From Enoplolaimus lenunculus (taxonomy: Eukaryota): DNA of 64,000 bases. The stretch is taken from the NCBI GenBank assembly GCA_030248215.1, contig JASANG010000627.1, positions 248,001-312,000 on the forward strand, in the 5' to 3' direction. Positions within the stretch are counted from its first letter, which is position 1; every line of letters starts with the position of its first letter. Both the position numbers and the translations under genes were made by a program. This document shows, piece by piece, positions 1-64,000 of this stretch. The notes under the pieces were generated by a model. That model made no database searches, was not told the origin of the DNA, and saw only the letters and a program-made list of their open reading frames with translations.

Positions 1-2101
1 AACGGAACATTTAGAAATGTACAAAAAAGTTAAAAATCGGTTCCTGCCTGGCCCAGAACCGGAGGTAGATTTTTGGCTGCATCGTAAATTTTTGCACTGC
101 CGCTGTACACCCTGCCAGGTATATGCCAGTCAGAGCCAATGATAAATAATACAGTTAAAATGATGCTTAAATCGCAAATTTTAGCAGAAGGTTATATTAA
201 TGCTGTAATTCAAAATCTTCTTCGTATTTTTCAGTGGTCGTTTGTATGGTCAAAAACCCGTATATAATGAAAGTACGGTAGCGGTTTATTGAAATGTTGC
301 GAGAAGGGCTCTCTCCATACTGCTTATCTTACAATTTTATTTAGTCTAAATTTTTGAAAATTTTCCGTCAGTGTGTTAAAATGTTATTTATTTATTTATT
401 TATTTAAATAATTATTTATTTTGAACTTTAATTTGGTTAATTTAAGTGCTTTGAACTATGGAACTGACGTCTTGATTGTTATTTGTTTGTGTATTACAGC
501 GTTGTTTACGCTATTTCCGTTCAATCACTTTTTCAATTGCGTATTTTTCGGCGAGTTTCAGAATTGAGTTCTGTTGAACTATACTTCTCGGTTGAGGTTT
601 AATCGATAATGGTTTTAGTCTGAAATCTCTATTAATCAACTCAGAGAACGAGTTAGTTATTTCTGGATATTTCTGAGTTACTACATCGTGACATCATCTG
701 ATTATAAAATGACTCACGGGCTGTTTATTGATACCGATCTTTAAATTAAAGACACGAACCACATTAAAGTCCATTGTATATTTAATACGAACATAATTTT
801 TTTAAATACATTTTTATATTTCTTCTAAGCCTCGCTAAGAATATGTCAACGTAGGTACTAAAGCAACATTTCAAATTTTCTAAAAGTTTGAACGATTACC
901 ATATAAACTTGAAAAAAATACCTTCGTCACTGGCGCCCTACACGGCTAGTTCAGAGTGGCGTTGCAAAGAACTTATTTACATTGGTAGGGGCCGGCACCA
1001 AGTAAATAACTACAATTATTTAGGAATGAGACAAGGAGCTAATAATTTTTAATTGGGTAATCTCTTTACTCAACAGTAGTTATTAATGATTGGAGTGAGG
1101 GGAAACAACCTCACAGGACCCCTTTTCGGCACTTTCCACGGCCAGAATAAAAGCAGGGCTAAAGCGTAATTATCGATCAAAAATGCATGAGAAATTATAT
1201 ACCACTTTTATTGTGGTCTTTACTCAGCGTTGTTAGAGTTGCACATGACCATTGGTGTAATATGTCAAAATGGTTGTTCGTTCATTGCTGTGGGTGCCTG
1301 AAAAATCACTCGCATGCTTTCTGGACATTTCCTTTTATGCCTCTACTGGCTCTAGCACATTGTTTGGTTTTGAATAATTTAAATCACAAAGTATACTGGT
1401 ACGAGTTTAAGGCGTTGTACTTCAATAATTTATGAAAATGTCACAACGAGGTGAATCATATATTATATATATTCTACGTAAATAGAACCAGAAGGTTTCT
1501 ACAATACTGTTTAAAACGTAAAACGTTTAGTAAATTGAACAGTTTTATATATGGCGCGATATCGAGTATCCGATCATGACTCGCTAGCCAACTTTCCAGC
1601 TTCGCTGACGTCATCGGATGGCATATAGAATATCGAAATTTTTGACAACATTTTTTCAATATCGACGGCGGATGATGTAGGGACCTCAAAAATTTTTTTT
1701 TTAAAATTCAAATCTGAGTGAAATTTTTCACAGTACAGTCGTGGGAATTTAAAATATAAAAAATTATAAAAATAGAACCGGTTTAGAGCATACAGTGTCA
1801 CTCACCATCGTTTGTATCTTACAATAATGTTGCAGGCGGTTTATAAGCACCAATTTCAAAAACAAAGCACATGTTTATACTTATGATTTTTCATGCTTAA
1901 GACTGACGGCTATATGCGAGAGCAGACCTATATTCACGAAATAACAAAAGTAGAAATGGTTAAACGTACTCATTACAATTACTGTCTAAACTCACATATG
2001 CCGGAACTGTACCACAAAGACAAGCCAATATTTTTCCACGATTGTACTGAAATACGAAATATGATTTTGGTAAACTTGACTTTTTCGTTGTAGCACATAC
2101 A

Positions 2102-2281
2102 GGGCCCTGTATAGAACAGGGCCGAAACAGTAGTATAAGCATATTCGTAAGCCTAGGCGTTTGGATGAGCCTATTCCTAAGCCTAAGCTCAAGCCTAAGC
2201 AAAAAAATTAGTCCAACGCTTAAACTGACTCTATTGTAGCCCCTCCGGAAAACGATCCGGCCCTGTTCTATACTTGGGCCA
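2102..2281. mobile_element. MITE-like element with internal telomere-type (GCCTAA/TTAGGC) repeats
   Basis: TIRs GGCCCTGTATAGAACAGGGCCG ... CGGCCCTGTTCTATACTTGGGCC enclose CCTAAGCCTAAGC repeats. Related copies at 2944, 7083 and 19632. Confidence 0.7.
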
Positions 2282-2943
2282 CATACAGTTTGTGAAGTTG
2301 AACTTTTTCAATGTTGACAGCAATTTCAGCAGTTCCGTTCGATTTCTTTACTACTGTGTCCCTATATGAAAATGATATCTTGTAGGGCTATTAAATGAAA
2401 ACGAGTAATAGAAACTGTTTATTTGGTTGAATAACGAGTTTCTGGACTTGAAACGTTTTCGCATTTTTTAAATTCAAATTATTTAAATTTCAAATGCGTC
2501 AAACTCAGCTCATTGTGACATGTAATAAAAATTAAAACGAAGGAATAAAATATTGACCCCGTGGTATTTACTTTTAAATTCGGCGATCAAATATTTACGT
2601 ATTCTAAAATTCACCGGCGAATTGCACCACGTATAGCGAAGATTTTCTTGTATAGCAGAATTTACATTTTATGATCTTCTAAAAATTGCATCATTTAAAA
2701 AATAAATCCGAAACAAGCACCAAGCAATGTCTGAGCCTGTGTTCACCGGTGAATTCAGAAATTCTGACCGGGAACAGTGCAATATACAAGCGAGCGACAA
2801 GCCAAACGTATTTTAGTGTTTTAAAAATCTTAATAGAAAACTTCGATTTTCACATACCTGTCCGTAGGCGTAGACCGGTTAGCTACGTTTTGTGGAGTAT
2901 AACTTCTGCAAGTTGTTTTTCTAAATTTTATTTTTTCAAAGCG

Positions 2944-3109
2944 TTGGCCCATGTAAAGATCAGGGGCGGAACGTTTTTTGCTTGGCTTATGCTTAAGCTT
3001 AGTTTGAGTCTTAGGAATATGCTCATTTTTACGTTTAGGCTTAGGCTTAGGCTTAGGCATAGGGATATGCTTATAATACTGTTCCACCCCTGTTCTTTAC
3101 GTTGGCCAA
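2944..3109. mobile_element. MITE-like element with (TTAGGC)n, same family as 2102-2281, opposite orientation
   Basis: TTGGCCCATGTAAAGATCAGGGGCGGAAC ... GTTCCACCCCTGTTCTTTACGTTGGCCAA, with four tandem TTAGGC at about 3035-3058. Confidence 0.75.
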
Positions 3110-3214
3110 AGTGTTCCCTAAGCAGCACCTGAACTTTTTACAGAAACATGTTTTCCAATGAAATAAAGAAATATTTGCCAAAATAAACATCATTATTTAT
3201 ATTCGTTGATATTA

Positions 3215-6200
3215 ATGGCTCTTATTGGTTTTCTTCCGGTTTTCCTTGCAGCACAATTGTTTTCCATTGAATTTCTACGTGCAGCATGTTCAAAAATTGA
3301 AATCACAACAATCGCAACTAATGACTCGATCGTTGTGTCAGGCAAAGGTAACACAGAGCCGTTGGCAATTGTAACGATGACAGCTAAAAATATGCTCAAT
3401 GGCGATAAGAAACAACGCATGTATGAAGGTAAACATACAATTATTGATATTCAACAAAGTTTTGAACAGAACTTATAAAATTCAGATTCAAAATGATTAC
3501 AATGTCGAAACTTTGTTTAAAAAAACAAGCTCGACACTTTAAACATCTATCCAGGAGCGTAGGCACTTCACCTTGCTGGGGGGAGGCAAAAAATTTTCAC
3601 GAGGCACATATACAAGTACTTTCATTGACTTATACAAGCAAAATTAAAAATTTTCTAGGGGGCCAAAATTTTCTCGTGTAGAGGGGGGTTGAGACTCCTC
3701 TGGCAACCACATTGGCTACCGACCCGCATCCATCTCTAATGCGCGCACAGAAAGATGGCAATGGTTGACATTATGTTTTAAGCAGATCGACACTGTGTGT
3801 CTAAGCTCAATAAACTATGCAGCGCGAAACAGTTTGAAATTCAAATGGACGTTAAAGATAAATTCCGTTTGAACGCCAAAGTGGAACTAAAATTTGAACT
3901 TTTCAAATCGTAATGCTGAAGGCAGTTATTTTGTTAGCTTTTTTATTTTAAGCAACAATTTAATTAAGTTTACTTTTCGGTTTTAACTGAATGGATTTGC
4001 TTGAAAAGTTGAGTGAAAACATATAAATGAGCTAATTACTAGCGTTGCTTTCCTTACCATATCAACAACAGCACCTAACAACCCAGTGTTCCGACTGATC
4101 GACTACAGCTTTGGCTGCCCGTTGAAGCATTACTCGAAGTTTTCCAGAGTGTCGGCCACATCAAACACAAACTTTGAGACGTGTGAGCGAACATTGGGCT
4201 TGTTTATTTTCAACATCGGTTATCGTTTGCATACGTTTGGCCTTCAGTCAAATGAATAAGCTTATGCGCACCATAGTATGAATTTCTGCAAGCAACTACA
4301 TTTCCGGGGTGCAGCAGCTGGTCTAAAAACAAGAGGGGAGGACATAAAGCTGGAAAGACAAACATAATTTTAATAATTTGTAAGGTACGAACCTTATTAT
4401 TGCATCGGAAAAATTTCCATTCTTTATAATGCAAACTTTATATATACTTAAAAATGAAAGGGGCCGGCACCCCTGTCCCCTCGCTGCTGCGTAACTGCTA
4501 AACGTCTTAGACTAATTTTCCCCGAATGTTGCAAGAAACCAACGTAAAGTAACGCTAACTGTATTTTATTTTAGGATTTCCTGGAACATACGTTATCAAA
4601 GGAGTCGAACCTGCATCGTGGTATTCAGTTGAACTGAAAGTACAAATGGGCCAACACGTTGATCTCGCTCAGAAAGCGGTGTTGACCAAAAATGCAGATT
4701 TAACGCTTCAGACGTCCGAAGAAATGATTTCTAAATTGGTATGTAAAATAGAAGTTATTAAAAATTTAATTTGAATCAATACAATGGACCAATCACCAAT
4801 TTGTTTTTGTTCTATTTTAAATTTTAAAGCGAAGCAGTGAACAGAATTTCCAATTTGTCAAAAGTTCACGCAAAGCGATCGCTATTTTGCAATCGAAACT
4901 GTGCAAATCTGTTTGTCGATTGTGTTTTCAATTTGTCACATAATTGCTAAAATTTCAATATTGTATCTATGCTAAATACCTATAAACTGATTGATTTAGA
5001 TGCCGATTTTTTGCCGTAGCCGGAACCGGCTATACGGTCGCACCCTGATATATACGCCGTGTCTGAAATTTTGTTTTAGGTCGATTGGTCTTTTACCCAA
5101 CGAGACGATGTGTTTCAAGTAAACCTTGAATCGCTTGTTAAAGATTCGATGGACGTTATTTTAGCGCTTGACGTTTACTGTTCGGATAAAATGCGTCATA
5201 AAACAGTCAAGTTAACAAAACAAGCTTATAAAGTGTTGTTGTTATTTGGAAAGAAGTAAGTTGTTACAACAAAAGACAATAATATAAAACATGATAAATG
5301 GATGGTGCGGTAGCCAGTGGGATTAGGAAGAACGAGCGTTTCCTATGTGATTAATGTCCAGGTGGTTAATGTGAGAGTTCACGGTAAATTGAGGCAGAGT
5401 GAAAAATGTTTTTGAAAAATGTTTTGTCTTATGTTGATTCGACGTTAAACGCGAAAAACTGCTGTATAAATAGCAGATACAGATCTGTAGCCAGCTCACC
5501 TTGCTAGGGGGGCTAAAACTTTTTAAGAGGGGCATTCAAGGTTTTCAATGAGTTACATATAAGTAGGGTTGAAAATTTTCTAGGGCGAGCTAAAATTTTT
5601 CCAGAGGGGTCCGAGCCCCCCTCTGCCGCCCTTGGCTACTGATCCGGCAGTATATTGACAAATTTTGAACGACATACGACAGCTTACAAAAAACTGTTCT
5701 CATGTAGTAATTGCCTGCAAGTACCATAAACGACAATGAATTTGGCAACGTATACAGCTGCAAGAGAGAGTTCATTTTAATACATACTGTGGTGATCCGA
5801 ATAAGAGAAACGAAATAAGAGTCAGGAATGTCTATTTTGGGTCTGAATCAATATACGAGTCTATACCTAATTAGAGTCTGTACTTAAGTAGAGTCCCAAG
5901 CTATTAATTTACTCCATAAACGCCCGTTACCCTAATTAGATCCTGTAAATGCTTAATTGACCTAATTAAGTTCAGTACAACATTTGATTCATTACTCAAA
6001 GTATAATGTTAGCTGTATTCGTAGCAGCACACTCAAGTTGTAAAAGGAAATTTCTCAATTGATGAACTTATACCGTTGAAAATTGATGGCATAAGAAGCT
6101 AAATGTGCGGACGGAATAACTAACGCTAGATTGAAAATCAAATAACAGTCCGGATCTGAGTAGCAAGGGGGTGTATCCTCTGCAGAAGAGAGATAAATAT

Positions 6201-6673
6201 CGGTCACCCACGTATTCGGTTCACTACAGTATTTTATAAATATAGCACACCCAAAAAATAACCATTAACAAAATTAAAAACAGTTTAATACAGTTGCTTT
6301 TTTCAGCGACGCATCAGCAGCCAAAGCGTCAAACTCAACAAACGACAACGAATTTGACGAATTTGGCAACGAATTTGAACAGCGGCAGCTGGCGTCTGCC
6401 GGAACCGGAAACGAACAACCTCCTTTCACATGTACCGGAATGGACTATACAGTATGGCTAAGACGCGGCGGAGCTAATTACAAAGCGATGACCGGTGAGA
6501 TTGATACTGAAAATAGCGTCGAAGAAGACTTTAGCAGCGTTTTCCAAGATATTGCAACCGCGTTCAACAGCCAGAACGGCAACAATGGTGACAAAATGCT
6601 GAAATCTAATTTAGTTTTTCATGGTGCAATATTGTTATTTGTATACATTTCATTTAATTTTGTTTCATTTTAA
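3215..6673 (+). CDS. Secreted, probably GPI-anchored protein with an FN3-like segment (4 exons, 306 aa)
   Basis: Exons 3215-3428, 4575-4738, 5080-5255 and 6307-6673. All introns are GT-AG with matching phases (1,0,2); 921 nt open to TAA. N-terminus is hydrophobic (MALIGFLPVFLAAQLF), exon 2 has the FN3-like motif YVIKGVEPASWYSVELKV, and the C-terminus is a hydrophobic tail (LVFHGAILLFVYISFNFVSF) with no cytoplasmic residues. Confidence 0.8.
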
Positions 6674-7007
6674 AAAAGTACATTGTTTTGTTTTTGGGTT
6701 TGCTTTTTGTTCATTTTTTACAACACTGACAGATAGCTTAGACAAGCATAGCGCTAACGAAGTGTTCAAAAAATATTTAGAAAGTTTGTTCACTTTGTGA
6801 CCTGAAATATATAAGTTGTATGACTGTAGTCAATAATGTTTGAAACATTTTTAGTTTATAACCCTTGAACTTTCTAAACGAGTTGAACCAAAAATCGTAT
6901 ATATAATTAATAGACTTAATGTTAATTTGAGTAAGTAAATGTTCCTGGAGCAAACGAAACTTCATGGTACACGTGAATTTTAGGCAATTACTGTAGAAAT
7001 TCTGCGC

Positions 7008-7312
7008 TCATGTAATGATAGGGGCAGAACGTTGTTCTATGGACTGCAATACACTTGAGCAAACTTATAAGCTTTAAAATAATTGGCCAATGTAAAAACA
7101 GCGGTAGAACAGTATTATAAGCATATTCCTAAGCCTAAGCTAAGCAAAAAATTAGTCTCAAGCTAAAGCTTACTCTTTTCTGGTCCCACAGAAATACGTT
7201 TTGCCCCCGATCTTTACATGGGCCAAATAATTTTTTGCTCAGACTTTAGGCTTAGAATTAGGCTTTGGAATATGCTTATAGTACTATTAAGTCCTGTTGT
7301 GTATATTGGCCA
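7008..7312. mobile_element. Cluster of TTAGGC-MITE copies (one full copy at 7083-7226 flanked by two halves)
   Basis: Copy TTGGCCAATGTAAAAACAG...GATCTTTACATGGGCCAA at 7083-7226, a left half at about 7008-7070 and a right half at about 7245-7312. The layout suggests one copy nested in another. Confidence 0.6.
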
Positions 7313-8089
7313 TATTCTGTAACACTTGATAATTTAAATACATGCGAAAAATTTATGTACAAAACATTAAACCATTTGAATTTGTTGTTCTGTTTGTTCT
7401 GTAATTTTGTTGTTCCAAACGAGAAAATTGTTTTTTTTCACAAATTTAATCTCGTATTGCAAACATTTCAGTTTTTATTTAGCAACTGATTTTACCGGGA
7501 AGGTGGTACCTAAAACAAGAGTATATATTTGTGGACTAAAAGGCAAATATTCGACTAAATTTGTTGAACTGAACCAATAGCAGGGCAATTTTTGGTGCAT
7601 AGAAACTTGGCTGGTGCTTTCGGTCAAATTTTTACATGAATATATATACAAAACACACGACGGGCAAAACTTTATTGAATTTATTGATAGAAAAATTTTA
7701 TCTTTACAGTAACTATAAATATGTTTAGAAGGAAGTTTAGCTTGTTTTGCAAAACTAAATCAGGAAAACAGATTCCATAGCAGTCTTAGAGCGAACCGAT
7801 TATATTTTGATTTTAAAATTTTTTCAATGTTTCGCGTTCTTCTAAACTAAATGTCCCTGATTATAGTTAAACGTAAAACTAGAAATTAGATCGGCCCGGC
7901 AGTTATAAATTGTAATTCTGCGAGTGTTGATACAGGTTTTATGTCTTGTTTGGACGGCAAAGTGCCGTTATTATAGTTGCTCTTCTTCGTATATTATCTA
8001 ATATTCTACTTTAATGTATCAGAATGGTTACATTTTGTCTGTCAGTTGAAAATTAATAACTGAAACCAAAAGTCAATAATCGCTATTTA

Positions 8090-8357
8090 ACAAGTGTGTG
8101 CAACTGGGCACATTCTGTGTATAAAACGATGTAACCGGCACGCGTTGCGTTTTTGCCTTATTCCCTTTAGTTAGAGGGGAGTACAACCGTGCAACCATGT
8201 CACTTGCATGGGGCTTCAAACATACTCCTGCTATAGTTTAATTTAGGAGTATTCATGTGATAGCGACTTTCCTCTAAACAAGGGGGGTCTATCAAAAACG
8301 CAACACCCGGTGGTACGTTTTGCACCATGCAGAACCCCAAGTGTTGCACACTCTTGT
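8090..8357. mobile_element. Degenerate fold-back/MITE-like element
   Basis: Imperfect long inverted arms: CAAGTGTGTGCAAC / GTTGCACACTCTTG and GTTGCGTTTTTG / CAAAAACGCAAC. Confidence 0.5.
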
Positions 8358-8543
8358 ATCATGCCCTCTTGCGGAAACGGATACTAAGCAAAATTAATAA
8401 ATTCAATGGTTAGGTACATAGTGATTGACTATTAATTTTAAATTATGGATGAAGGAAAAATTTCAATTTTACGAATTTCATCATGGATGTACTTCGAGAT
8501 CATTAGTAATTCTGGTGTCCTTGTTTTTAGTTCGACCAATTGT

Positions 8544-13500
<4,957 letters not shown>

Positions 13501-15790
13501 TATGGATGAAAAGATTTATAAAAAATAGATGCAAACTGAAATTTAAATATTTGTACAGAAGCAACCATCTAAGAAACTACTTTTAGTTGAATTTTATGCA
13601 AGTAGAATATGCGCTAATAATTGGTTAGCAAATAATTGAATTAAGCTGTGATATGCACAAGAGCAGGCAGGATTTTATGTTTGAACAGCACCCACTCATA
13701 TAGAAGTGTTTGCTGACGAGCTTAAAGGGCTCTAGAGTCCATCAGGTTACATACACTAAAGCCTGAAAAAGTACCCGTTGTCTCCCTCAGCAGAAATTTT
13801 AAGACAATATATATCTACTATCCTACTCCTTTGCATATACCCCTGATTCTTTGCTAATATGACCAACAGTTTCAAAAATATCTGAAGATAAGCACGGTTT
13901 AAAAGCGAAACAGCGCTTAAAGTTTTAAATGCGTTTTGAATTTTAGGAAATGTACCTTAGAAAATTGTTCTTCTTGCTCAAATTTAACAGTCAATATGCG
14001 GTGAACAAATTTTCGTTAAAGGTGAGCAAGAAGAATGGTTTCTGCATAAACCACATTTGTTATACGTCTATTTGAAATATAGATTTTCAAAAACTTTTAC
14101 ATTTTAATACAAAATTTTCAAATTTTTAATTAATAACACAGCTAGAAAAGTACAGTATACCTATTGCGGATTTTCGAATTAGGAAATATTAAAACTAACT
14201 TTACCGCATTCTGTTCGTTAACCGTTAATATATTAAGCCTAAAAGTAAATTTTAAACAGTAACACCGTTCATTAATTATATATCAAAAGCTAACATTAAT
14301 ATTTATATTTTGCCAAAAATATACTCAAATATTAATAACGAAAACTAAACGTTTGTTCTTTTTAAAGATGCAGAACTTTTATGCGAACATGAAAAGTGAA
14401 ATTTTTCGACTTAATTACAATTTCTTATAAGTCTGCTGATAAAACTGATAACGGTAAGTAGGTTGGTTAAAGTAAAAATTATTAACAGTATGGCTGGCTA
14501 CATGGCTAAAATGGTTAACAAAACAAACTACCTATGCTTAGTATCATATTTTGATAAGTGCTTAAATATTTCTTGTAAAAACGTATTATTAACTATACTT
14601 AAATATCTTTTCAGTGTGTTTTGGTTTCACATGAGCGAGCATCAAAGATACGAACGCGAGATAAGAATCAAACGTAAAAATTTTGGTATAAAATTTTTTT
14701 CGCGTCGTTTTGCTTAAAATATGGCAAGTTGAAGGTAGCTTAGTTTGGCTTGTGACGAAAAAAATTTATTTTAATATGTAACGTATTTTGACACTAAACT
14801 ACTAAAAATTTTATCAAAAATGATGCGATTTAGAGTTGTACAGCATAATCAATTTTGATTTTTTTCAAAAAACTCTACAAGACTGATAAATGACTAACGA
14901 TGCAAGATTTCTTGTATCTTTTATGCAAAAGATTGCATTAATATTAATTTAGCAAAAATATCTGTGAGCAATTGTAAACCCTGTGTTTTGTTCACTATAT
15001 ATCTGATGTGCAGTCCGTTTTTGATGTCGACAATAGCGGATCCATGATTTTTCAGTGACCAGAGAAGTTTTCTGTTTTTCTTTTACATTTTACACTTTTT
15101 CAAAGTATATACAATCGTACGTATCCTCGCAATATATTATACAGTTTAAGCTAACAAAATATGCGGTAAGTTTCTGACGAACAATTTGAATAGCAAAATT
15201 TGCAGCATGAATAGTGAAACGAGATCCATCTTCGTCCCATGAGACCTGCCTCACCCTCGTATAGCGAGTTATATCGACCTGATGGCATAGTTCAATCTCG
15301 GGATTGATACAAGTTTGGGACTTTTGCAGTTCTGTAATCCAGAAAATGGTGTGCTAATTAAATATCGCTAAGTAAGCTGCAATTAACCTGAAAATACATC
15401 GCAAAGCGTTCAATACTTCAAAATACTTTGCATAATCAAAACGTCTCACGTTTATAGCAATTTGAACAACATACGCAAACGCACGTTTGAATGAAATCAT
15501 GCATAAATCATCAGTAAAATTGCGATCTTTATCACTAGAATCCGCAATTTATTTTCAATGCTGTTTACAAAAAGGAAGTGACTTCTGTTGAACAACAAAA
15601 CATACTTTAAATGTCCTGATAAAATTTTTCACTTTATAAATATTGGCATAAATTTACGTCCTCCAGGAGTAATTATGTATAAACGAGAACTAACCGCTAT
15701 AGAGCAGGTAATTAAAACACTTTAAGCTCATACACATGTATATACATACATATATGTATGTATGTATATACATATCTGTATATGTTAGTT

Positions 15791-16550
15791 CAGGGTTGGA
15801 ACTGGCCCGGTTTTTTAGGGTCCAGGCACGGCCCGGGCCCATTACAGTCGGCCCGGGCCCTACCTGCTTAGGCCCGGGCCTGCAAATTTTATATAGGTTT
15901 AGCGCAGAAAACTAGACATAAAACAAATCATATAAACAACACTATTTTTCATATTTCACCAAATATTGTTTAAAGCAGCTTCCTTCAGAGATACAACAGC
16001 TCCAACGACAGATGGATGCAAAATACTGCCAGTCCCGGTTACTACGTGCCGTTCAGATTCGTCGGTAATAGCTTGAATACCAAGCACGCGTTTAGTGAGC
16101 TTGAATAACAATAGAAGTAGCACTGTGTTTTCACACCAGTTATTAGCGAATTTCTTGAAGTAGCAGCAGAAACGTCCGAATTTCCAGATTCTAGATAATC
16201 AACAAGCTCGCTTGTTAGTACAGTGGACTACAAAACGTCTTACAGCCGTATAATTGGAAAGTTTGCAATTTAGAAACCCCAGAAACTCTCAGAAATTTTT
16301 GCAGAATGTAACCCTACTTTTCACAACCCATGCTACGCCGTGACCACAGTATTTATAAAAATTCAAAGGAATTGGGGTTCAAAAATATGTATCTCAATAT
16401 TATTAGTATATCGAACGAGCTGTCTATTTCATGGGCTCAAAACAGGTCATGCACTGCTCTGGTTTATTTCGGCTTGCGGGCCCAAAATTTGGGCGCAAGC
16501 CCGGGCCTGGCTGGATGCGCGGCCCCTGGCCTTGACCGGTACCAACCCTG
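15791..16550 (-). mobile_element. Non-autonomous hAT transposon retaining a transposase dimerisation-domain remnant
   Basis: Termini CAGGGTTGG...CCAACCCTG, perfect 8-bp TSD TGTTAGTT (15783-15790 and 16551-16558), GGCCCGGGCC subterminal motifs. The minus strand at about 15975-16210 reads ELVDYL...WCENT..LFKLTKRVLGIQAITDESERH...LHPSVV, typical of the hAT C-terminal dimerisation domain. Confidence 0.85.
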
Positions 16551-17488
16551 TGTTAGTTGTCAAAACCTCTGAAAAAATGGCCTTAAAATTTTCCACCAGC
16601 AGGTGTAAAGACGAGGTACAAACAACGAAAGATTGGCTGCGTGACTGTCCTGCTATGACAAAAGTTCGAACGTAAAGATTGCGTATACCGACACCTGACC
16701 TCTCGTGTTTTTGGTCTAACCTGAAAAGGTGTGGTGGCGCTGGCGTAGTTCACTTTGTAAGAAGAGACGCGCTTTTCAAGAGTCTGTTTCATCCAATCAC
16801 TTCGCAGCGCAGCAGCATCACAGTTAACTGTGCAACGAAATTTTTATATTTTTTCCAAAGTGTTATCGTGTCACAACATTAATATCACACAGTAATCAAA
16901 TGAAAATGCCAGAAACCAAAACATTTTAAGCATAAATGTATGTAAAAAATTGGAAAACGTTTCATTCTTTTTCAGAAATGTGAATATTAGCACGGCCTTT
17001 TCAAACGTGCAAATTTATTCCTAAAGAGCAGTGTTGACACCGAACACAATCTTATAAAAAATGGGCAACATTGTCTGCGCTGATTTCACAAACCAACTGT
17101 TGGTACACGAATGAAAAAAGAACCATACTTGAACATGTTACTTTTAGTAATTTAGTATATGTCGCATTTGAGACTCCATTTATATCCAGTGTTGAGAAAC
17201 GGTTTCGCCAGATATAAAATCAAACCAATCGCCAGCCAACATAGCCGGTAAAAATAAAAACGATGAACAAAAATTTAATTGAGAAAACAAATATTTCCAG
17301 ACATGTTTTTGCTGCTCACATAGAGATTTGATTGATTTCACTTGCTGTCGGTTTTTTGCAGAACATCAAGATGGTTTTCAAAGAGTTAACGCCAACGCTC
17401 ACTTGGATACAAGTGCAAAAAGTAGTGAGATAAAGCAGTCCGGTTTATGCTCGAAATGGTTTTTACATGAAAACTTACACAAAGGTCG

Positions 17489-18062
17489 TACATATGTCGA
17501 GCACCAAACAGCTATTTGACCCAGTTGGCAACGGGGCGTCCCAAACGACAATTGCTGTTCGGGGCCGCCCAAACAACAACAGGAACAACAGGTACACAAA
17601 CCAATTTTGATTGGTTGTTCAGGTTTGATTAAATTCCAGAAAACTGACTTCCACAGTAAGTATTTGCCTTCACTATATTTGCAAGCTATAAATTAAATAA
17701 TGTTTATATGAGTTGGAGGATACACGGGCGCAATTTGATTGACTAATATAAAGAACCGAAATAAAAATCAGCATTACCTATATAAACTTTGTATTCGATT
17801 AAACATTACGACACATGTTGACACACCATCGTTTGTATACAATATGAGTACTATAAACCTTGTTTAATTTATAATTTACAAATATGGTCAGGGAAAATAG
17901 TTATTGTGTAAGTGAATTTTTCGACCATAGTCAAAACTGAGCAACAAATCATCAACAGTTTGCATCGCAGTACTTGTTTGAGCTGTCCCGAACAGCAATT
18001 GTCGTTTGGGAAGTCCCAATTGCGAACTGGGGCAAATAGTTGTTAAAGGGACGACATATATA
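17489..18062. mobile_element. MITE-like element with roughly 90-bp imperfect TIRs
   Basis: TCCCAAACGACAATTGCTGTTCGGG (about 17539) is mirrored by CCCGAACAGCAATTGTCGTTTGGGA (about 17987). The similarity extends outward to ATATGTCG / CGACATAT. Confidence 0.65.
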
Positions 18063-19631
18063 CCGTAGTGACCCAAATAAGATGGGCAGGCAATAAGAGT
18101 CCGAACTCGCAATTTTGGATCTAAATCAATAAAAGTCTTTGCTCAATCCTTTATCACATGAATATTTTCTATTTTATCTAAGACCAACTTTCATGGTAGG
18201 ATTCGAAAACAAAGTACCTGTTAGCAACCAAGCAGTTTGTTTTTTACTAAGCTAATTTGCCGCTATCAAGTAACCAATCCGGAAACGCATAGCTTTGTCT
18301 GATATGATTCTGCCTTGGGCTAGCCGGCCAATGTATAGAACAGGACCGGATTGTTTTGCGGCAAGGCTGTAATAGAGTAAATGTGAGTAGGGGTTACCTT
18401 AGCCTGATCGCGTACAAGCTTCCAGGACCTAATTCATAATACCGGACCCAAATGGCAAGGGTAGAACATTCTAGAGAGCCGAAATAAAATGGCAGTTTTC
18501 TCCTATTCGGGTCACTACCATAGGGTATAAACCAGGGTACAATTGTACGTATACCTCCGCCTCCGGCAGACAATCAGCCTCCGGCTGTGGCTCCGGTAGA
18601 ATCTTTGCCGGAGGTTCCGGCAATTTCACTAGTCAAATTTTGCAGAATTTTGCAAAATGTATGTTTATAGCACGTTTCGAATTTTCAGAATTTCGCAGAA
18701 AATTAGCGTAAAACCAAACAACTCAACAATATATTGCAGATATTTTAAACTTAACTGATACCCTGGCGTACAAATATTCACCGGACTTCCGAAAATTTCA
18801 AAGAAAACATAGCGGATGCATCGAAATTTTTAGATTTCGAACGAATAGCGTAATTTTTATTTCATTTCGAACAAATTGCAACATATTTGTAATGAAAAAT
18901 TGTCTACAAGTACGCGATTTAGAATTAATTTTGAACGTTTAAAAATAACAATTTCCGTTATTTTTATAACAGAAACAGAAATAGACACCGATTTTTACCA
19001 AAAACGGAAACAAATACCCCACTTCACACATTGTTACTACAGTAGTAAGCAGTTAGGTTGGTGGTTTGATGAGAAAAAATACTGAAAGTATTGTGCGACG
19101 AGTCTCATCTTCAGTCTGCAGCTAAAGTATAGTATATATTGGTACCAGGGCGCATCCGGAATTACAATTTACCGGAACCGGTATTTGAAAAAATTACCGG
19201 AAACGAGCACGTGCAACCGGAGGTTAACAATTTCGCCGGAGAAACAGAAAAAAATAGGCAATAAAATGCTGAATTCGCTAATAGATTAAATTCTATTTGT
19301 GGAAAACCACTGTATAAACGTTCAAATTCCAAACTGGTACTTCAAATGCAAAGCTAACCGAAGGTCGCTAACAAACAGGATGTATGAGTACGAAATGTTT
19401 TTCCGAAATGGCATTGATCTCCAACAAAATACCATCGAAGCCCTTGTCACATAGCCACTTTTGTTGAAAGCGAATACCAGACGATCGCTATCAATTGTAA
19501 CCCATGAAGTGATACAGCTTCTAAATATCGGCTCATGCAATAACAGCAAATGAATTTACTCGATTAAATTAAATTCAAAACCACGGGTAGATTCATGCAT
19601 GCGTATCAATAAAACAAAATTCATTGAGTTT

Positions 19632-19790
19632 TTGACCCATGTAAACATCAGGGGCGGAACGTTTTTCTGCGGGACTGTAATAGAGTAAGCTTAAGCTTAT
19701 ATATACCAATTTTTTGCTTAGACTTAGATAGAAGCTCATTCTTGCGCTCAGGCTTTGGCTTAGGATTATGCTTACACTACTGTAACGGCC
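19632..19790. mobile_element. TTAGGC-MITE family copy, diverged
   Basis: TTGACCCATGTAAACATCAGGGGCGGAACGTTTT matches the family TIR; degenerate TTAGGC/TTAGAC repeats inside. Confidence 0.6.
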
Positions 19791-21292
19791 TTGTTGAACA
19801 CAGTTGACTTTATTTTGACAGTCATATATTTTGTCCGAAACTATTCTACTCCGTTCTGTTAAAAAGTTGTTCATTTAGCAAACCAATTGTAAAGTGAAAC
19901 GGGAGTAAAGTCAATAATATATAAAATTACACCAAGACAAATAACTTTGTATAAAAGTACGAAGATCATCATAATTCAGTTTGCGAGGTAATGAACAGCT
20001 ATTAAGCCAAATACAATCCTCAAGTATGAAGTACGATAACGTGGCATGATAGGCAAGCATATGCTATCAAAAAGTACTACATACATTTATATATTTAGGT
20101 ATACATACAGAGATCAAAAATACTGTAATATTAACAATGCCTAAATCGGCAAAAAAAGGAACGCCATTAGCATAAAAATTGAAATAATACGTAAGGCAGT
20201 ATAGCAAGAGCAAAACTGTATTGATGCATCTTAAAAGAGAGCGCTACAAAAAATGACACGTAACCAGATGTATGTATGAATACCTGAGATTTAGATTGAA
20301 CTGTGCAGGAACCGAATATGGACCAATCTGAATTCTAGTTTCACAATACTTTATTACTGCATTAAAACTTTTTAATTCCTCTTTCTAAAAGAAAACACGA
20401 AACTGCAACTCTAAAATTTTTCTTATGTATGTATATATAGCTTAAGGGCAGAAACAAACGAGTAATGACAACTAGAAATTTTGGCAAGTAATGAAACCAG
20501 TGATAATTTTCAGCTGTATATTATAGACTTCTTACGTACGTTTTACTGCATTAACCGATACAGCGGAACAAACACGAAAAGAAAAAGCCAAAAATTGGTC
20601 GGCGTAGAACACATGCTATAAAATCAATAAAACAAATGCAATTGGCAAAAAATACAAGCTCACAAGATAAAACTGGAATTTAGAAAAACGCAATTAATAT
20701 ATATACATACAAATTAGAATCATGCATAAATGTGGAACTTCAAGAAAAACAGTGTACGATGGTTTGCACCAATTTTAAAAGACAACACAAGTGACACTGT
20801 TTGAGCCAACTTCACACTGCATGCTATTAGCAAGCAGTGTGATACAATCCCTGAAATGTTTAAAAACTCTATGATTGATTTCTCCCGACCAAGGTGTGCC
20901 AGTGTGCAAACCAAATACCAAATATATTAAAAACTTATTTTTCTTAAATTTGTACTTAGCCGGACGTAGCACCTAAATTTGTGCACTGGTTGAAGTATTT
21001 CAGTCGCACAGTGTCGGTAGCTTTATACCGGATGTGTTTTTGCCGGATTTTAAGCGGGATTCGGATATACATAGTGGCATGCTACGCTTAAAACCGTTTT
21101 CTGGCTTCAGCTCATCCGTGATGAAGACTGAACGAACTCGACAAACTATGACTTAGTCGGCAACGATCAACACAATACAGTCCCTGGAATCCTTCAAAAC
21201 TCCTACCAACTACCTTCTCCTTACAAGTTTTATTGACTAATCTTTATCGCAGTGAGACCCTGTTCTCTCAGAAGCCCTTCCTGCTACTCAGC

Positions 21293-24200
21293 TCATGCGT
21301 GATGAAAGCTCAACGAGCTGGACGAACTGTAACTACTCGTCCGATCGGCAACTGTACATAAATCGCTCAGCATCAAACTCGAGCAATCAGATGCATCAGA
21401 ATCAGATGAATCCGAAACACTATCCGCGTCAGACATCAAAACATTCTTACCCCCTTGCAGTTGGTTATCGACACCTGTAGTAATGCTACGATTACACCCT
21501 TGCTGTTGAGCAGAGACTCTATATTGCACTTGATGTGATAGTTGCTCTGTGCGTGGTTTACCACAATCAAACGCTTTCCGGTGCTCAGCTGGATGCTGAA
21601 ATGAATCTTTGTTAACTTTGCCACAATAATTACTGCTACAGTTAGCTTTAGTATTATTAGCTGCAAAATTACTACTATTATACTTATTATTATTATGATT
21701 ATTATTATTATTATTATTGCTGTTATAACATATCGTGTCGTTGCCATACCGTTTATTGACTCGAATATGAAACGGCAAGTTTTCGTACGTCTCGCCAGAA
21801 GTCTCGGCATCATTTTGTGGAGGGTCAGATTCGCTGGCGTCAGTTTGTGGTGCAGCAAAACCAGTGCCTCCTTGATCATCCGTATCGGCTGTTTCGCTCC
21901 AACTACCTTCGCTGCACCCAGCAGTGGCAAACAAACTATCGCTTGTGTTTGACGTATCGGACAACTCAAACGCAAAATAGTTCATTCGAGACAAAGGGCT
22001 ATTATTAGCGGTGATTACTGCCGAAGTTGGCAATTCAGCACTTGACATCCCACCGCCACCGCCACTGGTTGTACTTGTATCTGAGCTTGGCTTTCGCTGT
22101 TCAGCTACCATTCGCTGTTTCGCTGCTGTAATATGGCTGTTATTCAATGGTTTGCCGTGTATTATATCACCCAACGACGTGTTATCGAACACAGGCACAC
22201 TATCGTCAGCTGGATTCTCCACATGTTCATGCTGTTTCTGCACATTTTTATGGGCATTTTGATGTGCTGGCAAGCCCTGTTTTTCACCGTTGGCTAGTGC
22301 CACTAGTTTACGCTTTTTACGCGATGAATTGCGACGAAACAAACGCATAGCGCCGTCTGTTTGTAACCATTCATTGTTCCCTCCGTTCAAATCATCCGTA
22401 CCATTAGCAAGTGCTCGGCCAATTAACCGCCGCGAGACATTACTCCCGTTACGCAGCGGTGTCAGATCACGTAAAAAATCAAAATAACCTATAAAATAAT
22501 AATAATAATGATGATGATTTAATATAGATCAAATATCAGAACTTGAAAACTTCTTTTATCTAATTTTAGCATTAAAGGGTTTTTGGGTGCGAGGAATCTG
22601 CGTAGACTGTTTAGGAACCTCCAAAACCGATAGTTGAGCGGTTAGCTAAAAGATAATTTGCATATTAGCAAGGTTATAAACCTAAATTAGGACTTTTTAC
22701 AATATTTCACTAATTATTAAGGTTAAAAGCAATATAATTTCAGCACTAAAGGGTTTTTAGGTGCAAGGAACTTGAATAAATAGTTTATAAACATCCAAAA
22801 CCGGTAATTGAATAGTTAGCTAATAACTAATTTGCATAATAGCTTAATTGACAAGACAAAACTAGGACTTTTTAAATTATTTCAATAATTTTTAGGGTTC
22901 ATTGAAGGTTTTTGGGTGCGAGGAATCTGAATAATTTGTTTACAAACCTCCAAAACCGATAATTGAATAGTTAGCTAATAGTTAATTTGCATATCAGCTT
23001 AATTGACAAGACAAAATTAGGATTTTTTAAATTATTCCAAAAATTATAGGGTGGCTGAAGGGTTTTTGGGTGCGAGGAATCTGAGGACATTGCTTACAAA
23101 GCTCCAAAACCGATAAATGAATAGTTAGCTAATAACTAATTTGCATATTACCTTAATTGCTTACGTGTGTTCGAGCTTCGCTCAATAAATGTAGTCCCAC
23201 TACGACTGGTTTTAAAATGTTTCAAGTCTACTATAATACAAATGACTCACTCAAGGCTTTACGTTCTTCGTTTCCATAACGACGAAACACACTGGTCTTC
23301 ATTATTGTGGGCCGTACGCCTGGTGGTGTATATCGGACAACAGCACGCCTCTGTTCTCGAGCTGCAACCCGGCCGGGAGAAAATTTCAGTAAACGAATGA
23401 GAAATTCAGCTGATTACGGGTGAATCCTCACACTCAATATCATTTAAATATGCCAATTTCCGGGATTATATGGACACACCCACGCAATGCGTAACTACGC
23501 CGCACTATGCATCAAGCAGCTATAGCGCCACATTGCCCTAAATCACTATCGTCCAAATGAACGAATGGAAAACCAGTCTGATAATAGACCGTTCAAAATA
23601 GTTCGTTTCACATTAATACATCTTCACGCATGTTTTGTAGTTCAGCGTGCGACGACGGAAATACTCCTGATATACACCATGGTTATTAACAATAAATCGT
23701 ACATATTTTACTACAACGTAACAATAAGTCAAACATATTTTACTGCAACATTTCTAGGCAGCTGATTACAAAAGCACGCTTGCCACCACCGTAGGATTCA
23801 TACCCGCGTTACGATCCACAGGCTTTATTACCCACTGACTGATCTAACCACTCAGCTTCACAGTACACGCCAATATATACAAACTAACCTTTACGTTTGC
23901 TTTTCAGCTGGCGAAACCATTCAGTCATCATAAACGAGCCGTCATCTTCACTGTCGTCATCGCTGGCGCTGCTCGTGTCACATTTATTCACTCCATTGCG
24001 ATTGCAGTTACTTGCATTGTTGATTCGCGACATTTCTGATGACGAACGGAAAATACGTCGCCCGCCGATATCCTGCAAGAACAATCAGCAATAAGCTCTC
24101 ACAATTATCAAATTTTAGCACCTTTATTACACTCTATAGTGCAGATTTTTTGGTAGACGCGTACAATTAAATATTTTGACGTAGACTAACGTTCACTATT

Positions 24201-27200
24201 ACCTATCTCCAAATATACGTATTAACAAAAAGCAGAGATAATCCTCAAAATTAGGTATAAATGGGCATTATATCTTGATTCTAATAAATGAGAACCAGTC
24301 ATTAGTTTACGAGCATAGCACAACTTTCTCACCTTTCCTTGCAACGCCATTTCACGCCTTCCAATCACACGACTTGACGACGTAACAATTTCAGTGCACG
24401 GCGGTGAACTTTCTCGTTCCACACTCATAGTTTGCTTCTTGGCGACTGAATCTTGCCTTAAACGCAATTTTCACACCATTATGCACCTCAAGCTATCGAC
24501 GCCGCACACTGCTATTAATTTTAAAAAATATACACAATATTAACACGTGAACAACAGCATTAACAGTTAAGAAGCAATTGCTAATGCTACACAGCACAGC
24601 AAGTCAAAAAATTTATCTTTACAATACAAATTAGTTACACCATTTTGCGTGAAATGTTATAAGGTATGACGTTTTGCTAACATAACCTCTACTGAGCAGG
24701 CTGTAATACTGTCATTTTTTTAATTCCGGTAAAAATTTACCGGAACCCGAACGGTAAAAATGCATCAACCGGAATTCTGGTTGCATCCTGCTAGTGAGAA
24801 ATACTTTTTGGGAGGTGGTGCACACGGATTCAACACGGGAGATTTGCTGAGTGAGGGCCATTTTGAAATTTTTAGCAAGAACCAACCTACCATTTCGGAG
24901 CTTATAAGTGGCATTAACCGATGCCTTTTGTCTTTCCGTTTTTAGATCTTTTATCTCAAAGCAGGAGGCTTTTTGGAGCGGGGGAAGCTGAAAATAAGGG
25001 GTATTTTTCGAGTGGAGGCGCACACAAGCGAAATGTGGTTATGCACGCCAGGGATGGGTGGTCTCGGTTAAAAAAGCGTGACCGAGACTGAAACACAACC
25101 TATCGACAGGGGTGGGCGGTCTCGGCCTCGGTCGCGGCAGGTCTCGGGCTTTGGCTGGTCTCGGTATCGCTTTTCTTGAGTCTCGGTAATTTGCAAATCG
25201 AGATCAAAGAGGTAAAAAAGCGATAAATATTTCCTATAAGCTGAGCTAATTTGAGGTTGATGAAAGGACGCAGCAATGTTTTGCTTGTATTTTGGACTAA
25301 ATGTATATGTATGAACCACAAAAGATTGGTAACTTGTTTACTTCATTCAACACTATGACTATATTAATAAAGTCTCAAGTTCACTCAAAGTGATTATCTT
25401 ACTACATTATGACATAGATGGCCTAGGTTTAGGTTTACGCTTTAGCATAGGTATCGGGTGTGGAAGTAACAAGTATAAAATTGCACAACGCAAGCAAAGT
25501 GAATGCGCTTTATGCAAAAATTGATCACCAAGTAATGTTTTCATTAATATTGGCATTGACAGTCGCGTATAATCAGCTCAGGTTCATTTTCATGTGTGCC
25601 ACGTCTGTGATAATTGGAGTTGGGGATTGTTTTGTGAAAGTTTCAAACGTTTAGTTCGTGCCAAAATTACCAAGTGATAAATAAACTAAAAAATAAAGTT
25701 TGGCGGCGATTCATTAGTTTAATTGTATGAATTAAACGACAATTCTGAGCAGATAAAATATTCAAAAGTTTTGTTAGAAAAATCTTTATGTTCGGTGACG
25801 GTTAAGAGCTGACCGAGATCGAGACCAAAAGTCTCTATCTCGGTAGGTTAGGTCCTGCTCGCTCTGAATTGGCGTTTCATACAATGAAACTAATAAATCG
25901 CCGCCAAACTTTATTTTTTACTTTGTTTTTCACTTGGCTACTGTCCACATACAACTTCGAAAAGGCTCGGGACAAATCTTACTGCCTCAAAACACACTCA
26001 ATGCAACACTAACACAAAGCTAATTTGTTGTTTTTGATCCCGGGTAAACCGAATAGACTGGAGAATTTTTTAACATAGCGTAGACGTTATAAAATAATGC
26101 GGATAACCCAATATTTTTTACACGGTGCCCTAAATGTTTCAAACGCGAAAATGCAACTATTTGTGCTTTGTCACAATAAAATCAAAGTGTTTTGTGGTTC
26201 CTTTCAAAAAAAAGAAGTTTGGGTAAAAGGAGGGTCATTCGGTTTTTCAAATCGCTGCAAACCAGGTAGCGGTGCTCCACGATCGTTCACTGTTTGCGTT
26301 GGCAGGCGAAATACGCAACTACTCTCCAGCCAAAGTTGCGATCCAAAGACGGTTTGCAAACCACCGAGAGTGACAAAAAGCGAGACCGAAACCGTGACGA
26401 GCCAACCTCTGAGACTTGCCGAGACCGCTTATCCCTGCAGCACGGCAACGGACGCCATTAAATGGTCAAAGAATATTCCATGCAATAACACACGAAATAT
26501 CCGCACGCTACAGTCGTAACTAAACTGGCATGAAGAAACTATATACTTATCGTAACAAATTTAAATAGAAAAAGGTCTTTTCCTCTGTCAAGCCGAAGTG
26601 CTCTCAATCCAACAAGTTAATCATCTATCTTTTAATTATTATCGTTATAATCGACGTAACAAATTTAAATAGATAAAACCTTTTAATCTGTCAACCCGAA
26701 GTGCTCTCACACGAACAATAATTATCATCTATCATTTAATTATTATCGTTATAATCGAACCCAATCGCCATTCTCCGAAAACCCAAAGCATTTTTGACGA
26801 CATATCTTGTTTTGAAATCGGATTTCCTAACAAATTTCAAATCGGCCACAAGAAACTGAACCAGTTTTCTTCATGCATAGCTTCATCACAATATTGAGCC
26901 GTTATGTAGTTGCACCCAGAGATGGCCTAAACCATCATTTGCATAGAAAATTCAAACAGAACCCACGGCAACATTATTCGCATACATCAATATGAGTTTG
27001 CATCTAGTCATGAATACTAATATGCGAAGCATGGACCAAGATATACAAACCCATTATGATACAGCGAAATGTGACTTTACACGTGCAGGAAAACTATATA
27101 TCCGTTACACAAAATACGTTCACCCCACATGTTACCAGTATACCACTGTCAAATAAATTGGTGCAAACTTGTAATAACTAGTGATTAAGTAAATAAGCAT

Positions 27201-30200
27201 TATACAACTTTTAATTTTGTTAAAATATTGCACGTAAATACATGTATTTCGAGAACTACATAAGTTAAGCAGAGCAGACATAGTAATCATACTGAAGAGT
27301 GAGAAACTTTCAGAGTAGCATACTTACCGCGAAGAGTAATGTATTTAGTAAAATGGCTCAAAGTATAGTACATATACACATGATTTTTAACTCGACACGT
27401 TCTTGTGTACATTGAAGTCTTCTTCGCAATGTTGCCGAGTTAGATCTTCACTTTGCTTTTAAATATTATAGTTGTTAAATCATGTTTCATAAGTAGTTAA
27501 TACATTGCGCTGCGTTACAGATAGGTGCCTCGGTGTTTATGTACCTTCACTAGCCGTCCCACTTCGCTAAATAATACATTAAGCATTAATATATCGATGG
27601 TACCGTGGTTAAAATTTCAGACTGGTGTGGCAGCTGAAATTTTTGTTTTAGCCAAAAAATGCAAAAAAGTTTATGTACCTGTTGCTGACGCGATTATGGA
27701 ATATTAACGGTAATTAAAAAAAGCACAACGTTCGACTTCCAATGTCCCACCAGAATTCATACCAAAGTCAAATTCCGGTGGCTTTCACTTCGGTTTCGGC
27801 CATGTAATATGCCGGAAATAAAACTTTTGCACTGTGTTCTGTTCAGTAACGCTATAATCAATCACAAATGACTCTTCAACATAGGGGATATATTATCCTC
27901 GATTTCAAAAGTTAGTTTTAGTTAGGAATTAGTAACAAATAATCAGTATGGAAATTGAAATGGCTTAAGTGAACTTTAGAAGGTTATACAAGCAACTGGT
28001 TATCACAAAAAGCAACAATGATGTTTAACTAACCATCCCTTTGGTGCCATTTGAAAATCACCCGCTGTATTGCGTACAGGGTCGTAAGTATCGATATTTG
28101 AAACAGGTGGTGAACTAACTGCTGCTCCCGTATCAGGCGAACACAAACTATCGCCGCCATCAGCAATAGAATAAAAATCTTGTCGAAACTCTAAACTAGC
28201 TTGTTGTTCCAATGCTTGTGCACTATGCCATACGGCTGTTGTCTACAAAATAAATCACAGAACAAGAGTTCACAAATAAAACCAGTGGATTCCAATTAGG
28301 GTGTGAGGGTTCCACCGGAATTCTGTTTTTGGCCCGAGTTCCTGCAAAAATTCAGCTCCTGATTCAAAGATGCAGGAACGAATCTTTACGGTTTTAAGGC
28401 AAAATCATTCATAATCATATTTTAATCTTTGAAAATTGTGTCTTTGAAAAGTTGTTATTTCGAAATGGGTGTTTTTGCAATTAGCGCTCAATTTTGTTAA
28501 AATCTGCTGTCGCGCAATACCTGATAAGAAAATAGCTGAAAATTTGCTTAAGAGAACAGTAATTCGGCGATGAAGATTATTTCCAATTCCAATTCGTGTT
28601 CCTGCAAACAATCAATTCCTGTTCCTGTTTCGGTAAAACTTAGTTCCCGTTGGAACCCTGATAATAACTGAAGTTAATACGTGGGCATTTGGATTTCGAC
28701 AGAAATCAATCTGCACTTAATGTTGGCATTGTAAAGAAATAACTTTATATAAAATTTCGTTGTCCGGTTAGGGCCAGGGTGCAATCGGATTCCGATTCCG
28801 ATTACGATTCTAAACGAGTTCCGATTCAGATTACGATAACACAATCAATCGGAATTTCCACATTTGAATTTTAGGCCTCCTTGTTGTGATATGTTGTGTA
28901 AAATTCTGCATAATTTATCATTAAATTGTTCTCGATGAGTTAACTTATCAATAATTGATTGTAGTTTAGTTTTAAAGAGAAAAAATGATTGCCAATTTGG
29001 TCATACGACGTTTTTGAGGATTGTCGCCGGCCAACAGACACCCTAAATCAATATTACACTTATTAACACAAATTATCATATAGTCAAAAAATTTGTAGTT
29101 GCGATTCCGGAATAATCCAGTTCCGCTTTGCACCCTGGGTGAGGCATAGCAGTGCAATATATAATCTAATTATTGCAGCGCTGCGATAGCGCTCCAAACT
29201 TACAGGATCGTCTCTGACATCATAATCATGGAGCCCTTCCTGTCCGGCTGAGCCAAAACTATTCTGAAAATCTGCTTCCGTCTAAAATGAATCCAAAAAA
29301 CATTTCGGATAACGAAGCAAAAAATTTAAAAAATTTACCACACATTGTGTTGTGCAGTTTTCTGAACCCCCGAAGATTGCGCAGCAATAATGTTATTCGT
29401 TAAAAATTTGAAACTAAATCGCTTTCGAAGGCAGTGGGAACAGAGAAACTTACTTCGGTATACGTAAGTCTGTTTCTCAATGATTTTTCGTTATTCAAAC
29501 TATCTGGATAACTTTGGCTACAACTTACACAACTGTCCATCATATCCGAATTACGTTCAATACTACCGACAGTGTCCGACTCGGATGTTGCAAGGTTAAC
29601 ATCTCTTAGTGGTGTTTCCTGCTTGTTCCAACACGAAGAATTAAATTGTGCGACAGTATGTCGCAAATACTGCTTCAGATTATACGGTAAAACCGAAATC
29701 GTTAGACAACTATCGGAATTGTATCGCAGAAGGAAACCGCATGCTGAACCCGAAATCCTGTACGAGATTTGATCACTGAAAAAATGACAAGCAAATAACT
29801 ATTATCAAAAGCAGAGTTTTGAATAACGTATTATAAATAATTTATTTTGAAAATTATATTCTTTTCGGTGATCAACAAAATTTGATTGAGGCTGAGACTT
29901 GGCCATTGCCGGTCTCCGCCCATTCTTATTCGCTGAGCTCAAAAATGCCATTCGCATCTCTGCACAACGTCCGGTTCTTTAGTTATGGCAGCCGGAATTT
30001 CCGCCTATTTAACACACAACACTGCTAACTTGCTAACACATTGTATATGTATCTATACACAACCACACCGTAATATATTGTAGCTATTGTATAGCTACAG
30101 AAAACATCTTTAGTTACGCATGATCCATTGGCTTGATCGGTTAAACGTTTGATTTTTCAAATCTTTAGCACCTGTTGGGTCAAGCGATCGATTCCTACGA

Positions 30201-33200
30201 TAAAAAAATGTTTTATCAAATTTTTCTTTATTTTAAAAATATCGGTTTATATTCCAATTAAAAAGATGAAGTATGTTTCATGATTTCTTTGACGTTTACA
30301 ATGAAAAGAACAATAGCTGTTAAATTGTTTTCAACAGTGATCAGGGCCATGATAGATTTGGCAATATTTCTGTTCACCCGAATCAAAACTATGAACGATT
30401 TGTATTTGATTTTACGCGACACAAGGTCTGTTATCGAGATGCTTGCAAAAATTGACGTGTTAAAGCAACGCACTTGCTGTCGGGTTCACTCAAGAATCGA
30501 AGAATCCGAAGTAAATTTGGTTTTTTCGCAATGTGTTTAGAGTTACAATTTTGGCGGTATATATGTTTAGTGTTTGAAGTTCGTCCGGGTTCTCGCTCGC
30601 TCCGGTCGCAATGGTATTTAACTGCTGCTCTCTCGCGATTCACGGTTGCTATCAGAGGTGACATTCGTTACATAAGCAGCCCAAGCGCTGAAATACTAAA
30701 TACGAAACTTCCACGCGAGGGTTGATGCATGAAACCTCTATATTTTAGGAATTTATAGATCGTTACGTCTGGCGTTGTCCTCGGTGTCGCTTGCGAGCTT
30801 CTGTACGTTCAGCATCTGCGTTTGAAAATTCGAACCTTAGCTCAGATAATTTGCTACTCACTTTATTCTACTGGTCGCATAAAACTCCTGTTTGCAATGC
30901 GTCTAATTTGCCCGGGATTCGAAAAGCTACACTCATTCAGTGGTACAACAGATTCAGGGACTATGCAGTACGGAGCTACTGAATTCGCCTTATCTTTTTC
31001 GATTTGGCGGTCCAAATGTTATCGTGCAAGTAGACGAGTGTTGTGGCTTGTAGAAAATACCAATGTGGAAGACTAGTGCCATGTCAGTGGGTCCTAGGCA
31101 TTTATGACGCAACCCAGTGTCGCGGTTCCATTCATCTTGCGGACCGCAGGGACGCACAGGCACTTATTCCAATTATTCATAACTTCGTGTTACCAGGCAC
31201 AACTATTTGGGCAGATGATTTGGCCGCATACCTAATCTTTGTGAGGAATTTATGTGGAGGGGACGATTTGGACAAAGCGGAAATTGACCCTAGCGAAATA
31301 TGTTATTGTGCTTAGCGCGCTATGCGTAATGATATCTTGGCGTTTGAAATTGATATTTTATCTTTTCATTGCAATATAAGACGATAATTTTAAAATAAAT
31401 AAAAAATTTGAGAAATTCTGATCCGAGGAATCGATCGCACTACTCGACAGTGCGAAAGGTTCGGAAAACCACACATTTAACCAATCAAGCCAACATTTAA
31501 CTTGAAACAATAATTTATTTTTTGTGGATATACTACAGCTAAGTGTTGTACATATACATATGTACTGTTGTGTGTTCAGCGTTGCGTATTATGTGTATTA
31601 AAACTAGGCGGAAATTCCAGTTGCCTTAATTAAAGAACCGATTGTCGTGCAGAGATGCGGATGGCATTTTTGAACTTATCGGATAAAGTTACGTCGGATA
31701 CTGTGTTTAAATAAATTCTAGGGGTTCCCGACTTTTAAGTATAATTTACACCAAATTTTTGCGTCTATATGTATTCATACAACACGAATTTTAGGGTACG
31801 AGAAATTAATTATTCCCACCACATTCCACCTCCCCTTAGGAGTGAGGTTAACCCGCGCTCGGCAGCATACAAGGGAAATCCAATGTATATACCCGTTTCT
31901 TTCACAATTACGCTGTCGGCGACTACCAATTTCTTTGCAATCATCTCCTGGAGTTTGGTCATTAATGCGCATCCCACTACTACACGACGAATCCGCCAGC
32001 AGCATTGGCCAATCAGACAACGTTTGCCGAGAGTCTTGATTTCCCTCATCGTTTATCAAAGTAGACTGGTAAGATTTTGCATGTTTCGGTCCGGACGGCG
32101 AATCAAAACTGGGAACCCATATATTACGCAAAACCTGGCCATTTTTAAAAAGTTTATTGCTGTGATACAACAAATTATCTTCAGAATACCACCGTTTGTA
32201 CTCGAATTTTGACTGACTCTCGGAAACAACACATTTGGTTGTAGACTTGATCGCAGCTGCCGCAATAGCACGTTTTGACAAAAATCTGGCACAACTGGTC
32301 AAATGTTCTGTTGGCACGTTTTCCGATTTCTTATACTGGCCTCCCAAAAACCGCTGTGCAGAGTCGCTACTGCTGCAACACGATGTTATCATTCTTGAAG
32401 CTATCGGTGACGTCATAGAACAGCTGTTTATTAGTGAATCCCAAATGAGACTTTCCGCTGACGATTCCGCTTGTTGATCACTGCAAAAAAATTGGAAAGT
32501 CGAACTACTTCTATTAAAACTGGCTCTAAATCGCTACACCACTAGTTTGTCAACAATCAAAGCTTAACCTTGATCTGCAGTATTTACCAAAAACAAAATA
32601 AACTCGATTTCAGTATCTGCGAACCTGGTCTCCACCGGAATTCTTTGTTCCTACATTCACTGACGTAAGAACAAGAATATGCACGGGCTTTAAACCAAAT
32701 TATCGGAAACGTATCCCATTAACGTTTAAAAAATTACAGCAAGACAGCTTGGTTTCGCAAAACTGTTTGTCCTTACACGCTGATTTGCGCCAACGTGACA
32801 AGCAGAATGCAAACGGAATTCCGGTTCCGGCATTTTTTCACCACCCGGTTCCGTTCCAATAAATTTTTAGTTGAACTGAAAATTCTGGCATTAATTTTTG
32901 GCCATTTTTGATTTGCTAATCTTTAAGAAGTCTTTTAAAGCCACCTGTTCGAGCATTTTACTAAAAAATGAAGATAAAAATAAAATACGACTTTATTAGC
33001 ATAATATATAAACTTTGACAAATCACCGAAAATAAACCATCGAAGGTATATTTCGCTTCCCTGGATAAGGTAAATCTAAAATACATCGATTAAGTGAATA
33101 CCTATCTTTAACTAAGGTTATTTCCGTCAATAATACAGCAAAAACAAAATTAAAATGTATTTTTCACTTTCCAGTTCCGCTTCCGGCCCCGGTATTTTTT

Positions 33201-36200
33201 CAAATTCCGGTTCCTGTAAATTGTAATGTAAGTCCGGTTGTACCCTAGTGATAAGACATCCAACCATACTAAGAGCTTGCAAAATACTTAATAGGCAACA
33301 CTGACGGACAAATAAAGTTAATTTCTACTGAGCTTCCGAAGCTTTATGAACATTTCCTAACATGGTAGTTTACCATATCTAGTTAAATAATTAAAAAATT
33401 TACCGCTGGATCATAGCAGCTAAATTCCCGCAACCATGTCCCATCTCTCCACCACTGATTTCATCGATCGCTAAACCCCTTAAACCAGCATGTTCAACGG
33501 GCACTAAGTCTGGCGGAGGTAGTTTATTGAAACCTCGCGTCATTTTTCGCCTAAGCTCAACCTCATTGATATTGGACTGATTTTGAGTTTTCTGATTTTT
33601 GCTCAGTTTATGCAAACTCCGTATAGCAGCTGCAGACCTTTCAAACGTGGAACAATTACTAGTACTTGCAGAAGTAGCGCCACAATCCGTAAGAACCGCA
33701 GAATCGTGACTATTTGAAAAATCATCCCACGGCATTTCTCGCAATTTGGTTTCCTGCCGGTGTCTAAAGCTTCTGGGTATCCCAGCAAACAACTTGAGCA
33801 GCTCAATTTCACTTGAGGATAGCTGCTGCGTTCGTCCAATATTCAGGCCGGCGATTAGGACGTGAAACGAAGCCGTACAAATATAAGGCGCCATAATAAC
33901 TGTTGGAATATCATTGTCCACGCCCCAAGTCTCAACAGCCCCGACTAGCCGTTCTCGTAGCGCACGATTGTCACCAGTAATACTACTTTTGCATTCGTTC
34001 GTTTTGCGCGGTTTATCACAGCCAAGAAGCAAACTATTATCGCCCCCAAATCCTTCATTACCGTCAAAAGTCCTATCAAGATCACATGGAGTATTTCGGC
34101 CCTCTTCTAAACTATTGAGAACATGAGTCTTCTCCCACGTAAGCTTATTGATCGCATTGTTCTGGCGATCTTTACTAAACGAACCCGCGTTTGCGTAACC
34201 ATTTTCAAGTTGTCGATTAGCAGCTTCAGCAGTATTCACGCCACTTAAGTTGCCGTTTTGCTTCAATAATTTCGCTACAGGCATACTGGTATCTGAGCTT
34301 GTAACGGAGCTGCTGAAAGGCGGCATCGAAACTCCGAATTGCTTTGCAAGTAAATCCAGAGTTGCAATTGCATTACTTCTGTTAATCGACATTTTACCCG
34401 GGTCACAACTGAAGCCATACGTGTTTGCGACTTCCCCAGTGATCCCGTCTTTGCCACTGTCGATAGCAGGTCCTACCCATTGCCGGCCCTCATTTATAGT
34501 TTCTCGTTTAAGGTCAGTCACCGTCTGACGAGTATCTTCACGATTATACGAAACTTGGTGTTTCTGGGTCCCGTTCCCCGTTCCAGCCGTCGTTTTCTCA
34601 ACAGTTAAACGGCCGCTGAACGTACTAACCAAACTTTCAAGCGATGCAAAGTTACGTACTTCGTCCGTAGCATCACACATTACTTCATGCCCTGTCATAT
34701 TTGCTTCTGGTGCGCTGCGATTAAAAACACTACCTCCTTCGAAACGGTCCACTACTTCTCGCAGAGGTACACACCGGTCTGGATTACAAGACTTCGGAGA
34801 TTTACACTGTCCTGGTAACCCAAACGCTGAAACCTTATCCTGCTGTACCAATTTTAGGTCGTTCGCTCCGTCTGTTGGGGCAACGCACGTTGGCAGTGGC
34901 AGTGTAAAATACTGCGGACGACTTGTTACTACCTTTTGAGGCAAAGATTTTGAACAAGTTAAGGATGAACTTAATCCATCACGAGATCGAAAAGTTAATG
35001 AACTGTAAACAGACGAGCATTGCGATGAATCTGGGTCACGTGCTCCTTCGCCGTTCACCGAATTTGCTGTCGATTTCCGAGCCCACGGGAACATGCGTTC
35101 AAAACTATTAGTCGAATCACGCCGATCGTTTTGCCCGTTGACCACACTCAGACCACACGGGTCTGACCCCTGTCCAACTATTTTTGGTTGAGCTTTTACT
35201 TCCCCATTCTCTAAACTGGTCCCTTCGCGCTGCACATAATCGAGCGTTAGTCCACCATACGCAATCAGCTCTTCAAATGAAGGCAGTATTTCACTACCGG
35301 TCACTTCTTTTGCGGAAGCTATGGAGTTGGCGCCTTTAATCCAAACTTTGTCATTATACTTATTTATAATCATATCAGAAGGCAAAAACTGAGACCCAGC
35401 AAGCATTGATTCGTCATCCAACATCATTGCATCGTAGCTAAATGATTCCGGTCTCGAACATAATTGATCGGGGCAACCGAGATTCCCAGAGACGTTACCA
35501 CTGCATAGCACCTAAAATATATGCTTCGATGTATAAAAACAATATGAAGACAAACAAATTCTGCAAGAATAAGGTAATGAACTACAGCTATTTTCGATAA
35601 ACAAAAACAAGACTAGAAAACCAGTTGACACGCGATGTAATTGAAAAGTAACGTTACTAATAATTGTTAGTCGTAATAAATGAATACATAAAGCCAAAGT
35701 ATTTATCAAACACTACTTAAAGCGTTCTGGTTTGAACTTAATCTTGCAATTGCTTGATGTAATACTAAATCTAGTGCCTTCCCGCTACATAAAGATTGCC
35801 ACTAGTTAATTATTGAAAACTGAAACAAATATAGCATAACTAGTCTCTAGCCAGTGCTCTGAATCATGCTGTACTTCTACAAAAACAAGCGGTGCAACGG
35901 TTTTCAAACTTACCGTCATGTTACTAGACAACGATTCCAAACTATTGGACCTGCTTCGAATCATTCCATTAACCAGAATTCCGCTTGATATACGACTAAT
36001 ACGATCAGCGGACACGGAATTTGGATACGAAGTTCCCTAAAACAAACACAGTCTGTGTTGAATCAGTAGCAACTGTTTTCATTTATAAAAATGTTCCAAC
36101 TTCAGTTCTCAATATTGAGTTTGAAATAGCATTCTTCAGTAGTACTTTTGTTTCACCTAAACGCATGTAAGATTAAAAATTATTGAAACAGGCAGAAACC

Positions 36201-39200
36201 CTACTGTGAAAGGAAAGCAGGTAGATTGTCTACCGGAGCCTTAGAGAATTTGCGGTTGCATACAGAAAGTTGAAAAATTCTAATACTGAATTTGCAAAGA
36301 ATTTAAATTTGAACACAATTCAATTGACAAATTGACACACTATATGCTGGCAAGCACTGTAAATGTATACGATCAAAATGACAACTCAATTACTTACATT
36401 GCTAGTTTCGTCCTTGAAGACACTTTCCATTCGAAACACTACATCAGCAGGCTGTACCCGGCCAGTATTTATATCGTTAGACCTCGTTTTGCATTCACTG
36501 CTTGTCTCTGAAGCTAGTTTATCATCTATACATCCATTTTTAACAGCAGTTTGTGCGGTAGCCTGATTGTTTTTGTTTTGGCCGAGAATGGTCTTGCTAG
36601 TACACACAGTAGAAGTCGATTTTATGGTATCAGTGGCTACTCCGACACTGAGGTCCTCCGTGTCAGTACCCGGTGTCGTAGCTTCGCAACTTGTACCACC
36701 GCTGAGCTTCAATTCAGCCTTAAGAAGTCGATTTTCCCATTCTAGTTTAACGCATCGTTTTCGCAAGTTTGAATTTTCGTCGTTCAGTGTCTGAAACAGT
36801 TTTATAAATTTGAAAAATGTTTGACAAAAACAATCAACAGCTGAACATTTAACCAGAACTCAGCTAGCATTGCTATACCAGTCGTAGTGATACTACATTT
36901 ATTGAGCGAAGCTCGAACACACGTAAGCAATTAAGGTAATATGCAAATTAGTTATTAGCTAACTATTCATATATCGGTTTTGGAGGTTTTTTAAGCAATT
37001 TCCTCAGATTCCTCGCACTCAAAAACCCTTCAGCCACCCTAATAATTATTGGAATAATTTGAAGTCTTAATTTTATCTTGTCAATTAAGCAAATATGCAA
37101 AGCCATTAGCTAACTATTCGATAATCGCTTTTAAAAGATTGTAGGCGATTTATTCAGATTCCTTGCATCCGAAAACCCATTATTGCTGAAATTAGATTGC
37201 TTGTAACCCTAATAATTAGTGAAACATTGTAAAAACGCCTAATTTAGGCTTATCAATTATGCTTATATGCAAATTATCTATTAGCTAACTACTCAATTAT
37301 CGGTTTTGGAGGTTTGTAAACAATTTATTCCGATTCCTCGCACCAAAAAACCTTCAGAAAACCCTAAGCATTATTGAAATAATTTAAAAAGTCCTAATTT
37401 TGTCTTGTCAATTAAGCTAATATGCAAATTAGATATTAGCTAACTATTCAATTATCGGTTTTGGATGTTTGTAAACAATTCATTCAAATTCCTCACACCT
37501 AAAAACCCTTTACTGCTGAGATTATATTGCTTTTAACCGTAATAATTAGTGAAATATTGTAAAAAGTCCTAATTTATGCTTATAAACTATGCTAATATGC
37601 AAATTATCTATTAGCTAGCTGCTCACGTATGGATTTTGGAGGTTTTTAACCGTCTACGCAGATTCCTCGCACCCAAAAACCCATTAATGTTAAAATTAGA
37701 TTGCTTCTAACTGTAATAATTAGTGAAATATTGTGGAAAGTCCTAATTTAGGCTTAATTAATTATGCAAATTAGCCTGTAGCTACTAAACGGCCTGCAAT
37801 TTTACAACCCTAATGCGAGGTTAACACCCCAGGATAATTGGTTTTCAAACAAAAAAAGTTTATCAAAATCGGTTCAGCGGTTCTTGAGATTCTTTTCGGA
37901 CGGACAAACAGACGGACGGACATCCACCTTTCGACCCCCAAGTACAAAACATAAAACGCTTCGCGGAACTCCAAGCTTCGCTCGGAGTTTCGCTTCGCTC
38001 AATCATCATTTTAAGTTGTATCACCGTTTGCCTCTGAACAAAATCATAGTGCTTCTTTCACAATCAAACGCTATCAAATTAATTAATCCGATTACTGCGG
38101 ACAAATTTTAAAAAATCGGTCTTAATGTATATACCAAAATACGAAACAAAAATACCTTCTAGCCTTATGTATACATGCAGCCTAATCATACAACGGACGT
38201 TGAATTAGGGTACCAAACAGAATTTAATTGACCGGAGACGGAATTTTAAACAGGAATCGGATTTGGAACTTGAGATTATCATGCCCGACCACTTTCTCGA
38301 ATGACGAGCCTTATGATATTTGAGTCGTGTGCACTAATGCAAAATACGTAATTGTTTCATGGTGTTCTGTGCTACTTATCTTTTACAGAATTCACGTGAA
38401 CATGAATTGCACCGTACGCTAGCATTAAGAATATCTACTGCTTCGAATTTTTACCATCCCAAAAATTCGCCTAGGATGTCGGAATGCCACAAGAGACAGA
38501 ACTATACAGCATCACCAGTGAAGTGACAGTCGTTGCAAAGCCACGAGGGTGAAACATACTTTTAGTAACTTTCACGAAACCGTTTACCTTCTGCGATATC
38601 TTCTGCTGTTCTAAACGCTGCACAATGTAAGTAGCAATGTCGTCAAGCGTTTGATTGTAATACTTTTCACTATCTGCAAGACGCTGTTCCGCTTGAGCTT
38701 TTTCGCGTTCCAAGTTTTGTCGCAATTTGCGCTCTGTAGCTATGTCTTCTTCGGTATTCTGAAACCATTACCACTCACATTGTGCTAACTCAAATTGTAA
38801 GTGTTCAATATTTAATTCAAAAGGCCAAAAATATCACACTTTTCTAGCAGTTCCTTGTTGGACAACAACCCGCCCTGTACCGAAATATCGGTGAATCACT
38901 TTTTCCCTTGGACAATAAAGACATTATAAAATAATTAAACAAGCACGAACAACTAGTGTTTGTGATCAATAATAACTAAGCGTTTATATAATTTTAGGGT
39001 CCCAGAATTTTGAGGAAGGATTTTTGTTCGGTTGTTTTAGACACTATCAGTTTTCAACTCAAGAACATTCCTCATCCTTATAGAGCATAACCCTTTCCAA
39101 AACTAGGCTATACCCATATTTAGGTACTGAGCATAGACCTATACAAACCTAAACCTAAGCTTAAGACAAAGCCAAAGCACAAGCCTGGTGCTGGAAATTT

Positions 39201-42200
39201 CTCATTCTCCGCGTGGGCAGGCGCCTGGAGCTGGAAATCCCTCATTCTCCGCGTGGGCAGGCGCATTGTACTGGAAATCCCCCATTCTTCCCATGGACAG
39301 GCGCCTATTCTTGACACGGGTCTCTTGTTAAATCGAAACAGCTGCTTTGTATTAACAAACACCAAAATAGACATACACAAGGATACAGCTGATAAAACAG
39401 AAAGATAAATACGTATGTAGACAGACAGGTTGATGTCATGAGTGATAAATACTAATGTTTCACCAGAAGATTGATGTTATCTTAGTGGTTCATAACTCAA
39501 AAAAAGAACAAGAGTGCTCACTTTATTTGCGTTCGAGGTATCTGGAGTACCAACTGACAGTTTGAAATCGCTATTCGCTATATGTTTTTCAACAGCAACA
39601 TCGCTATCAAAATTGCCCTGACCCTTAACACACTTTATGCCATCCTAAAATATTAAAATAATGTATTTAAAAGCACATATGCAGCTAAGAGTCCAAAAGC
39701 ACAAACTGCAATTCAATAAGAACTGTGATATATCGCTATTGGGTAACGTTATATATTATATATAAGTATAGAAACAAAAAAATTCTCACGACAGACCAAA
39801 AAACCGAATACTACAAAAATTGCTTTGAGACCAGGTAGATATCCTCTTACCAAAATGCTTTATAGGGGTAACTCATGGTGGCACAAGGAACTGGATTAGA
39901 TCGGAATAGCCATATGCGTAACAAACAATAAACAGCAAATGAAAAATTTCTCTAATTCGAATCAGATTATGCCTGCAGTCAAAACTGCACTACAATCAAA
40001 CTTCTAACCAGAATCAGAATTCTGTATGTACTCTTGAGTTACTATAACAAAACAGCATTCAATTGAAGATGAAAATATTTTAACTAACCTTTTAATATTT
40101 GTGTTTGCACTGTTATGATGCACGCGTTCGTTGTATTGTAATGAAAAATTTAGTTCGAATAAGATTATACCTTTAACCGCAACTGCTTTTCAATCAAACT
40201 TCGAACCAGAATCAGAATTCTGCATGTATTCTTGAGTTACTATAACAAAATAAAACTTAATCGAGGATGCAAATGTTTTAACTAACCTTTTTAATATTTG
40301 TATTTGCACTGTTCAGATCGGAAGCATTCGTTGTGTGGTCGAGCAACTTCGGAGGTTTCGGCGGACGAGCCGGCGGCATACTCGATATGAGAGGTGCCGC
40401 TCCAACTGACCCGTGTGGGACCCTATCGATGCCATTAGTGCTGCTGTCAGACGATGCCATATCCCGTGTGCACCTGGTACCGCTGTTTTGCCCACTGTTT
40501 GACATTTCAGTACCCTTATGTGTAATAGCTGTAGCCGCACTGGAACAAACATTTTGCGCCACATTTCCAGCCATGTCAGCAGATCTTGGAGGAGCACTGC
40601 GCTGTTTGCACGGCAAGTGTCTGAACGGCTCCGGCGGCAATTTTTTTGAACCTGAAACAAAACAAAAGAATAAAAGCTGTGGTGGGACACCACCTACTTA
40701 CTGGTTTTGAACTTAGCAACTTAAATTCGCACGCAGACACATGCTGAGACAGTAATGCAGAAAAATTAACCACATGAACAAAATCTAAATGCGTAGCAGT
40801 AAAAGGTACATAATAGCTAATTCGTTTTCTTTAAAAATTTCAATAAGTATTTATAAAAAAGTTACGCAATATTCATTCAACGGCCGGTAACCTGTGTTAG
40901 CACGTTAATTCTTCTATTACGAAACTGATCTCCATATGCACTGAAAACCTTACAAACTGGTGCTCCAAGTTGAAGCTCACCTTTCGCGCCACCTTTTCGA
41001 GTTCGTTCCAACGTTACAGCATTACGCCCATCGTTCGTATGGCCGCATTCCACCACATCAGATCTGCTAACTTGTACCCGATTCAGGTCTTCAGAACTCA
41101 TCCCACCTATCCGAGAGTTCTGAGCATTGAGACACGCCGTTCTATTTCGGCCAGCAGCTTCGTTTTTAAAATTGCCATGATCAGATTTCGATATCTTAAG
41201 CATGCCATTACCAGATCCTACGCCTTTATGTGACAAAGCTACGTTTGAATTACCGCAATAGGGCGGCTGGTGGTGATTACCACGAGAACTCGATTCTGTG
41301 ACATGATTTGATTTTGTCGTATGATACGAGGATACGTTGGAGACGCCGGTTGATGCAACAGAAATATCTGATTCTGTGACACCTTGAGGACCGCTTGAGG
41401 CTGCACAAAACTCATTTGCGCTATCTACAGCGTCCGCATAATGATAATAGGAAGTCGATGATGTTGATGCTGATTGGTCGTGCTGGGCGTGGTTTGTTGC
41501 GTTTAGCGAGGCGCCAAGAAGACTTTTATCTAAAAAATAATCGCTTCGATTGCGGTCTCGATCACGAGTTGATTTTCGATATCCACTAGCATGAGCACGC
41601 CTATCATTGTGTCGCTGTTTGCCTGAAACAAACGTTAACAGTGACACAAAATTTCGCCAGTCATTGTTTGAGTTAGATTTTATTTTGCAAACTAAAAGTT
41701 TCACTTAATTACAACTATGCTCGCACAGGTTACATAATTCAGACAGGGTGCAACCGGAATTACAATTTACCGGAACCGGAACCGGAATTTGAAAATTTTA
41801 CCGGAACCGGAACCGGAAAATGAAAAATGCATTTCACCAAAAATTTCATTTTAATCGTATTTTTTGCTCTATTATTTGTGAAACAACCTTAGTCGAACAC
41901 AGGTATTTATTTTATTTGTTGTATTTTAGATTTTCGTCGTCGACTGAAGTGAAATCCACCATCAACGGCTTATATTCTGAGTACAAGTGGCTTTCAAAAG
42001 AGATTCTTAAACGGCCAAATTATAACACCGGAATTTTTAAATCCGGTAAAAATTTACCGGAACCGGAACCGGAAGGTGAAAAAATGCCGGAACCGGAATT
42101 CCGGTTGCACCCTGAATTCAGATTATACTTTCTTTATCAGACACCCTAATGCCACACCAAATTCGCTGCCTTCTATAAAAACGGATAAAAGATGCAATCA

Positions 42201-45200
42201 GACAAAACATTGTGCTAAATCCATAGCCAACTACAAAGACACACATGGCGCTAGGCAGGGTTCAATCGGAGCCAAAGCCAGATAGTTCAATCAGAGCCGG
42301 ATATATAAATGTACGTATATTTCAACAAAAACTTAAACATATGGCGATTGTGGTCATAAATAACAGTATAAAACTGTGTTATATATACGTATATAGTTTT
42401 GAACAGAAAATATCTGGAAATGACGAATACCGGAGCCGGACGCCAATTTTTATGCGGAGCCGAGCCCGGATATCCGGTTGAGCCATAACGCTAGATTATC
42501 CAATATATATTTACATGGGCAAGTAGCCTTGCCAAAAAATTTGGTTACTTACTAACACGAGAACCTATATATGACCTACCAAAACTGACCTGAGTTGTCG
42601 ACAACAGGCACTTGTTGCCAGTCTGTCCTAGACGTCCCAGCCCGTTTGTTGCCTGCAAGTCCACTCGCGTTATGCCACGCTGACGCCGATTCAACATCAG
42701 TCCAGTACCAATCATCTTGCTCTCCACTATAGTATTGATTACTTTGTTGTGTTGGACACGCCTTGTGCTTTGATTTCTGACCCCAACTTCGTCGTGAATA
42801 TCTATGTGCGTGATTACGGTTGACCGCCGATGACGTGGAGTTACCAATGAAACCTAAGGCTACGTCTCGCCAGCCGCCTTTATCGTCGCCGTGACCAGCT
42901 GCTGTTGTAGATCGATGTCGTTGCCCAACATCAGACGCGATATCAGACCAGTTACTACTTACATTAAACCTTTGGTGATGTGACTTTACTGGTTCACCAC
43001 GCTTGCTACTGTTAGCTGACTTTATCGTATTTGGAACATCCCAACCAACGCGTAGTTGATTACTATATAATATAAAACAAACGCCACACATTACTTCTGG
43101 AACTTAAATGAAAGAAGGTCATCTTACTTTTCAGGTGCAGACACAATATGTCCATGTCCATACGTTTTCTGACCACAAATAAAATTGTGTTCCAGTGAAA
43201 CTAGACCACTTGGTATACAGTGACGTGTTTCCATAAAGCCTCCACTTCTTTTACTTACCAGTTACCACTAAAGTTTCTCAATCAAAACTACAACGCGAAA
43301 CACCTACACCCATTGGTTGTCCCAAGAATTTTTTGGGGCGTGGGGCTTTTATATTTTGCTCAAAAAAGGTTGATATATTCAGCATAGTTTTTTGTTCTAA
43401 AAATTAAACAGTTTATGAAAAAATTAAAGGGGGGCGCCACTGCCATGGTGCAACCGGAATAACAACGTACCCAAACCAGAATTTGAAAAAAATCAACGAA
43501 AATGGAACCGGAAATGAAAAATGCATGTCTCCGACAAATTTATTTTAATTTTCTTTTTGCTACATTATTGGAGAAATAATCTTACTTGAAAATACGTATT
43601 TACTTAATCCGCCGTATTTTAGATTTTCTTTATACGCGGAAGCGCAATTTACCTTCGATGGTTTATTTTCGGTGATATTTTATTTTTGTTATCATTTATT
43701 AGTAAAATACTTAACTTCCTCTGACCAAAATGTAATACCGGAATTTTTAATCCTGTAAAAATTTACCGGGACCGGAAGGCGAAATATGTCGGAACAGGAA
43801 TTCCGGTTGCACCCTGGTCTCTGCCTACTCCATAAGTTTTTATTGAGAGTATGCCAGTTTTGTCTACTACGTATATATATAATTAATCATACGCACGGCA
43901 AAATGAACATCCCTATGTTAAACTATTAAAAAATGCAACTGGGAAGCAATTATTTTAAAATGCTACAATTTTGCTCACAAAGTTACCTTGAGTCTGAGAC
44001 TTTATTTGCACTCCCACAGTTTGTTGTTGATTGTCGTGGTACCATATCTATCGAGCGCGGACCTGGTTTCATTTGATATTGTTGTGCCCGGTTATTGCCA
44101 CTAGTACTGAAGTAATACGGTGCAGCTGCTCGCGCCCAAAAGTCATCATTCACCCCACCAGCTGCGCTTACGTTAGTCGACACGTAACCATTGGAAGAGT
44201 GCGAATCCGGAATGTTATTTAAACCGCAAGCAGTAGATATGGACGAGGGCGGTGGACACTGTGAAGTTGAAAACGGTGTCGGTACGCCATTGACAACTAG
44301 AAGCAGAAAAATGTGTATATATTCACGTATGTACATGTACGCGCGCGATCACTGACCCGAGATTGTTTTACTAGATATGTACCGGATATTGAATTTTTAC
44401 TGGAACAGGAACTCGATGAGGATTCTAACTGGACATGACATGTAAATAAATGTATATGCGCGCTCTTTGAAAAACCTTGATTCTGTACCTTAACTCAAGT
44501 GTATACCTTAGTCGACTCTGCTAGCTTGTGTTTTGTTTGCCCATCTCATTATCAGCATGTGAGGGAGGGAAATATTTTCCGAGTGGAGACTTCCACTAAA
44601 AAGATATCTGTTTGTAAATCAGTGAGCAATTTTCCAGTTTCCGTATTAATATATTTCGAACAATGGGCGAAATTTTCGCGTGAACAGTTGAAGCTGATGA
44701 ATAAAGGATAGTCAAATATATCTAAAATCTAACCGTTGCTCTTGCTATCTGACTTAACTGGCACCGATAACCGTTGATGTTGAGCAGAAGGCAGTGAACC
44801 AAAATCAAGTGATATGTTAGCGGCATTCGCAGTTCTAAGACGATTTAACCGAACACTGTCAGGTAAGCTCCTAGTTGAATGGCGACCATGCTTGGATGAC
44901 GTCGTCTGAAATTATATTGAGTGCAGGCATTTAGCTATCAAGCTGTGCAATAACGCTCGTTTTCAGTTTGAATTTTTTGAATAAAGAAAAATTCGTATAT
45001 ATATTTTCTAAATAGCACTCACATTTTAAAGTATGTCATACCATACCGTAAAGTTATGCATGTGCTAGCAACGATCTTCTAGTTTTTGCTGTTTAAATGA
45101 ACACCTGAATTTCTTATCCATAACTGTCAAGTCAAGGTGTATATATACCACATATTACGTATGACTGTACACTTATTAGAAAAGAAGACAAGCGGCGACA

Positions 45201-45313
45201 CAAGGCCATAATTCATTATCTCAAATCCACAACTCGGCAAGATGTGGTGTGGCAAATAATAACCCCAAAATTCTTACCTTAGAATGGCTGACATGACTTG
45301 CTCCTTGACCCAT
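21293..45313 (-). CDS. Large, mostly low-complexity coiled-coil protein, NCKAP5/NCKAP5L-like (19 coding exons, about 2591 aa)
   Basis: Exons 45278-45313, 44734-44905, 43987-44296, 42590-43062, 40981-41622, 40287-40651, 39522-39644, 38588-38758, 36398-36790, 35914-36036, 33404-35511, 31893-32480, 29454-29775, 29204-29281, 28034-28242, 24333-24456, 23889-24072, 23251-23409 and 21293-22488. All introns are GT-AG and phase-compatible, giving 7776 nt open from MGQGAS to TGA. The coiled coil YNQTLDDIATYIVQRLEQQK..LNDENSNLRKRCVKLEWENRLL resembles the NCKAP5 N-terminal coil as I recall it. The structure is well supported; the family name less so. Confidence 0.75.
21685..21722 (-). repeat. (AAT)n microsatellite encoding poly-Asn in the last exon
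   Basis: TTATTA run that translates to NSNNNNNNNHNNN in ORF 21293..22390. Confidence 0.85.
22553..23210 (+). mobile_element. 5'-truncated DINE-1/Helentron-like (HINE) element with central tandem repeats
   Basis: Four related 150-185 bp units (GGGTTTTTGGGTGCGAGGAATCTG...AATTTGCATA), then subTIR GCTTCGCTCAAT and stem-loop GTAGT-CCC-ACTAC. It is the reverse complement of the 36877-38005 element. Confidence 0.7.
25049..26437. mobile_element. Non-autonomous hAT-like element with GAGACC subterminal repeats
   Basis: Termini CAGGGATGGGTGGTCTCGG ... CCGAGACCGCTTATCCCTG, many GAGACC/GGTCTC motifs, and a degenerate 8-bp flank (ATGCACGC / CAGCACGG). Confidence 0.6.
26551..26758. repeat. Two-copy tandem duplication of about 104 bp
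   Basis: CGTAACAAATTTAAATAGA...TTAATTATTATCGTTATAATCGA occurs twice, with several substitutions. Confidence 0.8.
29930..31682 (+). mobile_element. Decayed Merlin (IS1016/ISXO2-like) DNA transposon with roughly 300-bp TIRs
   Basis: The left arm (about 29930-30245) and right arm (about 31385-31682) are imperfect inverted repeats (AAAAATGCCATTCGCATCTCTGCAC / GTGCAGAGATGCGGATGGCATTTTT) enclosing a transposase remnant. Exact ends and TSD were not resolved. Confidence 0.8.
30391..31290 (+). pseudogene. Merlin/ISXO2-like transposase pseudogene with an intron (30511-30748)
   Basis: Motifs DRYVWRCPRC..SVRSASAFENSNL, QWYNRFRD, GGPNVIVQVDE, RKYQCGR..QWVLGI, RDAQALIPII..VLPGTTIWADDLAAY and EFMWRGRFG. 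Has a stop codon and frameshifts, and lacks the segment with the third catalytic acidic residue. Confidence 0.85.
32803..33247. mobile_element. hAT-type MITE (CAGGGTGCAACCGGAA family), diverged copy
   Basis: Reverse-complement relative of 41744-42114. The 8-bp flanks GTGACAAG / GTGATAAG match at 7 of 8 positions. Confidence 0.75.
36877..38005 (-). mobile_element. Full-length DINE-1/Helentron-like (HINE) non-autonomous element
   Basis: Inverted 12-bp subTIRs ATTGAGCGAAGC (36901-36912) / GCTTCGCTCAAT (37992-38003), an extra internal copy near the 5' end, a (GTCC/GTCT)n microsatellite at about 37897-37921 beside AAAATCGGTTCAGCGGTT, central 150-185 bp tandem units, and a terminal stem-loop GTAGT-GAT-ACTAC (36884-36896). 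Confidence 0.75.
39190..39310. repeat. Three-copy minisatellite, unit about 40 bp
   Basis: CTGGAAAT..CTCATTCTCCGCGTGGGCAGGCGC three times, next to CCTAAA/CCTAAG repeats. Confidence 0.7.
39994..40313. repeat. Local duplication (about 120 bp) that includes the exon-6 splice donor
   Basis: AATCAAACTTC..AACCAGAATCAGAATTCTG...TAACTAACCTTTTAATATTTGT.TTTGCACTGTT at 39994-40114 and 40192-40313. Confidence 0.8.
41744..42114. mobile_element. Young hAT-type MITE (371 bp)
   Basis: Perfect 18-bp TIR CAGGGTGCAACCGGAATT / AATTCCGGTTGCACCCTG, perfect 8-bp TSD AATTCAGA, and ACCGGA subterminal repeats. Confidence 0.92.
43444..43816. mobile_element. hAT-type MITE, same family as 41744-42114
   Basis: CATGGTGCAACCGGAAT...AATTCCGGTTGCACCCTG; flanks GCCACTGC / GTCTCTGC match at 6 of 8 positions. 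Confidence 0.75.
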
Positions 45314-46427
45314 TGCCTGCGAATCAGACTTACGAATGAAAGACACCAGCAAAACGTATACAATTACAACTCAGTATGTCAACTTGATCCTAAACTACAT
45401 CTGAAACAGTGAAACTGTAAAAATATACACCTGGCATTATGCCTATAGAGTTGTCGTTTGAAAAACCAGAAAATGAACCAAATTTAAAAATCATAGCTAT
45501 GTACGTACCTATAATATTGTCAAGTATACACCTTCCCATGACCGTTCATTTTCAAATTTTAATACAAAAAGAGGCCAATGTTACCCTAAAGGTTGACCTA
45601 TTTTCCTGGAACAGAAATGTACCAGGACTACACACAACAAATATAATTGGGACAGCCGGACAGTTGAACAGCGGGACAGTTGGACAGCGATCAGGGGTCC
45701 AAAGCAGGATGGGGCCTGTCGCCCCCCAAATGCCCCCACAATAAAGCAATTCATTTATTGGAATCCTTATCTTGCTCAGCTTGAACGTCCTTTTTACTGG
45801 GGGTCAGGAGGTGCTGCAATCCGACGAGAAAAGTAAACACTGTCAGTCCTGCACATTTTCAGCATATATGGGGTCAGGGGATCGGCATCCCCTCTCCCTC
45901 CGAGAAAATGTAACACAACAATAAATATATATTTTTATATACATATTACATATTATCTATAATATATGTATATATTTATATATGGCTGTGCATATATAAA
46001 CAAGAATGCATATGTTTGCACTCCTGGTATATTGCTGTCCCGGGACAATGGGGTGGCTTTTACCGCAACATGGGCCCAAAAAGATATCTAGCTAGCAGCA
46101 TGTACTTCATTAATTCCTTTAACCCATCATAGCCCAGATCAAAACTTTTTACATAGTCCGGAACTGAGCATTTATTTAACCATTCAACCTTTGAATGTCC
46201 TTGTTAATAAAATTGAAATTGCCTTAATAGATAATAAGCCTAAATATTACCGTACAATAAAACATACAATTATCCAACTAATAAATGTCGCTGTTATACT
46301 TTTGTGTACTACACATTTAAAACTTGTGTAGTTTATTAATTAAGCTTTCGGTCTTTTTATTCTAGTTTTAATTACGTCTATTTCAAAAAGAAATAAAAAA
46401 ATTTGACAACAGTTCATATACTGATTG

Positions 46428-49400
46428 TGTAGCGTATGTGTTCTGGCTTAGAATAAAAATAAAATTTTAAAAAATAAAATAGATTCGAAGGATCGAAAAA
46501 AGGTTTTGAAGAAAAAATATTTTTTGATTAATAAATTGTGGTTTTTGACGAGGCAGTTGAATGATATTTGTTTTATTGTATTTACTTAATACTTCGAAAA
46601 GCGCAAATAAACGCAAAGACTAAAGAAGTTACTTCTACATTAAAACGACTACCAAATCTGGTTTGACGATAAATTTCGAAATATAATTCAAATTGACGTA
46701 GTGTTTCACCAAATCCAATCAACTCCAGTTGTCACGGCATTTTACCGAATCACAACGAAACAAACAATTTCCACTGGGTTAAGTCAAACTCGCAGTCACT
46801 GCATTTTGGCGCCCAACATGAGCAACAACACATCAAACCTGTTTGAAAAACGCCGATTTATCAAGATAGAAAAATAATGAAATGGTAAACTAAACCATGA
46901 TATCCCAATGCAACTAGTAATTTTTACTTGAATAATTTTATGTGACCATTTTTTGCTAATCAAAAACTGCAATTAAACAAACTTCTAAGAAATTAAGAAC
47001 TCGTAGTTACGGTAAGCTTTCACGAAAACCAGCCAAAACCATGCTATCCACCACTCATAACTCAAATCAAATTTTGCCAATATTAAGTAACTCTACAGTT
47101 ATTTTAGCAGAACCATTTACTGGCACTGATACAGCCAAAAATATAAAGGTCTGGTTTAGAGATTTTATTCGCGTTGCAAACACTAATAACTGGTCAGCAA
47201 GTAGCCGTAAACAAATTTTGCCAGCTTTGTTAACTTACCGTGCCGGATCATTTTTTGATTCACTAAACCATTACTGAAGTTTTGATGAAATTAAAACTAA
47301 AATGATAGAAAAGTTTACCCCTGAAAGTGGAATGAGTTGGGCAGAACTAAACATTCGATACCAACAATCACACGAAACAATCGACGATTTTGCAGAGGCA
47401 ATCCACAACTTCGTGCAAAAATCTTACCCTATTGCACCAGAACACGAAATGAACGATACAAAGTTAAAAAACTTTGTTTATCGCTAATTGCCGCAGTACC
47501 AGCAAATACTACTTCAAAAAGACATTGCAAAAATGACAATTGACGAAGCTATAACACTTGCAAAATGGCAAGAAAATGCAATAAAGCAAATATGTGTCAC
47601 ACAAAACATGTCACAACAACCGCCAAACACATTCACACATGATAATACTTTGTTAAAAGCAATACAACAATTATGGGTCATCCACGTTATAATGCGCCCG
47701 CTAATGTAAGAATTTGTCCAACCACCCGGTAGGGAGCTGTGTGCAAATCGAAGCTGCAACTAACGTGTAGGTACAATTTTATGCGGTATGCAGACACTAT
47801 TAATTGTCCCTACACTGTCCGAAGGCAGTCGGAACCAAAGATAAAAAATTAAGCATCACAAATAAGTGTATATATGTAATTGTGTTGTTGTTATGCATGT
47901 TTGCGATGCTATATGAACACAGTGCAATATGTCTTTAAGTCCTCGTTAGGGACTACCGGACATTATAGTGGTCTCGTAACAGAGTGTTAAAACGACGTCG
48001 GGCCTTACTTAACCCAACATTTTTTGCAGTAGCGCCTGCAGTATAACGTGGATTTCCATTAACAGAAAAATTAACGCAACCAAACACAGCACAACTCAGC
48101 TACCATAGATCCATTTGAAAAAGATTAAATAAACTTGAGACTGGATTTGAAAGTTACATCGAATCAACTACTCAATAAATACAACTTAATTAGAACACGC
48201 GCAAAACAAACCAAAGACCAAACTACACAAAAACAAATACACTGCTTCATATGCAACCGAACAATCATTTTACAAGCCAATGTCGATCACTTCCCCAAAA
48301 GAGACCATCGCTACTCAAAACATTCAACCATTAATACAAACACAACAATCACAATCAGCTGTACAATCGCAAATTCCACAAATACAGCCCAATTGGTTTA
48401 ACTCACAACAACCATCAGCTAATTTCACAGGTCCAAGGGAAAACTAATCCGGACTCCCTTAGGGGAAAGGCGAGTCCATAAAAACACACATATAAATCCC
48501 TCAAAAGAATGCTTACCAACAAAATCAGTTTTTCACTCAAAAGTATGTTCTACTAGCTGCCATTTATAATGCAAAAATTGGTAAAGACATTTTTGTCGAA
48601 CCTTATGCGATTCTGGTTCTGAAATAAACATAATAAGTGAAAAGTTTTTTCTGTTATTCCCAAAGGAATGATAGCAAAAATTAGGATCCAAGATCACTAA
48701 TCTCTGTTACCGGCAATCATTAAACATAATCGAAGTTATTCAATTCCGCTAACAATAGGGTTATTAGAACAACTAAAATTTTTCGTCGTCCAGAAGCCCA
48801 CCATGATTGCATCATTGGTACACAGTTGTTTCACATGGAAATCTGAATTTTTCAACGTTTCCTACAGTTACATGGTATAAAAATACCATTCATACAGCGG
48901 AATATTGAAAACACACTTGCGTCGTCTGTAACTTTGATAGGACCGTTTGCATACCTCCTCTTCTGAAAAAGTTTGTTGGGCAAAAATTGAGTAAAGCTTA
49001 GATAACTGCGATGTATTATTTTCACCCAGCCAATTTCTACCGTTCTAAAAGCAAGAATCAACTGGAATTTGTTCTTGGAGCACATAGTCTCCCCACGCCA
49101 AGCAAAAATTCCAATCAAATTAATTAATTTGTGTTATGTTCCATAACCCTGCAACCCAATACAATTTTAATCATGCGAAAAGTACACACAATTAAATAAA
49201 AATCTAGCAAGCACTTGCACGCACCCTTCTCAAACAAATGCAAATCAGCAAACACGATTGTACCGAAAGGAGCGCTTCAGCGGATGCCAATATGAATGAG
49301 GAACAGAAAGACACAGCTAGTTACTGCAAGAATATACACATATTTGAATCAGAATACATCCTTTTGACCACACAACTAACAAACATAAATTGACACTGGA

Positions 49401-49725
49401 GCGAATACCTATGAGCAAGTAGCGTACAATATCCCCCTCTCAAAAAGCCATAATGTCTGAACATGTTAATCTATGTTGAATAAAGGTGTTATAGACCATC
49501 AACAGTCCGTGGTCTTCCCAGTTGTTCTTGTTCCAAATGGAAAATTCGTTTTTGTGTCGATTACAAGGTTAAATAAAATTACTAAACGTACACGTATCCA
49601 GTCCCGCGATTGATGATACCTTAGATCACTGGGAAAGAAGCTATTTTTCGACGTTGATATCAGTTCAGATACTGGCATGGTCCCATACACGACTCGAAAA
49701 GAAAAACTGTACATACAAAATTTTG
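46428..49725 (+). mobile_element. Duplicate 5' part of the Gypsy element (LTR 46428-46803, gag, PR, start of RT)
   Basis: Near-identical to 56257-59650, with the same upstream flank; ends at the fold-back. Confidence 0.85.
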
Positions 49726-52700
49726 CTCGAAATCGGGGGTTGAAGTACTGGTGCCGTCGTAGAGCTGTTCAGGCGTGCAAAAGCAGTTGCAATCGGCACC
49801 ATACAAAGCTTACATTTTTACGCGTAGAATTTATTTTGGTTACGTGATTGATGAAAATTTTGTATGTACAGTTTTTCTTTATCGAGTCCGTTATGGGCCC
49901 CAGTTCCTGACTGTATCCAACGTCGAAAATAGCTTCTTTTCCAGTGATTAGGTATATCATCCGCTGGTCGTTCACGTTTAGATTTTATTTACCGTCTTAT
50001 CGCGATTTTTCATTTTTTGGACAAGACAACTGGCCCACCTCTTATGGTTCTATACACCTTTATTCAACAAGATTTAACATGTTCAGCATTATGGCTTTTT
50101 GAGAGGGGGATACTCTGTACGCTACTTGCTTATAGGTATTTCGCTACCAGTGTATTTATGTTCTGTTAGTTGTGTGCGTCCAAGTTTATTTGATTCAAAT
50201 ATTCAGTATATTCTTGCAGTACTTATCATGTTGTCTTTCTGTTCCTCATTCATATTGCATCCGCTGACCTCCTTTCGTCAATCGTGTTTTGCTGATTTGC
50301 ATTTGTTTGGAGGGTCGGTCTTCTGTTTTTATTTAATTGTGTGTACTTTTCATATCCTAATTGTATTGGGTTGCAGGGTTATTGGACATACACAAATTAA
50401 TTAATTTGATTGGATTTTTCTTGGCGTGGTTTGGCCAGACTATGTGCTCCAAGACAAATTCCAGTTGATTCTTGCTTTTAGCGTTGAATTGGCTGTGGTA
50501 AATTCATCGCAGTTATCTAGCTTTACTCAATTTTTGCCCACAAACTTTTTCAGTAAGAGGAGGTATGCAAACGGTTCCTATCAAAGTTACAGACGACGCA
50601 AGTGTGTTTTCAATATTCCGCTGTATGAATGGTATTTTTATACCATGTAACTGTAGGAAACGTTTTGAAAAATTCAGATTTCCATGTGAAACAACTGTGT
50701 TACCAATGATCATCATGGTGGCGTTCTGCGCGAAAAATTTTAGTTGTTTTTCTATAACCCTATTGTTAGCGGATTTGAATAACTTCGATTATGTTTAATT
50801 TGTCCGGTAACAGGATTAGTGATCTTGGATTCTCTTGATTTTTCTCATTCCTTTGGGATAACAGAAAAACTTTTTCACTTATTATGTTTATTTCAGACCA
50901 GATCGCATAGGTTTCGACATGTCTTTACCAATTTTTGCATTATAAATCAGCTTAGTAGCATACTTTTGAGTGAACTGATTTTGTTGGTAACATTCTTTTG
51001 AGGGATTTATATGTGTGTTTTTATCGGACTCGCCTTTCCCCTGGTCCGGATTAGTTTTCCCTTGCCTGTGAAATTAGCTGATGGTTGTTGTGAGTTAAAC
51101 CAATTGGGCTGTATTTGTGGATTTGCGATTGTCAGCTGATTGTGATTGTTGTGTTTGTATTAATGGTTGAATGTTTTGAGTAGCGATGGTTCTCTTTTGG
51201 GGAAGTTCCATTGGCTTGTAAAATGATTGTTTCGGTTGATATGAGCAGTGTATTTGTTTTTGTGTAGTTTGCTAGTTACTTTGGTTTGTTTTGCGCGTTG
51301 TTTTACTAATTAAGTTGTCTATTTTTTATTGAGTAGTTCATCTCGATGTTAACTCTTCATCCAGTCTAGTTTATTTAATCTTTTTCAAATGGATCTATGG
51401 TAGCTGCAGTTGTTGCTGTGTTTGGTTGCGTTAATTTTTCTGTTAATGGAACATCCACGTTTACTCAGGCGCTCTGCAAAATGTCTGGTCTAGTAAGCCG
51501 CGTCGTTTAACACACTCTTTACGCCACTATTGTCCGAGTCCCTCGAGGACTTAAAGACATATTCACTGTGTTCATATCCGCACATGCATACAACAACACA
51601 AATCATATATACACTTATTTGTTATCTTAATTTTTTATCTTTTTTCCGCTCCTTCGGCAGTGTCGGGCAATTAATAGTGTCTCGCCGCAAAAATTCCTCC
51701 GTAGTTGCCCTCGATTTTCACAGTCCCTCCGTGTACAAATTCTTACATTAGCGGGCGCATTATAACGTGGATGACCCATAATTGTTGTATTCTTTTAACA
51801 AAGTATTTCATGTGTGAATGTGTTTGGCGGTTGTTGTGACATGTTTTGTGTGACACATATTTGCTTTATTGCATTTTCTTGCCATTTTGCAAGTGTTATA
51901 GCTTCGTCAATTGTCATTTTTGCAATGTCTTTTTGAAGTAGTATTTGCTGGTACTGCGGCAATTAGCGATAAACAAAGTTTTTTAACTTTGTATCGTTCA
52001 TTTCGTGTTCTGGTGCAATAGGGTAAGATTTTTGCACGAAGTTGTGGATTGCCTCTGCAAAATCGTCGATTGTTTCGTGTGATTGTTGGTATCGAATGTT
52101 TAGTTCTGCCCAACTCATTCCACTTTCAGGGGTAAACTTTTCTATCATTTTAGTTTTAATTTCATCAAAACTTCAGTAATGGTTTAGTGAATCAAAAAAT
52201 GATCCGGCACGGTAAGTTAACAAAGCTGGCAAAATTTGTTTACGGCTACTTGCTGACCAGTTATTAGTGTTTGCAACGCGAATAAAATCTCTAAACCAGA
52301 CCTTTATATTTTTGGCTGTATCAGTGCCAGTAAATGGTTCTGCTAAAATAACTGTAGAGTTACTTAATATTGGCAAAATTTGATTTGAGTTATGAGTGGT
52401 GGATAGCATGGTTTTGGCTGGTTTTCGTGAAAGCTTACCGTAACTACGAGTTCTTAATTTCTTAGAAGTTTGTTTAATTGCAGTTTTTGATTAGCAAAAA
52501 ATGGTCACATAAAATTATTCAAGTAAAAATTACTAGTTGCATTGGGATATCATGGTTTAGTTTACCATTTCATTATTTTTCTATCTTGATAAATCGGCGT
52601 TTTTCAAACAGGTTTGATGTGTTGTTGCTCACGTTGGGCGCCAAAATGCAGTGACTGCGAGTTTGACTTAACCCAGTGGAAATTGTTTGTTTCGTTGTGA

Positions 52701-53022
52701 TTCGGTAAAATGCCGTGACAACTGGAGTTGATTGGATTTGGTGAAACACTACGTCAATTTGAATTATATTTCGAAATTTATCGTCAAACCAGATTTGGTA
52801 GTCGTTTTAATGTAGAAGTAACTTCTTTAGTCTTTGCGTTTATTTGCGCTTTTCGAAGTATTAAGTAAATACAATAAAACAAATATCATTCAACTGCCTC
52901 GTCAAAAACCACAATTTATTAATCAAAAAATATTTTTTCTTCAAAACCTTTTTTCGATCCTTCGAATCTATTTTATTTTTTAAAATTTTATTTTTATTCT
53001 AAGCCAGAACACATACGCTACA
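49726..53022 (-). mobile_element. Inverted duplicate of the 5' part of the Gypsy element (LTR 52647-53022)
   Basis: Reverse complement of about 56257-59790; identical gag fragment ORFs at 52173..52409 and 51963..52148. Confidence 0.85.
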
Positions 53023-55194
53023 CAATCAGTATATGAACTGTTGTCAAATTTTTTTATTTCTTTTTGAAATAGACGTAATTAAAACTAGAATAAAAAGACC
53101 GAAAGCTTAATTAATAAACTACACAAGTTTTAAATGTGTAGTACACAAAAGTATAACAGCGACATTTATTAGTTGGATAATTGTATGTTTTATTGTACGG
53201 TAATATTTAGGCTTATTATCTATTAAGGCAATTTCAATTTTATTAACAAGGACATTCAAAGGTTGAATGGTTAAATAAATGCTCAGTTCCGGACTATGTA
53301 AAAAGTTTTGATCTGGGCTATGATGGGTTAAAGGAATTAATGAAGTACATGCTGCTAGCTAGATATCTTTTTGGGCCCATGTTGCGGTAAAAGCCACCCC
53401 ATTGTCCCGGGACAGCAATATACCAGGAGTGCAAACATATGCATTCTTGTTTATATATGCACAGCCATATATAAATATATACATATATTATAGATAATAT
53501 GTAATATGTATATAAAAATATATATTTATTGTTGTGTTACATTTTCTCGGAGGGAGAGGGGATGCCGATCCCCTGACCCCATATATGCTGAAAATGTGCA
53601 GGACTGACAGTGTTTACTTTTCTCGTCGGATTGCAGCACCTCCTGACCCCCAGTAAAAAGGACGTTCAAGCGGAGCAAGATAAGGATTCCAATAAATGAA
53701 TTGCTTTATTGTGGGGGCATTTGGGGGGCGACAGGCCCCATCCTGCTTTGGACCCCTGATCGCTGTCCAACTGTCCCGCTGTTCAACTGTCCGGCTGTCC
53801 CAATTATATTTGTTGTGTGTAGTCCTGGTACATTTCTGTTCCAGGAAAATAGGTCAACCTTTAGGGTAACATTGGCCTCTTTTTGTATTAAAATTTGAAA
53901 ATGAACGGTCATGGGAAGGTGTATACTTGACAATATTATAGGTACGTACATAGCTATGATTTTTAAATTTGGTTCATTTTCTGGTTTTTCAAACGACAAC
54001 TCTATAGGCATAATGCCAGGTGTATATTTTTACAGTTTCACTGTTTCAGATGTAGTTTAGGATCAAGTTGACATACTGAGTTGTAATTGTATACGTTTTG
54101 CTGGTGTCTTTCATTCGTAATCTGATTCGCAGGCAATGGGTCAAGGAGCAAGTATGTCAGCCATTCTAAGGTAAGAATTTTGGGGTATTATTGCCACACC
54201 ACATCTTGCCGAGTTGTGGATTTGAGATAATGAATTATGGCCTTGTGTCGCCGCTTGTCTTCTTTCTAATAAGTGTACAGTCATACGTAATATGTGGTAT
54301 ATATACACCTTGACTTGACAGTTATGGATAAGAAATTCAGGTGTTCATTTAAACAGCAAAAACTAGAAGATCGTTGCTAGCACATGCATAACTTTACGGT
54401 ATGGTATGACATACTTTAAAATGTGAGTGCTATTTAGAAAATATATATACGAATTTTTCTTTATTCAAAAAATTCAAACTGAAAACGAGCGTTATTGCAC
54501 AGCTTGATAGCTAAATGCCTGCACTCAATATAATTTCAGACGACGTCATCCAAGCATGGTCGCCATTCAACTAGGAGCTTACCTGACAGTGTTCGGTTAA
54601 ATCGTCTTAGAACTGCGAATGCCGCTAACATATCACTTGATTTTGGTTCACTGCCTTCTGCTCAACATCAACGGTTATCGGTGCCAGTTAAGTCAGATAG
54701 CAAGAGCAACGGTTAGATTTTAGATATATTTGACTATCCTTTATTCATCAGCTTCAACTGTTCACGCGAAAATTTCGCCCATTGTTCGAAATATATTAAT
54801 ACGGAAACTGGAAAATTGCTCACTGATTTACAAACAGATATCTTTTTAGTGGAAGTCTCCACTCGGAAATATTTCCCTCCCTCACATGCTGATAATGAGA
54901 TGGGCAAACAAAACACAAGCTAGCAGAGTCGACTAAGGTATACACTTGAGTTAAGGTACAGAATCAAGGTTTTTCAAAGAGCGCGATATACATTTATTTA
55001 CATGTCATGTCCAGTTAGAATCCTCATCGAGTTCCTGTTCCAGTAAAAATTCAATATCCGGTACATATCTAGTAAACAATCTCGGGTCAGTGATGCGCGG
55101 TAATGTACATACGTGATATATAATTTTTTGTTTAGTTGTATGGCGTACGACCTTTTTTAATTCCACGTTTTGCTTTTTTTTTTTTCTTAAAAAG

Positions 55195-55234
<40 letters not shown>

Positions 55235-56256
55235 GTATGTAATTGATTAAATAATTGAAAAGTGAAATGTAAAAATATACACCTGGCATTATGCCTATAG
55301 AGTTGTCGTTTGAAAAACCAGAAAATGAACCAAATTTAAAAATCATAGCTATGTACGTACCTATAATATTGTCAAGTATACACCTTCCCATACCTTCATT
55401 TTCAAATTTTAATACAAAAAGAGGCCAATGTTACTCCTAAAGGTTGACCTATTTCCTGGAACAGAAATGTACAGGACTACACACAACAAATATAATTGGG
55501 ACAGCCGGACAGTTGAACAGCGGGACAGTTGGACAGCGATCAGGGGTCCAAAGCAGGATGGGGCCTCGCCCCATGCCCCCACAATAAAGCAATTCATTTA
55601 TTGGAATCCTTATCTTGCTCCGCTTGACGTCCTTTTTACTGGGGGTCAGGAGGTCTCCAATCCGACGAGAAAATAAACACTGTCAGTCCTGCACATTTTC
55701 AGCATATATGGGGTTAGGGGATCGGCATCCCCTCTCCCTCAAAAAATGTAACACAACAATAAATATATATTTTTATATACATATTACATATTATCTATAA
55801 TATATGTATATATTTATATATGGCTGTGCATATATAAACAAGAATGCATATGTTTGCACTCCTGGTATATTGCTGTCCCGGGACAATGGGTGGCTTTTAC
55901 CGCAACATGGGCCCAAAAAAATCTAGCTAGCACAGTACTTCATTAATTCCTTTAACCCATCATAGCCCAGATCAAAACTTTTTACATAGTCGGAACTAGC
56001 ATTTATTTAACCATTCAACCTTTGAATGTCCTTGTTAATAAAATTGAAATTGCCTTAATAATAATAAGCCTAAATATTACCGTACAATAAAACATACAAT
56101 TATCCAACTAATAAATGTCCTGTTATACTTTTGTGTACTACACATTTAAAACTTGTGTAGTTTATTAATTAAGCTTTCGGTCTTTTTATTCTAGTTTTAA
56201 TTACGTCTATTTCAAAAAGAAATAAAAAAATTTGACAACAGTTCATATACTGATTG

Positions 56257-56632
56257 TGTAGCGTATGTGTTCTGGCTTAGAATAAAAATAAAATTTTAAA
56301 AAATAAAATAGATTCGAAGGATCGAAAAAAGGTTTTGAAGAAAAAATATTTTTTGATTAATAAATTGTGGTTTTTGACGAGGCAGTTGAATGATATTTGT
56401 TTTATTGTATTTACTTAATACTTCGAAAAGCGCAAATAAACGCAAAGACTAAAGAAGTTACTTCTACATTAAAACGACTACCAAATCTGGTTTGACGATA
56501 AATTTCGAAATATAATTCAAATTGACGCAGTGTTTCACCAAATCCAATCAACTCCAGTTGTCACGGCATTTTACCGAATCACAACGAAACAAACAATTTC
56601 CACTGGGTTAAGTCAAACTCGCAGTCACTGCA
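56257..56632 (+). repeat. 5' LTR (376 bp)
   Basis: TGTAGCG...CACTGCA, direct repeat of 62501-62884. Confidence 0.95.
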
Positions 56633-56635
56633 TTT

Positions 56636-56649
56636 TGGCGCCCAACGTG
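56636..56649 (+). promoter_or_regulatory. Primer binding site complementary to the 3' end of tRNA-Lys(CUU)
   Basis: TGGCGCCCAACGTG, 3 nt after the LTR, matches the first 14 nt of the canonical Lys1,2 PBS TGGCGCCCAACGTGGGGC. Confidence 0.88.
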
Positions 56650-56869
56650 AGCAACAACACATCAAACCTGTTTGAAAAACGCCGATTTATCAAGATAGAA
56701 AAATAATGAAATGGTAAACTAAACCATGATATCCCAATGCAACTAGTAATTTTTACTTGAATAATTTTATGTGACCATTTTTTGCTAATCAAAAACTGCA
56801 ATTAAACAAACTTCTAAGAAATTAAGAACTCGTAGTTACGGTAAGCTTTCACGAAAACCAGCCAAAACC

Positions 56870-58304
56870 ATGCTATCCACCACTCATAACTCAAATCAAA
56901 TTTTGCCAATATTAAGTAACTCTACAGTTATTTTAGCAGAACCATTTACTGGCACTGATACAGCCAAAAATATAAAGGTCTGGTTTAGAGATTTTATTCG
57001 CGTTGCAAACACTAATAACTGGTCAGCAAGTAGCCGTAAACAAATTTTGCCAGCTTTGTTAACTTACCGTGCCGGATCATTTTTTGATTCACTAAACCAT
57101 TACTGAAGTTTTGATGAAATTAAAACTAAAATGATAGAAAAGTTTACCCCTGAAAGTGGAATGAGTTGGGCAGAACTAAACATTCGATACCAACAATCAC
57201 ACGAAACAATCGACGATTTTGCAGAGGCAATCCACAACTTCGTGCAAAAATCTTACCCTATTGCACCAGAACACGAAATGAACGATACAAAGTTAAAAAA
57301 CTTTGTTTATCGCTAATTGCCGCAGTACCAGCAAATACTACTTCAAAAAGACATTGCAAAAATGACAATTGACGAAGCTATAACACTTGCAAAATGGCAA
57401 GAAAATGCAATAAAGCAAATATGTGTCACACAAAACATGTCACAACAACCGCCAAACACATTCACACATGATAATACTTTGTTAAAAGCAATACAACAAT
57501 TATGGGTCATCCACGTTATAATGCGCGCGCTAATGTAAAAATTTGTCCAACCACCCGGTAGGGATCTGTGTACAAATCGAGGCTGCAACTACCGTGTAGG
57601 TACAATTTTATGCGGTACGTAGACACTATTAATTGTCCCGACACTGTCCGAAGGCAGTCGGAACAAAAGATAAAAAATTAAGCATAACAAATAAGTGTAT
57701 ATATGTATTTGTGTTGTTGTTATGCATGTTTGCGATGCTATATGAACACAGTGCAATATGTCTTTAAGTCCTCGTTAGGGACTACCGGACATTATAGTGG
57801 TCTCGTAACAGAGTGTGTTAAAACGACGTCGGGCCTTACTTAGACCCAGACATTTTTTGCAGTAGCGCCTGCAGTATAACGTGGATGTTCCATTAACAGA
57901 AAAATTAACGCAACCAAACACAGCAACAACTGCAGCTACCATAGATCCATTTGAAAAAGATTAAATAAACTTGAGACTGGATTTGAAGAGTTAACATCGC
58001 AGATGCAACTACTCAATAAAAAATAGACAACTTAATTAGTAAAACAACGCGCAAAACAAACCAAAGTAACTAGCAAACTACACAAAAACAAATACACTGC
58101 TTCATATGCAACCGAAACAATCATTTTACAAGCCAATGTCGATCACTTCCCCAAAAGAGAACCATCGCTACTCAAAACATTCAACCATTAATACAAACAC
58201 AACAATCACAATCAGCTGTACAATCGCAAATTCCACAAATACAGCCCAATTGGTTTAACTCACAACAACCATCAGCTAATTTCACAGGTCCAAGGGAAAA
58301 CTAA
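56870..58304 (+). pseudogene. gag: gag (stops, frameshifts and a MITE insertion)
   Basis: Capsid-like EPFTGTD..IKVWFRDFIRVANTNNW and QQSHETIDDF; zinc knuckle CFICNRNNHFTSQC at 58098-58139; in-frame stops at 57104 and 57314. Confidence 0.88.
57503..57892. mobile_element. 390-bp MITE with a 3-bp TTA TSD (PIF/Harbinger-type) inserted in gag
   Basis: TIR TGGGTCATCCACGTTATA / TATAACGTGGATGTTCCA with TTA on both sides. Removing it restores the gag reading IQQ-L-TEKLTQP. Confidence 0.85.
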
Positions 58305-58336
58305 TACCGGACTCCCTTAGGGGAAAGGCGAGTCCG
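58294..58336 (+). promoter_or_regulatory. Candidate gag-pol -1 ribosomal frameshift signal
   Basis: Slippery GGGAAAA(C) directly before the gag TAA, a 7-nt spacer, then hairpin CGGACTC-CCTT / AAGG-C-GAGTCCG. Confidence 0.65.
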
Positions 58337-61300
58337 ATAAAAACACACATATAAATCCCTCAAAAGAATGCTTACCAACAAAATCAGTTTTTCACTCAAA
58401 AGTATGTTCTACTAAGCTGCCATTTATAATGCAAAAATTGGTAAAGACATTTTTGTCGAAACCTTATGCGATTCTGGTTCTGAAATAAACATAATAAGTG
58501 AAAAAGTTTTTTCTGTTATTCCCAAAGGAATGATAGCAAAAATTCAAGAGAATCCAAGATCACTAATCTCTGTTACCGGACAATCATTAAACATAATCGA
58601 AGTTATTCAAATTCCGCTAACAATAGGGTTATTAGAAAAACAACTAAAATTTTTCGTCGTCCAGAACGCCCACCATGATTGCATCATTGGTAACACAGTT
58701 GTTTCACATGGAAATCTGAATTTTTCAAAACGTTTCCTACAGTTACATGGTATAAAAATACCATTCATACAGCGGAATATTGAAAACACACTTGCGTCGT
58801 CTGTAACTTTGATAGGAACCGTTTGCATACCTCCTCTTACTGAAAAAGTTTGTTGGGCAAAAATTGAGTAAAGCTTAGATAACTGCGATGTATTATTTTC
58901 ACCACAGCCAATTTCTAACCGTTCTAAAAGCAAGAATCAACTGGAATTTGTTCTTGGAGCACATAGTCTGGCCAAACCACGCCAAGCAAAAATTCCAATC
59001 AAATTAATTAATTTGTGTTATGTTCCAATAACCCTGCAACCCAATACAATTTTAGGATCATGCGAAAAGTACACACAATTAAATAAAAATCTAGCAAGCA
59101 CTTGCACGCACCCTTCTCAAACAAATGCAAATCAGCAAAACACGATTGTACCGAAAGGAGTGCTTCAGCGGATGCCAATATGAATGAGGAACAGAAAGAC
59201 AACATGACTAAGTTACTGCAAGAATATACTGACATATTTGAATCAGAATAACATCCTTTTGGACGCACACAACTAACAGAACATAGAATTGACACTGGTA
59301 GCGAAATACCTATGAAGCAAGTAGCGTACAGAGTATCCCCCTCTCAAAAAGCCATAATGTCTGAACATGTTAAATCTATGTTGAATAAAGGTGTTATAGA
59401 ACCATCAAGCAGTCCGTGGTCTTCGCCAGTTGTTCTTGTTCCAAAAAAATGGAAAAATTCGTTTTTGTGTCGATTACAGACGGTTAAATAAAATTACTAA
59501 ACGTGACACGTATCCAGTCCCGCGGATTGATGATACCTTAGATGCACTGGGAAAAGCAAGCTATTTTTCGACGTTGGATATCAGTTCAGGATACTGGCAT
59601 GGTCCCATACACGGACTCGATAAAGAAAAACTGTACATACAAAATTTTGCATCAATCACGTAACCATTAAATAAATTTACTCACGCGTAAAAATGTAAGC
59701 TTTGTATGGTCTGCCGATTGCCAACGTGCTTTTGCACGCCTGAAACAGCTCTTAACGACGGCACCAGTACTTCAACCACCCGATTTCGCGCAAAATTTTG
59801 AACTTCACACAGATGCTAGTAATTTGGAATCGGCGCTATTTTATCTCAAATCAGTCAAGAAAAAGAACGCGTGATAGCATATGCTAGTAGGCTTCTCACG
59901 CCAGCAGAAGTTAAATATTCCGCAATTGAAAAAGAAGCATTAGCCATGAAATGGGCCATTCAACATTTTAAACCATATTTATACGGTCAGCATTTCATAA
60001 TAAGAACTGATCACAACCCTCTACGTTGGCTTATGTCAATGAAAGGCACAAATTCCCGGTTGACCAGATGGGCTTTAACTCTTCAGGAATATACATTTGA
60101 TATCATCCACCGAAAAGGTAGGGATAATGCAAATGCTGACTGCTTATCGCGACTGATTGATAATAAAGACAGCGAGCATACTCAATCCCATTTAAGTACA
60201 GTTTTGCAGACACTAGATAGCAACAAATTACTAAAATTACAACAGAATCGAGACAAACTATGTAAAAGCATAATTCAAAACATGAATCCAGAAACCCGCA
60301 CAACTGTAATACCGCATGTGCCACAGCACAGGTTCTTATTGATAGATGGCATTCTTGTGAATCGCTCACGACACAAAAATACACTAAAAGCTGTTGCTCC
60401 TGAAACGATGCGACATCAAATTCTCAAGTCGTTTCATGATGACCCTTTGTCTGGGCACTTGGGAACAGCGAAAACTTTAGAAAAAATTCGAAATCGTTAT
60501 TTTTGGCCAAACCTAGAACGAGACATAAAACTCTATTGTCGAAGTTGTGATATCTGTCAGAAACGCAAAGCTATAAATCAAGGCAGAGCCACAATGGAAA
60601 ATATAAAGATCGATTGTGGACCAATGGAAAAACTGGGAATCGACATTTTAGGTCCACTCCCAATAACACAACGAAAAAACCGTTATATAGTAGTGTTTGT
60701 AGATTACTTGACTAAGTGGCCTGAAGCCTTTCCAGTTAGTGAAATATCATCCGAAACCATTGCTCAAAAACTTGTGGAGAAGATTGTATGTCGTTATTCC
60801 TGTCCCAAAACCCTTATATCTGACCAAGCACCTATATTAACATCCGATATAATAAAGCATATGTGCAAACTAATGAAATGCAAAAAACTCAACCTACAGC
60901 ATACCACCCCCAGACCGATGAACTTGTCGAACGATTTAATCGGACATTAACCAATATGCTAGCCTCGTACGTGAGTGAATATGAAAAGCAGTGGGATTTG
61001 TTTATCCCATATGTGCTGTTCGCTTACAGAACAGCTGTCAATTTCTCCACGGGGTATTCTTCTTTTGAAATGCTTTATTACCGTCAGCCCAATCTACCAT
61101 CAGACATAGTGCTAAAATCAACACAACGAATATTTCCAGATACAATAACTTATATGCATAATTTAGGCATGGCCATGAACGACATACAAGCAAAAGCTCG
61201 AGCAAACATTGAGCATGCACAATTAAAACAAAAGCAACAGTATGATCAACATACGTTATCACGTAATTTTATAATTGGGGACGTTGTTTTATTGAAAGTC

Positions 61301-61446
61301 GAGCCAAAAACTACTAAATTTGGTCCCGATTTGATGGCCCACACAGAATCATAAAACAATATACACGTGTAAAATTCAAAATTTTAAGCGACACAGGCAA
61401 AATTAAGATAGTACATGCAAATAAACTAAGACTTTATCACTACTAA
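58300..61446 (+). pseudogene. pol: pol (protease, partial RT, RNase H, integrase), frameshifted with the RT core deleted
   Basis: PR LCDSGSEINII (58464-); RT N-terminal motifs SSPWSSPVVLV, RFCVDYRRLN, YPVPRIDD and LDISSGYW; RH HTDAS..IAYASR..YSAIEKEALA..TDHNPL; IN HDDPLSGH..CRSCDIC, GIDILGP, ISDQ, VERFNRTL and a GPY/F-like FDGPHRI; stop at 61444-61446. Confidence 0.95.
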
Positions 61447-61454
61447 ATCTTTAT

Positions 61455-62343
61455 ATGATTTTAGCGGAACTCCCGAAAAACGCGAACAATCCGACACGAT
61501 ATAATTTAACATTTCAACGCCTGAATTCAAGTTTCTGTCAAATCTATTTTTATGTTCGTTTGTTTTCCTGGGAGAGATATTTCATTCATCAGAACAGGCC
61601 TATCAATTTTGCAAGTCACACATAATTGGTAATAAACAAACAAAACAATCTATTCGACGTGCTTACAGCCCTTTCGAAGCCGTGAAATTGGGCAAACAGT
61701 TTTGTCATACTCAAAACCAAAAACGGAAATGGAACAGAATCAAATATTTTGTGATGGCGAGCGTTGTGTTTGCAGTTGGCGATTCAATAATTCATCGTCT
61801 CAGCCAAAGCCAATTTTTAAGTGAATCCTCATTTAAATTTGTGGGTTGGCCTGGAGCAGGTTTAGATATTGTATTCAATATTTCAGAAATTATTTTTTGC
61901 CCGGAACTCATTTAACGATTCTTGCCGGAACAAACGAACGTACATACAATACTTATGTTCGGCCGGATAAGATTAACAAACTAAATGGAACCTCCAAAAC
62001 TAGATCTGCACGCAAAATAATTACGAAACTGGAATGTAAAATCAAACATTATTTGCGAAATTCAACAGATACGCGTATCACAATTTGCGAAGTGTTACCC
62101 CGATACGATCAAATGTCGCTAAAAGCTGAATTATCAAAAGTCCAAAAAGCTGTGGGAGTTTTTAATGCAGAACTCAAGCTCGCTGTTAGGAAATTCAGAA
62201 ATATGCCGGTTGACTTGCTGACAGCGTTTGATTCGATAAATAAACCCGAATTCTACTTAACTAAAACTAATGCTCTTGATTTGCACCCGAATGAAGACGG
62301 ACTTCTGTGCTTATTTAACATGATCGCACTGGTTTATGATTGA
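61455..62343 (+). pseudogene. Retrotransposon ORF3: partial NADAR/YbiA-like domain fused to an SGNH/GDSL hydrolase (two 1-nt frameshifts)
   Basis: 61505-61775 reads FKFLSNLF..F..GEIFHSSEQAYQFCKS..GNKQTKQSIRRAYSPFEAVKLGK..KWNRIKYFVM, the NADAR N-terminal motifs. SGNH blocks follow: VGDS (61775-61786), WPGA, LAGTNE, ITICEVLPR, FNAEL and DLHPNEDG. Confidence 0.8.
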
Positions 62344-62486
62344 GGTTCCTCGATGGGTGAAAGCAACATTGAGTTGCGGCAAAGCAACCCGCAAAACGGG
62401 AACACAATCGTAGAACATTGCGTACGTGAAATGACTCTATTGGTAATACCACAAGCAGCGTTTTTTAATATAATTTCGAATTTTCT

Positions 62487-62500
62487 AAAAGGGTGAGGAA
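62487..62500 (+). promoter_or_regulatory. Polypurine tract
   Basis: AAAAGGGTGAGGAA abutting the 3' LTR. Confidence 0.85.
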
Positions 62501-62884
62501 TGTAGCGTATGTGTTCTGGCCTAGAATAAAAATAAAATTTTAAAAAATAAAATAGATTCGAAGAATCGAAAAAAAGGTTTTGAAGAAATAAAAAATATTT
62601 TTTGATTAATAAATTGTGGTTTTTGACGAGGCAGTTGAATGATATTCGTTTTATTGTATTTACTTAATACTTCGAAAAGCGCAAATAAACGCAAAGACTA
62701 AAGAAGTTAATTCGACATTTAAACGACTACCAAATCTGGTTTGACGATAAATTTCGAAATATAATTCAAATTGACGCGGTGTTTCACCAAATCCAATCAA
62801 CTCCAGTTGTCACGGCATTTTACCGAATCACAACGAAACAACAAACAATTTCAACTGGGCTAAGACAAACTCGCAGTCACTGCA
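62501..62884 (+). repeat. 3' LTR (384 bp)
   Basis: Direct repeat of the 5' LTR, with about 10 substitutions and 3 small indels by manual comparison. Confidence 0.95.
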
Positions 62885-64000
62885 GATTGTTAAAAGATTA
62901 CCCCCATTATTTTAAGTTATTTGTGCCTGGCAAGCAGAAACTGGTTTGATAAATTTCTATCCTACTCTTCCAACAATATTTCTAAACTAAATTGCGAGGC
63001 GTGCATATATATTCCACTGGCCTTTCAAAATTTTAAAGAAAAATGGCGGACACATCAAAATTTTTAAGATTTTCGATGAATTTTACAACATTTCATTTCG
63101 AACATAATTGCAGCATATGTGACCAAAAATGCAAGATATACGTGATTTATCGCTAAGTTTTGAACGTATAAAAATAACAGAATTTCCGTTATTTCTATAT
63201 TATCGACAACGGAAACTGACTCCGATTTTTGCATAGGAAACAAAAACGGATATTCGGTAATACACCTTGGTGATAGTAGTAAATTTGTTACGAATCTTGA
63301 GCTGCAATTTCATAGTACCAGACAACTTTACAACCGTAGTGATAAATTGAAATTTTAAATTTTAAAATGATTTTTCGATTTCCTATCATTAAAAATTTTA
63401 CTTTTTCAATTTTCCGTCGGGATTTACACAGTATTATTTTCCACAAGGCGGGCGCACGATAAAATGTATGGTGCATAATGCACAACCAAATATCAACGTA
63501 AGCAAAAGTATCTGTATTTTAGCATAAGAATGCAGCCCAATACCCTAATTTTACAACCTAAGGGTACGTTCAAGACGCAAAACTTAGGTTGGGGGATGAG
63601 CTCAACCCGAAATATCTTTGAAATTCGATTATTTATTATATCCTTTTAAAAGAATATATAAACAGAGCAACTTTTTTTACATTACATAACAAGCAGCCTC
63701 TAAAAGCGTCAATAGAGACGGGGTAAAATAAATATAGAGCGACTTCCTTACAATATTCCATACCTTATACATGATATCTCTCGAGCTTTAAACGTCAAAA
63801 TAAACATAGCCAGAAATTCTGCGATTCGCAAAAACAATTTAGCAATTGCAGCCAATCAAGATTAAAACCAGACCGTACCTAAGTGACGCAACTGTAATGC
63901 TTTGTAACTCGAAACTGTCATCGTTTAATTTTCGGAAGGGAGCTACTGTATTAACCTATAAATTTTACGCCGAAATCGTCACATTTGGTTTTGTGAATAA

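What the first reader, a model, noticed from the sequence alone, without database searches (positions are those of the whole stretch)
61455..62343. Gypsy retrotransposon carrying a NADAR-SGNH hydrolase fusion in the env slot
Seen: between the pol stop (61446) and the PPT lies a reading frame of about 295 codons that the ORF track shows only in pieces. Its first part (FLSNLF, SSEQAYQFCK, IRRAYSPFEAVKLGK, WNRIKYFVM) follows the NADAR/YbiA pattern motif by motif (FSNF, TSEHYFQAQK, IRRVSSPMVAARMGR, WESVKEQVM, as I recall E. coli YbiA). It runs in frame into an SGNH hydrolase with Ser (GDS), Gly (PGA), Asn (GTNE) and His (DLHP) blocks. Established: NADAR proteins are N-glycosidases, including enzymes that remove ADP-ribose from guanine in DNA, and they occur in some viruses. 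SGNH/GDSL domains are known cargo of CR1/L2 ORF1 and of some rotifer LTR elements. Inference: I know of no described NADAR-SGNH ORF3 in a nematode Gypsy element. It could be a counter-defence module that reverses host ADP-ribosylation or acylation of element nucleic acid or particles.
Basis: partly seen in the sequence, partly recalled or inferred. Interest (0 to 1): 0.9.

Follow-up and report, generated by a model that had tools for sequence, protein, structure and literature searches.

The report
Broken NADAR-esterase gene in Gypsy retrotransposon
A dead jumping gene in a roundworm-type genome carries, where viral envelope genes usually sit, the broken remains of a two-enzyme gene whose intact relatives likely strip ADP-ribose marks from nucleic acids and cut esters; the fusion is real and was not found in print, but its role in evading host defence is untested.

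Summary
A full-length Gypsy LTR element (56257-62884; LTRs 95% alike, 5-bp target duplication) has a NADAR-like then SGNH-like coding region between the pol stop and the polypurine tract. This copy is dead: gag and pol are broken and RT lacks its YxDD block. Its third gene has an in-frame stop (61502-61504), a frame change (61907-61917), and lacks about 60-75 codons covering the second half of NADAR, including the catalytic Glu. Short-read contigs of one study agree, so the breaks are not assembly errors. A database search found 3 complete 370-402 aa NADAR-SGNH fusions among 42 hits; they keep the NADAR catalytic Glu and Lys and also match the window's unqueried C-terminal piece. Their genomic context could not be seen, so family-wide Gypsy cargo is likely but not shown. 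In print: NADAR in Ectocarpus Gypsy Pol and oyster Tx1 ORF1; GDSL ORF3 in rotifer Vesta. The fused ORF3 was not found in print. This scan's unchecked notes report a NADAR-SGNH gene in a Helitron and NADAR plus esterase in LINEs on other DNA. New variant; counter-defence plausible, untested.

The parts
56252..56256 (+). 5' target-site duplication GATTG
   Evidence: same 5 bases after the 3' LTR
56257..56632 (+). 5' LTR, 376 nt, TG...CA
   Evidence: 95.3% to the 3' LTR (10 mismatches in 376 aligned, 8 gap columns)
56636..56649 (+). primer-binding site; likeness to a tRNA-Lys 3' end is recalled, not tested
   Evidence: sequence directly
56870..58140 (+). gag-like region, broken by stops and frame changes; CCHC zinc knuckle at 58098
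   Evidence: position and CCHC pattern; no Pfam gag hit on the two pieces scanned
58416..61446 (+). pol: protease, RT, RNase H, integrase in Gypsy order, in about nine pieces; RT lacks the YxDD block
   Evidence: Pfam RVT_1, RT_RNaseH, Integrase_H2C2, rve; Ty3 RT best PDB hit E 1.3e-14; no YxDD between 56632 and 62500 in RT position
61459..61464 (+). candidate splice acceptor TTTTAG ahead of ORF3 (inference only)
61487..61771 (+). ORF3, N-terminal half of a NADAR domain; in-frame stop at 61502-61504; keeps Glu (61592) and Lys (61613) equivalent to 8BAU E43 and K50
61766..61777 (+). junction where about 60-75 codons (second half of NADAR and linker) are missing, in frame
   Evidence: bridged without gaps by short-read contigs of one sample
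61775..61906 (+). ORF3, SGNH blocks I (GDS, Ser at 61784) and II (WPG, Gly at 61853)
61907..61917 (+). frame change inside the SGNH domain
   Evidence: tblastn frames; present in contigs of all 3 runs
61918..62343 (+). ORF3, SGNH blocks III (GTNE, Asn at 61933) and V (DLHP, His at 62284), stop at 62341-62343
   Evidence: hhalign probability 98.2 to relatives; blastp to P0008 E 6.6e-14
62487..62500 (+). polypurine tract
   Evidence: sequence directly
62501..62884 (+). 3' LTR, 384 nt, TG...CA
62885..62889 (+). 3' target-site duplication GATTG

Best explanation
This is a dead Gypsy retrotransposon whose third gene is the decayed remnant of a NADAR-SGNH fusion, which in working elements likely acted as a cytoplasmic accessory enzyme that would remove ADP-ribose from the element's RNA or cDNA. 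Shown: the element, the position of the gene, its homology over its whole length to intact 370-402 aa fusions, and the lesions. Inferred: (a) the intact ancestor had both full domains (about 0.9); (b) it was regular cargo of this Gypsy lineage, made as a separate ORF3, perhaps from a spliced message (about 0.7); (c) its NADAR hydrolyses base-linked ADP-ribose, as YbiA-type NADARs do (about 0.6); (d) the purpose is to undo a host ADP-ribosylation mark, with the SGNH domain removing an acyl group or tethering the particle to membranes (about 0.4). The copy in the window makes no active NADAR.
For: Element anatomy. 3 of 42 hits are complete compact fusions (P0005, P0008, P0028), 2 more stop at or soon after SGNH block I (P0002, P0018; by eye), found with a query that lacked the C-terminal piece; that piece matches P0008, P0005, P0028 at E 6.6e-14, 1.5e-6, 1.8e-4. 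E43, K50, E125, W133 equivalents are invariant in 5 of 5 relatives and D130 in 4 of 5 despite 27-32% identity (residue roles from PMC11543638 passages). Models: P0002 folds like 8BAU and YbiA (TM 0.79, 0.74); the P0008 C-domain like SGNH esterases (Z 14.6, rmsd 3.4, 176 aligned). S, G, N and H blocks are kept in the window and in 3 of 3 complete relatives. ORF3 is intronless, fills the slot from pol stop to 3' region, and has pol-like base make-up. No transmembrane stretch or furin site. NADARs occur in animal RNA viruses, mostly exclusive of macrodomains, argued to counter host ADP-ribosylation (PMC9503650 passages).
Against: The DNA around the intact relatives was not seen, so none is shown to lie in a Gypsy element. 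No second ORF3 copy in the window, no genome to search, no dN/dS. The six compact rows form one side of a branch only at 60/84 support, unstarred, with ungrouped rows possibly inside. A tested NADAR did not remove the N1-guanine ADP-ribose made by human PARP15 (bioRxiv 10.64898/2026.03.31.715305 passages), so the matching host writer is unknown. The family has Asp two residues before the catalytic His (DxH), not the usual DxxH. The P0008 model is only moderate (pLDDT 62.5).
Confidence: 0.5

Rival explanations
1. The fusion is real Gypsy cargo but serves replication housekeeping, not counter-defence: NADAR clears ADP-ribose by-products or binds RNA during particle assembly, and the SGNH domain works in RNP assembly or membrane targeting, or binds RNA as the SGNH-fold OSK domain of Oskar is recalled to do.
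For: PMC12477816 proposes RNA-intermediate processing for TE NADARs. PMC5408684 proposes auxiliary RNP or membrane roles for GDSL ORF3s. Nematode SNA-3 uses NADAR domains in trans-splicing (PMC9303266). OSK is among the fold matches (Z 12.5, rank 17).
Against: Full catalytic sets are kept in both domains of the relatives, which argues against pure binding. Most Gypsy elements replicate without such a gene (established knowledge).
Confidence: 0.22
2. One-off passive capture: this Gypsy lineage picked up a NADAR-SGNH message from another mobile element or the host, and it never helped the element.
For: No Gypsy context shown for any relative; single copy in the window; an unchecked scan note places a NADAR-SGNH gene in a Helitron; intragenomic variation of rotifer ORF3s was neutral (PMC5408684).
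Against: The gene spans start region to stop of the relatives' layout, in sense orientation, with no introns and pol-like composition. Its NADAR does not group with the multi-NADAR proteins among the hits. Other contigs of the same runs match the pol end and the last ORF3 bases but fall under 80% between them, as diverged siblings would.
Confidence: 0.17
3. The SGNH domain stands in for an envelope protein, acting as a lipase for exit from or entry into cells; NADAR is a passenger.
For: Env position; proposed as possible for rotifer GDSL ORF3s (PMC5408684).
Against: No transmembrane segment or furin site in the window pieces or 3 relatives; top fold matches are small-acyl esterases; NADAR catalytic residues are conserved.
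Confidence: 0.06
4. The half NADAR is a selected, remodelled module (a non-catalytic ADP-ribose or RNA binder fused to the esterase) that predates the decay of this copy.
For: The loss is in frame and lands close to the SGNH start. Unchecked scan notes describe LINE NADARs that lost a catalytic residue yet are conserved.
Against: The loss removes core helices and the binding-site Trp and Asp. The lethal RT loss in the same copy also leaves both sides in one reading piece, so being in frame shows no selection. 0 of the 5 compact relatives share the loss.
Confidence: 0.05

Closest known systems
YbiA-family NADAR in Pol of one Gypsy lineage of Ectocarpus, and in ORF1 of Crassostrea gigas Tx1 LINEs (PMC12477816; passages seen; supplements not read)
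   Same: A YbiA-type NADAR carried by a retrotransposon, including Gypsy.
   Different: There it sits at the N-terminus of Pol or in ORF1, and the main text has no SGNH, esterase, GDSL or ORF3. Here it is downstream of pol, fused to an SGNH domain, in an animal.
GDSL/SGNH ORF3 of bdelloid rotifer Vesta LTR retrotransposons (PMC5408684; parts 1-3 of 5 read)
   Same: An SGNH hydrolase with S, G, N, H blocks in the env position of an LTR element; a two-enzyme ORF3 (DEDDy plus GDSL) is also reported there.
   Different: The partner is a DEDDy exonuclease or none, not NADAR; those elements have dUTPase. Sequence kinship of the SGNH domains was not tested.
Phytophthora NADAR (PDB 8BAU) and E. coli YbiA (PDB 2B3W); PMC11543638 passages, PMC12945103 abstract
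   Same: Fold and catalytic residues in the intact relatives (profile E 1.9e-20 and 2.4e-23; TM 0.79 and 0.74).
   Different: Single-domain cellular enzymes; the window copy has only the first half of the domain.
texim SGNH genes associated with fish Helitrons (PMC4021074; passages seen)
   Same: SGNH hydrolase mobilised by a transposon in animals.
   Different: Intron-containing, Helitron-linked; the text has no DUF1768 or YbiA.
NADAR domains of animal RNA viruses, including nematode nidoviruses (PMC9503650; passages seen)
   Same: NADAR on a selfish RNA replicon, proposed to counter host ADP-ribosylation.
   Different: Embedded in replicase polyproteins; the text has no retrotransposon, SGNH or esterase.

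Membership tests
Ty3/Gypsy LTR retrotransposon | Paired LTRs with TG...CA ends and a short target-site duplication | tested here: met
   376/384 nt, 95.3%, GATTG on both sides
Ty3/Gypsy LTR retrotransposon | pol order protease-RT-RNase H-integrase, RT related to Ty3 | tested here: met
Ty3/Gypsy LTR retrotransposon | PBS after the 5' LTR and PPT before the 3' LTR | tested here: met
   56636-56649 and 62487-62500; the tRNA-Lys label is recalled
Autonomous (active) Gypsy element | Open gag and pol with RT YxDD | tested here: not met
   pol in about nine pieces, no YxDD
NADAR (PF08719), window copy | Whole-domain profile match at the curated cut-off | tested here: not met
   32.6 bits against 35.1; profile 9-98 of 163. 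It is a fragment.
NADAR (PF08719), window copy | Catalytic and binding residues (8BAU E43, K50, W89, E125, D130, W133) | tested here: not met
   E43, K50, W89 kept, R79 and R93 as Lys; E125, D130, W133 lie in the missing part
NADAR (PF08719), intact relatives | Whole-domain match, residues and fold | tested here: met
   82-99 bits for P0002, P0005, P0008, P0018, P0028; residues; fold of P0002
NADAR (PF08719), intact relatives | N-glycosidase activity on ADP-ribosylated bases | not testable with these tools
   needs an assay
SGNH hydrolase | Ser, Gly, Asn, His in four ordered blocks | tested here: met
   GDS, WPG, GTNE, DLHP in the window, split over two frames; kept in 3 of 3 complete relatives
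SGNH hydrolase | Profile match at the curated cut-off | tested here: inconclusive
   Lipase_GDSL_2 E 0.085 (window piece), E 2.2e-6 and 28.7 bits against 32.9 (P0008); none at 0.01 for P0005, P0028
SGNH hydrolase | SGNH alpha/beta fold | tested here: met
   For relative P0008: Z 14.6 to 7PZG, rmsd 3.4, 176 aligned; all 50 listed rows fall on this domain. The window copy itself was not folded.
SGNH hydrolase | Asp three residues before the catalytic His (DxxH; recalled norm) | tested here: inconclusive
   DxH in the window and 3 of 3 relatives; geometry not measured
Errantivirus-type env ORF3 | Transmembrane anchor, furin site, fusogen homology | tested here: not met
   No RxK/RR site; top 19-residue hydropathy 0.85-1.59; no fusogen hit
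Ectocarpus NADAR-Pol Gypsy lineage | NADAR at the N-terminus of Pol | tested here: not met
   NADAR lies after the pol stop; no other profile hit in the window
Rotifer Vesta GDSL-ORF3 elements | Sequence kinship of RT and GDSL with Vesta | not tested
   no Vesta sequences were available through the tools

The most novel reading that the evidence does not exclude
A two-enzyme cassette, an ADP-ribose eraser joined to an acyl esterase, is traded among Gypsy elements and other invertebrate transposons because animal hosts restrict transposons by ADP-ribosylating (and perhaps acylating) their nucleic acid; this ORF3 is the LTR-element version of the counter-measure, taking the place of env.
Probability: 0.25. 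Interest if true: 0.85.

Novelty: new variant of a known kind. Interest (0 to 1): 0.52.

Why it matters
Enzymatic cargo on a selfish element points at the host barrier it meets. NADARs erase base-linked ADP-ribose, and RNA viruses of invertebrates carry them, but no ADP-ribosylation defence against retrotransposons turned up in my searches. The intact natural fusions found here (P0005, P0008, P0028) are small, single-ORF proteins that can be assayed directly, which makes that question testable. The repeated joining of NADAR to SGNH (two architectures among 42 hits, on different branches) hints at a shared substrate. The copy in this window is itself only a fossil.

Tried and rejected
Context for the relatives was sought and not obtained. 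Viral contigs: the fusion profile gave 15 loci, all matching the NADAR part only, and 0 of 15 with a hit to the SGNH profile; the pol piece and the SGNH profile gave none. Metagenome contigs: 1 locus of 164 candidates, a bacterial-type GDSL next to an ABC transporter, rejected. Prokaryote genomes: none of 74 candidates. These collections hold little animal DNA, so the blanks say little. Word-index protein searches: none among longer proteins for the NADAR piece, only the 3 query proteins at similar length, none at 705-2010 aa (weak evidence against a Pol-fused form). No whole genome is held. The ESM Atlas did not complete. No RNA holder listed. Rfam: 0 hits over the element. 3 of the 42 protein hits (P0004, P0013, P0015) have no NADAR and were treated as noise and left out of the tree. 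Rejected: assembly error as the cause of the ORF3 breaks; env identity; the ATG at 61455 as the start, since homology continues upstream of the stop in another frame. Literature searches: NADAR+retrotransposon, 10 papers, 1 relevant (one false hit checked); NADAR+SGNH, 1 paper, unrelated by title and abstract start; SGNH+LTR retrotransposon+gypsy, 7 papers; NADAR+YbiA+transposable element, 2 listed; DUF1768+transposon, 2, unrelated by title; nematode/LTR/additional ORF/gypsy/esterase; NADAR+nematode. PMC13524379 and PMC8557442 (passage searches) added nothing on this cargo. Repbase and GyDB could not be searched.

Full report
The element. The finding lies inside a complete LTR element at 56257-62884 on the + strand. 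The LTRs are 376 and 384 nt, both TG...CA, with 10 mismatches in 376 aligned bases and 8 gap columns (95.3%), and GATTG flanks both ends. A primer-binding site follows the 5' LTR and a purine tract (62487-62500) precedes the 3' LTR. Pfam finds RVT_1, RT_RNaseH, Integrase_H2C2 and rve in Gypsy order, with a weak protease hit ahead; the best PDB match of the RT piece is Ty3 (E 1.3e-14). A Col_cuticle_N domain at 13258-13515 supports a nematode host. The copy is dead: pol reads in about nine pieces (by eye), and RT jumps from the motif-A region to beyond the palm, with no YxDD.

The third gene. Piece 61505-61912 hits NADAR at E 1.2e-7 but covers only profile positions 9-98 of 163; piece 61837-62340 hits Lipase_GDSL_2 at E 0.085. 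A search of 1.84 billion representatives with 61505-61867 gave 42 hits, 39 of which carry NADAR. Three are compact, complete fusions of NADAR and SGNH (P0005 402 aa, P0008 378 aa, P0028 370 aa). Two more end at or soon after the SGNH block I, judged by eye (P0002, P0018). Two others (P0007, P0017) have NADAR and SGNH far apart in a longer protein. The window's last piece was not in the query, yet it matches P0008, P0005 and P0028 at E 6.6e-14, 1.5e-6 and 1.8e-4 (hhalign 98.2). A profile of the three scores the two window pieces at E 3.3e-26 and 5.5e-18, the next of 2108 pieces at 2.3. So ORF3 is homologous to this fusion family from end to end.

Where it is broken. tblastn of P0002, P0008 and P0028 runs in one frame from 61487-61493 through 61502-61504, so that break is an in-frame stop; the frame changes between 61906 and 61918. 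Between MASVVF and AVGDS the window lacks what the relatives have: 9 residues from VM to block I here, 68-85 in 5 relatives. Mapped on 8BAU (offset of 2 in the chain file; roles from PMC11543638 passages), the window keeps E43, K50, G78 and W89, has Lys for R79 and R93, and has lost E125, D130 and W133. The equivalent of E125 is needed for hydrolysis in that paper. No in-frame ATG survives between the pol stop and the NADAR start. Short-read contigs agree with the window: an 818-nt contig spans 61611-62428 with 1 other letter and no gap in X1 and X2 (one sample), a 648-nt contig spans 61781-62428 in X3, and X3's contig over 61271-61598 differs only at 61499. All 3 runs are one study and may include the source, so this checks the assembly, not the spread. 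Other contigs match the pol end and 62326-62428 but run on unlike the window in between at the 80% threshold, which suggests related elements whose ORF3 slot I could not see.

The relatives look like working enzymes. E43, K50, E125 and W133 equivalents are invariant in 5 of 5 and D130 in 4 of 5, at 27-32% identity to P0008. The profile matches YbiA at E 2.4e-23 and 8BAU at 1.9e-20. The P0002 model (pLDDT 92.4) matches only these two at E under 0.001 (TM 0.79 and 0.74). The P0008 model (pLDDT 62.5) matches SGNH esterases over residues about 160-350 (Z 14.6 to sialic acid esterase 7PZG). The family has DxH rather than the recalled DxxH before the His. None has a transmembrane stretch or furin site. 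All five start with Met just before NADAR, which fits a separate ORF3, though gene callers choose starts. On a 46-row NADAR tree the window and the five compact relatives form one side of a branch at 60/84, unstarred; 0 of 500 shuffles were as clustered, the AU test does not reject it (p 0.448), ungrouped rows such as the stand-alone NADARs P0014 and P0031 may lie inside, and the hits were chosen by the window query. P0007 and P0017 fall across a starred branch (98/97), so NADAR and SGNH may have been joined twice.

What is not shown. Each relative is a single sequence on a 0.8-8.5 kb ENA or Logan contig; I could not read those contigs, and scans of viral, metagenome and prokaryote collections gave no element. 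So no second Gypsy copy with this gene has been seen, and selection was not measured. For regular cargo speak the sense orientation, the lack of introns, the fit to the slot, and base make-up like pol (GC 0.36-0.38 against 0.38, a host ORF 0.46).

Mechanism. NADARs hydrolyse ADP-ribose from guanine (PMC11543638, PMC11125620 passages) and, for some animal and YbiA-type members, from cytidine (PMC12945103 abstract). In animal RNA viruses, including nematode nidoviruses, they largely replace macrodomains and are argued to counter host ADP-ribosylation (PMC9503650 passages). I therefore commit to an accessory eraser acting on the element's RNA or cDNA, with the esterase acting on an acyl group or on membranes. 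Against it: a NADAR did not remove the N1-guanine mark made by human PARP15 (bioRxiv 10.64898/2026.03.31.715305 passages), no matching host writer is identified, and nematodes use NADAR domains in RNA processing (SNA-3, PMC9303266 passages).

Comparison. NADAR is described in Gypsy Pol of Ectocarpus and in oyster Tx1 ORF1 (PMC12477816 passages; its supplementary figure S2 and table S1 were not read and may bear on novelty). SGNH ORF3s, one fused to a DEDDy exonuclease, are described in rotifer Vesta elements (PMC5408684, parts 1-3 of 5). SGNH genes ride on fish Helitrons (PMC4021074 passages). A NADAR-SGNH fusion, or one in an LTR ORF3, did not appear in my searches; Repbase and GyDB were out of reach. 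Earlier notes of this scan, unchecked by me, report NADAR-SGNH in a Helitron, NADAR plus a separate esterase in LINEs, NADAR in an animal Gypsy Pol and SGNH in Gypsy elements; none matched this DNA or P0008/P0028 by sequence.

Verdict. A real feature and a new arrangement of known parts: it works like known enzymatic ORF3 cargo, the window copy is a fragment and not a NADAR enzyme, and the intact family is an untested but assayable candidate for transposon counter-defence. Interest 0.52.

Noticed in passing
window 44282-57500: The element's 5' part and its host flank recur as direct and inverted blocks at 92-99% identity (partial copies 46428-49726 + and 53022-49716 -, neither with ORF3). Because flanks are included, this looks like fold-back amplification or assembly chimeras, not new insertions.
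   Followed up: partly
window 8438-13515 (-): Nematode cuticle collagen gene in several exons (Col_cuticle_N and Collagen hits).
   Followed up: partly
proteins P0007 (577 aa) and P0017 (647 aa): A second architecture: unknown N-terminal domain, NADAR, proline-rich linker, SGNH with DxxH; separate branch from the compact fusion. Origin unknown.
   Followed up: partly
proteins P0014 and P0031: Stand-alone NADARs close to the fusion family (P0014 is the window's highest-identity row, 40% over 81 columns), on contigs of up to 11.1 kb and 6.6 kb; could be a form without SGNH.
   Followed up: no
window 62278-62286: DxH in place of DxxH at the SGNH catalytic His, shared by all three complete relatives.
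   Followed up: partly
window 62344-62496 (+): A 50-codon open stretch follows the ORF3 stop in the same frame, and other contigs match parts of 62326-62480, suggesting a conserved 3' region among related elements.
   Followed up: no
proteins P0023, P0039/P0046: NADAR at the end of proteins that look like LINE ORF1s by eye, as described for oyster Tx1.
   Followed up: no
window 33400-35511 (-) and 21293-22528 (-): Long single exons (703 and 411 codons); the first has no Pfam hit.
   Followed up: no
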